Assembly: GCA_013695385.1 (NCBI GenBank)
Contig: JACDAN010000030.1
Coordinates: forward strand, 1 to 41,202
Source of the DNA: Actinomycetota bacterium
GTDB lineage: Bacteria > Actinomycetota > Thermoleophilia > Gaiellales > Gaiellaceae
Reading direction: 5' to 3'
DNA length: 41,202 nucleotides
This document shows, piece by piece, positions 1-41,202 of this stretch (positions are counted from its first letter, which is position 1; each line of letters opens with the position of its first letter). The notes under the pieces were generated by a model. It made no database searches. It had not been told where the DNA came from and saw nothing but the letters and a program-made list of their open reading frames with translations. The position numbers were made by a program, and so were the translations under genes.

Positions 1-44
1 GCCCCCCGATCCGGTTACCAGCGTGAAGTAGTAGAGGCGCTCCT

Positions 45-64
45 GCCGGCCCCTCTGGGCCGGC
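45..64. terminator. Perfect GC hairpin (8-bp stem GCCGGCCC/GGGCCGGC, 4-nt loop)
   Basis: Read directly: 45-52 pairs with 57-64. It follows tandem TAG TAG at 29-34 on the + strand. There is no U-tract, so its function is uncertain. Confidence 0.3.
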
Positions 65-213
65 GGCGCGTAGCGCGTTATCCCCTACGCTGGCTAGGCG
101 GTTCCCTTTCGGTCCGGGGACACGCCCCTACCCGCTGGTACCTCCACTGCCCGTACTTGAAGAATCTGTCACTACCGGACCACCTCCTTTCCGCGGTAAC
201 CGAAATGTAGCTG

Positions 214-828
214 CTAGCCAGGAGGGCTTGGCGGAAGGTCCTCCCTGAGAACGACGGACAGTTCCAACCCGCGGTCGAGCGGGACCGTGACGGACTCGAG
301 CAGCGGGTCTGCCTGTCGAGCCCTCGAGTAGTCGCCGAGCGTCTCCTCGTGGGAGAGCACGTTGTCGGCGACGAAGAGCGCTCCGGGCTCGACCTTTGAC
401 CGTGCCAGCTGAAACAGCGGGTCGTAGTCGTCCTTCTCGGCGTCGAGAAAGACGAGATCGAAGACGTCGTCGATCGCCGGAAGCGCCTCGTAGGCGTCGC
501 CTTCGATCAGCTCGGCCGTGCCTTCGAGCCCGGCCTCGGCGACGTTCCGCCGCCAGGCTTCGCATTTCGACGGATCGTGCTCGAGCGAGAGCACCCGGCC
601 GCCGAGGTACCGGACGCCGGCGGCGAGCCAGAGCGTGGAGTATCCGCGAGAGCCCCCGATCTCGAGCACCTCGCAATCCGTCTGAGGAGCGACCAGCGAG
701 AAGAGGAACTGCCCGGTCGTTCTTACCACCTGACGGGCGCGCTGCTCGCGCGGAACCTCTCGAGCGCGCTCGTCGGCATCCTCGGCCTCGAGCCGCGCGA
801 GGACTGCGCGTACCCGGTCGTCGATCAT
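214..828 (-). CDS. SAM-dependent O-methyltransferase (class I, family-3 like)
   Basis: ORF 214..1263 trimmed to the ATG at 828 (MIDDRV), 8 nt after the Rieske stop. It has the glycine-rich SAM motif VLEIGGSRGYST and an acidic FLDAEKDDY motif. Confidence 0.8.
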   Translation of the reverse strand: MIDDRVRAVLARLEAEDADERAREVPREQRARQVVRTTGQFLFSLVAPQTDCEVLEIGGSRGYSTLWLAAGVRYLGGRVLSLEHDPSKCEAWRRNVAEAGLEGTAELIEGDAYEALPAIDDVFDLVFLDAEKDDYDPLFQLARSKVEPGALFVADNVLSHEETLGDYSRARQADPLLESVTVPLDRGLELSVVLREDLPPSPPG

Positions 829-836
829 GCGTCCAC

Positions 837-1148
837 CTAGACGTCTACCTTGACGACACCGTCTTCGACCACGACGGGGAACGTCTCCACCGGCTCGTAG
901 GCCGGAAGGGTCAACGCCTTGCCCGTGCGGATATCGAAGTTCGCGCCGTGACGCGGGCAGATTGCAACGCCGGTGGCCTCGTCGAAGTCGCCCTCCGCGA
1001 GCGGGCCGTCGTCGTGCGAGCAGCGGTCCTCCAGCGCGTAGTACTCGCCTGCAAGGTTGTAGACCCCGACGACGACCTGGCCGACGTGAACGATCTTGAC
1101 GGCGCCGGGCGGAAGCTCCTCGACAGGCCCGACCGTGATCAGCGCCAC
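837..1148 (-). CDS. Rieske [2Fe-2S] ferredoxin-like protein
   Basis: 103 aa with both Rieske ligand boxes, CSHDDGPL and CPRHGANF. It lies directly downstream of sufU. Confidence 0.85.
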   Translation of the reverse strand: MALITVGPVEELPPGAVKIVHVGQVVVGVYNLAGEYYALEDRCSHDDGPLAEGDFDEATGVAICPRHGANFDIRTGKALTLPAYEPVETFPVVVEDGVVKVDV

Positions 1149-1154
1149 CAGGAG

Positions 1155-1583
1155 CTAGGAGACCTTGAACTCTTCGTCCAGGCCGGCCCACTCGGCCGGG
1201 AGCGGCGTCCCCTTCGTCCGGTGGAGCGCGACCTTCAGGACTCCGAGACCGAGCAGAGCGCACTTCAGGCGGATCGGCGTGAGGGGTATTCCGATCTCCT
1301 CCAGCAGCTCGTCCTTCGAGAGCTCGCTGACCTCGGACGCCGTCCGGCCCTGGACCATCTCCATCAGCATCGAGGTGGACGCCTGGCTGATCGCACAGCC
1401 CCGCCCCGAGAACTTGGCCTCCTCGATCGTCTCGCCGTCGTCCTCGAACGAGACGTAGATGGCGACCTCGTCGCCGCAGAGCGGATTCATCCCCTCTGCG
1501 GAGGCATCGGCATCCTCGATCACCCCGTGCCCGCGAGGGTTCTTGTAGTGGTCGAGAATGACCTCGCGATAGAGATCTTCCAT
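1155..1583 (-). CDS. sufU: SufU/IscU-type sulfur acceptor-scaffold protein
   Basis: Contains NPLCGDE, GRGCAISQAS and LKCALL, the three conserved Cys. It starts 10 nt after the sufS stop. Confidence 0.9.
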   Translation of the reverse strand: MEDLYREVILDHYKNPRGHGVIEDADASAEGMNPLCGDEVAIYVSFEDDGETIEEAKFSGRGCAISQASTSMLMEMVQGRTASEVSELSKDELLEEIGIPLTPIRLKCALLGLGVLKVALHRTKGTPLPAEWAGLDEEFKVS

Positions 1584-1593
1584 GTAACTGAGG

Positions 1594-2874
1594 CTAGCCG
1601 AAGACTTTTCGCGCGCGGAGGAGCCCGTCGGTGAGACGGTCGATCTCGTCGGGCAGCGTGTACAGGTAGAAGCTCGCCCGATTCGTCGCAGCCACTCCGA
1701 GTCGCGTCATCAGCGGCTGGCAGCAGTGGTGGCCGGCGCGGATGGCGACCCCTTCCCAGTCGAGAACCTGGGCAACGTCGTGCGGGTGGATCCCGTCCAT
1801 GTTGAAGGCGGCGATCCCGGCTCTCCGCTCGGGCGGCGGCCCGTACATCTGGATGCCCGGAACAGCCGCCATGCGCTCCAGCGCGTATGCCACGAGATCG
1901 TGCTCGTATTGCTCGATCGCCTCGAGCCCGACCTCCAGGAGATAGTCGACGGCAGCTCCGAACCCGACCGCCTCGGCGATCGGCGACGTCCCCGCCTCGA
2001 ACTTGTGCGGGAGGTCGCCCCAGGTCGTCTCCTCGAACTGCACCTTGCGGATCATGTGTCCGCCGAGGTTGAACGGCTCCATCCGCTCGAGGAGCTCGCG
2101 CCGGCCCCAGACCGCGCCGGCGCCACTCGGGCCGCACATCTTGTGGGCGGAGAAGGCGAGGAAGTCGCAGCCGAGCGCCTGCACGTCGACCGCCCGGTGC
2201 GGGACCGCCTGGGCAGCGTCGACGACCATGGCGGCGCCCTGCTCGTGCGCCCATGCCGCCAGGCGCTCGACCGGGTTGACCGTGCCGAGGGCGTTCGAGA
2301 CGAGGTTGGCGGCGACGACCTTGACCTGCCCCTCGGCAGCGATCGCGTCGAGCGAATCCAGGTCGAGCTCGCCGGTATCGGTGAGCGAAATCATCCGGAA
2401 GCCGGCCCCGGTTCGCTTCGCGACGTACTGCCACGGGACGAAGTTCGAGTGGTGCTCGAGCTCGGTGACGACGACGAGATCCTCGGGGCCCAGGCTGGCG
2501 AGCCCGTAGCCGTAGGCGACGAGGTTCAGTCCTTCGGTCGCATTCCGGGTGAAGATGAGCTCGCGCGAGCTCGGGGCGTTGACGAAGCGGGCGACCTTCT
2601 CGCGCGCGCCCTCGAATGCCTCCGTGGCCCGCTCCGCGAGCGTGTACACCCCCCGGTGCACGTTCGCGTGCGACGTCTCGTAGAAGTGCGTCATCGCGTC
2701 CAGCACTTGCCGCGGCTTCTGCGCGGTGGCCGCCGAATCGAGGTATGCGAGGGGCTTGCCGTTGATCTCCTGCTGCAGGATGGGGAAGTCGGCGCGCAAC
2801 TTGCGAGCATCGAGCGCCGCACGGGTCTCTACGGCCACAGGCTCATCGTACGCCGGGCATGCGGTCAGCCGCAA
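1594..2874 (-). CDS. sufS: Cysteine desulfurase SufS (class V aminotransferase)
   Basis: Contains LDSAATAQKP, the PLP-Lys region FSAHKMCGPSG and the active-site loop RAGHHCCQP. The start is ambiguous: TTG at 2874 or in-frame GTG at 2838. Confidence 0.9.
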   Translation of the reverse strand: MRLTACPAYDEPVAVETRAALDARKLRADFPILQQEINGKPLAYLDSAATAQKPRQVLDAMTHFYETSHANVHRGVYTLAERATEAFEGAREKVARFVNAPSSRELIFTRNATEGLNLVAYGYGLASLGPEDLVVVTELEHHSNFVPWQYVAKRTGAGFRMISLTDTGELDLDSLDAIAAEGQVKVVAANLVSNALGTVNPVERLAAWAHEQGAAMVVDAAQAVPHRAVDVQALGCDFLAFSAHKMCGPSGAGAVWGRRELLERMEPFNLGGHMIRKVQFEETTWGDLPHKFEAGTSPIAEAVGFGAAVDYLLEVGLEAIEQYEHDLVAYALERMAAVPGIQMYGPPPERRAGIAAFNMDGIHPHDVAQVLDWEGVAIRAGHHCCQPLMTRLGVAATNRASFYLYTLPDEIDRLTDGLLRARKVFG

Positions 2875-2896
2875 CGCGCTCTACCCTTTGACCAAC

Positions 2897-4273
2897 GTGA
2901 GATCGGCCCTACCCCTGATTGCGCTCGTCGTTCTCCTCACAGCCTGCGGCGGCAAGGGCGGCGGGGATGAATCGCAGAGTTCGGGCCTGGGCGCGGGCGT
3001 GTACGCAGACGCCGGCTGTGGCAGCTGCCACACGTTCGAGGCGGCGGGCTCCAAGGGCTCGATCGGCCCGAACCTCGACGAGACCGACACCAGCGTCGAG
3101 GAGGCCGTCGACCAGATCAGTAGGGGTGGAAACGGCATGCCCGCCTTCGGCGACGACCTGAGCGAGGAGGAGATCCAGCAGGTCGCGGAATTCGTCTCGG
3201 GCGGTGAAGGATCCGCCGCCGGGGCCGAGGGCGGCGCGGTCGTCGGACCTTTCAGGCCCAGCTCCCAGAGGCTGGCAGGATGCCTCGACGCGGACTGCCG
3301 TCGGCAAGCGTTCGGCAACATCGCGTTTCGCGAGGGGCCGAAGCCGGCCCTCGACCTGTTCGAGGAAAAGCAGAAAGACGACTCCGCCGTCGAGTCGGAC
3401 TGCCATCGAATCGCCCACACCATCGGCTCTGCGTCGTTGCAGCACTTCGATGGCAGCGTCGCCGGCGCCCTCTCCGCAGGGCGGGCAACGTGCTGGTCGG
3501 GCTATTACCACGGGGTCGTCGAGCACGCCTTCAACGGGACACGCAGGCCGGCACTCGGCGAGAAGTCGCGCTCGATCTGCGTCGGCGACGACATTCGGCG
3601 CACGAGCTTCATCGCGTACCAGTGCGTCCACGGGCTCGGTCACGGCCTGATGATCCACACGGGCTACGACCTGCCCGAGTCCCTGCGTGTCTGCGACGAG
3701 CTCTCGACCGACTGGGACCAGACGTCGTGCCACGCGGGGGTCTTCATGGAGAACGTCTCGTCCTCGTACGGCATCAAGTCGAAGTGGCTCCGAGACAACG
3801 ACCTGATCTACCCGTGCAACTTCGTCAAGGAGCGGCACAAGCTCTACTGCTACCTGATGGCGACCTCCCGGATCCTGGCCGCGAACGGCTACGACTGGAA
3901 GAAAACGGTGGCGACCTGCCACGAGAGCGACGAGGGCTGGGTCGCGACCTGCATGCAGTCGCTCGGCCGCGACGCCTCGGGGACGACTCGGCAGAACACC
4001 ACCCGCATCCTCGAGATCTGCTCGCTCGCAAAGGGCATGGCTCGGGAATGCGTGTACGGCGCGGCGCGCGACATCGTTTCGAACGACGCGGGGCCGAAGC
4101 GCGCGATCCCGCTCTGCGAGGGCTCACCGCAGTCCATGCGGGCGTACTGCTTCGAGGGAATTGGCACGATCCTCGGGGGCATGCGCGTCCAGCGCGACGA
4201 GCGGCGCACCGCCTGCCGCCGGGTGACGCAGCGCTACTTCGAGGACTGCGCGCGCGGCGCGGTCGCGCTGTAG
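2897..4273 (+). CDS. Lipoprotein: N-terminal monohaem cytochrome c fused to a Cys-rich repeat domain of unknown function
   Basis: ORF 2726..4273 trimmed to the in-frame GTG at 2897. It has a signal peptide plus lipobox LLTAC, the haem motif CGSCH, and GGNGMPAF. About 280 aa follow, carrying repeated C-x2-G-x-G-like units. Confidence 0.75.
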   Translation: MRSALPLIALVVLLTACGGKGGGDESQSSGLGAGVYADAGCGSCHTFEAAGSKGSIGPNLDETDTSVEEAVDQISRGGNGMPAFGDDLSEEEIQQVAEFVSGGEGSAAGAEGGAVVGPFRPSSQRLAGCLDADCRRQAFGNIAFREGPKPALDLFEEKQKDDSAVESDCHRIAHTIGSASLQHFDGSVAGALSAGRATCWSGYYHGVVEHAFNGTRRPALGEKSRSICVGDDIRRTSFIAYQCVHGLGHGLMIHTGYDLPESLRVCDELSTDWDQTSCHAGVFMENVSSSYGIKSKWLRDNDLIYPCNFVKERHKLYCYLMATSRILAANGYDWKKTVATCHESDEGWVATCMQSLGRDASGTTRQNTTRILEICSLAKGMARECVYGAARDIVSNDAGPKRAIPLCEGSPQSMRAYCFEGIGTILGGMRVQRDERRTACRRVTQRYFEDCARGAVAL

Positions 4274-4797
4274 AACGCGGCTGCGGCGATCAGGCCGGGA
4301 ACGAGGCCGACCAGCGGGAGCCAGCCGGGAGCACCCGGGACGGCATCGCTCCATTCCACGGCCAGGACACCTGCCGTGAGCGACGCCAGTCCGGCTGCAC
4401 CGGCGCCGGTGAAGAGCGCCAGACGCCGGACTGCGAAGAGCGTCGAGAGGGCGGCGAGCGCCGCGAGCACGAGGATTGCATCGCGCTTCCAGGCCAAACT
4501 GAAGGGAAGCTCGCCCTCGGGCCAGGGGGCTGGCGGCAACCAGTTCTCGGGCGCGCCGTAGAACGACGGCACCATCGACGCGACCGCAGCCGCCAGCAGC
4601 AGCTGACCCAGCCGCAGGCGCCTCGGCGTCCGGAAGCCGACGGCCACCTCCTCGGTGGTGCCGAAGCGGCGGATCGCCTCCTCTTCACCGTGCGCCTCGG
4701 CAGCCTGCCGCAGGTGGTCCTCGGCCTCGGCGAGGACCTGCGTCCGGCGGCGCCTCGGGAGTCGTGCGGCCAGCTCGGCGAGATAGCGGTCGATCAT
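4234..4797 (-). CDS. PadR-associated membrane protein (HAAS/DUF1700-like N-terminus, multi-TM C-terminus)
   Basis: The ATG at 4797 overlaps the padR stop (ATGA). The N-terminus MIDRYLAELAARLP...AEAEDHL is typical of PadR partner proteins. The C-terminal half is hydrophobic. Confidence 0.65.
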   Translation of the reverse strand: MIDRYLAELAARLPRRRRTQVLAEAEDHLRQAAEAHGEEEAIRRFGTTEEVAVGFRTPRRLRLGQLLLAAAVASMVPSFYGAPENWLPPAPWPEGELPFSLAWKRDAILVLAALAALSTLFAVRRLALFTGAGAAGLASLTAGVLAVEWSDAVPGAPGWLPLVGLVPGLIAAAAFYSATAPRAQSSK

Positions 4798-5102
4798 CCG
4801 ATCACCGCCTGGACTGCTCCGGCGTAGGCACGCCACTCGGCTCGCCGCTTCGCCAGCTGCGTGCGCCCACGCCGCGTCAGGGAGTATGTGCGTCGCCTTC
4901 GCCCGCCGACCTCCGTCCACCTGCTCCCCAGGAGTCCCGACCGCTCGAGGCGGTGCAGTGCGGGGTACACGGTTCCCTCCGCGAGGTCGAAGTCGCCGTC
5001 ACTGCGGTCGCGGAGACGCTCGATCACGGCATAGCCGTGCGCGGGGCCTTTCTCCAGAACGGAGAGAAGCATTCCTTCGAGTGGGGCGCGGTCGAGTTCC
5101 AT
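4794..5102 (-). CDS. PadR-family transcriptional regulator
   Basis: Contains LLSVLEKGPAHGYAVIERL...GTVYPALHRLERSGLL, a winged-helix PadR signature. The start may be 5102 (MELD) or 5126. Confidence 0.85.
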   Translation of the reverse strand: MELDRAPLEGMLLSVLEKGPAHGYAVIERLRDRSDGDFDLAEGTVYPALHRLERSGLLGSRWTEVGGRRRRTYSLTRRGRTQLAKRRAEWRAYAGAVQAVIG

Positions 5103-5130
5103 ACCTAGCCATCCTAGGTATAGCACAGGG

Positions 5131-6756
5131 TCAACCGAATGTGAAGGCGTACGCGCTGATGCCTCGCGAGAAACGCAGCTCGAGCAGTCCCTCCCTGACA
5201 GGCCCGAGCTCGAGGAGCGTGTAGAGCCTCGGCTCTCCCCGGACGTCCACCGTCTTCTGCCGCCGGCCGTCGAGGAAGGTCTCGACCTCTCCCTTCCCGC
5301 CCAGGACGAGGTGCACCTCTCCGGCCGTGAAGCGGAGCCGTATGCGTGCCCGTTGGCCGGTGACGAGCCGCTCTGGCTCGACCCGCATCCGTCCGTCCAA
5401 CGCGAGCTCGTCGGGTATGAGGGGCCTCTTCGGGAACCGATAGCTCGCGTCCAGCCCCGGGGCGAGGCGGCCGGCGAAGCGCGCGATCCGCTCGTAGCCC
5501 AGGTAGGACTCGGGCGTGATGCGAGCCGTCAGCTCACGCTCTTCGCCGCCGTCCGCGTCACCGGTGACCTCCGGGCCGAGGTAGCGACGAATCTGCTCCT
5601 CGGTCTCGTCGTAGGCCCCCTCGCCGAAGTGGAAGTAACGCACCCGTCCGGTTCGGTCGATCAGGTACTTCGCCGGCCAGTACTCGTTCGCGTACGCGGT
5701 CCAGGTGGCGAAGTCGTTGTCGAGCGCAACCGGGTAGCGAATCCCCTGCTTGCGGACAGCGGTTCGCACATTGTCCGGAACGCGCTCGAATGCGAACTCG
5801 GGAGAGTGCACGCCGACGATCGTCAGGCCATCATCGCGGTACGCGCGGTCCCAGGCCTTCAGATGGGGGAACGTACGCAGGCAGTTGATGCACGAGTAGG
5901 TCCAGAAGTCGACGAGGACGACCCGTCCGCGAAGAGCTTTCAGGCTGAGCGGCTCGCTGTTGATCCACCCGACGATGCCCTGGAACTCCGGGGCGAGCCG
6001 CATCTCTGCCGCGGCCGCCACGGGAGGCCCGGAGCCCACACGGCGGAGCTTCGCGAGCTCGCGTCGAGCCGTGGAGCTGCGCTCGATCTTGTCCTGAAGT
6101 GCCTGGGTGTAGCCGGGGACCGCCGTGGCAAGCCGTTGATCGACCCCGAGCGTGATCGCAAGAGCCGACGCCGCGAGCAGGGCTCCGGCCGCCCGACGCG
6201 TTCCCTCGGCGTGACGGCGCAAGACGCCGATCGCGTGTGTCAGGCGGCGGCTACCGACGGCGATCGCCAGCATCGGCAGCGCATGGCCGGCGGAATAGGC
6301 AAGCGCAACGATGAACGTCTCGAGCCCGCCGCCCCCGGTCGCCGAAAGGGCCGTGACAGCTCCGAGCACGGGGCCGGCACACGGGACGAAGACCAGCCCG
6401 AGGCTCATCCCGAGGACGAAGCCGTTGCTCTCGGCCCGCGGTCGCCTGCGTCCGAGAAAGAGCAGCGGACGCTCGGCCAGGCGAGCGAGGGGCGGGACGA
6501 GCAGCGTCGCCGCGAACATGAAGAGCAGCACGATCGCCAGGTTCCTGAGCGCGTCCTGGGGCAGCCCGAGCCAGTTGAGGAGCGAAGCCCCGACCACGGT
6601 GAACACGCTGAAGCTGCCGACGAGCCCGAGGATGATGCCGTAGGGCCGCCGGCCGGACGCACCACCCGCGAGCAGGATCGGCAGCACCGGCAGCACGCAC
6701 GGGGAGAGCGCCGTGATCACGCCGGCGAGAAAGGCGATCCCGAGAAGGACTACCAC
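5131..6756 (-). CDS. dipZ: DipZ-like cytochrome c biogenesis protein (CcdA/DsbD membrane domain + thioredoxin-like domain + C-terminal beta domain)
   Basis: GTG start. The N-terminal TM region has LSPCVLP and VPCAGP Cys motifs. The thioredoxin fold carries WTYSCINCLRT (CxxC). The C-terminal extension matches that of mycobacterial DipZ. Confidence 0.8.
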   Translation of the reverse strand: MVVLLGIAFLAGVITALSPCVLPVLPILLAGGASGRRPYGIILGLVGSFSVFTVVGASLLNWLGLPQDALRNLAIVLLFMFAATLLVPPLARLAERPLLFLGRRRPRAESNGFVLGMSLGLVFVPCAGPVLGAVTALSATGGGGLETFIVALAYSAGHALPMLAIAVGSRRLTHAIGVLRRHAEGTRRAAGALLAASALAITLGVDQRLATAVPGYTQALQDKIERSSTARRELAKLRRVGSGPPVAAAAEMRLAPEFQGIVGWINSEPLSLKALRGRVVLVDFWTYSCINCLRTFPHLKAWDRAYRDDGLTIVGVHSPEFAFERVPDNVRTAVRKQGIRYPVALDNDFATWTAYANEYWPAKYLIDRTGRVRYFHFGEGAYDETEEQIRRYLGPEVTGDADGGEERELTARITPESYLGYERIARFAGRLAPGLDASYRFPKRPLIPDELALDGRMRVEPERLVTGQRARIRLRFTAGEVHLVLGGKGEVETFLDGRRQKTVDVRGEPRLYTLLELGPVREGLLELRFSRGISAYAFTFG

Positions 6757-6840
6757 CGGCTCAGAGTAGGGAGGCGGCTGTTACAGGAGCGTTAACTCGC
6801 GAGGGGCAGCGTGAAACGGGGCCTGACGGGGTGAAACGCT

Positions 6841-8025
6841 TTACGCCTGCGGGATGCGGGCCTCGAGGGCCTCGCCGAGCGCCTCGCGCACCGGCTCCAG
6901 GCCGATGCGGTCCAGCACGTCCGAGAAGAAACCGCGGACGATCAGCCGTTCCGCCTCGCTGCGGGGAAGCCCGCGCGCCATCAGGTAGAAGAGCTGCTCC
7001 CGGTCGACCTGACTGACCGTCGCGCCGTGCGTGCAGCGGACGTCGTTCGCGAGAATCTCCAGGCCGGGAATCGGAACCGCGTGCGTCGTCGGCGAGAGCA
7101 TCAGGTTGCGGTTCTCCTGGTAGGCGTTCGTCCGCTGGGCCTCCTTCTCGACGTGGATCATCCCGCGCCAAACAGCGGTCGCCCGGTCGCGGAGCGCGCC
7201 CTTGAATGCGAAGTCGGAAGTCGTGTTCGGGGCGACGTGGAGCTGGTAGGTGTCGTAGTCGAGGTGCTGGTCGCCGTCGGCGAAGTACGCGCCGGTCACC
7301 CGGGAGGTCGCGCCCGGCCCGGTCAAATCGTTCTGGATCCAGACCTTGCCCTTCTTCGACCCGAAGCCCCCGGCGACCCAGTCCAGCTCGGCGTCGCGCC
7401 CGACGCGGGCGTGGTGCGAGGCAAAGTGCCAGGTCTCCTGGGACAGGCTCTGCAGCGAGACGTACTCGAGGGTGGCGCCCTGCTCGACGAAGAGCTCGGC
7501 GACCACATTCGTGTAGCCCGAGAGCTCCGGTGAGGACGAGGCGTACTCCTCGATCAGCGTGAAGCGGCTTCCCTCCTCGGCGATCACGAGCAGGCGGAAG
7601 AAGAGCGACCCGCCCTCGACCGAGTTGCCGATCCGAACCGCGAGCGGCTGCTCGAGCTCGACACCGGCTGGAACGACCACCAGCAGTCCGTGTTCCCAGA
7701 CGGCGGCGTTGTGCGCCGCGAACTTCTCGTCGGTCCCGACGAGCTTGCCGAGCTGCTCGTGATCCGTGAACGGCGCAAACGTGATCCGCTCGTCCGGCGC
7801 CTTCGCGACCGAGAGGCCGCTCTCCCCAACGATCGCCAGGCCGGCCACGTCGAGATCGAGCATCGCCTCGCCCGGACCGGTCTCGGTACCCGGCACCGAG
7901 ACATGGCCGTTTCGGCCATAGGTCTCGGGATCGAACCCGCGCAGGTTCGTGAAGCGCCAGTGCTCGTCGGTCGTGGTCGGCAGGGGAAGCTCGGCGTAGC
8001 GAGCCGCGGCGGCGACCCTATCCAT
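6841..8025 (-). CDS. sufD: Fe-S cluster assembly protein SufD
   Basis: ORF 6841..8097 trimmed to the ATG at 8025 (MDRVAAAARYAELPLPTTTDEHWRFTNL). The C-terminus reads ...TVSQVDREQLFYLMARGLPRSEAERLIVRGF, typical of SufB/SufD. Confidence 0.85.
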   Translation of the reverse strand: MDRVAAAARYAELPLPTTTDEHWRFTNLRGFDPETYGRNGHVSVPGTETGPGEAMLDLDVAGLAIVGESGLSVAKAPDERITFAPFTDHEQLGKLVGTDEKFAAHNAAVWEHGLLVVVPAGVELEQPLAVRIGNSVEGGSLFFRLLVIAEEGSRFTLIEEYASSSPELSGYTNVVAELFVEQGATLEYVSLQSLSQETWHFASHHARVGRDAELDWVAGGFGSKKGKVWIQNDLTGPGATSRVTGAYFADGDQHLDYDTYQLHVAPNTTSDFAFKGALRDRATAVWRGMIHVEKEAQRTNAYQENRNLMLSPTTHAVPIPGLEILANDVRCTHGATVSQVDREQLFYLMARGLPRSEAERLIVRGFFSDVLDRIGLEPVREALGEALEARIPQA

Positions 8026-8299
8026 GAGGTGTGTAGCGCTTGTGCAGGATGAGCACGTTGCCCTCCGTGTCCTTGACGAATCCCATGTGACAGACACCGG
8101 AGTCCTGAACGCCGATGATCTCGGCCCCCTTTGCGCCCAGCTCCTGGATTGCAGCGTGGACGTCGGGAACCCGAAGGGCCACGCCGGCGGTGTTCGGTTG
8201 GAACTCCTCGCCGTCCGACTCCGGGTGCCACAGGCCGATCGTCACGTTCGACGTCTCGAACTCGTTCGGCGTGTGCGGGCTCTCAGGCAATCCGAGCAT
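8018..8299 (-). CDS. VOC (glyoxalase/bleomycin-resistance fold) family protein; N-terminus unresolved
   Basis: 93-aa ORF ending ...GVCHMGFVKDTEGNVLILHK. The in-frame upstream sequence to 8377 ([26 protein letters not shown]) looks like the missing first VOC beta-alpha unit but has no ATG, GTG or TTG. The 3' end overlaps the sufD start by 8 nt. Confidence 0.6.
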   Translation of the reverse strand: MLGLPESPHTPNEFETSNVTIGLWHPESDGEEFQPNTAGVALRVPDVHAAIQELGAKGAEIIGVQDSGVCHMGFVKDTEGNVLILHKRYTPHG

Positions 8300-8373
8300 C
8301 TCGCCATAGAACGCGCGAGCCCGGTCGAGATCGCGAACGGGGACCGAGACGAAGTCGACCCGCTCGACCTTGA

Positions 8374-9804
8374 TCAGCCGACCGACCCCTCCATCTGCAA
8401 CAGGATCAGGCGGTTGAGCTCGACCGCATACTCGAGCGGAAGCTCCTTGGTGATCGGCTCCACGAAGCCGGAGACGATCATCGCGCTGGCCTCGGCCTCG
8501 GAGAGGCCACGGCTCATCAGGTAGAAGAGCTGCTCCTCACCGATCTTCGAGACGGTCGCCTCGTGGCCGATGTCGACGTTGTCCTCGTCGATCTTCATGT
8601 ACGGGTAGGTGTCGGAGCGGGAGGCCTCGTCGAGGATCAGCGCGTCGCAGACCACCTTGGACTTCGCTCCCGTCGCCCCCTTGGCGACCTCGAGCAAACC
8701 GCGGTAGCCGGCGCGGCCACCGTTCTTCGAGATCGACTTCGAGGTGATAATCGAGGTCGTATTCGGCGCGACGTGGACAGCCTTGCCGCCGGCGTCCTGG
8801 TGCTGCCCGGTTCCCGCGAAGGCGATCGAGAGCACCTCGCCGTGAGCGCCTTCGCCCATCAGCCAGATCGCCGGGTACTTCATCGTCAGCTTCGACCCGA
8901 GGTTCCCGTCGACCCACTCCATCGTGGCGTTCTCGTAGGCGACGGCCCGCTTGGTCACGAGGTTGTAGACGTTCGTCGACCAGTTCTGAATCGTCGTGTA
9001 GCGGCAGCGCCCGCGCGGTTTGACGATGATCTCGACGACGGCCGAGTGCAGCGAGTCGCTCGAGTAGATCGGCGCCGTGCAGCCCTCGACGTAGTGCACG
9101 TAGGCGTCCTCGTCGACGATGATCAGCGTGCGCTCGAACTGGCCCATGTTCTCCGCGTTGATGCGGAAGTAGGCCTGAAGCGGCATGTCGATGTGCACCC
9201 CCGGCGGGACATAGATGAACGAGCCGCCCGACCAGACGGCCGAGTTCAACGCGGCGAACTTGTTGTCGTTCGCCGGGATGATCGTCCCGAAGTACTCCTT
9301 GACGATCTCCTCGTGCTCGCGGAGCGCGGAGTCCATGTCGAGAAAGAGCACGCCCTTTTGCTCCAGGTCTTCCTTGAGCTTGTGGTAGACGACCTCGCTC
9401 TCGTACTGGGCGCCGACGCCGGCGAGGAACTTCCGCTCGGCCTCGGGGATCCCGAGCCGGTCCCAGGTGTCCTTGATGTCCGGCGGAAGGTCTTCCCAGG
9501 ACTTCGCCTGCTTCTCGGTCGGCCGGATGTAGTAGAAGATGTTGTCGAAGTCGATGTCGGCGACGTTGCCGCCCCAGTCCGGGAGGGGGCGCGCCTCGAA
9601 ATACTCGAGCGCCTTGAGCCGGTAGTCCCGCATCCACTGCGGCTCGTTCTTGTGCTCGGAGATGGCGGCGACGAGCTCGGACGAGAGCCCGCGGCCGGAC
9701 TTGAAGAAGTAGTCCTCGGCTGCGTCGGGGCTGTGGAAGCCGTACTTGTAGTCGCTGCCGATCTCGGCGACGACCTGGTTCTCGGTCTCGGTGACTGCTG
9801 CCAC
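8374..9804 (-). CDS. sufB: Fe-S cluster assembly protein SufB
   Basis: 476 aa. The GTG start shares 1 nt with the sufC stop. Sequence is characteristic SufB throughout (…HYVEGCTAP…, …[17 protein letters not shown]…). Confidence 0.95.
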
Positions 9805-10586
9805 TATTCCTTGCTCCCTACGGCCGGCACTGGCATGAAAGCCTCATAGCCATCTGCTTCCAGTGTATGCGCCAACTCCGGCCCGCCGTCGGCGACAACC
9901 CTTCCGTCGACGAAGACGTGGACGAAATCGGGCTTGATGTAGCTGAGGATCCGCTGGTAGTGCGTGATCACCAGGGCGCCCATCTCGGGACCGACGAGGT
10001 CGCGGACGCCGCCGGCGACGATGCGCAGGGCGTCGATGTCGAGCCCCGAGTCGGTCTCGTCGAGCACCGCGATCCTGGGCTTCAGCATCGCCATCTGCAG
10101 GATCTCGACGCGCTTCTTCTCGCCACCCGAGAATCCGTCGTTCAGGTATCGCTGGGCGAGCTCCCGCGGGATCTTGAGGCGCTCCATGGCGGCCATCATC
10201 TCCTTGCGGAACTCGGGAATCGGAACCGGGTCGTCGGCGCCGCCGGAACGGGCCTTCCGAATTGCATTGATCGCCGAGCGAAGGAAGCTCGTCACGGTGA
10301 CCCCGGGGATCGCGTGGGGGTACTGGAAGGCGAGGAACAGGCCACGTTGCGCGCGCTTGTCCGCCTCGAGCTCGGTGACGTCGTCGCCGTCGAAGAAGAT
10401 CTGCCCCTCCGTGATCTCGTAGGCCGGATGACCCATGAGCGCGTAGGCCAAGGTCGACTTCCCCGAGCCGTTCGGGCCCATGACCGCGTGGATCTCGCCC
10501 GTGTCGACCGAGAGGTCGACACCCTTGACGATCTCCGTCCCGTCTTCGAGCGCGACGTGCAGGTTCTTCAACTCGAGTAGAGCCAC
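9804..10586 (-). CDS. sufC: Fe-S cluster assembly ATPase SufC
   Basis: ORF trimmed to the GTG at 10586, with GGGAG a few nt upstream. It has Walker [10 protein letters not shown], the ABC signature FSGGEKKR and Walker [12 protein letters not shown]. Confidence 0.95.
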
Positions 10587-10686
10587 ACACTCCCTTTCGT
10601 GAAACGCGGGCCTCGGGGGCCCCACCGTCGAGATCCATGGTACCAGCGGCCTTTCGGCCCCCGGGCCGACCAAACCCGCTGCTATC

Positions 10687-10926
10687 GTGCGGTTCATGCC
10701 CTTCGGTATCGGGCTTCCCGAAGTCCTCATCTTCCTCGTCGTCGTCCTCCTCCTCTTCGGCGCCTCCCGCGTGCCCGAGATCGGGCGTTCGATGGGCAAG
10801 GGCATGCGCGAGTTCAAGGACGCGGTCACGGGCAAGGATGACGAGGTTCCCCCGTCGCTCCCCCGCGCACCCGAGGACGAAGAGAACGTCGCGGCCGCGC
10901 CCCGCGAGCGCGACACCGTCCTCTAG
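10687..10926 (+). CDS. tatA: Twin-arginine translocase subunit TatA/E
   Basis: GLPEVLIFLVVVLLLFGASRVPEIGRSMGKGMREFK is a TM helix plus amphipathic helix with the FG hinge. The start is GTG 10687 or ATG 10696. Confidence 0.85.
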   Translation: MRFMPFGIGLPEVLIFLVVVLLLFGASRVPEIGRSMGKGMREFKDAVTGKDDEVPPSLPRAPEDEENVAAAPRERDTVL

Positions 10927-10935
10927 AGGCCCTCG

Positions 10936-11700
10936 GTGAAGCGGCTCCCGCGCCGGCTGACCTACGGCGAGGAGGCGACGCTCGTCGAACACCTCGACGA
11001 GCTCCGCAACCGGCTGATCGTCTGCGGGCTTGCGCTCGGACTGGCGTTTCCCGTGGCGTTCTTCTTCCACGAGGAGCTCGTCGACGTCCTGATGCAGCTC
11101 CTTCCCAGGGATCGGAAGCTCGTCACTCTCGGCGTGGCGGAGCCGTTCACCACGGCGCTCAAGGTCAGCTTCTACGCGTCGCTCGCCCTCGCCTTTCCCG
11201 TGCTCGTCTGGCAGACCTGGGGCTTCTTCGCCCCGGCCGTCCGGCAGGGGAGCCAGCGCGTCGTGGCGCGCTTCGTTGCTCTCGCGACCGTCCTGTTCGC
11301 GGGCGGGATGGCGTTCGCGTACTTCATCGTCCTGCCGCGCGCCCTCAGCTTCCTGACGGAGTACGACTCGCAGCTCTACGACATCCAGATCCGGGCGAGC
11401 TACTTCCTCTCGTTCGTCGCCCTGATGATCTTCGCAACGGGGCTCATCTTCCAGCTGCCGATCTTCATCCTTGGCCTCGTGCGACTTCGGATCCTCACCT
11501 CCGCGCAGCTTCGCGCGAATCGGAAGATCGCCTATGTGGGCCTGCTGGGGGGAGCGATTCTGCTCCCGACGGTCGATCCGGTCTCGCTCGCCCTCGAGGT
11601 CGCCCCCCTCTGGATCCTGTTCGAGCTCTCGCTCTGGCTCTCCGTCCTGCTCGAGAAGCGGTGGGATGCGGCGGAAGCCGTGCGAATCGAGCACGCGTGA
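10936..11700 (+). CDS. tatC: Twin-arginine translocase subunit TatC
   Basis: 254 aa, six hydrophobic segments, N-terminus ...TLVEHLDELRNRL typical of TatC, 9 nt after tatA. Confidence 0.9.
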   Translation: MKRLPRRLTYGEEATLVEHLDELRNRLIVCGLALGLAFPVAFFFHEELVDVLMQLLPRDRKLVTLGVAEPFTTALKVSFYASLALAFPVLVWQTWGFFAPAVRQGSQRVVARFVALATVLFAGGMAFAYFIVLPRALSFLTEYDSQLYDIQIRASYFLSFVALMIFATGLIFQLPIFILGLVRLRILTSAQLRANRKIAYVGLLGGAILLPTVDPVSLALEVAPLWILFELSLWLSVLLEKRWDAAEAVRIEHA

Positions 11701-11754
11701 CCCGGCGCCGCCTGCGCAAGTCGCTCGCGGGGAGCAAGCTAACCTAGCGCTGTA

Positions 11755-12645
11755 ATGGCACGTTCTGCCCAACGCCGAAACCGGCAACAGCGAGAGCGCC
11801 GGCCGACGCCTCGCCAGGCCACCCCGCCGCGCACTCCGGTCGCGTCCTACGAGGACACGATGTTCTTCCCGCGCCTGCGTCGGCAGGCGAAGTGGATGTT
11901 CGTCTTCCTCGCCGTCATCTTCGGACTCGGGTACGTGATCTTCAACGTCGGCGGGTCGATTCCCGGAACCGGCCTCGGCGACGTCCTCCAGGGCCTCGGC
12001 CAGAGCGCGGACACGGGTCCGTCGGTCGACGACTCCCGGGAGAAGATCCGGGAGCGTCCGAACGATCCGGCCGGCTACCGCAACCTCGCCACGGCGCTCC
12101 AGCGGCAGGGCCGCAACACCGAGGCGATCGAACCGCTGGAGAACTACGTGCGGCTTCGGCCAAAGGATCGCGACGCCCTCCAGCAGTTGGCCGGCCTCCA
12201 TCTCGCGCAGGCCCGGACGCATGAGGAACAGGGAACCGCGGCTCGAGCCCGCCTGACGGAGATCACCGGCGCTGACGTCTTCACTCCGAGTTCCCAGAGT
12301 CAATTTTCGCAGCAGTTCGGAAACCCCCAGATCACGAGCATCGAGGCGACCAAGCTCAACCAGCAGCTCAACCAGGCGTTTCTCGGCGTCCAGGAGTCCT
12401 ACAAGGAGGCGACGACCGTCCTCCAACGCCTGATCGCCGTCACGCCGGACGAGCTCGAGGCCGACGAGCCGCTCGTCTTCCTCCAGCTGGGCTCGGCGGC
12501 GGCCTCTGCGGGCGACCTGAAAGCCGCGGTCAAGGCCTACGAGCGTTACCTCGAGGTGGCGCCGGACTCCGCGAGTGCCGCTTCGGTTCGCGCGCAGCTC
12601 CCGCAGCTGCGTCAGGCCGCGAACCCCGGCAAGGGCAAGGGCTGA
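11755..12645 (+). CDS. Membrane-anchored TPR-repeat protein
   Basis: Basic N-terminus, one TM segment (WMFVFLAVIFGLGYVIF), then TPR-like helical repeats (YRNLATALQRQGRNTEAIEPLENYVRLRPKD...). Confidence 0.7.
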   Translation: MARSAQRRNRQQRERRPTPRQATPPRTPVASYEDTMFFPRLRRQAKWMFVFLAVIFGLGYVIFNVGGSIPGTGLGDVLQGLGQSADTGPSVDDSREKIRERPNDPAGYRNLATALQRQGRNTEAIEPLENYVRLRPKDRDALQQLAGLHLAQARTHEEQGTAARARLTEITGADVFTPSSQSQFSQQFGNPQITSIEATKLNQQLNQAFLGVQESYKEATTVLQRLIAVTPDELEADEPLVFLQLGSAAASAGDLKAAVKAYERYLEVAPDSASAASVRAQLPQLRQAANPGKGKG

Positions 12646-12685
12646 GGGACTAGACTCCGCGGAGCTTTTCTACCGGGGGAGACGC

Positions 12686-13051
12686 GTGAACTTCGACATC
12701 AAGACCGAGCAGCTCGAGAACTCCGCCTATGTGATCTCGCTTGCGGGTGAAGTCGACCTCTATACGGCCCCGGAGTTCAAGCAGCAGCTGCTCGAGGTGA
12801 TCAACAAGGGCGCGAAGGACGTCGTCGTCGACTTCTCGAACACGACCTTCATCGACTCGACGACGCTCGGTGTGCTGGTGGGCGGTGTCAAGCGGCTCCG
12901 CACCAACGAAGGTCAGCTCTCCCTCGTCTCCAGCGATCGCAACATCACGAAGATCTTCGAGATCACGGGGCTCGACCGCGTCTTCACGATCTACGGAAGT
13001 CGCGACGAAGCGGTCTCCGGCATGAACTCGGCGACCCAGCCCACCGCGTAG
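12686..13051 (+). CDS. STAS-domain anti-sigma-factor antagonist (SpoIIAA-like)
   Basis: Trimmed to the GTG at 12686, with GGGGGAG upstream. It contains LAGEVDLYTAPEFKQQL...VVVDFSNTTFIDSTTLGVLV...ITGLDRVF. Confidence 0.8.
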   Translation: MNFDIKTEQLENSAYVISLAGEVDLYTAPEFKQQLLEVINKGAKDVVVDFSNTTFIDSTTLGVLVGGVKRLRTNEGQLSLVSSDRNITKIFEITGLDRVFTIYGSRDEAVSGMNSATQPTA

Positions 13052-13052
13052 C

Positions 13053-13682
13053 TTGCGGGCCGAAGCGGCCGTCCTCCTCGTCCTCGGCTCCCTCGTGGTG
13101 GCGGGCTGCGGCACGGACGGATTGACCAACGAGTCCGCGGACGCCTCCCAAGGCAAGGCCCTCTTTCGGCAGAAGTGCGGCAGCTGCCACACGCTTCAGG
13201 AGGCCGGAACCCAGGGCTCGAAGGGCAACCCGGTCGGAGGGCCGAACCTTGACGACGCATTCCGCGGCCCGCGGAGCGAGGGGTTCGCGGAGAGCGCGAT
13301 CCTCGAGACGGTGCGCCACCAGATCGATTACCCGGTGCCTCCCATGCCGGAGAACCTGCTCGAGGACGAGGAGGCCGACGCCGTAGCGGTGTATGTCGCG
13401 GCCGTGGCCGCGAAGCCCGGCGTCAAGGTCACCGAGGTAGCCGGCGAGGACTCGAACGACCCGAAGGCACTCTTCAGGACCAACTGCGGCAGTTGCCACG
13501 TCCTCGCGGACGCCGGCACCGCCGGCAAGATCGGGCCGAATCTCGACCAGGCGAAGCCCTCGTTGAAGTACGCGATCAGCCAGATCACGAACGGCGGCAA
13601 CGGCATGCCGCCCTTCAAGGGCCAGCTCACCGAGGAGCAGATCGAGCTCCTCGCTGCTTATCTAGTTCGAGTCACGCGCTAG
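13053..13682 (+). CDS. Dihaem c-type cytochrome lipoprotein
   Basis: TTG start 1 nt after the STAS stop. It has the lipobox VVAGC, two CGSCH haem motifs, and a second module ending GGNGMPPF. Confidence 0.85.
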   Translation: MRAEAAVLLVLGSLVVAGCGTDGLTNESADASQGKALFRQKCGSCHTLQEAGTQGSKGNPVGGPNLDDAFRGPRSEGFAESAILETVRHQIDYPVPPMPENLLEDEEADAVAVYVAAVAAKPGVKVTEVAGEDSNDPKALFRTNCGSCHVLADAGTAGKIGPNLDQAKPSLKYAISQITNGGNGMPPFKGQLTEEQIELLAAYLVRVTR

Positions 13683-13692
13683 CGCCAGTCCC

Positions 13693-13710
13693 TCGCCTCG
13701 GCGGAGGCGA
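13693..13710. terminator. Hairpin between convergent genes (7-bp stem TCGCCTC/GAGGCGA, 4-nt loop)
   Basis: Read directly. It lies between the stop at 13682 (+) and the stop at 13740 (-). Confidence 0.4.
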
Positions 13711-13739
13711 CCGGGCGCTTGCTGGTGGGCGGCGCAGCC

Positions 13740-14387
13740 CTAGCCGTAAGCCGCCTCGCGCTCCGCGGCCAGGTCCACGACGACATGCGTGATCGGGACG
13801 TCGAAGCGCTCACGCGCCGCCCGGACTACACCACGCTCGAGCCACTGCGACCTGCCCTCGGGGTGCGTCGAGATGATCACCTCGTCAGCGCCGAAGGTTC
13901 GCAAGGCGTCCTCGAGTGCCTGAAGGGGATTGGCGTCACCCACTTCTCCCTGCGCCGTGATCCCGGCTTCCCGCAGCCGGGCCAGGCTCTCCGTCAGACG
14001 TCCCTGCGCACGCGCGCGTCCCGCATCCTCGTCCGAGGCGAAGTAGCGGACTCGGGAGACGAGAGCCGGGCAGACGATTCGGATCTGCTCGTCGATCCCC
14101 TCCGACCGGCGACGGATCTCGTCCCGAAGCCGCTCGCCACCGACGGTCTCGTTCGCAATCACCAGGATTCTCCGCTCACCGGGCGCACTTGGCCGGATCG
14201 TCCCTTGACGCGAAGGCTCTCGGCGAACTCGAATCACCGCTGCGGTCGCGGCGACCGTCAGAAGCAGGAAGACAGCTACCCCGAGCCACCTGTGGACCGC
14301 CGCGGCGAGCACGATGAGTGCGAAATAGCCGGCCGTGAGCCAGACCAGCCGGAACGCTTCCGCCTCATTCCGAAGTGGATTCCTCAC
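13740..14387 (-). CDS. Two-TM membrane protein with a C-terminal USP-like (HUP-class) domain, paralogous to 15031..15900
   Basis: ORF 13740..15044 trimmed to the GTG at 14387, with GGAGG 9 nt upstream. Two hydrophobic helices are followed by ILVIANETVGGERL...DEVIISTHPEGRSQWLER...VPITHVVVD. Confidence 0.7.
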   Translation of the reverse strand: MRNPLRNEAEAFRLVWLTAGYFALIVLAAAVHRWLGVAVFLLLTVAATAAVIRVRREPSRQGTIRPSAPGERRILVIANETVGGERLRDEIRRRSEGIDEQIRIVCPALVSRVRYFASDEDAGRARAQGRLTESLARLREAGITAQGEVGDANPLQALEDALRTFGADEVIISTHPEGRSQWLERGVVRAARERFDVPITHVVVDLAAEREAAYG

Positions 14388-14425
14388 GTCCCCGACCTCC
14401 GGTTCCCGCGAGAGTGTGGGGTCAT

Positions 14426-15034
14426 CTACAAGAGGTAGATCGTCGCGTACACCACGATCCACATTACGTCGACGAAGTGCCAATAGATTCCGGGGATCTC
14501 GACACCGTGGTGGTGTGCCGGCGTGAAGTGGCCGCGGAAGGCGCGGATGGTGGCAAACGTCAGCAGCGTGAGTCCCACGAAGACGTGGGCCCCGTGGAGA
14601 CCGGTGAGACCGTAGAAGATCGTTCCGAAGGCGCCGTCGGCGGGAGAGAAGCCGACGCGCGAATACTCGCGGAACTGCGTCAGGAGGAAGGTCACACCGA
14701 GCGCGAGCGTCAACACGAGCCCGGCCTGGAGGCCGGCTCGGTTGCCGCGCTTGATCGACTGGAGCGCCCAGTGGATCGTGAAGCTCGAGGTGACGAGGAT
14801 CGCCGTGTTCACGCCTGCGACGAACTTCGGCAACTCGAACGGCTCGAGCGGCCACTCCGCGCCGGCGTTCACCCGCACGAAGAAGTACGCGGTGAAGAAC
14901 GACCCGAAGAGCATCACCTCGGAGGCGATGAAGAGAAGCATGCCGAGCGTCGGGGCGTCGACCCGAGAGCTCTGGTTCGCGGTGGGCGGATGGAGATGGC
15001 CTCCGCCGTGCGGGGTCTCCGAGTGGGCGCTCAT
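14426..15034 (-). CDS. ctaE: Cytochrome c oxidase subunit III
   Basis: 202 aa, hydrophobic, with ...GMLLFIASEVMLFGSFFTAYF... and ...GLHGAHVFVGL.... Its ATG overlaps the upstream stop (ATGA). Confidence 0.9.
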   Translation of the reverse strand: MSAHSETPHGGGHLHPPTANQSSRVDAPTLGMLLFIASEVMLFGSFFTAYFFVRVNAGAEWPLEPFELPKFVAGVNTAILVTSSFTIHWALQSIKRGNRAGLQAGLVLTLALGVTFLLTQFREYSRVGFSPADGAFGTIFYGLTGLHGAHVFVGLTLLTFATIRAFRGHFTPAHHHGVEIPGIYWHFVDVMWIVVYATIYLL

Positions 15035-15900
15035 TCCGCGGCAACCACGGGGGGATCCGCGTCGACCTCGCCCGCCGCGATAACGACGTGCTCGACGGGA
15101 AGCTTCGAGTCGTTGTGGAGCCGCTGGATGAGATTCCGGCGGAGCCAGGGCGATCTCGCAGGCTCGAAGGTGGAGACGATCACTTCGTCGATCCGCTCGT
15201 CCCGGATCGCCTGCATCGCGGCCGTATAGGGATCCGGATGCGAGACCTGACCGTGGGCTTCGATGCCGGCAGCACGAAGCTCGGAGAGGGCGCGGCGAAG
15301 ACGGCGTTCCGCCTCAGGATGCGCCGACTGGGCCGGGTCGCTCTGCGGTGAGATGACGAGAAAGCTCGCCGGGCCGCGCTCGGCCCACTCTCGGATCCGC
15401 GCGATCAGCCTTTCCCCGAGCACGGTCTCGTTCGCGATTACAAGGACGTTCGTCTGACCGTCGCCCTCCGTGGACACGTCGACGACTACGTGCTCGAGCG
15501 GGACGTCTCCCACGACCCTGCGAACGCGGTCGACGACGCTCTTGCGAATCCAGCCGGACTTCTGGAGCGGATGCGTGGAGAGGATCACGTCGGTGGGACG
15601 CGGGTCGAGCATCCCGAAGGCGTCCCGTACGGCGTCGGCGGGGTCGTTCTCGACGACGAGCCCGTGAGCAGGGATCCCCGCTTCGCGAAGCAGGGCCAGC
15701 GTGCGGTCGAGGCGTCGGCCGGCCGCGGCGCGCCTCGTGTCCGTGTAGACGACGTATCCCGACTGCGGTGTCGAGACTGGGGCCAGCACGGTAACGAGCT
15801 CGACGTCCTGCTCGTCCGCCCGCTTCTTCACCGCCTCGAGCAGCGACGTCCCCATGACGGTCTCGTTCGCGACGACGAGAATGTGCCTGCCGCCCGCCAT
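15031..15900 (-). CDS. Soluble protein with two tandem USP-like (HUP-class) domains of unknown function
   Basis: There are two internal repeats, each carrying ILVVANETV/VLVIANETV ... DVILSTHP..SGWIRK / EVIVSTFE..SPWLRR ... HVV. The start shares 1 nt with the ctaD stop and the stop overlaps the ctaE ATG. Confidence 0.75.
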   Translation of the reverse strand: MAGGRHILVVANETVMGTSLLEAVKKRADEQDVELVTVLAPVSTPQSGYVVYTDTRRAAAGRRLDRTLALLREAGIPAHGLVVENDPADAVRDAFGMLDPRPTDVILSTHPLQKSGWIRKSVVDRVRRVVGDVPLEHVVVDVSTEGDGQTNVLVIANETVLGERLIARIREWAERGPASFLVISPQSDPAQSAHPEAERRLRRALSELRAAGIEAHGQVSHPDPYTAAMQAIRDERIDEVIVSTFEPARSPWLRRNLIQRLHNDSKLPVEHVVIAAGEVDADPPVVAAE

Positions 15901-17765
15901 CAGCGTTGGACGGTCTCCGCCTCGCCGGTCGGAGCGCGCTCGCCGCTCAGAATCGCGTGCCGCGCGCCCGGCACGCCGTACTCATACGGATTTCCGACCA
16001 CCTGCGGGATCTCGTCGAAGTTGAAGAGCGGCGGCGGCGAGGAGACCTGCCACTCGAGCGTCAGCGCGCGCCACGGGTTCGACGGCGCCGGCTTTCCGCT
16101 GCGCCAGCTGACGATCATGTTGTAGACGAAGATGATGAACGAGGCGCCCAGCACGAACGACGAGATCGTGATGAAGAGGTTCCAGTTCCCGAACTGCGGG
16201 TCATAGGTGTAGACCCGGCGCGGCATCCCCTGCACGCCGATGATGTGCATCGGGAAGAAGGTCGCGTTGAAGGCCAGGAAGCTCAACCAGAAATGGACCT
16301 TGCCGAGCGTCTCGTTGTACATCCGGCCGGTCATCTTGGGGAACCAGTAGTAGATCCCGGCGAAGATCGTGAAGAGCGATCCGCCGAGGAGCACGTAGTG
16401 GATGTGGGCGACGACGAAGTAGGTGTCCGAGGTGTGGATGACGATCGGGACTGCGCCGAGGAAGATCCCGGAAAGTCCACCGATCACGAACATGGAGACG
16501 AAGCCGACGGCCCATAACATCGGCGTCGCGAAGTTGATCCGCCCCTCCCACGTCGTGGCTAACCACGAGAACACCTTGATCCCGGTCGGCACCGCGATCA
16601 ACAGGGTGGTGACCATCATCGGAACCCGCAGCCAGGGCGCCATTCCCGCCACGAACATGTGGTGGGCCCAGACCGAGAAGCCGAGGATGAGGATCGCCAT
16701 CAGCGAGAGCGCCATCAGCCTGTAGCCGAAGATCGGCTTCCTCGACATCGCGGAGATCACCTCCGAGGCGATCCCGAAACCGGGCAGCATCATGATGTAG
16801 ACCGCGGGGTGGGAGTAGAACCAGAAGATGTGCTGGTACCCGAGCGGGTAGCCGCCTTCGGCGAAGTCGAAGAAGTTCGTGTGCATCACCTTGTCGAACA
16901 TCACGAAGAACTGCGACCCGGCGATGAACGGGGTCGCGATCACGACGAGAAGTGACGTGGTGAAGTTGGCCCAGACGAGCAGTGGCATGCGCCAGAAGGT
17001 CATGCCGGGCGCTCGCATCGTGATGATCGTGACCAGGAAGTTCAGCGCCGTGGCGATCGACGAGGCACCGGCCCACTGGACGGCCATCGAGAAGAAGACG
17101 TTGCCGAACGGCTGCTCGACCGCAAGCGGCGCGTAGTTCGTCCAGCCGGCGCCGAAGCCGGGGAAGAAGAAGCTCGCGAGCATCATGATCCCCGCGATCG
17201 GAAGCAGCCAGTAGGAGAGGGCGTTCAGCCTCGGGAACGCCATGTCGGGCGCTCCGATCATGATCGGCAGCACGTAGTTCGCGAGCCCGGCGAAGGCAGG
17301 GATCACGAAGAGGAAGATCATCAGCGCCGCATGCGCCGTGAAGAGCTCGTTGTACGTCTGCGGGTCGACGAAGTTCGCCTCCGGACGCGCGAGCTCGGCG
17401 CGGACGAGCATGGCCAGCATCCCGCCGACCAGGAAGAAGACGATCGTCGTCGTGACGTACTGGATGCCGATCACCTTGTGGTCGGTGTTGATCCGGAAGT
17501 AGTCGCTCCAACTCCTGGCGCCGTGGCCCGAGTGGTCGTCGGGCCTGGTTGGAGCGCCGAACGCCCAGCCGAGCCAGTAGTCGAACGCACCGAGGCCCGA
17601 GAGGAAGCCGATCGGGGCCATCGTCAGCGCGGCAACGGTGATGATCGGCTCCCAGTCGATCGCCGGGTCCCAGCCGGCGAAGGCCCGGATCCCGGCGACG
17701 AGGCCGAAGCCGATCCCGAAGAAGAGCGCGGTCATCCAGGCGGCGCGAAGCCAGCCCGGTGCCAA
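15900..17765 (-). CDS. ctaD: Cytochrome c oxidase subunit I with an N-terminal two-TM extension
   Basis: Contains INTDHKVIGIQY, WAHHMF and HIHYVLLGG. The start is uncertain: TTG 17765 (used here), ATG 17735, or GTG 17951. The last would overlap ctaC by 80 nt. Confidence 0.9.
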   Translation of the reverse strand: MAPGWLRAAWMTALFFGIGFGLVAGIRAFAGWDPAIDWEPIITVAALTMAPIGFLSGLGAFDYWLGWAFGAPTRPDDHSGHGARSWSDYFRINTDHKVIGIQYVTTTIVFFLVGGMLAMLVRAELARPEANFVDPQTYNELFTAHAALMIFLFVIPAFAGLANYVLPIMIGAPDMAFPRLNALSYWLLPIAGIMMLASFFFPGFGAGWTNYAPLAVEQPFGNVFFSMAVQWAGASSIATALNFLVTIITMRAPGMTFWRMPLLVWANFTTSLLVVIATPFIAGSQFFVMFDKVMHTNFFDFAEGGYPLGYQHIFWFYSHPAVYIMMLPGFGIASEVISAMSRKPIFGYRLMALSLMAILILGFSVWAHHMFVAGMAPWLRVPMMVTTLLIAVPTGIKVFSWLATTWEGRINFATPMLWAVGFVSMFVIGGLSGIFLGAVPIVIHTSDTYFVVAHIHYVLLGGSLFTIFAGIYYWFPKMTGRMYNETLGKVHFWLSFLAFNATFFPMHIIGVQGMPRRVYTYDPQFGNWNLFITISSFVLGASFIIFVYNMIVSWRSGKPAPSNPWRALTLEWQVSSPPPLFNFDEIPQVVGNPYEYGVPGARHAILSGERAPTGEAETVQR

Positions 17766-17871
17766 GAGGCGCCGCCACCCAGTGCGCGGGGGGGCGGGTG
17801 CGTGCGCCTCGTCGTGCCCGGTGTGCTCGTGAACGGTGCTCAGCTCGACCCCCCTGTGGCCGCGGATTCCA

Positions 17872-18663
17872 TCACGGCGACGTGTCTCCGTTCTCGCCGC
17901 TCGGACTGCGGCGCCAACGCTCGAACTCGGCGGCGGAGGTGACGATCGCACGACTCCGCATCAGCGCGTGGCCGAGGCCGCAGAGCTCGGTGCAGATGAC
18001 CGGGTAGTCGCCTCTCTTCGTGGGCGTGATGGTGATGGCCGTGGTCATACCGGGAACCGCGTCCTGCTTCAGGCGGAACTCGGGCACGAAGAAGGAGTGG
18101 ATCACCTCGCGGGCCGTGAGGTAGAGGCGGGTGGAACGGCCGACCGGAAGCCGCAGGTTGGGCGACGTCTTGCAGCGGTCGGCGATCAAACGCGTCTCCC
18201 GGTCGATGCAGGCGAGCTTGTGCTTGCCCACCTCCATTCCCTCCTCGGGGTACGCGAAGACCCACGCGAACTGCTGCCCGAGCACCTCGACGCGCAGATG
18301 ATCGGCGGGGACCCTGTCGTTTCGGGCAAGAGCAACCGAGCTCACGACCAGCATGGCGACGACGAGGATCAGCGGGACGACCGTCCAGACGATCTCGATC
18401 CCGGTGTGGCCGTGGACGGGCGGGCCGTCCGAGTCGTCGTCCGGGCGAACGCGAAACTTGACGAACGAGTACACGCTGATCGCCGCGACGATGGCGAAGA
18501 TGCCGATGCAGATCGCCGTCACGAACCAGAAGACGAAGTCGGTGCGTCCGGCCTCCTCCGAGGCTTGATCGGGCAGCCAGGGGACGAAGATCGCCACCGC
18601 CGTAGCCGCCGCAGCGAGCAGGAGAGCGACCAAGATAACTCGAATCAGCGGCCCAGCGCGCAC
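17872..18663 (-). CDS. ctaC: Cytochrome c oxidase subunit II (CuA, no fused cytochrome c)
   Basis: Two N-terminal TM helices, VIHSFFVPEF, and the CuA motif CTELCGLGHALM. GTG start. Confidence 0.9.
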   Translation of the reverse strand: MRAGPLIRVILVALLLAAAATAVAIFVPWLPDQASEEAGRTDFVFWFVTAICIGIFAIVAAISVYSFVKFRVRPDDDSDGPPVHGHTGIEIVWTVVPLILVVAMLVVSSVALARNDRVPADHLRVEVLGQQFAWVFAYPEEGMEVGKHKLACIDRETRLIADRCKTSPNLRLPVGRSTRLYLTAREVIHSFFVPEFRLKQDAVPGMTTAITITPTKRGDYPVICTELCGLGHALMRSRAIVTSAAEFERWRRSPSGENGDTSP

Positions 18664-18764
18664 CGTTCGCGAGCCTAGCGAGTTAGCGCAACGGGCGGAG
18701 CGGGTACACCCGGCGTGTCGCGGCGGGCACCGGCCTGCGACGACAATGACGAAGGAGGAACTGA

Positions 18765-18998
18765 ATGGGACTCGGAGTTAGCCTCTTGCTGATCGCGGTC
18801 GGAGCCATCCTGGTATGGGGGCTCCAGAGTGACGTCGCGGGGATCGACGAAGACGCCATCGGCGTCATCCTCATGATCATCGGCGCTGCGGGCATGCTGC
18901 TCTCGATGCTCTTCTGGTCGAGCTGGGGTGGGCCTGGATACTTCGGCGGACGCCGGCGCTCGACCTACGTCGAGGACGGTCCCCCGCCACCCCCCTAA
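18765..18998 (+). CDS. Small two-TM membrane protein (DUF6458-like)
   Basis: ATG with AAGGAGG 6 nt upstream. Two hydrophobic helices are followed by a Gly/Arg/Pro-rich tail. Confidence 0.65.
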   Translation: MGLGVSLLLIAVGAILVWGLQSDVAGIDEDAIGVILMIIGAAGMLLSMLFWSSWGGPGYFGGRRRSTYVEDGPPPPP

Positions 18999-19013
18999 AG
19001 AAAGAGGCAAATG

Positions 19014-19038
19014 GCGCGGGCGCAACGGGCGCCCGCGC
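19014..19038 (+). terminator. 10-bp GC hairpin (GCGCGGGCGC / GCGCCCGCGC, 5-nt loop)
   Basis: Read directly. It lies between the stop at 18998 and the kinase ATG at 19049. Confidence 0.45.
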
Positions 19039-19048
19039 TCACCACCTG

Positions 19049-19798
19049 ATGAACACAAGCGGCAAAAGCGGCAACGAAAGACGGATCCGGGAGCTCGAGG
19101 AGCGCCTGGCCGAGCTCGAACGGGTGGACGACGTCAAGACGCAGTTCATCTCGATCGCCTCCCACGAGCTGCGAACACCCATCGCCGTCGTCCATGGGAT
19201 CGCCTCGACCCTCTACCTTCGCGGCGATCTGCTCTCCGGAGACCAGCTCCACGACCTGCGAGCGACGCTCTACAGCCAGACCGGTCGGCTGTCGTCTCTG
19301 ACGGAGCAGCTGCTCGACCTGTCGCGGCTCGACGCGGACGCCATCGTCCTTCAGCCTGAACGCTTCCGGCCGCGCGAGAGGATCGACGAGCTCTTGACAC
19401 GCATCGCGCCCGACCGGGCCGATGACGTGCAGGTCGGGGTCGAGCCGGCCCTCGAGCTCTTCACCGACCCGAATGGGTTCGAGCGGGTGATCGGCAACCT
19501 GATCACGAACGCCCTTCGGTACGGCGCACCGCCGATCGAAGTGACGTCCATCCCCAGTAACGGAGTGGAGCTCGTGGTCGAGGATCGCGGGGAAGGCGTG
19601 CCTCTCGACTTCATTCCGCTCCTCTTCGAGCGGTTCGCTCAGGCGGACGGAGCGGGGTCGCACCGCGAGGGTGCGGGCCTCGGGCTGGCGATCGCGAAGT
19701 CGTTCGCGATCGCGCTCGGCGGGGACCTCCGCTACGAGGCGGCCCAGCCGTGCGGCGCGCGGTTCAGGTTCGAGCTCCCGCGCGAACTAGCGGCGTAG
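19049..19798 (+). CDS. Sensor-less cytoplasmic histidine kinase (coiled coil + HisKA + HATPase_c)
   Basis: H-box SIASHELRTPI, N-box GNLITNALRYG and G-boxes DRGEGV / GAGLGLAI. There is no TM or sensor domain, and no response regulator in the window. Confidence 0.8.
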   Translation: MNTSGKSGNERRIRELEERLAELERVDDVKTQFISIASHELRTPIAVVHGIASTLYLRGDLLSGDQLHDLRATLYSQTGRLSSLTEQLLDLSRLDADAIVLQPERFRPRERIDELLTRIAPDRADDVQVGVEPALELFTDPNGFERVIGNLITNALRYGAPPIEVTSIPSNGVELVVEDRGEGVPLDFIPLLFERFAQADGAGSHREGAGLGLAIAKSFAIALGGDLRYEAAQPCGARFRFELPRELAA

Positions 19799-20650
19799 AC
19801 CCGAGAGAGGATCGACCGCCGCGCCGCGGAGATGCACTTCGAAGTGCAGGTGCGGTCCGGTCGAGTTGCCACTCGAGCCGACGCGGCCCAGTCGCTGGCC
19901 AGACTCCACAGGCTGACCCACCCGCACGCCGATCTGCGAGAGGTGGGCATACGAGGTACGTGCCCCGGCGGCATGCGCGACGACGACGAGATTGCCCCAA
20001 CCTCCGAGGCTCCAGCCGGCAAACGTGACACGGCCGGCTGCAGAGGCGGATACCGGCGTGCCCGAGGGGGCGGGGTAGTCGAGGCCGCCATGGAAGCGGT
20101 TGCCGCGAGGACCGAAGACGTCGGTGTAGGGGCCTGCAACGGGGGGCGCAAGAGTCACCGGGCAGGTGGGGGCGGGCGCCTTCAGGGCGGTGACCACGAC
20201 CGAGCCCGCGCGCCCGTCGGCCGGAAGGCCGGCCCAGACCTGGAACTGTTTCAGGGCCCGCTCCGTGGAGACGCGGAAATAGCCGTCGAAGTTCCCGGAT
20301 GGGAACCCGTGGGAGGCCAGGGCGAACTGCAGGGCGGCAACGTCCCAGCCGCGAGCGTCTGCGACGAGGATGCGCTTCCCGAGCGGAGAACGCTTCCCGA
20401 AGAGCCCGAGTGCAGCTTTCGTGCGGGGTCCGGGTACTCCGTCGACGTCGATCCGCGCGCGACGCTGGAGACGGCGGACGGCGTTGGCAGTGCTCTCACC
20501 GAGCACGCCGTCGACGGTCCCGGCGTAGAAGCCTTTCTGGCGGAGCCCGACCTGAAGCGCCGCGATCTCCGGGTCACCGGCAGCCGTCGCCGGCGCAACG
20601 AGCGTCAAGGCAAAGAGACAGATAGCGGCGGCGGCGAGAAATCGGGACAT
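19787..20650 (-). CDS. Secreted M23 (LytM) peptidase with two peptidoglycan-binding domains
   Basis: Trimmed to the ATG at 20650 (MSRFLAAAAICLFALTLVAPATAAG, a signal peptide). It has PG_binding_1-like repeats (LQVGLRQKGFYAGTVDGVLG; LQFALASHGFPSGNFDGYF) and the M23 motifs HGGLDY and SSGNSTGPHLHFEV. Confidence 0.85.
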   Translation of the reverse strand: MSRFLAAAAICLFALTLVAPATAAGDPEIAALQVGLRQKGFYAGTVDGVLGESTANAVRRLQRRARIDVDGVPGPRTKAALGLFGKRSPLGKRILVADARGWDVAALQFALASHGFPSGNFDGYFRVSTERALKQFQVWAGLPADGRAGSVVVTALKAPAPTCPVTLAPPVAGPYTDVFGPRGNRFHGGLDYPAPSGTPVSASAAGRVTFAGWSLGGWGNLVVVAHAAGARTSYAHLSQIGVRVGQPVESGQRLGRVGSSGNSTGPHLHFEVHLRGAAVDPLSGLRR

Positions 20651-20807
20651 GGGAGTACCCGCCTGTCCCATCGGTGTCACGCTGCGGGCTGACCTACCCC
20701 ATTCGGGGGATATCACGGCTCGCGCTTTCGCCGGAAGCCGGCGCCGCTCTGCGGCGCGCGGCTCGATTGACTGATCTAGCGCCGTCCCGCTGCTTCGATG
20801 TCTTCGA

Positions 20808-20832
20808 GCGGAACGGGCAAAGCCCGTTCCGC
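20808..20832 (-). terminator. 11-bp perfect hairpin 6 nt after the sodA stop
   Basis: 20808-20818 pairs with 20822-20832, with an AAA loop. No U-tract, which resembles the hairpin-only (tract-less) terminators reported in GC-rich bacteria (recalled, not checked here). Confidence 0.5.
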
Positions 20833-20837
20833 CGCCC

Positions 20838-21443
20838 CTAGAGTGCCTGCTCGTATCGCCGACTCACCTCTGGCCAGTTGACGACGTTCCACCACGCGGC
20901 GAGATAGTCCGGACGGCGGTTCTGGTAGCGGAGGTAGTAGGCGTGCTCCCATACGTCGATTCCGAGGATCGGCGTCCTCCCATCGGTGACCGGTGAATCC
21001 TGGTTCGGGGTGGAGGTCAACGCCAGGGAGCGGTCGTCGACGACGAGCCATGTCCACCCGCTCCCGAAGCGCTTGACGCCCCCGTCGTTCACCCCGGTCT
21101 TCAGCTCGTCGAGCCCTCCGAACGTTTCCTGAATCGCCTCCGCGAGAGCACCCTTCGGCTCCCCGCCACCGTCTGGGCTCATGATCTCCCAGAAGAGGGC
21201 GTGATTGGCGTGGCCGCCGGCGTTGTTCCGCACCGCCATCCGTTTCTCCTCGGCTACGCGGTCGAGGCTTCGCAGGATCTCCTCCACAGGACGATCGGCG
21301 AGATCGGTCCCCTCGAGGGCGGCGTTCGCGTTGTCCACGTAGGCCTGGTGATGCTTGTCGTGGTGCACGCGCATCGTCTGCTCGTCGATGTGTGGCTCGA
21401 GGGCGGCATAGTCGTACGGGAGCGGGGGCAGTTCGAACGGCAT
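20838..21443 (-). CDS. sodA: Fe/Mn superoxide dismutase
   Basis: Contains [24 protein letters not shown] and [18 protein letters not shown]. Confidence 0.95.
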
Positions 21444-21520
21444 CTCTTCCTCCTCTACGGGCTCGAAGAGAGCTTAAGGGGCGCCGGCTCGTCCGCGTCG
21501 GCGAGAAAAATTACCGTGGC

Positions 21521-21526
21521 TATACT
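21521..21526 (+). promoter_or_regulatory. Possible -10 element (TATACT) for tRNA-Lys
   Basis: TATACT lies 11 nt upstream of the tRNA 5' end in an otherwise GC-rich context. I recognised no clear -35. Confidence 0.3.
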
Positions 21527-21537
21527 CGCCAGCCGCC

Positions 21538-21610
21538 GGGCCGTTAGCTCAGTTGGTAGAGCAGGGGACTCTTAATCCCAAGGTCGAAGGTTCGAATCCT
21601 TCACGGCCCA
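21538..21610 (+). tRNA. tRNA-Lys (anticodon CTT)
   Basis: Manual cloverleaf: acceptor GGGCCGT/ACGGCCC, D arm GCTC-AGTTGGTA-GAGC, anticodon stem-loop GGGGA-CTCTTAA-TCCCA, T arm GAAGG-TTCGAAT-CCTTC, discriminator A. CCA is not encoded. Confidence 0.9.
21568..21610 (+). repeat. att-like core, proximal copy (3' 43 nt of tRNA-Lys)
   Basis: 42/43 identical to 25162-25204 in the same orientation. Confidence 0.8.
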
Positions 21611-21672
21611 TAGGCGAATGCCCTGGAAACTTGGCTTTGTACGCCACAGCACGCCTGATGGCCCGCGGCACG

Positions 21673-21691
21673 GGTCAACGCAGGGTCAACA
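21673..21691 (+). repeat. 19-nt double-heptamer motif, copy 1 (GGTCAACGCAGGGTCAACA)
   Basis: Read directly, 63 nt after the tRNA 3' end. See copies at 24175 and 25046. Confidence 0.7.
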
Positions 21692-21723
21692 TCCCGTCCG
21701 TGCCGACCGTACCGAATCTGGAA

Positions 21724-21756
21724 TCCGGGCCGGAGGCGCCGTATCGCGCCCCCGGA
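21724..21756 (-). terminator. Imperfect GC hairpin downstream of the CLCA-like gene
   Basis: TCCGGG (21724-29) pairs with CCCGGA (21751-56), and the inner GGCGC (21735-39) pairs with GCGCC (21746-50). It lies 15 nt after the stop at 21771. Confidence 0.35.
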
Positions 21757-21770
21757 CACACGAGTTCGAG

Positions 21771-23999
21771 TCACCACTTCGCCTTGTGGGCCTTCTTCCA
21801 GCGGTCGACGAGTGCCTTCTGATTCTTGGGCACCGAGGGCGGGATCGGGTTGTAGCCCGTGATCGGCTCCTTGCCGGTCGGCCCCTCGCGGTCGACGGTC
21901 GCTGCGAGGAGCGCGCGCCGGCGGACCGCCGGGACCTTAACCTCCCGCTTCAAGTCCTCCGGCTTCAGGCCGGGGCGCTGGCGGTAGAGCTCGTCCAACT
22001 CGAGCACGAACTTGCCCGCGGCCTTCCGTGCGTCCACGACGATCAAGTACTGGCCGGGCATCTCGCCCTTCGTCTGGATGGTGGCCGTATACGTGAACGG
22101 CTCGTTCGGGTCGCCCTTGGCGCCGGTGTGCTCGGTGAACTTGAGCTTGACCCACTTGCCCGAGGGCGTCAGCGCCCATCCGGTCATCTGCGCGCCGGGG
22201 ACGGCGAACGGAGCCCGGAGCCGCGCCCTGACCTCGAGCTCGTTGCCGAGGCGGACGTGGGCATGGACGAGCGAGACGTCGAGCGAGATGTCGTCGTTGA
22301 CCTCGAACCCGACGGTGCGGAAGCGTGTCCCGCCGATCCCGGCGCCGGTGACGCGGACGGTCCACTTACCCCGCTTCGGGTTGTCGATCTCCCAGAAGCC
22401 GTACGGGTACTTGCCCGAGACGCGACGACGGCCGGCACCTGCGGTGATCAGGTTTCCGTCAGGGTCGATCACCCGCACGGTGAACTGTCGCTTCGGCTCG
22501 CTCCAGAGCGCGCCGAGCGTCGCGTGCGTGCTGCCCGCCGTGATCGGCACGGTGAACTCGAAGGAGCGGCGCGTTCCGGCCGACGCGCGTCTCTTGATCT
22601 CGCCGAAGTGCCAGTCGAACGGCGCTGCCTTGTCGGCGGCGGCGCCGTCGGGGCTGGCGCCGTCGATCGGGTTGAAGGAGACGATGCCGCCGTTCTCGCG
22701 GCTCTCGCCGGCGATCTGGACGAGCGCCTCCGTGATCGCCGTCGCCGCCTCGGCCGCCGACAGATCGCCGTCGATCGGGAAGTACGTACCACCGGTCGTA
22801 GTCGCGATGTTCGTGAGGAGGACCGCGTCCTGGTCGTTGCCGAGCCCGATCGTGTACACGCGCACGCCGTTCGCGCGCAGATCCGGGAGAACATCCTCGG
22901 CCGTCTCGGACCCGGCGTTCTGGAGGCCATCGGTGAACAGGATCATCACCTGGCTCGAGGCGCGGCCGCCCGAGACAATGTTGTTCAGGCCGGCGCGCAG
23001 CGCGTCGCCGATCGCGGTCTGCCCGCCGGCGGTGATCCCGTCGACGGCCGTGTGTCGCGTGTTCCGCCAGGTCGTCTGCGCGGCCGCGCCGGACGGCACC
23101 GCCGACTTCCCGAAGGCGAGCGACGCCGACCCCGCGTAGGTCACGAGCCCGAGCTCCTCGGCGGCGTTCACGTAGTCGACCCAGAAGTTCGCGCCGACCT
23201 TGAGCTGGTCGATCTTCGCACCGAGCATGCTGCCCGAGCGGTCGAGGACGAGCATGAAGCGCTGCACGGGAATCAACTGCGTGCAGACAACGGCCGAGGC
23301 CGCTGCAGGCGCGGCCTGCGTCGGCCCACCGGCGCCCGGTGCGGCCAGGCCGTACGGGATCCCGTTGTGGTTGGCGTCGTTCGCCATGTAGGTCCAGCAG
23401 GACTGATTGCCGTTGATGTTGTTCTGGTTGTTGTCGGCGGTCGCGTTGTGGTTGCCGGCGTGGCAGAACTCGGACGGCTGCCCGTTCTGCAGGGTCGCGG
23501 TGCCGCCGGTGAAGGCCGGGAAGAACGTGTCCCAGTCCGGGAAGTCGGCGCCCGCACCGTCGGTCCAACGCGTGTAGCCAGTCCAGGCGTAGCCCTCCAT
23601 GATCGACGCCTGCGTGGCGATGTTCCCGAGGCACGTCGAGCCGTTGTTGTATTCGTCACGGAGGTCGTAGAGGTAGTGGGACAGCTCGTGCGCGAGGATC
23701 GTCGGGTAGAACATGTGGTCCTGCGGCACGTCGAGCGACTCGAACGGGAACCACAGCCGCGCCCCCGTTGAGTTGGACCAGACGTCCGAGTCGAGATGGA
23801 CCCAGATATCGGCGTCCTTGCCGCCCATGCTGTTCGGCGAGATCAGCATCTGCCCGATCGACAGGGCGCCGTCGGTCGAGTCGTGGATGATTCGCGAGAC
23901 CCGCTCGAGCAGCTGGCACCAGAACCCCATCTCACCGGCGGCTGGCGTGAAGCGCAGTGAGACGACCAGGTTGAACTGCGAGCCTGACAGAAAACCCAT
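21771..23999 (-). CDS. CLCA-like zinc metalloprotease - Cys-rich - VWA - beta-sandwich multidomain protein, no signal peptide
   Basis: Trimmed to the ATG at 23999, with GGAGG 5 nt upstream. HELSHYLYDLRDEY has the same spacing as the CLCA catalytic motif HExxH-x6-DEY. The VWA MIDAS is LVLDRSGSM ... ILFTDG. About 300 aa of beta-rich sequence follow at the C-terminus. Confidence 0.85.
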   Translation of the reverse strand: MGFLSGSQFNLVVSLRFTPAAGEMGFWCQLLERVSRIIHDSTDGALSIGQMLISPNSMGGKDADIWVHLDSDVWSNSTGARLWFPFESLDVPQDHMFYPTILAHELSHYLYDLRDEYNNGSTCLGNIATQASIMEGYAWTGYTRWTDGAGADFPDWDTFFPAFTGGTATLQNGQPSEFCHAGNHNATADNNQNNINGNQSCWTYMANDANHNGIPYGLAAPGAGGPTQAAPAAASAVVCTQLIPVQRFMLVLDRSGSMLGAKIDQLKVGANFWVDYVNAAEELGLVTYAGSASLAFGKSAVPSGAAAQTTWRNTRHTAVDGITAGGQTAIGDALRAGLNNIVSGGRASSQVMILFTDGLQNAGSETAEDVLPDLRANGVRVYTIGLGNDQDAVLLTNIATTTGGTYFPIDGDLSAAEAATAITEALVQIAGESRENGGIVSFNPIDGASPDGAAADKAAPFDWHFGEIKRRASAGTRRSFEFTVPITAGSTHATLGALWSEPKRQFTVRVIDPDGNLITAGAGRRRVSGKYPYGFWEIDNPKRGKWTVRVTGAGIGGTRFRTVGFEVNDDISLDVSLVHAHVRLGNELEVRARLRAPFAVPGAQMTGWALTPSGKWVKLKFTEHTGAKGDPNEPFTYTATIQTKGEMPGQYLIVVDARKAAGKFVLELDELYRQRPGLKPEDLKREVKVPAVRRRALLAATVDREGPTGKEPITGYNPIPPSVPKNQKALVDRWKKAHKAKW

Positions 24000-24174
24000 A
24001 GCCCCTCCAGACGTGTCGAGGCCGCAGCAGGATGCTCTCAGGTGAGTGGCGATCATACCCCCACGCGCGCCGGCGTTTCAAGCGACCGAGCGGCGTCGGT
24101 GATACCGGCTCGGATCTTAATCCCTGCACATCCGGGGAGAGCCTGCATACCGGCGATCAGACGCGCCAGGGTGG

Positions 24175-24193
24175 GGTCAACGCAAGATCAACA
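24175..24193 (+). repeat. 19-nt double-heptamer motif, copy 2 (GGTCAACGCAAGATCAACA)
   Basis: Read directly, 51 nt after the internal TCTTAATCCC fragment. Confidence 0.7.
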
Positions 24194-24356
24194 ACCGCTG
24201 GCGCTCGCACCCCCTTTGTAAAGGCGAACCTTCGAGACCGAACTGTTTACGTGGCGCTGCGGGGCGGTTGCTGGGCGCCTCCTGCGGCCCAATCCGTCCG
24301 GCCACAGGGTCGGCCGTCGACAAATCTCCTGTTGCCGGCATGCCTGATATCGGTAG

Positions 24357-24960
24357 ATGAGCGCGGAGAAACGTCGCGTCCTTGGTCTGACGATCGTGGC
24401 CGGCACGGTCTATGCCGCCGTCGTCGAGTACCCGGAGACGCCTGTTTTCAGCGATCCGTTCGAGCGACTCGACGTGGCGCAGGGTCTCGACCCGTCAGCT
24501 CAGCTAGCAGACTTCTCGGCCCGCTTCAAGCAGGAGCTGCGACGAATCAGGCCGGCCGCGGTTGGGGTGCTTAATAGCGCGGCCGCGACGAGCTACGCGA
24601 TCAGTTCGAGAAGGACGCGCAGGCCGCGAACGCGCCTCGTTTCCCGACGCTGATCGAGATGGCTCGGGCAGTCGACTCACCATTCGCGTACTCATTCGTC
24701 TACCGCGTCCTTTCTCAGAGCGGGGCACATCCGTCTCCGCACGGACTGGACTCACTGATCGAGAATCGGCCGGAGAGCGACGGAGTCTTTATCCATGGAA
24801 GGCCGAAAGAAGGGCCGACGATCGAGCCCTACTACCTGGCTGGCGCGCTGTTGTTCATCTCGCTTCGCGAAACAAGCACGCTCGTCCCGTCCTTGCCGCT
24901 GACCGCGGAACTCGACGCTTCGAGCCGGAGTTCCTCGCGCTTCGCAACGCCCTTGGTGCG
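24357..24960 (+). pseudogene. Possible frameshifted gene remnant inside the islet
   Basis: The frame opened by the ATG at 24357 looks coding (GC3-rich) to about 24570. After a TAG at 24575 the coding-like signal continues in another frame, from 24578 to about 24960, with no canonical start before 24659. Confidence 0.3.
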
Positions 24961-25045
24961 GGCTAACGGGGAGGAGGAGCTCAGCCAATCCGTGCGCTGT
25001 GGCGCCGGCAGAACCCACCACTCGCCTCGGTTGACACTCCTGCTC

Positions 25046-25064
25046 GGTCAACGCAAGGTCAACA
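25046..25064 (+). repeat. 19-nt double-heptamer motif, copy 3 (GGTCAACGCAAGGTCAACA)
   Basis: Read directly. It ends 98 nt before the distal att-like copy, and an inverted GTTGAC lies at 25031-25036. Confidence 0.7.
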
Positions 25065-25161
25065 AGCGACCACGAGAACGCCCGAGGCGCCTCGAACTGG
25101 ACTGGCTCAAACGATGCGGCTTTGGGAGGGCCGCCGAACTGCCGCCAGCCCGACAGCAACC

Positions 25162-25204
25162 ACTCTTAATCCTAAGGTCGAAGGTTCGAATCCTTCACGG
25201 CCCA
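25162..25204 (+). repeat. att-like core, distal copy (partial tRNA-Lys 3' half)
   Basis: ACTCTTAATCCTAAGGTCGAAGGTTCGAATCCTTCACGGCCCA has one mismatch (T at 25173 versus C at 21579). There is no 5' half, so it is not a functional tRNA. Confidence 0.8.
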
Positions 25205-25263
25205 CCTCGACGTCCGAACTACCTGCTTACAGGTGCCTAACAGCGCACGACTAGGCTGCGAAC

Positions 25264-26196
25264 GTGAAAGCTCTGCGGCTGTTCCCGCTGGTCGCGCTCG
25301 TCCTCTTCCTCCCGGCCGCCGCATACTCGCCCGCAGGAGAGGCCCGGGTGGGCGCCGACTGCTCCGTCCGCTCGATCGGGCTCAGCGCACTCACCGATCT
25401 CGGAAAGAGGCGCTACCGCGGTCAGGTGGGCGGCCTCTATCCCAGCGGAGCGAACAAACCGCCGCGGCGGCACCTGCAGCGGGGCCTCGCCGCCGCGCGG
25501 CGGGTTCAGCCGATTCGAGGTCGTATCGGCTTCGTCGGACTCGGGATGTCGAACGCCATGCAGGAGTTCGCCGGCTTCACCCGTCTCGCCGGCCAAGACT
25601 CGTCGCTCAATCGGCGCCTGACGTTGGTCGAAGGCGCCGGCGGCGGCTGGGACGCAGTGCGAATGTCTCGGCCGGCGGCGAGGTTCTGGCCCGACCTCGA
25701 CGGTCGGCTCAGGCGCGCCGGGCTCAGCCGCGGGCAGGTTCAGGTCGTCTGGATCAAGCAGGCGATCGCGGGGGAGGATCGCCCGTTCCCCCAGGACGCC
25801 CGCGCACTGCAGACGCATCTTCGAACGCTCGTCCGCACGCTGGGCGAACGCTTTCCGAGGCTTCAGCTCGTCTACGTCTCGAGCCGGACTTTCGGCGGCT
25901 ACGCGATCACCCATCTGAACCCGGAGCCTTTCGCTTACGAAAGCGGCTTCGCAGCCAAATGGCTCGTCCAGGACAGCATCGCGGGCAAGGTGGGGCGCAT
26001 CTGGGTCGGCTGGGGTCCGTACCTCTGGACGGACGGTCTGGCCGGGAGACGCGACGGCCTGACATGGACGTGCGACGACGTCCAGCAAGATGGAACGTAT
26101 CCCTCGCCGGAGGGCGTCCGCAAGGTTGCACGGCTGCTCCACGACTTCTTCAAGGCTGATCCGACCACCAAGCTCTGGTACGCGCCCGCCGGCTGA
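25264..26196 (+). CDS. Secreted hypothetical protein
   Basis: GTG start and signal peptide MKALRLFPLVALVLFLPAAAYS. The GLGMSNAMQEF motif is faintly reminiscent of esterase GxSN blocks. I do not recognise a family. Confidence 0.6.
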   Translation: MKALRLFPLVALVLFLPAAAYSPAGEARVGADCSVRSIGLSALTDLGKRRYRGQVGGLYPSGANKPPRRHLQRGLAAARRVQPIRGRIGFVGLGMSNAMQEFAGFTRLAGQDSSLNRRLTLVEGAGGGWDAVRMSRPAARFWPDLDGRLRRAGLSRGQVQVVWIKQAIAGEDRPFPQDARALQTHLRTLVRTLGERFPRLQLVYVSSRTFGGYAITHLNPEPFAYESGFAAKWLVQDSIAGKVGRIWVGWGPYLWTDGLAGRRDGLTWTCDDVQQDGTYPSPEGVRKVARLLHDFFKADPTTKLWYAPAG

Positions 26197-26226
26197 CCGT
26201 TTTCCGGCCCCCGTAGGCTCCAGCCC

Positions 26227-27264
26227 GTGAAGGTCTTCTCGATCGTCGGGAATCGGCCGCAGTTCATCAAGTCCGGGCCGATGTCGCTCGCGCTTCGCGA
26301 CCGGGGAGTGGAGGAGATCGTCGTCCACACCGGGCAGCACTACGACCGAGAGCTCTCGGAGATCTTCTTCTCGGAGCTCGACCTGTCCCGGCCGGCCTAC
26401 GAGCTCGACCTCCGCACCGCGGATCCAACCAGGATCGAGGACGCTCTCGCCGAGCCGATCGCCACCGAGCAGCCGGACTGGGTGCTGGTGTACGGGGACA
26501 CGAACTCCACGCTCGCGGGAGCCAGAGCTGCGGGAGACACGTCAGTCGCGCACGTGGAGGCCGGGCTCCGAAGTGGCGATCTGGAGATGCCCGAGGAGCG
26601 AAATCGCATCGAGGTCGACCGCCGCTCCGCGCTGCTGCTCACCCCGGACGAGCGGTCGAAGGACGTGCTGGAAACGGAAGCCGTCTCCGGCCGAATCGAG
26701 GTCGTCGGCGACGTGATGGCGGACGCGAATCGCCGTTTCGCGCCGATTGCCCGCGAACACTCGACGATCCTTCAGGAGCTGCGCCTCGAACCCGGCGCCT
26801 ATGCCGTCGCCACCGTGCACCGGGAGGCAAACGTTCGCCCCGGCCGGCTCGGGCACATCCTCGAGGGCTTGTCCCGAGTAAGCGGGCCGGTGATCTTTCC
26901 CGCGCACCCCCGGGCACGCGAAGTCATTGCAAGTAACAGACTGTTACTTGGAACGAATCTCGCCCTCGTCGCTCCACAGGGGTACCTGGACTTCGCAGCC
27001 CTCGCCTCTCAGGCCAGGGTGATCCTCACCGACTCGGGGGGCCTCCAGAAGGAGGCGTACTGGTACGGCGTCCCCTGCGTGACTCTCCGTCCTTCGACGG
27101 AGTGGAAGGACACGGTGGAGCTCGGCGCGAACACTCTCGTCGACGACGATCCCGAGGCGATTGCCGAGGCAGCGGCGAAGGTGCGCATCTCCGCCGAGCG
27201 CCCGCCGCTCTACGGCGACGGGCACGCCGCCGAACGCATCGCTGACTTGCTCGTTAGCCTTTGA
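26227..27264 (+). CDS. UDP-N-acetylglucosamine 2-epimerase (non-hydrolysing; WecB/WbpI-like)
   Basis: Contains MKVFSIVGNRPQFIK...HTGQHYD...VYGDTNSTLAG...HVEAGLRS...PEERNR. Confidence 0.9.
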   Translation: MKVFSIVGNRPQFIKSGPMSLALRDRGVEEIVVHTGQHYDRELSEIFFSELDLSRPAYELDLRTADPTRIEDALAEPIATEQPDWVLVYGDTNSTLAGARAAGDTSVAHVEAGLRSGDLEMPEERNRIEVDRRSALLLTPDERSKDVLETEAVSGRIEVVGDVMADANRRFAPIAREHSTILQELRLEPGAYAVATVHREANVRPGRLGHILEGLSRVSGPVIFPAHPRAREVIASNRLLLGTNLALVAPQGYLDFAALASQARVILTDSGGLQKEAYWYGVPCVTLRPSTEWKDTVELGANTLVDDDPEAIAEAAAKVRISAERPPLYGDGHAAERIADLLVSL

Positions 27265-27266
27265 CA

Positions 27267-28577
27267 ATGCTTGAAGAGCGAACACAGCCCCAGGCGCCCG
27301 GAGAGCCGGAGACGCAGACCTGGGACGCCGCAGTCGTCGGCGCGGGCTACGTCGGGGTGCCCCTTGCGCACACGCTCGGATCCGCGGGCCGCTCCGTGAT
27401 CCTGATCGATGTCTCGGAGCAGGTCGTCGACGGACTGAACCGAGGCGAGAGCCACATCGTGGACGTGCCCTCCGAGCAGCTCGCGCCGCTCGTCGAGAGT
27501 GGCCGGATCCGAGCGACGACCGACTACGACGTCCTCCGAAATGCGGACGCGGTGCTGATCGCGCTTCCCACGCCGCTCTCGAAGCAACGCGAGCCCGATC
27601 TCTCGATCGTGATCGGGGCCGCCGAGCAGATCGCCGCCAGGCTCAAACGCGGGCACCTCGTGATCCTCGAGTCGACGACCTACCCACGGACGACGCGGGA
27701 CATCATCCGGCCGATCCTCGAACGGAGCGGGCTCGAGGCCGGCCGCGACTTCAGCCTCGCGTACTCGCCGGAGCGCGTCGACCCGGGCAACAGGGCGTGG
27801 ACGACGAAAACGGTCCCGAAGGTGGTCGGCGGAGTCACCCCCGAATGCACCGAGCGCGCGGCCAGGCTCTACGAGGGCGCCGTCGACACCGTCCACCGCG
27901 TTTCGACGCCGGAGGCGGCGGAGCTGACGAAGCTCCTGGAGAACATCTTTCGCTCGGTCAACATCGCGCTCGTCAACGAGCTTGCGCAGCTCTGCGAGCG
28001 GATGGAGATCGACGTCTGGGAGGTGATCGAGGCTGCGGCCACGAAGCCCTTCGGCTTCATGAGCTTTCAGCCGGGACCGGGCCTCGGCGGCCACTGCATC
28101 CCGATCGACCCCTTCTACCTGACCTGGAAGGCGCGCGAATACGACTTCGCGACCGAGTTCATCGAGCTTGCCGGGAAGGTGAACGAGAACATGCCGTACT
28201 ACTGCCGCTCGCTCGTCTCGCAGGCGCTGAACCACGGTCGCCAGCGCTCGCTGAGCGGCTCGAAGGTGCTCGTGCTCGGCGTCGCCTACAAGGCTGACAT
28301 CGGCGACACGCGCGAGTCGCCCGCGATCAAGCTGATCGAGCTGCTGCGAACCGCGGGGGCCGAGGTCGCCTACCACGATCCCTTCGTCCCACAGCTCTGC
28401 GAGGCCGAGCTGTCGTCGGTCGACCTCGATCCAGAGGCTCACGACTGCGTCGTGATCGTGACCGCCCACTCCCAGCTCGACTACGCCGACCTCGTCAGGC
28501 GCTCCCACGTCGTCGTCGATCTACGGAACGCGACCGGCAAGGAAGGGCGGGCGAATCCGAAGGTCTGGACGCTGTGA
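27267..28577 (+). CDS. UDP-N-acetyl-hexosamine 6-dehydrogenase (nucleotide-sugar dehydrogenase; WecC/WbpA-like)
   Basis: NAD fold VVGAGYVGVPLA and the catalytic Cys region GGHCIPIDP. The ATG at 27267 could be replaced by the TTG at 27261, which overlaps the upstream stop. Confidence 0.9.
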   Translation: MLEERTQPQAPGEPETQTWDAAVVGAGYVGVPLAHTLGSAGRSVILIDVSEQVVDGLNRGESHIVDVPSEQLAPLVESGRIRATTDYDVLRNADAVLIALPTPLSKQREPDLSIVIGAAEQIAARLKRGHLVILESTTYPRTTRDIIRPILERSGLEAGRDFSLAYSPERVDPGNRAWTTKTVPKVVGGVTPECTERAARLYEGAVDTVHRVSTPEAAELTKLLENIFRSVNIALVNELAQLCERMEIDVWEVIEAAATKPFGFMSFQPGPGLGGHCIPIDPFYLTWKAREYDFATEFIELAGKVNENMPYYCRSLVSQALNHGRQRSLSGSKVLVLGVAYKADIGDTRESPAIKLIELLRTAGAEVAYHDPFVPQLCEAELSSVDLDPEAHDCVVIVTAHSQLDYADLVRRSHVVVDLRNATGKEGRANPKVWTL

Positions 28578-29551
28578 TCCGGGTCGGCCTCGCCGGGCTC
28601 GGCTATTGGGGCCCGAACCTGGCACGCAACTTCGACGACCTCTCTGACCTCGTCTGGCTCTGCGACCTCTCGACAGACCTTCTCGAACGGTTCGGTGCGC
28701 GCTATCCGAACGCGAGGACAACAGCACGTTTCGAGGACCTGCTCGAGGACGAATCCCTGCAGGCCATCGTGGTCGCGACGCCTGTCACGACTCACTTCGA
28801 CCTCGCGCGCCAGGCGCTCGCAGCCGGCAAGCACGTGTTCGTCGAGAAGCCGCCCGCACTCTCGGCGAGCGAAGCCGACGAGCTCGTCGCCCTGGCCGAG
28901 GAGCACGACCTCGTTTTGCTCCCGGGGCATCTCCTTCTCTACCACCCAGCGGTCGCCAAGATGAAGGCGCTGATCGACTCCGGCGAGCTCGGCGACATCC
29001 GGTACCTCTATGGGAACCGCCAGAACCTCGGCCAGATCCGGATCGACGAGAACGCACTCTGGTCGCTCGGCGTCCACGACCTCTCCGTGATCCTCCATCT
29101 CCTCGGAGAGGAGCCGATCGAGGTCTGGGCCCGAGGCGAGTCGTTCATCCACAAGGGTGTCGAGGACGTCGTGTTCTGTTACCTCCGCTTCCCGTCCGGG
29201 GTCGTCGCGCACATGCATCTGTCATGGCTCGACCCGCACAAGATGCGGAAGATGACCGTGGTCGGCTCCAAGAAGATGGCCGTCTTCGACGACATGGAGC
29301 TCGAGCGGAAGGTGACCGTCTACGACAAAGGAACCGAGCAGCGGGCCGAGAGCTATGGGGAGTGGCGGACCCGGACGGGCGACATCTACATCCCGAAGAT
29401 CCCGAACGACGAGCCTCTGCGCCTGGAGTGCCGACACTTCCTCTCGCTGGCCGCCGGTGACGGCGACCAGATGACGGCGGCGCGCGAGGGAGCAGTAGTC
29501 GTGCGCGTGCTCGAGCAGCTGCAAGCCTCCCTCGAGCGAGCGCCGGTCTGA
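28574..29551 (+). CDS. Gfo/Idh/MocA-family oxidoreductase (WbpB-like)
   Basis: The GTG overlaps the upstream TGA. Contains VGLAGLGYWGPNLARN and the EKP motif FVEKPPA. Confidence 0.85.
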   Translation: MIRVGLAGLGYWGPNLARNFDDLSDLVWLCDLSTDLLERFGARYPNARTTARFEDLLEDESLQAIVVATPVTTHFDLARQALAAGKHVFVEKPPALSASEADELVALAEEHDLVLLPGHLLLYHPAVAKMKALIDSGELGDIRYLYGNRQNLGQIRIDENALWSLGVHDLSVILHLLGEEPIEVWARGESFIHKGVEDVVFCYLRFPSGVVAHMHLSWLDPHKMRKMTVVGSKKMAVFDDMELERKVTVYDKGTEQRAESYGEWRTRTGDIYIPKIPNDEPLRLECRHFLSLAAGDGDQMTAAREGAVVVRVLEQLQASLERAPV

Positions 29552-29628
29552 GCTTCCAGACCGGACAGAACGTCGTCGTCTACCCCGGCACCGTCATCGG
29601 GGAGAGCTGCCAGATCGGCGACAACGTC

Positions 29629-30198
29629 GTGCTCGGCAAGCAGCCTGCGCTCTCCCCGCGCTCGACAGCGCCACGGGACGAGCTGCCGCCGCTCGAGCTC
29701 GGCGAAGGCACGATCGTCTCGGCCGGCGCGATCGTGTTCGCGGGGACGAAGATCGGCGCTCGGGTCATCCTTGGCGACCAGAGCTGCGTGCGGGAACGGT
29801 GCGAGCTCGGCGACGACGTCGTGGTCGGTCGTGGATCGCTCGTCGAGAACGACACGACGATCGGTGCGCGGACGAAGATCCAGGCGAACGCCTACGTGAC
29901 CGCCTACTCCACCCTCGAGGAGGACGTGTTCATCGCGCCGTGCGTGGCGACGACGAACGACAACTTCATGGGGCGGACCGAAGAGCGGCATGCCCTGCGC
30001 AAGGGCCCGACGATCCGCCGTGGAGCTCGAATAGGCGGCGGCGCCGTGATCCTCCCCGGAATCGAGATCGGCGAGGAGGCGTTCGTCGGCGCGGGAGCGA
30101 TCGTGACCCGCAACGTCCCAGCCAGGGCCGTGGTCGTCGGCAGCCCCGCGCGGCAGATCCGCGAAGTCCCGGAGGATGAGCTGCTCGGGCAGCCCTAG
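29629..30198 (+). CDS. Left-handed beta-helix (hexapeptide) acyl/acetyltransferase (WbpD-like); true start probably upstream
   Basis: Hexapeptide repeats run throughout. The first canonical start is the GTG at 29629, but hexapeptide-like coding continues in frame back to the CTG at 29548. Confidence 0.8.
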   Translation: MLGKQPALSPRSTAPRDELPPLELGEGTIVSAGAIVFAGTKIGARVILGDQSCVRERCELGDDVVVGRGSLVENDTTIGARTKIQANAYVTAYSTLEEDVFIAPCVATTNDNFMGRTEERHALRKGPTIRRGARIGGGAVILPGIEIGEEAFVGAGAIVTRNVPARAVVVGSPARQIREVPEDELLGQP

Positions 30199-31826
30199 CG
30201 CCGAACGATGCGGAGGAGGTAGGGCGTCGCGCCCGGCCCCGCGATCTTGACCTGCAGGTAGTAGACGCCCGCCTTCCGCGCGCGATAGCGGACGACCTCC
30301 ACACCACTGGCGCCTGCCACCGGTCGTGATCCGGCGACGGCCAGCGACCTCACGTCGTCCACACGACGCGTTCCCGGTCTCCAGAGGACGACGTCGACGG
30401 CGGCATCCGCCTGGCTGAGCGTCGCCACCAAGCGGCCACGGCGCCGCAGACGAATGGCGTAGACGTCGTTCGGGTCGTCCCAGAAGTCGAGCGAGGCCGG
30501 AAGGTTGACCGTTTTCCTGCGAACCCGGGCTGCATGGCTTCCGGCGTCGTCGTTGGTCTCGAATTGGTCCACCGTCGCAAAGCGACCTGCGTGATCCACT
30601 GCTGCGGCGACGTCCAGCCGGCCCCAACCGCTCGTTGCGTCACGGCCCTCGGTACAACGGCGGCAGCCGGTCGCCGGGGTCATGTCGGTCGACGTTCGCT
30701 CGATCAGGCTGACGATCTGGCCCGCGCGCAGACCAGGCCAGGATGCGCGCACGAGCACCGCGCCGGCCGAAACGACGGCTGCCGCGAATGAGGTCCCCTG
30801 CGCGCGGCGATACTCGGAAGGCCCGCACTCCGAGTACCCCTGCGCATCACAACTCGGGTTCAGGGCCGTGAGCCCCCGCGGCAGTGTCGAGAAGAGCTCG
30901 TCACCCGGTGCCGCGATGTCGTTGTAGATCGGATCTCGATTGGAGAAGGCCGGGACCGACCCGTCCCGCGCCATCGCGCTGACGCCGAGGACGTGGGGCA
31001 GCGCAGCCGGGTAGCTTGCGTAGCGCCATGGCTGCTCGGGGGCCTGGTCGCCGTTCCCGACGGCTGCCACGACGATGACGCCCTTCCGTACGGCGTACTC
31101 GACCGCGCTCGCCTCCAGCCGGGAGAAGCCGTCTCGCGATGCGTCCTGTGGATCGCGAATGCCACCGAGACTGAGGTTGATCACCCGGGCATGGTTGTCC
31201 ACCGCCCAGCGGATCGCACGAGCCTCGGCCTCGAGCGGAACGACCCCGTCGGAGCGCACGACCTTCGCCACGAGCAGCTGGGCGGGGAACGCCATGCCGG
31301 CGATCCCCTCGTCATTGTTCAGCGACGCCGCGATCAGACCGGCGATGAACGTCCCGTGGCCCTGCAGATCCGTCCGAGCCGACCCGCCGACGAAGCTGCG
31401 GGCGGCGGCAATCCTTCCTGCCGGAAACTCGGGGTGCCCCGCGTCGATTCCCGAGTCGATGACAGCGACCCGCATTCCCGGCAGCGTCGGCCGCTGTGCC
31501 CAGGCCCGGAACGCATTGACGGCCTGGAGGTGCCACTGGCGGGGGGCCAGAGGGTCGTTGGGAGTGAACGCGAGCCTGCGACCGCGGCCCTCGAGCCGCT
31601 CCACGTACGCCACGCCGGGAAGCCGCGCTATCCCGCGGGCGCCGCGTGCCTCGAGGACGAAGGCGAACGGCGCCAAGGGCTCGACCGTCCCGCCGGTCCG
31701 CCATTCGACGGCCGCACCGAGCCGTTCGACATTCGCGCCCGGTGCAACACCGACGGCGAAGCGGGCCGCGTCCGCACCGGCGGGGAGCGCCAGCGCGAGG
31801 GCCGCGGCGGCGAAAACAGGCCTCAC
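30195..31826 (-). CDS. Secreted subtilisin-like (S8) serine protease with a C-terminal beta domain
   Basis: Signal peptide [20 protein letters not shown]. Catalytic triad contexts are [16 protein letters not shown] and GTSFAAA. Confidence 0.85.
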
Positions 31827-33460
31827 GGAGCCACCACCAGCGCCGGGCTGGTGCCTGCCACGAGGCCGCGACCCGGAGATGCGACCACAGCTCGGTAGCT
31901 GCCCGGCTGAACATCGACCCGTGCCGAAAAGGTGCCGCCTTCGACGATCGTCGTCTTCGCAACCGTTCGCCAGGACTGGCCGGCGAGTCGCTGAAGCTCC
32001 ACCGCTGCTCCCACGATCCCGGGTTTCACGACGCCGTTCAACTCCATGAGGTCGACCGCGGGGTTCAGCCGCACCTGTGGTGCGACCCCCAGGCGGATAG
32101 CAGCCGTTCGGACGGCGCCGGCGGCGACGCGATACTCGGCCGTCGCCGTCGGGCGGACGGCAACGGCGAACGTCCCGTCACGAGCAGGCTTCGGCGTGGC
32201 AACGCCTCGCCACCCGGAGGGGCCGCGGTGCTCGAGCGCAACCCGTTCGAGGCCGCGGGCGATTCCCGCCAGGCGGGTGGTGGTGCCGAAGACGTGAGGT
32301 TTCGTCGGCGTCGGCAGTGCGAGAACTCCTACGCGGAACCAGGACGACCGGAGGTCGAGCTCTCGCCGGAGGTCCCCTCCGCGCGCCGAGCCCTCTCCAC
32401 GGGATCCCATGCCGATCACGGTGTCGACGCGCGACGAAGCGTTCACCGTTGTCCTGACATCGAGCAAGCGGCCGGGAACTTTGAGCACCCGCCGCAGCCG
32501 CGCGGCGGGAACGGCGATCGGGCCCCAGGTGTGATGCGGAGAGATCGAGTCGTACGGATCGTCCACCGCGACGAGGTAGGGCGTCGGCTTCGAGCCGGGC
32601 CAGACGTCGGCGACGGAGGCCGTGCGCCCCCCCGAGGTCGAGTGAAAATAGGCGATCACGAGTCGCGTTCCGTGCATGAGCACCTCACCGGCCGTCTCGT
32701 CGACCGCGGCGTTCGTCGACTCCTCCTCCTCGTCGATCCCGCGGTAGACCTGGCTTCTCACGTCGGGGAAGAGATCGAACGCCCCGCCCGTCTTCTTCGT
32801 GGCGAGCGCATAGGAGCGAGCCGCCACCGCCTGGGCCTTCAGGACCTCGGCGGGCCAGTGGTCGGGGACCTCGGCGGGGACCACGCCGTACAGGTACTGC
32901 TCCAGGCCGACGACGTTGATTGCTCGAAGCCTGCGACCGGTGACGTCCACCTGGATCGCCCCACGGTACGGACGCCCGAATCTCAGTGGCTCGTTGCCCG
33001 GGAGAAAGACAAGCGGCCCCTCGAGCGCTTTCGATTTCTTCATCCCCTTCGCCTTGAGCTTCAGTCCCGGGCCGAAGACGTGCTTGCCGGCGTCCAGCGC
33101 ACGGGTCTTCCCGGTCGCATCGCGGACACGGAACGGCGCCTCGGAGGAGATCGTCAACGACGGCTTGCTCCCCGCAAGCAGGACTCGAACCTTTGCGACT
33201 GGCGCACCGCCGATCGTGGTACCACGGTAGTAGTGCCCGAGGATCCGGCGATAGTCGTAGCCGCGGCGTGCCAGGCCATGGGCTCCCCACTGGCTCATCC
33301 CGACTCCGTGGCCCCAGCCGCGGCCCGTGATCACGAAGACAGGGTCGCCGGCCCGCATGGCAGGCGTCTCCTGCCTCCCTCGCTGGGGTCTGGCCAGGGC
33401 GAGGCCCACCACGAGGAGCGCAGCGAGGACGCCGGCTATGAGGGCGAGGCCGCGAGACAT
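31823..33460 (-). CDS. SpoIID/LytB-domain protein (lytic transglycosylase / amidase-enhancer family)
   Basis: N-terminal TM anchor. Contains [11 protein letters not shown] and ...[31 protein letters not shown]. The stop overlaps the S8 GTG start. Confidence 0.85.
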
Positions 33461-33588
33461 GATCGTGAGTGACCCGAGTTCCGTGGAACTCCGTCTGAGG
33501 CTAGCGGATCCCTCTACGGATCCCAGTGACGCAAACGGTTTCCTAACACGGCAAGTTTCTCCTGCACCTCACCGGGAAAACTCTTGCC

Positions 33589-35022
33589 GTGACGTCTCGC
33601 TCCGACATCCTTCCGCCTCGATACCGGGACGCGGAACACATCGCTCGCGGGGGAATGGGCGATGTCTACCGCGCGACCGACACCGATCTCGGGCGCACCG
33701 TGGCCGTCAAGGTCCTGGGCGATCGCTACTCGGGCGACGAAGGCGTCCGCGAGCGCTTCAAGCGTGAGGCGCTCGCGGCAGCGCGGCTCTCCGGCACTCC
33801 GAACATCGTCACGATCTTCGACGTCGGGGAGTGGAAGGAGAGCCCCTATATCGTCATGGAGTTCCTCGAGGGCGGTTCCCTGGAAGACCTCCTGAAGGCG
33901 GGCGGCGCTCAAGACCCCGCCGACGTCCTGCGGTGGCTGTCTCAGACGGCAACCGCGCTCGATGCTGCTCACGAGGCGGGAATCGTCCACCGGGACGTCA
34001 AGCCCGGCAACATCCTGCTCGACGCTCGCGGGGAAGTGCGTGTCGCGGACTTCGGCGTTGCGAGCGCTTTCGGCCTCGACTCGATGACGATGGCGGGAAC
34101 GGTGCTCGGAACCGCCGGCTATCTCTCGCCGGAGCAGGCGCGCGGCGAGCGGGCGACCCCGGCGAGCGACCGTTATGCGCTCGGCGTCGTCGCTTTCGAA
34201 CTGCTGACCGGCGAAAGGCCATTTGCTTCCGAGACCCCGACCGCAGAGGCCGCGGCGCACGTTCACGCACCGATCCCTTCGCTCTGCGACCGGGCGGACG
34301 TGCCGTGCGAACTCGACCCGGTCTTGCGGCGCGGACTGGCAAAAGATCCGGCTGACCGCTATGCGAGCTCGGCGGACTTCGTCGTCGCGCTGAGGGAGGG
34401 ACTCGCCACCGCCGCGGGCGCCACCGGACAGATCGCGGCGGTGCGGGAAGCGACCTACGCTGCGCCGTCCCCTCGGCCGCAGAGAGGTCGGCCGAACGCG
34501 GCCGTGTGGATCGGCCTCGCCCTCCTGGCGCTCCTGGCACTCGGCGGCGGGCTTGCCGTGGCCGGGGTAATCGGTGGGGACGATGACAAGCCCTCGGCCC
34601 AGACGGTGGTCAAAACCCTCACGCGGGTGACCACAGAGGAGGGCAAGCCGACGACGACCGAGCGGCGCGTCACCGTCACGGCGCCGGCGCCCGCTCCTCC
34701 CCCCTCGCCGCCGCCAACCGCGACGACAGCTCCGGCAACGACCGGGGCCGCCCCGTCCGGCGGAAGTGGAGTGCAGCTCACCGATCAGTCGACGGCGCTT
34801 CTTCGTCAGGGGAAGTGGGCCGAGGCGGAGGCCGTCGCCCGACGCGCGGTCGACGCGCTCAGCGGGTCGGGCGAGCTCTACGAGGCGTATGCGAATTACA
34901 ACCTCGGGCGAGCACTCGTCGAGCAAGACCGATGCGACGAGGCGCTTCCCCACCTTGCCCTCTCGGAGCAGATCCAGGGCAGCAGAAGCGAGATTCGGGA
35001 CGCGCGCGCCAAGTGTGCCTAA
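33589..35022 (+). CDS. Transmembrane Ser/Thr protein kinase with a Pro/Thr-rich linker and TPR-like ectodomain
   Basis: Hanks motifs are GGMGDVY, VAVK, HRDVKPGNILL, DFG and SPE. One TM segment (AVWIGLALLALLALGGGLAVAGVI) is present. No PASTA repeats. Confidence 0.9.
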   Translation: MTSRSDILPPRYRDAEHIARGGMGDVYRATDTDLGRTVAVKVLGDRYSGDEGVRERFKREALAAARLSGTPNIVTIFDVGEWKESPYIVMEFLEGGSLEDLLKAGGAQDPADVLRWLSQTATALDAAHEAGIVHRDVKPGNILLDARGEVRVADFGVASAFGLDSMTMAGTVLGTAGYLSPEQARGERATPASDRYALGVVAFELLTGERPFASETPTAEAAAHVHAPIPSLCDRADVPCELDPVLRRGLAKDPADRYASSADFVVALREGLATAAGATGQIAAVREATYAAPSPRPQRGRPNAAVWIGLALLALLALGGGLAVAGVIGGDDDKPSAQTVVKTLTRVTTEEGKPTTTERRVTVTAPAPAPPPSPPPTATTAPATTGAAPSGGSGVQLTDQSTALLRQGKWAEAEAVARRAVDALSGSGELYEAYANYNLGRALVEQDRCDEALPHLALSEQIQGSRSEIRDARAKCA

Positions 35023-35031
35023 GCTAGGCCG

Positions 35032-36033
35032 ATGCGAATTCTCGTCACCGGCGCGGCCGGATTCATCGGCTCGAACTTCGTCCACTACTGGCTGGAGCGC
35101 CATCCCGGCGACGAGGTGATCGCGCTCGATCTGCTGACGTACGCCGGCAACCGAGCGAACCTCGAGGACGTCGAGGAGCCAATCACGTTCGTCGAGGGCG
35201 ACATCGCGGACGCCGATCTGGGTCGGCGCCTGTTCGAAGATCACGGCGCCGACGTCGTCGTTAATTTCGCCGCCGAGTCCCACAACAGCCTTGCCGTCGT
35301 CGACCCGAGCCGTTTCTTCCGCACGAACGTGATCGGAACTCAGACGCTGCTGGACGCCGCTCGCCAGACCGGAACGGTCAAGCGGTTCCATCATGTCTCG
35401 ACTTGCGAGGTCTACGGCGATCTCGCGCTGGACACGGACGAGGTGTTCACGGAAGACTCTCCGTACGAGCCACGGACGCCGTACAACGCCTCGAAGGCCG
35501 GTGCCGACCACGCCGTGCGCGCGTACCACGAGACCTATGGGCTCCCGATCTCGATTACGAACTGCTCGAACAACTACGGGCCGTACCAGTTCCCGGAGAA
35601 GGTGATCCCGCTCTTCGTGACCAACGCGCTGGACGACAAGCCGCTGCCGATGTACGCGTCGACGCAGAACAAACGCGAGTGGCTGCACGTCCGCGATCAC
35701 TGCCGCGCGATCGAACTCGTCCTCCAGTCGAACAAAGTGGGCGAGACGTACAACGTCGGATCAGGAGTCGAGGCCTCGATCGAAGAGATCGCCGACCTCG
35801 TCCTGAAACACACCGCCAAGCCGCACTCGCTGAAGACGATCGTCCCGGACCGGCCGGGCCACGACCGCCGCTACCTCCTCGACTCGTCGAAGCTGCGCCG
35901 GGAGCTCGGCTGGGAGCCGGAGATCGGCTGGGAGGACGGCCTGCGTGAGACCGTGGAGTGGTATGCGGCGAACCGCGAGTGGTGGGAGCCGCTCCGCGAT
36001 CGCGCCCCGGTCGAGGAAACTGCCTGGCGCTAA
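35032..36033 (+). CDS. rfbB: dTDP-glucose 4,6-dehydratase
   Basis: Contains ILVTGAAGFIGSNF, HVSTCEVYG and YNASKAG (YxxxK). Confidence 0.95.
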   Translation: MRILVTGAAGFIGSNFVHYWLERHPGDEVIALDLLTYAGNRANLEDVEEPITFVEGDIADADLGRRLFEDHGADVVVNFAAESHNSLAVVDPSRFFRTNVIGTQTLLDAARQTGTVKRFHHVSTCEVYGDLALDTDEVFTEDSPYEPRTPYNASKAGADHAVRAYHETYGLPISITNCSNNYGPYQFPEKVIPLFVTNALDDKPLPMYASTQNKREWLHVRDHCRAIELVLQSNKVGETYNVGSGVEASIEEIADLVLKHTAKPHSLKTIVPDRPGHDRRYLLDSSKLRRELGWEPEIGWEDGLRETVEWYAANREWWEPLRDRAPVEETAWR

Positions 36034-36809
36034 CCGCGCAAGCGCTCGAGACAGGCGCGTAGCCCCTCGCGCCAGTGAGGCAGCTGCGGCGCCCGCGGGC
36101 GCTCGCTCCGAAGCACCGAGTACGCCGGCCGGGGAGCGGGCGCGCCGAAGTCCGCAGCCGTAATGCGCCGAACCCGGCAATCCAGGTCTGCCTCCTCGAA
36201 GATCGCCTCCGCGAAGTCGGCCCAGGTGCAATTCCCCTCGGCCGCCACATGCCAGACGCCGCCCGAGAGGTCTGAAAGCTGCCGGGTCGCCTCCGCGAGA
36301 TGACCGACGTACGTGGGCGATCCGCGCTGATCGTCGACGACGGAAACCTCCGCGCGCTCGGCGCCCAGACGCAGCATCGTCCTCACGAAGTTGCTGCCGC
36401 TCCAGCCGAAGAGCCAGGAAGAGCGGACGATCCACCCCTCGCCGATCTCCTGCTCCCCCTCGAGCTTCGTTCGGCCGTAGACGGAGAGGGGGCCTGTAGG
36501 GTCGGACTCGACGTAGGGCTCCCGCTTCCGGCCGTCGAAGACGTAGTCGGTCGAGTAGTAGACGACCGGCGAGCCGAGCTCGACGACGTTGCGTGTCCCG
36601 AGCACGTTCGCACGCCGCGCCCCCTCGGGGTCCCCCTCTGCGTCGTCCACCTTCGTCCAGGCCCCCGCATGGAGGACCAGCTCCGGACGCTCGTCGAGCG
36701 GATATGGATCGGCCACGTCCCACTCGCGCCGCGTAAGGGCTCGGGCGCCCGGGAACACCTCCGCCAGCGCCGAGCCGAGCTGGCCGCCGGCGCCGGTGAT
36801 GAGCCTCAA
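36030..36809 (-). CDS. rfbD: dTDP-4-dehydrorhamnose reductase
   Basis: Contains ITGAGGQLG, STDYVFDG and YGRTKLEGE. The TTG start overlaps the rfbA stop (TTGA). Confidence 0.9.
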   Translation of the reverse strand: MRLITGAGGQLGSALAEVFPGARALTRREWDVADPYPLDERPELVLHAGAWTKVDDAEGDPEGARRANVLGTRNVVELGSPVVYYSTDYVFDGRKREPYVESDPTGPLSVYGRTKLEGEQEIGEGWIVRSSWLFGWSGSNFVRTMLRLGAERAEVSVVDDQRGSPTYVGHLAEATRQLSDLSGGVWHVAAEGNCTWADFAEAIFEEADLDCRVRRITAADFGAPAPRPAYSVLRSERPRAPQLPHWREGLRACLERLRG

Positions 36810-37546
36810 GGCTTGTTGGCGCCGTTTGCCCGGACGAAGTCGTTGACCGCGTAGTACGCGTCGATCGACTCGCCCGCGTCGCCCCAGAACCCCTCGAGAA
36901 CGTCGTACTCCATCGTTCCGCGATCGATGAACCAGTTGTTGACGTCCGTGATCTCGAGCTCTCCGCGGCCCGACGGCGCGAGCTCGGGAATGATCTCGAA
37001 GACAGCCGACTCGTAGAAGTAGATGCCGGTCACGGCGAAGTTGCTCGGCGGCTCGGCGGGCTTCTCCAGGATCCTCACGACACGGTCACCGTCGAGCTGC
37101 GGGACGCCGAGGTGGCGAAGGTGCTCGGGATCGTTTTCCGGCGAGAGGAGGATTCGCGCGCCTGTGCCCTGGTCGCGGAAGTTGCTCACCGCGTGCGCGA
37201 TCGAGTTCTCGAGCACGTTGTCGGCCAGCATCACGACGATCGGATCACCCCCGGCGAACCGCTCGGCCAGCCCCAAGGCCTCCGCGATGCCCCCTGCCCG
37301 CTCCTGATACGCGTATGACAGGCGGTCGATTCCCCATTCATGGCCGTTGCCGAGGAGCCTCAGGAATTCCCCGGCGTGCGTGCCGCCGGTCACGACCATC
37401 AGCTCGCGGATGTCGCAGTCGACGAGCGCTTCGATGGCATAGGTGACCATCGGGCGATCGTAGATCGGAAGCAGGTGCTTGTTCGTGATCCGCGTCAGCG
37501 GATGAAGTCGGGTTCCGCTGCCGCCGGCGAGGATGACTCCTTTCAT
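36806..37546 (-). CDS. rfbA: Glucose-1-phosphate thymidylyltransferase-like sugar nucleotidyltransferase
   Basis: Trimmed to the ATG at 37546. Contains MKGVILAGGSGTRLHPLT..NKHLLPIYD. Confidence 0.85.
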   Translation of the reverse strand: MKGVILAGGSGTRLHPLTRITNKHLLPIYDRPMVTYAIEALVDCDIRELMVVTGGTHAGEFLRLLGNGHEWGIDRLSYAYQERAGGIAEALGLAERFAGGDPIVVMLADNVLENSIAHAVSNFRDQGTGARILLSPENDPEHLRHLGVPQLDGDRVVRILEKPAEPPSNFAVTGIYFYESAVFEIIPELAPSGRGELEITDVNNWFIDRGTMEYDVLEGFWGDAGESIDAYYAVNDFVRANGANKP

Positions 37547-37593
37547 GGCCGCGCGATGGTACTCCCCGGGGCACAGCGGGTAGGTTGAGGGCG

Positions 37594-37809
37594 ATGAGCG
37601 ACCACGAAGACGAACGGATCGTCGAGCCCGAAGCCGGCGTGATGTCGGGCGACGACGACGTTCTGAGCCAGCCGGCTCCGCCGCTCGACCCGTACACGCC
37701 CGAGCCCGGCCCCGGTCCGGGCGAGCAGCGCGCATTCAACGTCCTGCGCTGGGCCTGGATACCGGTCATCTTCGCCGTCCTGCTGATCGTCGTCGCGCTC
37801 TTTCGTTAG
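37594..37809 (+). CDS. Small acidic protein with a C-terminal TM anchor (hypothetical)
   Basis: Acidic, Pro-rich N-terminal part, then WAWIPVIFAVLLIVVALF. The start is ATG 37594 or TTG 37585. Confidence 0.45.
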   Translation: MSDHEDERIVEPEAGVMSGDDDVLSQPAPPLDPYTPEPGPGPGEQRAFNVLRWAWIPVIFAVLLIVVALFR

Positions 37810-37871
37810 GGGTTAGCGCCCCGGGGCAGAGACGGGGAGACAGCCCGTCGAGGCTACGATTGAAGGGCCCG

Positions 37872-38303
37872 ATGCCACGCAGGAGAGACTTGAAGGACGA
37901 GATCGACGAGCTGTTCGCAGACCTCTGGCAGGTCTCGCGGCTCACCGGCGTGCGGCGAGGATTTCGACCCGCTCTCGATTGCTTCCGCACCGACGACCCG
38001 GCGGCCTTCACCGTCGTGGTCGACATTGCAGGCGTGGCGGCGGAGCGGGTCAGGGTCACGACTGCCGACCGCACTCTCGTGATCGCGGGCGAGCGGCGGC
38101 GCGAGGACTGTGGCGGCCGCAGCTACCAGCACATGGAGATCGAGCATGGGGCATTCGAGCGGATCGTGCAGCTCCCCGACGACGCAGACCCCCGCGAGGC
38201 CCACGCGAGCTACGAGCACGGGCTCCTCCGCATCGTGATTCCGATCGCAACACGCGCGTCACGGATCGGCCCGGTGCCGATCGAATTCAAGAGGGACGCA
38301 TGA
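37872..38303 (+). CDS. Hsp20/alpha-crystallin small heat-shock protein
   Basis: Alpha-crystallin domain: ...FTVVVDIAGV..ERVRV......LVIAGERR....E...G.F.R...LP.......A.YE.GLL.I.IP. The start is ATG 37872 or TTG 37860. Confidence 0.85.
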   Translation: MPRRRDLKDEIDELFADLWQVSRLTGVRRGFRPALDCFRTDDPAAFTVVVDIAGVAAERVRVTTADRTLVIAGERRREDCGGRSYQHMEIEHGAFERIVQLPDDADPREAHASYEHGLLRIVIPIATRASRIGPVPIEFKRDA

Positions 38304-40723
38304 CCGACATCGAGTTCGAGCCCACGGAGATCGCCGACAGCGACGAGGTCGCCCTTCCGCCGTCGCTCGCCGTCCTTCCGCTGAAGGAGACGGTCGTGTT
38401 CCCCGACTCGGCGACCCCGCTGGCGATCGGCCAGGAGCGTTCGGTGCGGCTGATCGACGACGTCGTGGCAAAGGACCGGTTACTCGCGCTCGTGACGGTC
38501 AAGACACCCGACATCGACGAGCCCGGGTGGGACGACCTCTACGCGGTCGGTACAGCCGCGATCGTCCACAAGCTGATCAAGGTCCCCGACGGGACACTCC
38601 GCATCCTCGTCCAGGGAGTCAAGCGGATCCGCCTCGACAAGCCGCTCGAGGACGCCCCCTACCTGGTCGGCGCCTTCAGCGAACTGCCCGACCTGCTCGT
38701 CGAGACGCCCGAGCTCGAGGCACTCCGGCGCAACGTGCAGATGCTGTACGGGCGCATCGTCGGCCTCGTCCCCTACCTCCCGGCCGAGCTCGAGCTCGCC
38801 GCCGCGAACGTCGACGACCCGAGCGCGCTCTCACACCTCGTCGCTTCGACACTCCGGCTCAAGACAGACGAGAAGCAGCGGCTGCTCGAGCTTCCCGACG
38901 TCGAGGAGCGCCTCCGTGAGATCTCGAAGGTCATGAACCGCGAGCTCGAAGTCTTCGAGCTCGGGACGAAGATCCAGTCACAGGTTCAGTCGGAGCTCGA
39001 GAAGGGTCAGCGCGAGTACTTCTTGCGCCAGCAGCTGAAAGCGATCCAGGAGGAGCTCGGCGAGGGCGACCCCGAGCAAGCCGAGTTTCGCGAGCTGCAG
39101 GAGCGAGTCGCGGCAGTCGAGCTTCCCGAGGACATTCGCAAAGCGGTGGACCGCGAGGTCGGGCGGCTCGAGCGTCTCCCCTCGGCCGCCGCCGAGTACG
39201 GCGTCATCCGCACCTACCTCGAATGGATCCTTTCTCTCCCGTGGACGCAGACGACCGAGGACAATCTGGATCTCGACCACGCTCGAGCGGTCCTCGACGA
39301 GGATCATTACGACCTCGAGAAAGTCAAGGACCGCATCATCGAGTACCTCGCAGTTGCCAAGCTGCGCGGCGACGTCTCCGGGTCGATCCTGTGCTTCGTG
39401 GGCCCTCCGGGGGTCGGCAAGACGTCGCTCGGCCAGTCGATCGCACGGACGCTCGGGCGGAAGTTCGTCCGCATCTCCGTCGGAGGGGTGCGCGACGAGG
39501 CGGAGATCCGTGGCCACCGGCGCACATATATCGGCGCGATGCCCGGCTCCATCATCCGCGCCCTGCGAGACGCCGAGGCGCGAAACCCGGTGTTTCTCAT
39601 CGACGAGATCGACAAGATGGGTGCCGACTACCGCGGCGACCCCGCCAGCGCGATGCTCGAGTTGCTCGACCCGGAGCAGCACTCCACGTTCCGCGACCAC
39701 TACCTCGATCTCCCGTTCGACCTCACGAAGGTTCTCTTCGTCTGCACCGCGAACCAGGTCGAGACGATTCCGGCGCCGCTCCTCGACCGGATGGACGTAA
39801 TTCATCTCTCGGGCTATACCGAGGACGAGAAACTCGGAATCGCCCGCCGCTACCTCGCCCCGAAGCAGGTCGAGGCGCACGGGTTGAAGGATTCTCAGGC
39901 GTCGTTCACGGAGGGCGGGCTCCGAACGGTGATCCGCGAGTACACGCGGGAGGCCGGTGTTCGGAACCTGGAGCGGCAGATCGCTGCGCTCTGTCGAAAA
40001 GCAGCCCTTCGAGTCGCCGAGGGAAAGGCGCGCGGAACCGCGAGGATCGACGAGCGGCGCGTCCGCAGCTGGCTCGGCCCCCGCCGCTTCGCCGGCGAGG
40101 TGCGCAAACGGACATCCGATCCCGGCGTCGCCACCGGCCTCGCTGTCACCGCCACGGGCGGCGACATCCTCTTCATCGAGGCGAGCGCGTACCCGGGCCG
40201 AGGACGACTGAAGGTGACCGGACAGCTCGGCGAGGTGATGCAGGAGTCCGCCCAGGCCGCGCACTCCTGGGTTCGCTCGCACGCGGAAGAGCTCGCCCTC
40301 CCTCCGGAGTGGTTCGCGGAGCACGACATCCACGTGCACGTCCCGGCCGGAGCGGTGCCGAAGGACGGCCCCTCCGCCGGAGTGACGATGGTGACCGCGA
40401 TCGTCTCGCTGATCAGCGCGAGACCGGTCTCGGAGGATGTGGCCATGACCGGCGAGGTGACGCTGTCCGGGCAGGTCCTGGGAGTCGGCGGGGTGCGCGA
40501 GAAGGTTCTCGCAGCGCAACGGGCCGGAATCGACCGGGTCGTCGTCCCCCGTGAGAACGAGCCTGACCTCGCGGAGCTCCCGGCCGAGACCCGGAAGGAG
40601 ATCGAGTTCGTCCTGGCGGACACGGTCGACGAAGTGCTGGCCGCCGCGCTGGACGGAGCAAAGCCCTCGCAGGCCTCCCGGCAAGTAGGATCGCCTGAGC
40701 GCAAGGCCGCTCTACCAGCGTAG
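38300..40723 (+). CDS. lon: ATP-dependent Lon protease
   Basis: The ATG overlaps the hsp20 stop (ATGA). Contains LAVLPLKETVVFP, Walker A GPPGVGKTS and the catalytic PKDGPSAG. Confidence 0.95.
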   Translation: MTDIEFEPTEIADSDEVALPPSLAVLPLKETVVFPDSATPLAIGQERSVRLIDDVVAKDRLLALVTVKTPDIDEPGWDDLYAVGTAAIVHKLIKVPDGTLRILVQGVKRIRLDKPLEDAPYLVGAFSELPDLLVETPELEALRRNVQMLYGRIVGLVPYLPAELELAAANVDDPSALSHLVASTLRLKTDEKQRLLELPDVEERLREISKVMNRELEVFELGTKIQSQVQSELEKGQREYFLRQQLKAIQEELGEGDPEQAEFRELQERVAAVELPEDIRKAVDREVGRLERLPSAAAEYGVIRTYLEWILSLPWTQTTEDNLDLDHARAVLDEDHYDLEKVKDRIIEYLAVAKLRGDVSGSILCFVGPPGVGKTSLGQSIARTLGRKFVRISVGGVRDEAEIRGHRRTYIGAMPGSIIRALRDAEARNPVFLIDEIDKMGADYRGDPASAMLELLDPEQHSTFRDHYLDLPFDLTKVLFVCTANQVETIPAPLLDRMDVIHLSGYTEDEKLGIARRYLAPKQVEAHGLKDSQASFTEGGLRTVIREYTREAGVRNLERQIAALCRKAALRVAEGKARGTARIDERRVRSWLGPRRFAGEVRKRTSDPGVATGLAVTATGGDILFIEASAYPGRGRLKVTGQLGEVMQESAQAAHSWVRSHAEELALPPEWFAEHDIHVHVPAGAVPKDGPSAGVTMVTAIVSLISARPVSEDVAMTGEVTLSGQVLGVGGVREKVLAAQRAGIDRVVVPRENEPDLAELPAETRKEIEFVLADTVDEVLAAALDGAKPSQASRQVGSPERKAALPA

Positions 40724-40793
40724 TTTCGCGTTTGCGTCAGGCTCCGCGCGGGTACCGGCCGAGGCAAAAGCGACTGAAAGGACGGCCGCCTAC

Positions 40794-41198
40794 ATGGCCA
40801 AGGCAAAGGACAGAGTCTCTGACATGAGGCCCTACGTCAGACGCGCGATCCAGGATGAGGAGGTTCGAGAGAACGTCAAGAGCGCGATCGCGGCAGCCCG
40901 AGAGATCTACGGCGAGTTGCTCGGCGGACGGAGCACGACCGCCGTCGCCGCGCGAGTCGCGACCGACAAGGACATTCAGAACAACCTCAAGGAAGCGATC
41001 GAGGATCTTCGCAAGGCCTCGGATCGCATCCAGGGCAAGAAGGAGCACTCGACGCGGAACTCCACGCTGCTCATCGCGGGGATCGCGCTCGGGATCCTCT
41101 TCAACCCCATGACCGGATCGCAGACCCGACAGTGGATCTCGACGAAACTGCTCGGCGACGACGAGAGTACTTCGGGCAGCTCGAACAACGATCGCTAG
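40794..41198 (+). CDS. Hypothetical protein with one TM helix (YtxH-like general-stress style)
   Basis: Helical, charged N-terminal region, then LLIAGIALGILFNP. I recognised no catalytic motifs. Confidence 0.55.
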   Translation: MAKAKDRVSDMRPYVRRAIQDEEVRENVKSAIAAAREIYGELLGGRSTTAVAARVATDKDIQNNLKEAIEDLRKASDRIQGKKEHSTRNSTLLIAGIALGILFNPMTGSQTRQWISTKLLGDDESTSGSSNNDR

Positions 41199-41202
41199 AC
41201 AC

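Follow-up and report, generated by a model that had tools for sequence, protein, structure and literature searches.

Why should the aa3-type oxidase operon of a soil actinobacterium (Gaiellaceae, class Thermoleophilia) carry two additional genes that together encode three copies of a divergent universal-stress-protein-like (USP-like) domain? Few membrane enzymes have been studied as thoroughly as the haem-copper oxidases, whose bacterial representatives are, to our knowledge, generally seen as assemblies of three or four membrane subunits without a cytoplasmic regulatory domain. The operon lies in a 41,202-nucleotide stretch of DNA, referred to here as the window, and a first-pass annotation had proposed that the two extra proteins are dedicated partners of the oxidase, one soluble and one membrane-tethered.

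The gene order on the minus strand is ctaC (17872..18663; subunit II, 263 aa, with a CuA site and without a fused cytochrome c domain), ctaD (15900..17951 as the longest ORF; subunit I, up to 683 aa), a gene for a 289-aa tandem-domain protein, P0001 (15031..15900), ctaE (14426..15034; subunit III, 202 aa, five-helix type) and a gene for a 215-aa protein, P0002 (13740..14387), that joins a two-helix anchor to a single domain. Every ORF was found where the first-pass annotation had placed it, and the junctions that it described could all be read from the sequence. The ctaD stop and the tandem start have one base in common (TGATG at 15902-15898), the tandem stop and the ctaE start form an ATGA overlap, and 38 nt separate ctaE from the 215-aa gene, whose GTG start at 14387 has a GGAGG 8 nt ahead of it. 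The division into a soluble and a membrane-tethered protein also holds: hydropathy analysis found no hydrophobic segment in P0001 and a two-helix membrane hairpin at residues 14-52 of P0002, with basic residues on either flank.

Subunits I, II and III were each recognized by curated models, as expected of an A-type (aa3) oxidase. CtaD matched Pfam COX1 over residues 161-600 (E=7.8e-151) and scored 673.2 bits against TIGR02891, where the cut-off is 670.75. CtaC matched Pfam COX2 and COX2_TM, exceeded the TIGR02866 cut-off (173.5 bits versus 147.7) and carries the CuA motif CTELCGLGHALM, which follows the pattern C-x-E-x-C-x3-H-x2-M. CtaE matched Pfam COX3 (E=2e-44; 152.8 bits versus 23.8) and reached 131 bits against NF050119 (aa3_CtaE_Actin), under its cut-off of 190; the Actinomycetota-specific NCBIfam 'exception' models all scored under cut-off for these subunits. 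At its N-terminus CtaD is extended by approximately 150 residues ahead of the COX1 domain. Two further hydrophobic helices lie in this extension, seen as peaks of hydropathy at residues 70-93 and 103-121, and an AlphaFold2 (AF2) model of the Miltoncostaea homologue has 2+12 helices. The ctaD start is uncertain, the sole in-frame ATG, GTG or TTG upstream of the conserved part being the GTG at 17951, which gives an 80-nt overlap with ctaC. The reported lack of ctaF, the gene for actinobacterial subunit IV, was borne out: neither the source genome (91.5% complete) nor any of 20 relatives gave a match to PF12270 above cut-off, and the Corynebacterium glutamicum control was detected. A convergent plus-strand gene (13053..13682) encodes a dihaem c-type cytochrome (two matches to Pfam Cytochrome_CBB3, and one to Cytochrom_C) that is likely to be the electron donor of the oxidase. 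This gene adjoins the cluster in 72 of 80 Gaiellales loci, and relatives with caa3-type operons instead have a CtaC that itself carries a fused cytochrome c domain.

The three domain copies are 35-40% identical over approximately 145 residues, and the 36 invariant columns of their internal alignment include the ANETV, ST..S.W and P..HVV blocks that had been noted earlier as shared. BLASTP between domain copies in relatives gave E values of 1e-15 to 1e-24, far beyond chance. Internal alignment, genome search and the AF2 model divide P0001 into domain 1, at approximately residues 1-146 (15463..15900), and domain 2, at approximately residues 147-289 (15031..15462 with the stop codon); alignment and profile search place the third copy at the C-terminus of P0002 (13740..14183 with the stop codon). 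The profile search of the genome itself returned a domain copy at 15460-15900 and the P0002 copy at 13743-14183 (E=6.1e-74).

Although the first-pass annotation could not name the family, profile searches now do so. No copy passes any Pfam or NCBIfam threshold; P0001 scored 19.6 bits against Pfam Usp (PF00582; gathering threshold 24) over residues 5-91 only (E=1.4e-3), and P0002 had no Pfam Usp match. A profile built from the three copies matched TT0030 of Thermus thermophilus (PDB 2IEL) over its full length with E=1.5e-9, and a 24-sequence profile matched residues 3-137 of its 138 with E=1.1e-20, while no USP in the PDB was found by sequence profile even at E<10. The family comprises approximately 4,600 clusters at 50% identity, and columns A12, T108, W116, P132 and H135 of its alignment are near-invariant. 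Structure prediction of P0001 (pLDDT 82.9, pTM 0.80) produced a five-strand beta-alpha pattern in each domain, and superposition with 2IEL gave target-normalised TM scores per domain of 0.70 (chain A) and 0.77 (chain B) with an rmsd of 3.3-3.8 A over 134-137 columns. The top Foldseek hits of P0001 in the PDB were the tandem USPs TTHA0350, Rv2623 and UspE/YdaA (probability 1.00); next came cation-chloride cotransporters, through their C-terminal regulatory domains, which are tandem and USP-like. The three domains are thus full-length homologues of the uncharacterized protein TT0030, with a USP fold. Since TT0030 itself has no known function, the match names the family without assigning it a role.

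The earlier description of the domain as USP-like without being canonical agrees with the predicted fold, the sub-threshold Pfam score and the missing ATP-binding motif. The motif G-2x-G-9x-G-(S/T), which binds ATP in the MJ0577-type USP subgroup and is likewise missing from the UspA-type subgroup, was absent from P0001 and P0002 in a regular-expression search and from all 355 family sequences (150 representatives, 120 TT0030-like sequences and 85 locus domains); the two neighbouring Usp-annotated proteins used as positive controls also lack it. The equivalent stretch reads S-T-H-P-x3-S-x-W.

The first-pass annotation had proposed a survey of how far the arrangement is conserved. The tandem gene lies within the cta cluster in 80 of 80 Gaiellales loci (species genomes); 77 of them have ctaD upstream of it and 79 have ctaE downstream, the remainder being cut by contig ends. 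The junction with ctaD is at most 30 nt in 69 of the 77, and that with ctaE in 69 of the 79, a 4-nt overlap being commonest. The order is also kept in four further Thermoleophilia families, as separate genes in three (f8, f10 and f11) and fused in one (f6). In the family tree the oxidase-inserted domains all fall on one side (support 90/74), suggesting a single recruitment, and the second domains of separately encoded tandem genes (20 rows) form one clade (support 100/96). In three sister families within Gaiellales (f2, f3 and f4) the ctaC-ctaD-ctaE genes are orthologous, with CtaD 57-63% identical, and have no insert, so the module is not required by this oxidase type.

Outside Thermoleophilia the TT0030 family is a general-purpose module. 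None of 14 other Actinomycetota loci examined has the domain next to cta; beyond the class it occurs either by itself or as part of other membrane proteins to which it is fused, and a homologue 53% identical to TT0030 sits among amino-acid metabolism genes. Given that the family is common as stand-alone genes in unrelated contexts, and that classical USPs are often general stress proteins, P0001 might be such a protein that is co-transcribed so that its level tracks respiration, with no physical contact to the oxidase. We regard this as very improbable, because the slot exactly between ctaD and ctaE has been kept in the four further families even though the tandem protein has drifted to 31-45% identity (CtaD, 61-72%), and because repeated in-frame fusion to CtaD would not be expected of proteins that do not interact.

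Such fusions occur in two lineages, in frame and at the C-terminus of CtaD in both. A single domain is fused in three genomes of one family (f5; 803-804 aa), and the whole tandem is fused in three genera of Miltoncostaeaceae (approximately 920 aa), including the complete genome of the cultured isolate Miltoncostaea marina; the latter type is represented by 55 protein clusters. Linkers in the fused forms are just 15-25 residues or so. Because the domain is joined to the catalytic subunit in these related bacteria, it probably represents a cytoplasmic addition to the respiratory enzyme that has not been described before. Our preferred reading, in which we place reasonable though far from full confidence, is that the tandem protein is a cytoplasmic TT0030-family pair serving as a lineage-specific accessory module of the Thermoleophilia A-type (aa3/caa3) oxidase, with inferred docking and regulation. 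On the basis of conserved position and natural fusions, P0001 is a putative structural subunit.

An assembly or maturation factor that acts transiently on nascent CtaD, for instance in haem a/CuB insertion or the joining of subunit III, and leaves before the enzyme is mature would also fit a translationally coupled gene placed between those of subunits I and III and dispensable in sister lineages. It would fit the docking predictions as well, since the AF2 model of the fusion that occurs naturally in Miltoncostaea reached a pTM of 0.60, was disordered over residues 584-640 and yielded no confident pose of the domains on CtaD. Lasting covalent fusion in two lineages would, however, be unusual for a transient chaperone, the known assembly factors CtaG, Surf1 and Sco are periplasm-facing or membrane proteins whereas the tandem protein is cytoplasmic, and Pfam, NCBIfam and Foldseek searches found no likeness to any known assembly factor. 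We therefore judge this role improbable.

For P0002 the tie to the oxidase is weaker, and it is here that the proposal of dedicated partners stands only in part: position and fusions uphold it for the soluble tandem protein and not to the same degree for the tethered one. A P0002-type gene follows ctaE on the same strand in 71 of the 80 Gaiellales loci, and in 52 of the 71 the two genes are no more than 30 nt apart; a cytochrome c gene takes its place in five. The N-terminal part of P0002 (14232..14387), consisting of a conserved NPLR.E.EAFR stretch and the hairpin, has both hairpin ends predicted to be cytoplasmic by the positive-inside rule. The same stretch occurs in homologues from other Thermoleophilia families that are unlinked to cta (L103 and L109), no fusions of the P0002-type domain were seen, and its place in the tree is among stand-alone and soluble forms, away from the oxidase-inserted domains. 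P0002 appears to be a paralogue that carries a membrane anchor and stems from another branch of the family. There is an appreciable, if lesser, chance that this USP-like protein works independently at the membrane, perhaps for some other membrane system, and merely neighbours the operon in Gaiellaceae. Its same-strand position after ctaE in most loci speaks against such independence, as does the 38-nt gap with a ribosome-binding site in the window, and in Gaiellaceae P0002 would be co-operonic and probably located beside the oxidase complex.

If the tandem protein is an accessory module, P0001 would be synthesized in step with CtaD and CtaE and would dock on subunit I from the cytoplasmic (proton-uptake) side, close to the C-terminal tail of that subunit, a site suggested by the cytoplasmic C-terminus of the 12-helix (here 2+12) subunit and by the short linkers of the fusions. 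It would not be needed for catalysis and would instead stabilize or regulate the oxidase, most likely through a small ligand in a classical Rossmann-type pocket. Two loops conserved in the family may line this pocket, one (A-N-E-T) following strand 1 and the other (S-T-H-P...S.W) following strand 4. P0001 would not be a classical ATP-binding USP; with the canonical motif absent, a ligand is suggested by loop conservation alone. The nucleotide or redox sensing raised in the first-pass annotation is speculation. A bolder version, which we think unlikely, is that Thermoleophilia oxidases carry a cytoplasmic ligand-sensing cap, a USP module with a non-canonical pocket at the proton-uptake face by which a metabolite (for example a nucleotide, second messenger or energy-state signal) would slow the oxidase down or lock it.

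A soluble partner with a USP fold, present across the class and at times fused to the catalytic subunit, would constitute a new type of supernumerary subunit, and the link to the oxidase would give the orphan TT0030 family its first functional context. A ligand-sensing cap, if real, would parallel in bacteria the way nucleotides control mitochondrial cytochrome c oxidase allosterically or, alternatively, would act as a 'hibernation factor' by which soil bacteria that grow slowly shut down a respiratory complex. The Thermoleophilia (Gaiellales, Solirubrobacterales and Miltoncostaeales) are very abundant in soils and their physiology is little known, so a control module on the terminal oxidase could bear on their survival under energy limitation. 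The question is open to direct test in cultured members, both M. marina with its fusion and Gaiella, Conexibacter and Solirubrobacter, which we take to have separate genes.

Of the known systems that come close, TT0030 belongs to the same sequence family: the window domains share with it a full-domain profile match and the hallmarks A..T after strand 1, S-T.P..S.W and P..H-V at the last strand. It differs in being a single stand-alone domain of 138 aa, a structural-genomics 'hypothetical protein' whose gene adjoins lptF/lptG and an alcohol dehydrogenase gene in Thermus, with no oxidase, and TT0030 has H-R where the ANET loop has N-E. Tandem USPs (TTHA0350, M. tuberculosis Rv2623 and UspE/YdaA; PF00582) likewise have two USP-fold domains per chain, but their global superposition with P0001 is poor (TM approximately 0.3), the domain packing may differ, and P0001 falls under the Pfam threshold and lacks the ATP motif. 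As non-catalytic additions to a core I-II-III enzyme on its matrix or cytoplasmic side, mitochondrial COX4, 5a, 5b and 6a and actinobacterial CtaF are comparable, and some mitochondrial supernumerary subunits mediate nucleotide-dependent regulation; there is no relation in sequence or fold, and membership of P0001 in the complex is putative. We found no description of a USP-type module on a haem-copper oxidase in the searchable literature and know of none on any such enzyme. Architectural parallels are the cation-chloride cotransporters NKCC, KCC and NCC and the USP domain of KdpD, in which a cytoplasmic USP-fold module, tandem for some, has a regulatory or dimerization role; the resemblance to them does not extend past the fold. 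Within the family itself, an amino-acid-permease-like membrane protein (L122) carries the domain as a C-terminal fusion, as judged from its sequence by eye only. The cotransporters also bear their module at the C-terminus of a polytopic membrane protein; the difference is that the membrane partner here is a haem-copper oxidase.

The minus-strand gene order of the first-pass annotation was borne out, with open reading frames for ctaC (17872-18663), ctaD (15900-17951), the 289-aa tandem-domain protein P0001 (15031-15900), ctaE (14426-15034) and the 215-aa protein P0002 (13740-14387), the three oxidase subunits matching curated models. The tight junctions it described were also read in the sequence: TGATG between ctaD and the P0001 gene, ATGA between that gene and ctaE, and a 38-nt spacer carrying GGAGG before the GTG start of the P0002 gene. 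The contig has a GC content of 67% and belongs to a Gaiellaceae-like metagenome-assembled genome (MAG); the named homologues nearest to it carry a Gaiellaceae annotation. CtaF, which the annotation had reported as missing, was found neither in this source genome (91.5% complete) nor in 20 relatives. A scan for promoters and terminators inside the operon, weak at best for a high-GC actinobacterium, returned nothing above shuffled expectation.

P0001 has no hydrophobic segment and carries two domains (D1 and D2), and P0002 carries a third behind a two-helix hairpin (2-TM anchor, residues 14-52). That these are copies of one domain was confirmed by alignment (35-40% identity, 36 invariant columns). 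Pfam and NCBIfam assign no family to either protein, with only sub-threshold matches to Usp, Exog_C, HGD-D and DotU; the best Pfam match of the domain was Usp, at 19.6 bits against a threshold of 24 bits. The HMM search and structure prediction proposed at first reading were both run, and they yielded a sequence family and a USP-like fold. Searched against solved structures, a profile of the three copies matched the Thermus thermophilus protein TT0030 (PDB 2IEL) over its full length (E=1.5e-9). A 24-sequence family profile matched it at E=1.1e-20 and matched none of the classical USP structures even at E<10; run with hhalign against only one neighbouring USP sequence, the family profile gave a probability of 0.2. 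AlphaFold2 (AF2) modelled P0001 as two beta-alpha domains (pLDDT 82.9, pTM 0.80), and in a Foldseek search of the PDB the model matched tandem USPs (TTHA0350, Rv2623, UspE), the tandem USP-like C-terminal domains of cation-chloride cotransporters, and 2IEL with a TM-score of 0.70-0.77 per domain.

The initial doubt that the signature residues were USP ATP-binding motifs was justified, as the motif G-2x-G-9x-G-(S/T) occurred in 0 of 355 family sequences examined, though two neighbouring USPs meant as positive controls for this search also lacked it. The loop at the corresponding position reads S-T-H-P-x3-S-x-W. Measured against Pfam Usp, the domain thus has the fold and lacks both the threshold score and the motif. 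The family comprises 4,607 clusters at 50% identity for E<=1e-3 (2,239 for E<=1e-10), and the architectures among its best 150 representatives include single domains, tandems, COX1 fusions and N-terminally extended domains, the last class defined by an extension of >55 residues, as a 2-TM anchor would be expected to need. On these results the domain is a separate branch of the USP/HUP fold that has no name.

The conservation of the gene arrangement, also put forward as a check, was surveyed in 80 genomes by a locus search with the three-copy alignment, which returned Gaiellales only. The tandem gene lay within the cta cluster in all 80 Gaiellales species genomes, where ctaD preceded it in 77 and ctaE followed it in 79, contig ends cutting off the rest. 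Coupling was close on both sides: the ctaD-tandem junction was <=30 nt in 69 of 77 loci and the tandem-ctaE junction in 69 of 79, a 4-nt overlap being commonest. The same order, ctaD-tandem-ctaE, was also found in the Thermoleophilia families f8, f10 and f11, where identity is 32-45% for the tandem protein versus 66-72% for CtaD, and, inside a caa3-type operon, in a metagenomic relative (L142). A maximum-likelihood tree placed all oxidase-inserted domains on one side (support 90/74), with the D2 copies of separate tandem genes forming a clade (100/96). Against this conserved position, the view that the tandem protein is a stress protein that merely hitch-hikes in the operon seems very improbable to us. 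The 2-TM paralogue followed ctaE in 71 of the 80 Gaiellales loci and was replaced by a cytochrome c gene in 5; in the tree, the 2-TM type groups with stand-alone forms. For this gene alone, a role as an independent membrane protein is a serious, if less favoured, possibility.

In two families the domain is part of subunit I itself. Fusions were accepted only if the CtaD and domain BLAST matches shared one stop-to-stop frame; open frames of at least 900 aa in genome searches were mostly alternative-frame artefacts of high-GC DNA. Three genomes of family f5 encode CtaD joined in frame to one domain (803-804 aa; L007 3621-6032, minus strand; L008 3010-5424, plus; L010 2891-5302, plus). Since a Shine-Dalgarno-like GGAGAGAGAGG and an in-frame ATG have been kept in these genes, 5 nt ahead of the domain, an internal start might also yield the domain alone. 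Miltoncostaeaceae (family f6) carry the whole tandem in frame behind CtaD (~920 aa, linker of ~15 residues), in three genera, the isolate Miltoncostaea marina among them, and in 55 protein clusters. Set beside these covalent unions, the proposal that the tandem protein is a transient assembly factor appears unlikely. The AF2 model of a Miltoncostaea fusion shows 2+12 helices and well-folded parts; we claim no docking geometry because its pTM is 0.60 and residues 584-640 are disordered. The fusion at L045 was set aside as a possible indel artefact since its source, an 'MFD...bin' MAG, was taken from the record name to be a long-read assembly. P0459, a 1116-aa 'COX1+COX3' protein with truncated domains, was treated as garbled. 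A genome of family f7 (G119) joins CtaD and CtaE in one reading frame with no USP-like domain (L147 2765-5236, plus strand), like the subunit I/III fusion of Thermus caa3; compared with one another, the fusions indicate that Thermoleophilia join oxidase parts in several different ways.

The module is nevertheless dispensable. In the Gaiellales families f2, f3 and f4 the orthologous genes (CtaD 57-63% identical) run ctaC-ctaD-ctaE without any insert between the last two, and such domain homologues as these families possess are located elsewhere. The domain occurs in 96 of 301 sampled Actinomycetota genomes, and outside Thermoleophilia none of the 14 domain loci examined adjoins cta genes. The gene for TT0030 adjoins lptFG in Thermus, and a homologue 53% identical to it lies amid amino-acid metabolism genes. 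Because the insert is missing from f2, f3 and f4 and the domain is unlinked outside Thermoleophilia, the module is probably an optional, lineage-specific add-on from a general-purpose domain family. At one of these 14 loci, L122 (1495-3444, minus strand), the domain forms the C-terminus of a >649-aa protein that by eye resembles an amino-acid permease, a fusion which suggests a general role of the domain as a tail that membrane proteins carry in the cytoplasm; the gene beside it encodes a 327-aa protein that by eye resembles a tandem USP and lacks the ATP motif.

In CtaD an extension of ~150 residues (17500-17951, minus strand; residues 1-160) precedes the Pfam COX1 domain and contains two additional hydrophobic helices (residues 70-93 and 103-121). 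Co-variation of this extension with the insert was rejected, as insert-free sister families have it too. Also part of the extension is a conserved cytoplasmic stretch that immediately precedes canonical helix 1, DHSxHGA.SW; it is invariant in 47 Miltoncostaeaceae fusions, and the CtaD at L142 has a longer extension matching Pfam DUF4389.

The surroundings include a STAS-domain gene (anti-sigma-factor antagonist-like) and a dihaem cytochrome c gene (12575-13682, plus strand), convergent to the oxidase operon; most of the 80 Gaiellales loci share this neighbourhood. Where relatives have caa3-type operons, CtaC itself carries the cytochrome c domain, whereas here it is encoded by a separate gene. 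The genes upstream of ctaC (18765-24056) look ordinary: a small DUF6458-like membrane protein (sub-threshold match), a 249-aa sensor-less histidine kinase core (HisKA and HATPase_c), an M23 peptidase carrying two peptidoglycan-binding domains, a superoxide dismutase of the Fe/Mn type, and a VWA-domain protein of 761 aa that has a zincin-like HELSH motif. Contig C259 of the same bin (2.2 kb; L004 1-1946) holds a second ctaD whose stop codon overlaps the start codon of another tandem-domain gene; only the beginning of that gene is on the contig, and it differs clearly from the copy in the window. Either the genome has a second oxidase operon or the contig comes from a related population (contamination of the bin is 2.6%); the MAG SMAG_U9330 likewise has two such loci (L019 and L089).

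With the C-terminus of subunit I predicted to be cytoplasmic and P0001 soluble, the domains would be placed on the cytoplasmic side of the enzyme, where protons are taken up, and close enough to the tail of subunit I for a short linker to bridge the distance. Among the polar residues of the domain, the most strongly conserved are found in the loops that follow strands 1 and 4, the place of ligand binding in Rossmann-like HUP domains; this suggests a putative pocket other than the classical ATP site. From this placement and candidate pocket, we favour the tandem as a stabilising or regulatory cytoplasmic subunit of the oxidase, possibly ligand-controlled.

The closest known relative, TT0030, belongs to the same family and is a structural-genomics 'hypothetical protein', so it names no role. 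Literature searches on TT0030, on USPs fused to oxidases or associated with ctaD and ctaE, on Thermoleophilia oxidases and USPs, and on Miltoncostaea turned up no account of a haem-copper oxidase with a USP-like partner. In mode of action the module would resemble the cytoplasmic domains of USP type found in transporters and in KdpD; USP-fold regulatory modules are thus already known, and what appears to be new here is an oxidase as the partner.

What the first reader, a model, noticed from the sequence alone, without database searches (positions are those of the whole stretch)
21538..25204. tRNA-Lys-anchored 3.6-kb islet bounded by a 43-nt direct repeat but lacking any recombinase
Seen: nt 21568-21610 run from the anticodon loop to the discriminator base of tRNA-Lys-CTT. 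They recur in the same orientation at 25162-25204 with 42/43 identities; the single C/T difference is at 21579/25173. Identity ends exactly at the tRNA 3' end in both copies.

Established: duplication of a tRNA 3' segment is the footprint (attL/attR) of site-specific integration by tyrosine-recombinase elements.

Seen: no six-frame ORF between the repeats looks like a recombinase. The only solid gene is the leaderless CLCA-like protein, and the remaining ~1.1 kb looks like decayed coding sequence. A 10-nt piece of the same core (TCTTAATCCC, 24115-24124) splits the interval into ~2.5-kb and ~1.0-kb modules.

Inference: this is a stranded integrative islet, perhaps two tandemly accreted elements, that delivered the CLCA-like gene.
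Basis: partly seen in the sequence, partly recalled or inferred. Interest (0 to 1): 0.72.

Follow-up and report, generated by a model that had tools for sequence, protein, structure and literature searches.

The report
Gutted conjugative-element remnant at tRNA-Lys
This 3.6-kb insert beside a lysine tRNA gene is the leftover of one or two self-transmissible actinobacterial elements that lost their integrase and transfer genes by deletion, which is an ordinary, well-known kind of genomic fossil that still carries one intact imported gene.

Summary
tRNA-Lys(CTT) lies at 21538-21610, and its last 43 nt recur at 25162-25204 with 42/43 identity. Two related Gaiellaceae genomes have the empty site: the same tRNA is joined directly to sequence orthologous to 25205 onward. 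The interval is therefore an insertion.

The missing recombinase is explained. The right-hand 1 kb consists of codons 1-73 of a 165-aa gene fused at 24576/24577 to codons ~128-256 of a DUF5677 gene. In other metagenomic contigs the intact 165-aa gene sits next to tRNA-Lys(CTT), followed by a kinase and a tyrosine integrase. [quoted passage not shown]

A 19-nt motif, GGTCAACGCAAGGTCAACA, occurs three times and only inside the islet. In four relatives it starts exactly 62 nt after the tRNA end. It is probably an integrase arm-type site. Two diverged copies of the tRNA-proximal arm argue for two elements in tandem.

The islet fits the definition of a cis-mobilizable element (CIME). The TCTTAATCCC piece is arm sequence, not a core remnant. 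The zincin-VWA gene has a Shine-Dalgarno sequence, so it is not leaderless. This is a new member of a known kind, of modest interest.

The parts
21538..21610 (+). tRNA-Lys(CTT), intact. Its 3' part serves as attL.
   Evidence: ARAGORN. The surrounding 95 nt are 98% identical to the tRNA region of the empty-site relative L002.
21568..21610 (+). attL identity segment (43 nt), from tRNA position 31 to the discriminator base.
   Evidence: Direct repeat D3. The sequence is identical in the tRNA genes of L002, L003, L100, L101 and L106.
21611..21691 (+). P' arm A. Element DNA begins at 21611. The 19-nt motif GGTCAACGCAGGGTCAACA lies at 21673-21691, 62 nt after the tRNA end.
   Evidence: Homology to the empty sites ends at 21610. 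The motif is found, with 0 expected by chance. The spacing is the same in L100, L101, L105 and L106.
21771..23999 (-). Intact cargo gene of 742 aa: an N-terminal HExxH zincin-like domain, a VWA domain, two beta-sandwich domains and a C-terminal helix (CLCA-like architecture). A Shine-Dalgarno sequence GGAGGGG lies upstream of ATG 23999.
   Evidence: Pfam VWA E=8e-16 and CLCA_N only E=0.064. There are 95 homologues at 32-97% identity. H104, E105, H108, D115 and E116 are invariant in 42 sequences. The AlphaFold model has pLDDT 90.6. The CLCA1 VWA domain is the second-best PDB profile hit. The SD sequence is shown.
24000..24113 (.). Region upstream of the VWA gene, ending at the junction between the two modules. 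24103-24113 (ACCGGCTCGG) may be a vestige of the 3' end of an internal att core.
   Evidence: In alignment A4 this stretch falls where ACGGCCCA lies in the relatives, and motif B starts 62 nt after it. The similarity is weak (6/10). No P-arm homology is detectable to its left.
24114..24193 (+). P' arm B of the right-hand module. It includes TCTTAATCCCTGCA (24115-24128) and the motif GGTCAACGCAAGATCAACA (24175-24193).
   Evidence: The arm is homologous to the P' arms of L100/L101 (56% in the spacer) and L106 (48%), against 35% to arm A. L106 carries TTCTTAATCCCTGCA directly after its intact tRNA.
24357..24575 (+). Fragment of 'gene A': codons 1-73 of a 165-aa gene. In relatives this gene is the first gene after the P' arm and precedes a PD-T4-6-like Ser/Thr kinase.
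   Evidence: P0102 (78-79% identity) and P0103. Contexts are in L100, L101 and L102.
24576..24577 (.). Deletion junction. Homology to gene A ends at codon 73 (AAT, 24573-24575) and homology to DUF5677 starts at 24578 (RGRDELR...).
   Evidence: Read from the translations against P0102 and P0097, and from the tblastn coordinates.
24578..24966 (+). Fragment of a 256-aa DUF5677 gene, codons ~128-256, with a -1 frameshift near 24917. The C-terminal EPEFLALRNALGAG* is in another frame.
   Evidence: P0097 is 85-86% identical over residues 131-241. Pfam DUF5677 gives E=4e-5, below the gathering score. The ORF 24562-24966 is listed.
24967..25161 (+). P arm, carrying the motif GGTCAACGCAAGGTCAACA at 25046-25064, 97 nt before the attR core.
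   Evidence: The layout, with repeats on both sides of a 43-nt identity segment, matches the attP of the AICE pACPL (PMC3364876).
25162..25204 (+). attR identity segment, 42/43 identical to attL (T instead of C at 25173).
25205..26196 (+). Original chromosomal right flank (CCTC..CTTAC..CTAACAG) and the 310-aa gene. It is not part of the element but defines the element's end.
   Evidence: It aligns with the sequence that directly follows tRNA-Lys in L002 and L003.

Best explanation
[quoted passage not shown] Integration was carried out by a tyrosine integrase, through a 43-nt identity segment that runs from the anticodon loop to the discriminator base.

Most likely two related elements sat in tandem, and each lost its backbone (int, xis, repSA, tra) by one large deletion. 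Three things are left:
- both outer att cores;
- the cis-acting arms, with a 19-nt, 11-nt-phased double heptamer (GGTCAAC x2) that is probably the integrase arm-type binding site;
- pieces of the cargo region that lies between the P' arm and int in this family. These are one intact zincin-VWA (CLCA-like) gene and two gene fragments fused at 24576/24577.

The islet cannot move by itself. Because it keeps attL, attR and the arm motifs on both sides, it fits the definition of a CIME (cis-mobilizable element). It could in principle be excised, or co-excised, by Int/Xis supplied by an incoming element of the same family.

Shown: the insertion, the family relationship, the deletion scar, and the motif with its conserved spacing. 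Inferred: that the motif binds Int, that two elements rather than one were involved, and that the islet can be mobilized in trans.
For: 1. Insertion. Empty sites exist in two Gaiellaceae genomes. The synteny break is exactly at 21610/25162, and the flank after attR is orthologous to the flank after the tRNA in those genomes.

2. Same site, same arm, with an integrase. L100, L101 and L102 carry tRNA-Lys(CTT), then (in L100 and L101) the motif at +62, then gene A and a kinase. In L101 a tyrosine integrase follows (PF00589, E=8.5e-22).

3. That integrase clade comprises 130 hits, about 50 of them at 77-87% identity. It sits in L105 (Xis-Int, then Lamassu-like cargo, the motif, and tRNA-Lys) and in L106 (FtsK/SpoIIIE, RepSA at E=1e-111, Xis, Int, cargo, the motif, tRNA-Lys). 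Both lie next to a wecB gene cluster like the window's.

4. Deletion scar. Gene A codons 1-73 abut DUF5677 codons ~128-256 at 24576/24577, and there is a later frameshift.

5. The motif occurs three times, only inside the islet and always on the + strand, with 0 copies expected by chance. It starts exactly 62 nt from the tRNA end in arm A, L100, L101, L105 and L106, although the spacers are only 24-56% identical.

6. The AICE pACPL has a 43-nt identity segment flanked by two 21-nt repeats that resemble the Int-bound arm sites of pSAM2 (PMC3364876). General AICE biology is taken from PMC2440964.

7. Two arms. Arm B resembles the L100 and L106 arms more than it resembles arm A (35%).

8. CIME definition and the accretion model: PMC5704250.
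Against: - No related element was recovered with both ends. The P-arm motif at 25046 is therefore seen only in this window, and the full length and gene order of the parent are unknown.
- There is no intact internal att core. The proposed vestige at 24103-24113 is weak, and no P arm is detectable to its left. The two-element model therefore needs a deletion that ended almost exactly at the core/arm B boundary.
- The link between the DUF5677 gene and the AICE family is positional only. Its closest intact homologues sit on short contigs without a tRNA or an integrase.
- Binding of Int to the motif has not been tested. L102 lacks the motif.
- Homologues of the VWA gene are never next to tRNA-Lys or the motif elsewhere, so how it came to be in this element is not shown.
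Confidence: 0.85

Rival explanations
1. There was a single decayed element, not two. One AICE integrated at tRNA-Lys, and the VWA gene together with a second copy of the arm arose by internal rearrangement or by recombination with a related element. In this reading arm B is an internal relic rather than a former attL.
For: There is no intact internal core and no P arm left of 24113. The 10-nt core-like piece is not significant and belongs to the arm.
Against: Arm B lies the same 62 nt from a core-like end as the true arms do. In L100 and L101, arm B-like sequence plus gene A sits directly next to the tRNA. Arms A and B are only 35% identical in the spacer, so this is not a recent local duplication.
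Confidence: 0.22
2. The islet is not a fossil but an actively hitch-hiking CIME. Int/Xis from a resident or incoming AICE of the same clade excises it through attL x attR, and it transfers with the helper element.
For: attL and attR are 42/43 identical. The arm motifs are retained on both sides, in the layout of a functional AICE attP. The integrase clade is abundant in soil metagenomes and in Gaiellaceae MAGs. Cis-mobilization of CIMEs is documented, including in Streptomyces (PMC5704250).
Against: There is no helper element in the 41-kb window. No circular or empty-site junction was observed in the same species; L001 also carries the islet. The right module is pseudogenized.
Confidence: 0.2
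3. The 43-nt copy is the remnant of a locally duplicated tRNA gene, and the interval is ancestral chromosome rather than an insertion.
For: None beyond the repeat itself. Composition is close to the flanks: GC is 0.667 against 0.673.
Against: Empty sites exist in two relatives. The same tRNA carries integrase-bearing elements with homologous arms in five other contigs. The repeat starts at the anticodon loop, as att identity segments do (PMC2440964, PMC3364876).
Confidence: 0.02
4. The islet is a prophage or satellite remnant rather than a remnant of a conjugative element.
For: Phages of actinobacteria also use tRNA 3'-end integration with a ~43-bp core, for example mycobacteriophage L5 (from my own knowledge). 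The GGTCAACGCA unit forms an iteron cluster in one viral contig, L098.
Against: The linked integrase clade sits beside RepSA (pSAM2 replication initiator, E=1e-111) and FtsK/SpoIIIE, not beside phage genes. There are no close relatives of the integrase in 2.9 million viral contigs. The att + motif pattern is absent from viral contigs.
Confidence: 0.03

Closest known systems
CIMEs (cis-mobilizable elements) and tandem accretion, as defined for ICESt1-related islands of Streptococcus thermophilus. Cis-mobilization of accreted islands has also been reported in Streptomyces (Guedon et al. 2017, PMC5704250).
   Same: The islet is bounded by attL and attR of a site-specific integration system at the 3' end of a target gene. 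[quoted passage not shown] It carries adaptive cargo.
   Different: The host is an uncultured Gaiellaceae lineage and the parent is a pSAM2-type AICE rather than a Firmicutes ICE. The internal att site is not preserved. Mobilization has not been demonstrated.
pSAM2-type AICEs, e.g. pSAM2, and pACPL of Actinoplanes sp. SE50/110 (PMC2440964; PMC3364876).
   Same: The target is a tRNA 3' end. The identity segment is 43 nt, exactly as in pACPL. It is flanked on both sides by ~20-nt direct repeats made of two 11-nt-phased sub-repeats, which in pSAM2 are the arm-type Int sites. Relatives of the islet carry Int, Xis (HTH_17), RepSA and FtsK/SpoIIIE.
   Different: The window itself retains none of the four backbone genes. 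The target is tRNA-Lys(CTT), not tRNA-Pro. The repeat sequence is different (GGTCAAC versus GTCACCC). The family has a variable cargo slot between int and the P' arm.
AICE remnants described in Streptomyces coelicolor (Sco3997) and Salinispora arenicola (Sare1208) (PMC2440964).
   Same: These are degenerate AICEs left in the chromosome after partial deletion.
   Different: Those remnants still encode an integrase, an excisionase or a Rep protein. This one keeps only att sites, arms and cargo.
Bacterial CLCA / CLCA_X zincin-VWA proteins (Lenart et al. 2013, PMC3650047).
   Same: The cargo protein has an invariant HExxH...DE motif followed by a VWA domain and beta-rich domains. Its taxonomic distribution is patchy, its neighbourhood is not conserved, and it is associated with mobile DNA.
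   Different: The Pfam CLCA_N match is below threshold for this protein (E=0.064). There is no signal peptide-like N-terminus. The function is unknown.

Membership tests
CIME (cis-mobilizable element) | Flanked by attL and attR of a site-specific integration system | tested here: met
   The 43-nt repeat is 42/43 identical and lies at the tRNA 3' end. The insertion is proven by empty sites.
CIME (cis-mobilizable element) | Has lost its own integration/excision and transfer genes | tested here: met
   Six-frame Pfam search at E<=1 finds no recombinase. tblastn with the clade's Int, Xis, RepSA and FtsK finds nothing in the window.
CIME (cis-mobilizable element) | Derived from an ICE or IME by decay | tested here: met
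   A deletion scar fuses two gene fragments. Homologous arms and gene A lie in integrase-bearing elements at the same tRNA.
CIME (cis-mobilizable element) | Can be excised or transferred when a related element supplies Int/Xis | not testable with these tools
   This needs an excision assay or population junction reads. Only the retention of cis sites is shown.
AICE (pSAM2 type): membership of the parent family | Tyrosine integrase, integration into a tRNA 3' end via an identity segment | tested here: met
   L101, L105 and L106 have PF00589 integrases in elements abutting tRNA-Lys(CTT).
AICE (pSAM2 type): membership of the parent family | Excisionase, a RepSA-type replication initiator and an FtsK/SpoIIIE-type Tra | tested here: met
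   In L106, RepSA is PF20199 at E=1e-111, Xis is HTH_17 at E=1.6e-10, and the FtsK_SpoIIIE C-terminus scores E=2.2e-6 in a gene cut by the contig end.
AICE (pSAM2 type): membership of the window's islet itself | Carries the int, xis, rep and tra modules | tested here: not met
   None is present. The islet is a remnant, not an AICE.
AICE (pSAM2 type): attP architecture | Identity segment flanked by repeated arm-type Int-binding sites | tested here: inconclusive
   The sequence layout matches: the motif lies 97 nt to the left and 62 nt to the right of the core, and the spacing is conserved in relatives. Protein binding has not been tested, and the P-arm copy is seen only in this window.
CLCA-like zincin-VWA proteins | N-terminal HExxH metalloprotease domain of the CLCA_N type | tested here: inconclusive
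   HExxH and a downstream DE are invariant in 42 homologues. Pfam CLCA gives only E=0.064 here, although PF08434 is on record for four homologues. No solved structure matches the N-terminal domain.
CLCA-like zincin-VWA proteins | VWA domain following the protease domain | tested here: met
   PF00092 at E=8e-16. The CLCA1 VWA domain 6pyo scores E=6.9e-12 by profile, and 6pyx has TM 0.82.

The most novel reading that the evidence does not exclude
In this Gaiellaceae AICE family, the stretch between the P' arm and int acts as an exchangeable slot for anti-phage genes. Relatives carry Lamassu-like, PDC-S19 and PD-T4-6-like kinase modules there. On this reading the solitary, widely transferred cytoplasmic zincin-VWA (CLCA-like) protein kept intact in the islet would be a new single-gene defence or conflict factor. 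The gutted islet would persist as a trans-mobilizable cassette for it.
Probability: 0.15. Interest if true: 0.55.

Novelty: new member of a known kind. Interest (0 to 1): 0.3.

Why it matters
The result explains an apparent oddity, an att-bounded islet without a recombinase, as ordinary decay of a known element type. It also pinpoints the deletion junction.

As a by-product it documents three things:
- a pSAM2-type AICE family that uses tRNA-Lys(CTT) in Gaiellaceae, an uncultured soil lineage for which I found no ICE literature in the library searched;
- a candidate arm-type site with strictly conserved spacing;
- a cargo slot in that family that holds defence systems.

It also corrects the gene calls in the identical public contig of GCA_020063825.1 (L001), where the called 98-aa and 193-aa genes are really pseudogene fragments, one of which reads through attR.

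None of this changes current concepts.

Tried and rejected
- Metagenome scan with the gene A alignment returned only the contig already in hand, so no complete element with both ends was obtained.
- Viral-contig scans gave three results. The motif + core pattern had no hit. The 18-mer motif gave 7 hits, of which 6 lie inside coding sequence and are chance, and one is an unrelated iteron cluster in L098. The integrase found only distant relatives at 20-35% identity.
- A P arm to the left of the internal junction was looked for by local alignment of 23990-24130 against 25000-25180. The score was 28 against a shuffle mean of 27.6, so this was rejected.
- PADLOC gave no hit for the VWA protein, the fused fragments, gene A or DUF5677. 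No defence assignment is made.
- Contexts of nine VWA homologues showed no tRNA, no motif and no conserved neighbour. Nucleotide homology is confined to the CDS. The idea that the VWA gene always travels with this att system was therefore rejected.
- The fold search of the full-length model was dominated by VWA domains and could not classify the N-terminal domain.
- TCTTAATCCC as a remnant of the anticodon loop was rejected.

Full report
**Observation.** ARAGORN finds one tRNA in the 41-kb window, tRNA-Lys(CTT) at 21538-21610 on the + strand. The repeat finder returns a 43-nt direct repeat, 21568-21610 and 25162-25204, with a single C/T difference at 21579/25173. The repeat runs from tRNA position 31, one base before the anticodon loop, to the discriminator A. 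Identity stops there in both copies (…GGCCCA|TAGG versus …GGCCCA|CCTC). By my own arithmetic a chance match of this quality in 41 kb is about 1e-15.

**It is an insertion.** The window comes from a Gaiellaceae genome. Locus L001 (GCA_020063825.1, JAITZH010000132.1) is 99.99% identical to window 20816-36196 and also carries the islet. I scanned one genome per species with the 310-aa protein encoded just right of attR. This returned two other Gaiellaceae contigs, L002 and L003, with that protein at 72% identity.

- In both contigs the order is SOD, tRNA-Lys(CTT), the 310-aa gene, wecB, with only ~45 nt between the tRNA and the gene.
- BLASTN synteny of L002 with the window runs up to 21610 and resumes at 25162.
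- In the alignment, the sequence after attR (CCTC…CTTAC…CTAACAG) is homologous to the sequence after the intact tRNA in the empty sites. The sequence after attL (TAGGCGAATGCC…) is not.

**No recombinase inside or nearby.** All six frames of 21611-25161, with stops masked, give no recombinase family in Pfam at E<=1. The only hit is a weak DUF5677 match. tblastn with the integrase, excisionase, RepSA, FtsK and cargo proteins of the relatives described below finds none of them anywhere in the window. The rest of the window encodes housekeeping functions: SUF, cytochrome oxidase, TatC, SOD, nucleotide-sugar enzymes and Lon.

**What the ~1.1 kb of decayed coding sequence is.** A protein search with the fused reading frames found two separate families.

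- Window 24357-24575 encodes the first 73 residues of a 165-aa protein, which I call gene A (P0102 at 78-79% identity; also P0103).
- From 24578, in another frame, the sequence matches residues ~128-241 of a 256-aa DUF5677 protein (P0097, 85-86%). The last 14 residues (EPEFLALRNALGAG*) lie in a third frame, after a -1 shift near 24917.
- Homology to gene A ends at the AAT codon 24573-24575, and homology to DUF5677 starts at 24578.

So 24576/24577 is a deletion junction. It joins the 5' end of one gene to the 3' half of another. The ORFs called in L001 (98 and 193 aa, the latter reading through attR) are artefacts of this fusion.

**The parent family.** The intact gene A lies on three metagenomic contigs: L100, L101 and L102. 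Each carries tRNA-Lys(CTT) directly upstream and a Ser/Thr kinase directly downstream. In L101, three small ORFs further on, there is a partial tyrosine integrase on the opposite strand (PF00589, E=8.5e-22), with the catalytic RHR...Y motifs visible. The left flanks differ among these contigs (COX2/PGA_cap in L100, wecB in L102), so these appear to be separate insertions in different genomes at the same tRNA.

A search with that integrase fragment gave 130 homologues. About 50 of them are at 77-87% identity and most of those are ~370 aa. Several come from Gaiellaceae MAGs. Two longer contexts were retrieved:

- L105 has Xis (HTH_17) and Int. These are followed by convergent cargo, then tRNA-Lys(CTT) and the wecB operon.
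- L106 has FtsK/SpoIIIE (cut by the contig end), RepSA (PF20199, 'Replication initiator protein, pSAM2', E=1e-111), Xis, Int and six cargo genes. These are followed by tRNA-Lys(CTT) and the wecB operon.

This is the canonical backbone of pSAM2-type AICEs. Such elements integrate into the 3' end of a tRNA gene through an identity segment shared by attP and attB (te Poele et al. 2008, PMC2440964). In all of these contigs the order, read from the tRNA, is: tRNA, arm, variable cargo, then int pointing towards the tRNA.

The window keeps the arm, part of the cargo and the far arm, but nothing of the backbone. A deletion from gene A codon 74 to DUF5677 codon ~127 accounts for this in the right module.

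**A conserved arm motif.** GGTCAACGCAAGGTCAACA occurs at 21673, 24175 and 25046, always on the + strand. It occurs nowhere else in the window, with 0 copies expected in shuffles even when three mismatches are allowed. It consists of two GGTCAAC heptamers 11 nt apart.

In arm A of the window and in L100, L101, L105 and L106, the motif starts exactly 62 nt after the last base of the tRNA. The intervening spacers are only 24-56% identical. L102 lacks the motif. A motif at fixed distance within diverged sequence points to a protein-binding site.

The layout has a close published counterpart. In the AICE pACPL the att identity segment is 43 nt at a tRNA-Pro 3' end. In attP it is flanked by two 21-nt repeats (GTCACCCAGTTAGTYACYCAG) that resemble the pSAM2 arm-type sites, which bind Int and are needed for recombination (Schwientek et al. 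2012, PMC3364876). Here, attL x attR recombination would rebuild an attP with the motif 97 nt left and 62 nt right of the core. I therefore read the motif as the integrase arm-type site. That is an inference; binding has not been tested.

**One element or two.** The islet contains two P'-type arms.

- Arm A (21611-21691) abuts the real attL.
- Arm B (24114-24193) aligns without gaps to the arms of L100/L101 (56% in the spacer) and L106 (48%). It is only 35% identical to arm A.
- The gene that follows arm B in the window is the same gene that follows the arm in L100 and L101.
- In that alignment the bases preceding arm B (ACCGGCTCGG, 24103-24113) fall where the tRNA end ACGGCCCA lies in the relatives, and motif B again starts 62 nt later.

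The simplest history is two related elements in tandem at the tRNA. That is the accretion scenario described for ICE/IME/CIME arrays (Guedon et al. 2017, PMC5704250). Each element was then gutted by one deletion. The left deletion would have removed the backbone, the P arm and nearly all of the internal core.

There are two caveats. The core vestige is weak, and I found no P-arm homology to its left. I put about 0.6-0.65 on two elements and 0.2-0.25 on a single rearranged element. If decay is taken as a clock, the right module (all pseudogenes) is older, and the VWA module entered later at the tRNA-proximal site. That is also an inference.

**The 10-nt 'core piece'.** TCTTAATCCC at 24115 is real but is not evidence on its own. 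Ten-mers of the core occur at six other places in the window, and a random 3.5-kb interior contains one with P of about 0.17. More tellingly, L106 has TTCTTAATCCCTGCA two bases after its complete tRNA. The 14-mer TCTTAATCCCTGCA is therefore the start of this type of P' arm, not a leftover anticodon loop.

**The cargo gene.** The gene at 21771-23999 (- strand) encodes a 742-aa protein.

- Homologues start at MGF…, so the ATG at 23999 is the start. It is preceded by GGAGGGG four nt upstream, so the mRNA is not leaderless. The N-terminus does not look like a signal peptide.
- Pfam finds a VWA domain (E=8e-16) and only sub-threshold CLCA_N and M64 matches.
- H104, E105, H108, D115 and E116 (HELSH…DEY) are invariant in 42 homologues.
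- The AlphaFold model is confident (pLDDT 90.6, pTM 0.93). It shows an N-terminal alpha/beta domain, a VWA domain, two beta-sandwich domains and a terminal helix.
- Structure and profile searches match only VWA domains. The CLCA1 VWA domain is the second-best profile hit.

'CLCA-like' is therefore a fair description of the architecture. Patchily distributed bacterial CLCA and CLCA_X proteins are already described (Lenart et al. 2013, PMC3650047).

The 95 homologues (32-97% identity) come from Actinomycetota, Bacteroidota and other MAGs. In nine contexts examined the gene is solitary and has no conserved neighbours. There is no tRNA and no motif, and nucleotide homology ends at the CDS borders. 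The neighbours include an rve transposase, RHS toxins, an Eco57I-type enzyme and a NACHT/caspase/patatin cluster. The gene is clearly mobile, but its arrival on this element is inferred from position only.

**Cargo slot in relatives.** PADLOC assigns the following:

- L105 cargo to Lamassu (LmuB, E=2e-46, plus a SIR2 protein);
- the first L106 cargo gene to PDC-S19 (E=5e-153);
- the kinase next to gene A to PD-T4-6 (E=4e-32).

The VWA protein, gene A and DUF5677 have no PADLOC match. This makes a defence role for the VWA gene a reasonable guess, but it is not a finding.

**Composition.**

- The islet GC is 0.667, against 0.673 for the window.
- Its tetranucleotide distance to the rest of the window is about 2 SD above same-size controls.
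- VWA GC3 is 0.93, the fragments are at 0.74-0.75, and the neighbouring genes are at 0.78-0.90.

This is mildly atypical, as expected for an element circulating among related hosts.

**Verdict.** The islet is a CIME-like remnant of pSAM2-type AICE(s) at tRNA-Lys(CTT). The recombinase was lost by deletion, and the scar of that deletion is visible. This is a known kind of object, so novelty is 'new member of a known kind' and interest is modest.

The points worth keeping are the arm motif with its fixed spacing, the AICE family in Gaiellaceae (I found no paper linking Gaiellales with ICEs in the library searched), and the intact zincin-VWA gene sitting in what is a defence-cargo slot in its relatives.

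Noticed in passing
L098:2360-2545 (IMGVR_UViG_3300027773_000007): An intergenic cluster of eight GGTCAACGC(A) units, two of them forming the exact 18-mer of the islet motif. It lies in a 60-kb viral contig between a RecA-like ATPase gene preceded by a primase-like gene (both assigned by eye, not scanned) and a small ORF. It looks like an iteron or operator array. The link to the islet is probably coincidental, but the repeat unit is the same.
   Followed up: partly
window 24225-24235: CGAACCTTCGA is the reverse complement of the 11-mer TCGAAGGTTCG of the att core. It lies 32 nt right of motif B. Together with TCTTAATCCC at 24115, this puts two core-like pieces in arm B. They could be chance (P~0.17 each) or extra integrase core-type half-sites.
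   Followed up: partly
L105:1787-5906; L106:7457-9465; L101:229-1808; L102:4685-4945: In related elements the cargo between the P' arm and int consists of defence-type genes. These are a Lamassu-like LmuB + SIR2 pair, PDC-S19 plus a NERD protein, gene A plus a PD-T4-6-like Ser/Thr kinase, and a TIR-domain fragment.
   Followed up: partly
L082, L084, L085-L092 (contexts of VWA homologues): The zincin-VWA gene is always solitary and sits in unrelated neighbourhoods: an rve transposase and RHS toxin, an Eco57I-type methylase, a NACHT/caspase/patatin cluster, or plain housekeeping genes. Identities reach 76% in a MAG labelled Gammaproteobacteria and 52% in Bacteroidota, which suggests frequent single-gene transfer by an unknown route.
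   Followed up: partly
window 24357-24653 and 24659-25240 (= L001 3542-3838 and 3844-4425): On the identical public contig of GCA_020063825.1 (L001), the gene calls held in the collection list a 98-aa and a 193-aa protein here. Both are pseudogene fragments, and the second ORF reads through the attR core into the flank.
   Followed up: yes
window 21608-21614 versus L002 4755-4761 and L003 1887-1893: In the empty sites the discriminator A is followed by CC(T), so part of the CCA end is encoded. After integration it is followed by T (TAGG), as in all five other occupied sites (T after the A). The occupied tRNA gene therefore depends fully on CCA addition and has a different 3' trailer.
   Followed up: no
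window 25264-26196: The 310-aa protein right of attR has no Pfam family. It does have 38-47% identical homologues in many Planctomycetota, Verrucomicrobiota, Bacteroidota and other MAGs. This is a widespread uncharacterized family.
   Followed up: no
L102:513-1817; L105:6082-7644; L106:9830-10991: In these Gaiellaceae-like contigs, tRNA-Lys(CTT) and wecB are adjacent but divergently oriented, without the 310-aa gene between them. In the window, L002 and L003 they are co-oriented with that gene between them. The tRNA-wecB neighbourhood has been rearranged within the group.
   Followed up: no
L106:5032-5481: A second HTH_17 (excisionase-like) gene of 149 aa lies in the cargo region of the L106 element, far from the xis-int pair. 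It may be a trace of an earlier accreted element there too.
   Followed up: no

Follow-up and report, generated by a model that had tools for sequence, protein, structure and literature searches.

A CLCA-like metzincin-VWA protein without an export signal in a decayed tRNA-Lys islet of Actinomycetota

Described relatives and the bacterial protein

CLCA proteins, which regulate mucus and ion channels, are the subject of medical research. The animal members (CLCA1-4, the 'CLCAsins' of MEROPS M87, with PF08434 and a VWA domain) carry a metallohydrolase (MH) domain, a VWA domain with a MIDAS and a beta-rich part, in the same order as the protein described here. The CLCA protease mechanism was structurally resolved only in a 2025 preprint (10.1101/2025.10.18.683246). 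Prokaryotic homologues have been known since 2013, when Lenart et al. (PMC3650047) described CLCA_N proteins passing PF08434 in a handful of Proteobacteria, Chloroflexi, Synergistetes and Thermococcus strains. Like the present protein, these combine CLCA_N with VWA and further domains, and they likewise showed a patchy distribution and no conserved neighbourhood, with HGT inferred.

M64 igalysins (PF09471; PDB 3P1V) share with the bacterial protein the DEY after HExxH and the lack of a prodomain. Their Met-turn shortly downstream is matched in position by a Met-turn candidate of the bacterial protein, and C-x-M likewise occurs in 14 of 84 family members. Their second structural zinc, bound via the DEY Glu and cysteines, has a putative counterpart in the bacterial protein. 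They differ in being secreted and in having neither the VWA and beta-domain module nor the EFC..NHN motif. A VWA domain followed by a beta-sandwich is likewise found in cytoplasmic proteins, namely the Catenulispora VWA protein 4FX5, the archaeal ArnB 8S05 and the Sec23/24 trunk. This group gave the best whole-chain Foldseek matches (E 5e-12 to 4e-11), but its members have no protease domain and the likeness is limited to the VWA and the adjoining sandwich.

The gene lies in a window of 41,202 nucleotides, the whole stretch of DNA that was analysed, and belongs to a large, leaderless and unnamed branch of prokaryotic CLCA homologues. NCBI assembly GCA_020063825.1 has the identical 742-aa gene call. 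The gene and its domains are as follows:

21771-23999, minus strand: gene of the CLCA-like metzincin-VWA protein, 742 aa, leaderless, N-terminus MGFLSGSQFNL
23280-23999, minus strand: MH domain, aa 1-240 (hhalign, Foldseek, invariant residues)
22695-23267, minus strand: VWA domain, aa ~245-435 (Pfam VWA 8.3e-16, complete MIDAS, Foldseek VWA matches)
21891-22682, minus strand: two beta-sandwich domains, aa ~440-703 (AlphaFold2 secondary structure)
21771-21890, minus strand: C-terminal tail, aa 704-742 plus stop, with a conserved EPIxGxN and a basic RWKKxH helix (alignment)

The zinc motif reads HELSHYLYDLRDEY (aa 104-117), with HELSH at aa 104-108 and DEY at aa 115-117, and the catalytic zinc site is assigned to H104, E105, H108 and D115 (plus Y117). 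The HExxH-x6-DEY spacing is common to animal CLCA and identical to that of the CLCA motif HExxHxxxGxxDEY; many relatives keep the Gly of HExxHxxxG, where this protein has Asp112. Also common to both are the motif EFC-x4-NH-x-N..QN..C..W (CLCA1 C250/H255) and the first Cys after DEY (CLCA1 C187), and neither has an N-terminal prodomain. EFCHAGNH occupies aa 177-184 and SCW aa 200-202. In an alignment of 84 sequences, H104, E105, H108, D115, E116, C123, C179, H184, C201, D253 and S255 were invariant. The putative second zinc site E116/C123/C179/H184, invariant in the same 84 sequences, would correspond to the DEY Glu and C187, C250 and H255 of CLCA1, with residues mapped onto CLCA1 according to the preprint (10.1101/2025.10.18.683246). 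The MIDAS is complete, with DRSGS at aa 253-257 (D253-x-S255-x-S257), T328 and D357 all present.

The bacterial protein differs from animal CLCA in lacking a signal peptide, an FnIII-like domain, a C-terminal fragment and the disulfide-rich 'thumb' insert, and the whole chain contains only 5 cysteines. Pfam gave no fn3 match in the protein or its relatives, and the chain ends ~40 residues past the second beta-sandwich. The Met-turn candidate A131-S-I-M134-E, with M134 conserved in 83 of 84 sequences, is close to the active-site helix. It lies 17 residues past the DEY, which is igalysin-like, compared to 69 residues in CLCA1. A conserved Gly forms the mature N-terminus, and the present gene is bacterial and laterally mobile.

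The AlphaFold2 model was confident (pLDDT 92.1, pTM 0.93) and comprises an alpha/beta N-domain, a Rossmann-like VWA and beta-sandwiches at aa ~479-567 and 572-703. By predicted structure, the two sandwiches would stand where CLCA1 has its BSR and inhibitory domains; in relatives this region gave weak Pfam matches to PPC, MG2 and Big_7. The C-terminal tail, with a modelled helix at 727-737, was packed onto the body at high confidence. As whole-chain Foldseek against the PDB returned VWA proteins only, the N-domain was modelled separately. Its top matches were ADAMTS4, MMP and astacin (E 1e-3, TM about 0.4), and the CLCA1 preprint likewise names ADAMTS4, MMPs and astacin as fold neighbours (10.1101/2025.10.18.683246). 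Sequence and fold searches of the PDB contained no full-length CLCA chain and CLCA1 only as its VWA structure 6PYO, which the family profile matched at 3.2e-12.

Alignment of the bacterial N-domain with metazoan CLCA_N by hhalign covered 179 columns (prob 97.4, E 8.9e-12) and paired HExxH..DEY and EFC..NHN..QN..C..W. With a koala CLCA1-like protein, BLASTP gave a colinear alignment that starts at HExxH and includes the VWA (E 2e-15). Searches with the N-domain HMM reached vertebrate CLCAs with scores of 35-46 bits and E-values of 5e-7 to 1e-3 for a database size of 1.8e9 sequences, and TIGR00868 was matched at 2.3e-14. The direct Pfam scores stayed below the gathering scores, with 13.1 vs 25.6 bits for PF08434 (CLCA_N; aa 195-229 of a 761-aa form of the protein) and 12.6 bits vs 26 for M64 PF09471. 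Among 31 relatives, PF08434 reached E<0.01 in 12 (best 1.7e-5) and PF09471 in 8. The two ASIM motifs were left unpaired by hhalign and the Met-turn spacing differs, so the C-terminal subdomain of the protease is not built like that of CLCA1.

Based on these comparisons the gene is almost certainly homologous to animal CLCA, both in the protease domain and in the VWA. The original prediction had recognised a CLCA protein with a zincin fold, and the profile comparisons agree with it despite the sub-threshold PF08434 score, as do the metzincin matches of the N-domain model. Its HExxH-x6-DEY signature in CLCA spacing (H, E, H, D and E invariant in 84 sequences), its VWA domain with an intact MIDAS (Pfam 8e-16; DxSxS, T and D present) and its beta-rich C-terminal stretch, now predicted by AlphaFold2 as two beta-sandwich domains, were all recovered. 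The 'complete CLCA architecture' it spoke of holds for the protease site and the VWA, but not for the FnIII-like domain, the CLCA1-like position of the Met-turn or the Pfam CLCA threshold. The protein is best explained as a member of the CLCA/igalysin branch of metzincins without an export signal. Joined to a cytoplasmic location and a gated latency of the enzyme, this explanation as a whole has a probability of roughly 0.6.

The leaderless clade and its localisation

About 95 homologues were found, and ~90 of them, in Actinomycetota, Bacteroidota, Verrucomicrobiota and Gammaproteobacteria, start with MG at residue 1. Microbacterium lacus, Spirosoma spitsbergense and Nocardia bovistercoris are among the carriers in culture. 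Compared to the set of Lenart et al. 2013 (PMC3650047), the present clade occurs in Actinomycetota, Bacteroidota and Verrucomicrobiota, is uniformly leaderless and mostly sub-threshold for PF08434, and is far larger, with 498 representative clusters at E<=1e-10. The term 'signal peptide' never occurs in the text of that paper. Members of the clade, mostly below the Pfam threshold, are annotated only as 'VWA domain-containing protein'. A scan of genome contigs yielded four true family loci, the other matches being generic VWA patterns.

A hydropathy scan found no signal-peptide h-region or TM helix in any family member; the maximum 12-residue hydropathy was 1.74 in the first 60 aa and the maximum 19-residue window 1.75 over the whole length. 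Among 116 representative clusters of >= 400 aa, 52 were leaderless and 40 had classical signal peptides. The signal-bearing relatives read AxA|G-x-G-x-F, and since the predicted cleavage AxA|G matches the Met-Gly start, both classes share the mature N-terminal Gly. Judged from the sequences, members of a large clade natively begin with Met-Gly and no leader. The lack of a signal peptide, noted originally for the single protein, extends to the whole family. A cytoplasmic or unconventionally exported CLCA-like protease, alone on a tRNA islet, had been called unusual, but the leaderless state is the rule in a large clade (52 of 116 clusters) and prokaryotic CLCA homologues had already been described (PMC3650047).

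The protein probably stays in the cytoplasm. Cysteine counts are uninformative on localisation, because they are similar in the leaderless and signal-bearing classes and do not separate them. It is unlikely that the protein is instead an extracellular protease exported without Sec/Tat, through a C-terminal signal (T1SS-like), vesicles or lysis, doing the same job as its signal-bearing relatives, i.e., remodelling of matrix, surface or glycoproteins. Such export would fit the 40 related clusters with classical signal peptides and the same mature N-terminus, the secretion of the characterised relatives CLCA and M64 (PMC3650047), and sister clades that are secreted and have similar cysteine counts. 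The conserved basic tail could serve as a signal, and the Microbacterium lacus gene is directly preceded by genes for an ABC ATPase and an ABC-2 permease. However, the same leaderless architecture occurs in monoderm and diderm phyla, which have no common non-classical route, and across 19 groups the gene has no conserved transporter beside it. In the model the tail is, at high confidence, not free but packed on the body, and Pfam detected no RTX or T9SS-type C-terminal domain.

Islet, lateral transfer and selection

The gene is situated in an islet spanning 21611-25204, bounded by a tRNA-Lys gene and a repeat of its 3' end:

21538-21610, plus strand: tRNA-Lys(CTT) (ARAGORN; Rfam 73.9 bits)
21568-21610, plus strand: left repeat, the 3' 43 nt of tRNA-Lys (repeat search)
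21673-21690, plus strand: 18-nt motif GGTCAACGCARGRTCAAC, copy 1, 63 nt inside the left repeat
24175-24192, plus strand: 18-nt motif GGTCAACGCARGRTCAAC, copy 2; the CLCA-like gene lies between copies 1 and 2
24357-24577, plus strand: pseudogene, remnant of a 165-aa gene that comprises its 5' 73 codons and ends in TAA TAG (homologues P0112, P0113)
24578-24966, plus strand: pseudogene, a DUF5677 gene reduced to its 3' half (~aa 128-256) and frameshifted close to the end (86% identity to P0107)
25046-25063, plus strand: 18-nt motif GGTCAACGCARGRTCAAC, copy 3, 98 nt inside the right repeat
25162-25204, plus strand: right repeat, a copy of the tRNA-Lys 3' end with 42/43 identity (repeat search)

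The predicted tRNA-bounded islet is borne out by the 42/43-nt repeat of the tRNA-Lys 3' end. The CLCA-like gene is its only intact gene and not its sole cargo, as originally stated, because two pseudogene fragments are also present. These fragments account for a 1.2-kb gap, for which Rfam reported nothing but the tRNA. The 5' fragment of the 165-aa gene is fused to the frameshifted 3' half of the DUF5677 gene; two other tRNA-Lys loci (L095, L096) have the 165-aa gene intact, followed by a Ser/Thr kinase. P0107 carries PF18928, and the DUF5677 pseudogene itself gave a weak Pfam DUF5677 match. No ORF or Pfam match for an integrase or recombinase was found in 21611-25204. The islet is decayed, with a deletion scar. 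Its composition is not distinct, the gene having a GC3 of 0.92 vs a host range of 0.78-0.93; GC is slightly low (0.641) at 24001-25000.

The 18-nt motif occurs in 3 copies in the window vs 0 expected. As part of the CLCA-like gene it was rejected, occurring only at tRNA-Lys loci (in the window and, at the same distance from the tRNA, in L095 and L096) and being absent from all other family loci. Copies 1 and 2 may be cassette insertion marks or arm-type sites of tandem elements.

Expression signals and the extent of a copy shared with a related genome (L153) are as follows:

24004-24008, minus strand: Shine-Dalgarno GGAGG, 4 nt 5' of ATG 23999, kept in L153
24052-24081, minus strand: promoter-like site TTGAAA-18-TATGAT, 10/12 matches
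21771-24102, strand not assigned: laterally shared promoter and gene unit (blastn, 93.2% nt identity to L153:6841-9176)

The strong GGAGG reported originally in front of ATG 23999 is present as listed. The promoter-like site is the sole one in 21500-24450, and both its hexamers are conserved in L153. The L153 copy consists of promoter and gene alone and lies in a different context in a related genome. The flanking COX genes are only 70-77% identical to those of that genome, and dS is about 0.2 for the promoter and gene unit vs 0.57-0.74 for COX. The 93% copy of promoter and gene alone in a different context indicates recent lateral transfer, and the gene is an autonomous promoter and ORF unit that recently moved between related genomes. 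With dN/dS of 0.11-0.14 for the gene, the catalytic, putative second-zinc and MIDAS residues are, as far as the alignments tell, kept under purifying selection.

The CLCA-like gene had been proposed to be a conflict, defence or surface-remodelling factor. In the conflict or defence reading, the single gene would encode a sensor-effector acting in the cytoplasm. A protein of phage or other foreign origin would be recognised through the VWA and beta-domains, and the protease would then destroy either this protein or a target in the host, similar to abortive infection. The gene occupies variable, mobile settings, here the tRNA-Lys islet and in L005/L006 a tRNA-Pro/integrase island beside RloB and AAA_21, HTH and T5orf172 genes. 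One copy adjoins HNH and RlaP genes and tRNAs (L001), and another has a PIN gene upstream (L004). Recent lateral transfer and the patchy distribution across phyla also point in this direction, and cytoplasmic vWA proteins are reportedly known parts of predicted conflict systems. However, a defence role finds no direct support and appears quite unlikely. PADLOC-DB 2.0 returned 0 families at E<=1. Defence-like neighbours occur in a minority of loci, most neighbourhoods being ordinary metabolic ones. A conserved neighbour was not found across 27 loci in 19 distinct groups, neither MoxR nor any other partner, with only ubiquitous ABC ATPases and methyltransferases recurring. No relatives of the N-domain were detected in a viral contigs scan or by phage/plasmid tblastn, so that phage, plasmid and viral collections hold no copies that could hint at an arms race, and selection is steadily purifying with no sign of diversification. 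BFVD gave weak viral MMP-like matches only, and PHROGs a weak VWA match only. In L005 and L009, adjacent 265-aa metzincin-like genes were observed; with a mutual similarity of E 0.011 they are barely similar to each other and for this reason were not taken as partners.

It is very improbable that the gene is a passenger in decay, left without function in a degraded islet. The remainder of the islet is pseudogenised and in the L153 copy the frame is broken somewhere from aa 222 to 352, but the 742-codon ORF here is intact, promoter and Shine-Dalgarno sequence are retained, the functional residues are invariant and dN/dS is 0.11-0.14. Judging by its contig name, L153 may come from a long-read assembly, where indel errors would be common.

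Hardly any weight is left for a mis-called start, in which an ordinary secreted protein would have its signal peptide hidden upstream in the longer 761-aa ORF that opens at ATG 24056, since the 19 additional residues MIATHLRASCCGLDTSGGA have no signal-like character, the frame is closed just 5' of this ATG at about 24077, the ATG sits within the -10 hexamer of TTGAAA-18-TATGAT, the 93%-identical L153 copy has an in-frame TGA after it, and ~90 homologues open with MG[FY] at residue 1. ATG 24056 was rejected as the start on the last three of these grounds, and the leaderless reading stands against this scenario, which had originally been named as one that would refute it.

Proposed mechanism and significance

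As a leaderless member of the CLCA/igalysin branch, the gene product would be a soluble zinc endopeptidase whose protease domain is joined to a VWA domain for metal-dependent binding and to two beta-sandwiches. It may be made as a latent enzyme, with a loop of its own last beta-sandwich filling the active-site cleft. A protein ligand bound to the VWA MIDAS would release the inhibition, and the released protease could then cut that ligand or itself. This latency and VWA-gating is proposed tentatively, by analogy with the cryo-EM work on CLCA1, where an inhibitory loop and the second-zinc ligands are described (10.1101/2025.10.18.683246). The conserved loop D669-E-L-Y-x-x-[RK]-P-G677 in the beta-sandwich region, here D669-E-L-Y-x-x-R-P-G, resembles the CLCA1 segment A695-L-Y-I-P, and in general its L-Y..P resembles the autoinhibitory and cleavage segment of CLCA1.

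The published direction of transfer, from animals to bacteria, rested on the rarity of prokaryotic members. The 498 representative clusters are closer to the bacterial family than any vertebrate CLCA tested, and the size of this bacterial radiation weakens the argument. It is conceivable, although doubtful, that these proteins are cytoplasmic ligand-gated metzincins and part of a large, diverse bacterial CLCA/igalysin-like radiation that gave animals CLCA. If so, the published transfer direction would be reversed, and the equivalence of the Met-Gly start with the Gly made by signal peptidase would mark repeated switching of one enzyme between secreted and intracellular forms.

A compact version of 742 aa with five cysteines, no glycans, no signal peptide and a pLDDT of 92 would be a tractable object for work on the active site of the CLCA type, on the second zinc site and on the latency gated by the VWA that has been proposed for CLCA1. 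Mobile as a self-expressed single gene, an intracellular fusion of metzincin and VWA would also be a candidate for a regulated-proteolysis or conflict function.

Start codon and leaderless N-terminus

The window has a GC content of ~67%, and the third-position GC of the CLCA-like gene, 0.92, is typical of the adjacent genes. Two starts were considered for this gene:

21771..24056, minus strand: CLCA-like ORF read from the first ATG, 761 aa
21771..23999, minus strand: CLCA-like ORF read from the second ATG, 742 aa

GGAGG stands in the Shine-Dalgarno position 4 nt upstream of ATG 23999, and ~90 full-length homologues carry MG[FY] at residue 1. The single promoter-like site within 21500-24450 is TTGAAA-18-TATGAT (24081-24052, minus strand), and ATG 24056 falls within its -10 hexamer. 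Another genome (contig L153) has a copy with 93% identity, in which an in-frame TGA comes after the upstream ATG and the -35, -10 and GGAGG elements are kept. The start at 23999 behind its GGAGG, as in the original prediction, is therefore correct, and the 761-aa form was rejected on the -10 overlap, the TGA of L153 and the homologue starts. NCBI assembly GCA_020063825.1 has an identical 742-aa gene product call.

The protein had been described as lacking a leader, and no signal-like hydrophobic stretch or transmembrane segment was found in any family member. The N-domain profile was run over 1.84 billion representative proteins and gave 2080 matches at E<=1e-3, of which 498 reached E<=1e-10 and 63 reached E<=1e-30. 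Leader classes were counted among the top 116 representatives of >=400 aa. The leaderless class, with MG within the first residues of the domain, accounted for 52 (median length 690 aa) and the classical signal peptide class for 40 (median 958 aa), while 24 belonged to neither, several of them with plainly mis-called starts. In the signal-bearing class, AxA is followed across the junction by G-[SNTD]-G-[TRK]-F (e.g., AYA then GSGTF, AHA then GNGTF), and the leaderless class starts with M-G-x-G-x-[FLY]. By established rules, signal-peptidase cleavage and the expected Met removal would leave both classes with the same N-terminal Gly, which is a strong argument for a native leaderless start. A mis-called start hiding a signal peptide was thus not borne out, given the position of ATG 24056 and the MG[FY] homologue starts. 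The pattern also suggests that the free N-terminus, placed right at the first beta-strand, is under constraint; in the structure model, residues 1-10 reach a pLDDT of 95. Several long relatives of 1100-1500 aa (P0208, P0220, P0252, and P0255) carry LEDR[VL]xPG directly before G-x-G-x-F in place of the classical AxA site, possibly a sorting or processing signal of another kind.

Architecture and relation to animal CLCA proteins

All motifs named at the outset are present in the protein:

aa 104-108: HELSH, zinc site
aa 115-117: DEY
aa 177-202: Asn-rich segment EFCHAGNHNATADNNQNNINGNQSCW
aa 253-257 (DRSGS), T328 and D357: complete MIDAS of the VWA domain

Residues H104, E105, H108, D115, E116, C123, C179, H184, C201, D253, and S255 are invariant in the family alignment (n=84), and the whole window protein has five cysteines. 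Pfam VWA matched at 8e-16, while Pfam CLCA (PF08434) scored 13.1 bits, below its cut-off of 25.6, and Pfam M64 scored 12.6 bits. TIGR00868 (hCaCC) matched at 2.3e-14, covering the end of the CLCA N-domain and the VWA. The AlphaFold2 model, with the 84-sequence alignment as input (pLDDT 92.1, pTM 0.93), comprises an alpha/beta N-domain, the VWA, two beta-sandwich domains (~479-567 and 572-703) and a short tail with a terminal helix. No FnIII-like domain was found in the window protein. The architecture is hence not the "complete" one first proposed, nor a copy of the full animal arrangement, and the protein is a CLCA homologue with features intermediate between CLCA and M64. One family member, P0037 (892 aa; L098 1520-4204), has a C-terminal extension of ~150 aa beyond the basic tail, so the C-terminus of the family tolerates added domains.

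Metazoan CLCA N-terminal sequences were retrieved from pig, koala, birds, reptiles, fish, Ciona, centipede, snails, and shrimp, with a human CLCA1 sequence used as bait for retrieval only. Aligned profile to profile, the bacterial N-domain set (A3) and the metazoan set (A5) gave a probability of 97.4% and an E of 8.9e-12 over 179 columns, with HExxH..DEY and the EFC..NHN..QN..C..W block paired. In BLASTP, the window protein matched a koala CLCA1-like protein with an E of 2e-15, colinear from HExxH to the VWA, and vertebrate CLCAs score 35-46 bits with the bacterial N-domain HMM (E 5e-7 to 1e-3, scaled to 1.8 billion sequences). These three independent tests support homology to CLCA. In the structure comparison proposed at the outset alongside the profile search, the N-domain modelled alone (pLDDT 79) had ADAMTS4, MMPs, and astacin as its matches (best E 1e-3, TM ~0.4). 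The same structural neighbours are reported in a CLCA1 cryo-EM preprint, where CLCA1 is placed among the metzincins (10.1101/2025.10.18.683246). The family profile matched the CLCA1 VWA 6PYO, the only part of CLCA1 in the PDB copies searched, at 3.2e-12.

In CLCA1, H156, H160, and D167 are the catalytic zinc ligands with Y169 close by, C187, C250, and H255 are involved in a second zinc, and M238 is the Met-turn (10.1101/2025.10.18.683246). The apparent equivalents in the bacterial family are H104/H108/D115/Y117 for the catalytic site and, putatively, E116/C123/C179/H184 for the second zinc, all invariant. Unlike in CLCA1, the best Met-turn candidate, A-[S/C]-x-M134-E (Met in 83/84), sits 17 residues after DEY, and the large disulfide-rich insert is missing. 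The candidate takes the C-x-M form, attributed to igalysins and archaemetzincins (10.1101/2025.10.18.683246), in 14/84 members. The inhibitory beta-sandwich of CLCA1 has a cleaved loop that stays in the active site as A695-L-Y-I-P (10.1101/2025.10.18.683246); the conserved loop D669-E-L-Y-x-x-[R/K]-P-G677 in the last bacterial beta-sandwich resembles this segment.

The tRNA-Lys islet and lateral exchange

The 3.6-kb islet lies between a tRNA gene and a partial repeat of it:

21538-21610: tRNA-Lys(CTT)
21673-21690, plus strand: 18-nt motif GGTCAACGCARGRTCAAC, copy 1, 63 nt inside the left repeat
24175-24192, plus strand: copy 2, between the CLCA-like gene and the pseudogenes
24357-24577: pseudogene, first 73 codons of a 165-aa gene, ending TAA TAG
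24578-24966: pseudogene, 3' half of a DUF5677 gene, 86% identical to P0107 (256 aa), with a late frameshift
25046-25063, plus strand: copy 3, 98 nt inside the right repeat
25162-25204: repeat of the last 43 nt of tRNA-Lys, 42/43 identity

The CLCA-like gene is the sole intact gene of the islet; as "sole cargo" it shares the space with two pseudogene fragments (24357-24966). These fragments, fused directly to each other, and the lack of an integrase within the islet indicate a decayed element with a deletion scar, which accounts for a 1.2-kb stretch of lower GC upstream of the CLCA-like gene that seems non-coding. Two metagenome contigs (L095 1934-3723, L096 7-1808) have an intact copy of the 165-aa gene after tRNA-Lys(CTT); it has no Pfam match and overlaps a 357-361-aa Ser/Thr protein kinase gene, and the two genes form a conserved module at the same tRNA.

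Motif GGTCAACGCARGRTCAAC, consisting of two direct GGTCAAC-like half-sites, occurs in 3 copies in the window against 0 expected. It recurs in these unrelated contigs (L095 2069-2086, L096 142-159) ~65 nt past tRNA-Lys(CTT), the same distance as in the window, and is absent from every other family locus; it therefore belongs to the tRNA-Lys element, and its assignment to the CLCA-like gene was rejected on this absence. Possible roles are an arm-type site for a recombinase and a target for cassettes. The CLCA-like gene lies between copies 1 and 2, which may mark a cassette insertion at the motif, or the copies may be arm-type sites of tandem elements. At 24103-24131, GGCTCGGATCTTAATCCCTGCACA has a loose similarity to the tRNA-Lys T-arm and acceptor end and includes the anticodon-loop 10-mer TCTTAATCCC; it may derive from an internal att copy, since decayed, that separated two tandem elements. 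Just past the right repeat comes a 310-aa ORF (25264-26196) that clearly encodes a signal peptide (MKALRLFPLVALVLFLPAAAYS) and has no Pfam match; a gene of the UDP-GlcNAc 2-epimerase type comes next.

Contig L153 (342 kb) comes from a related organism, with COX1/COX2 regions 70-77% nucleotide-identical and syntenic with window 15.4-19.0 kb. Window 21771-24102, exactly the promoter and gene and ending at the stop codon, is present there (6841-9176) at 93.2% identity, in opposite orientation, with other neighbours and no tRNA. Synonymous divergence is ~0.2 for the CLCA-like gene versus 0.57-0.74 for COX1/COX2, and amino-acid identity is 95-96% versus 77 and 54% for COX1 and COX2, respectively. 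As the gene is far closer than COX, these sequence comparisons indicate recent lateral exchange of a minimal self-expressed unit of promoter and gene. Gene calling splits the L153 copy into two ORFs (338 and 391 aa), as its frame is broken between aa 222 and 352, which could be an assembly indel error or a real pseudogene. Homologues reach 76% identity in a Gammaproteobacteria-labelled MAG, 63% in a Verrucomicrobiae MAG and 52% in Bacteroidota, with the usual caveats of MAG binning. With dN/dS at 0.11-0.14 in four comparisons, the protein is under purifying selection.

Gene neighbourhoods, place in the family and likely role

The neighbour survey covered 27 loci, equal to 19 groups below 90% identity, across which no neighbour family recurred save ubiquitous ABC ATPases and methyltransferases. 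The proposed conflict or defence role fits the island-like look of some loci. L005/L006 combine tRNA-Pro, an integrase, RloB with AAA_21, HTH and T5orf172 genes in a mobile or defence-island setting, L001 has HNH and RlaP genes with tRNAs, and L004 a PIN gene; the remaining loci include ordinary metabolic neighbourhoods. However, PADLOC gave no match for the CLCA-like protein, and no relatives were found in viral contigs, phage genomes or plasmids. With no conserved partner either, a defence role is possible but unsupported. The tRNA-Pro/integrase island (L005 1-7033, L006 757-6239), with homologue P0045 at its edge, contains an OLD/PARIS-like AAA_21 and RloB pair, an HTH_31 regulator, T5orf172, and DUF5984. 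At two unrelated loci (L005 10391-11188, L009 7081-7878), a 265-aa metzincin-like gene adjoins the CLCA-like gene; these genes have weak Peptidase_M10 or Astacin Pfam matches and marginal mutual similarity (E 0.011).

CLCA_N proteins were already reported in a handful of prokaryotes by Lenart et al. 2013 (PMC3650047), with a conserved multi-domain make-up, a patchy occurrence across taxa and gene neighbourhoods that were not conserved. The small number of prokaryotic members led the authors to argue for animal-to-bacteria transfer, and the term "signal peptide" appears nowhere in that paper. The leaderless clade far exceeds that set in size, and the Pfam model misses most of it. Its members are annotated at source solely as "VWA domain-containing protein", and no description of a leaderless clade came up in the literature searches. 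The 498 clusters, which have no taxonomy attached, score better than any vertebrate CLCA tested and weaken the rarity argument for animal-to-bacteria transfer.

The original observation was confirmed and its interpretation partly supported: CLCA homology, intact sites, the native leaderless start and the tRNA-bounded islet stand, while the complete architecture and sole cargo do not and a defence role is unsupported. Mobility of the gene is likewise shown. Within a known family, the protein is a new variant: leaderless, FnIII-less and igalysin-like. Its most economical reading would be a self-contained, probably cytoplasmic, latent metzincin, with a protease that the VWA and beta-sandwich module would gate on recognising a protein ligand; by analogy, such latency and ligand gating would follow the model proposed for CLCA1 (10.1101/2025.10.18.683246).
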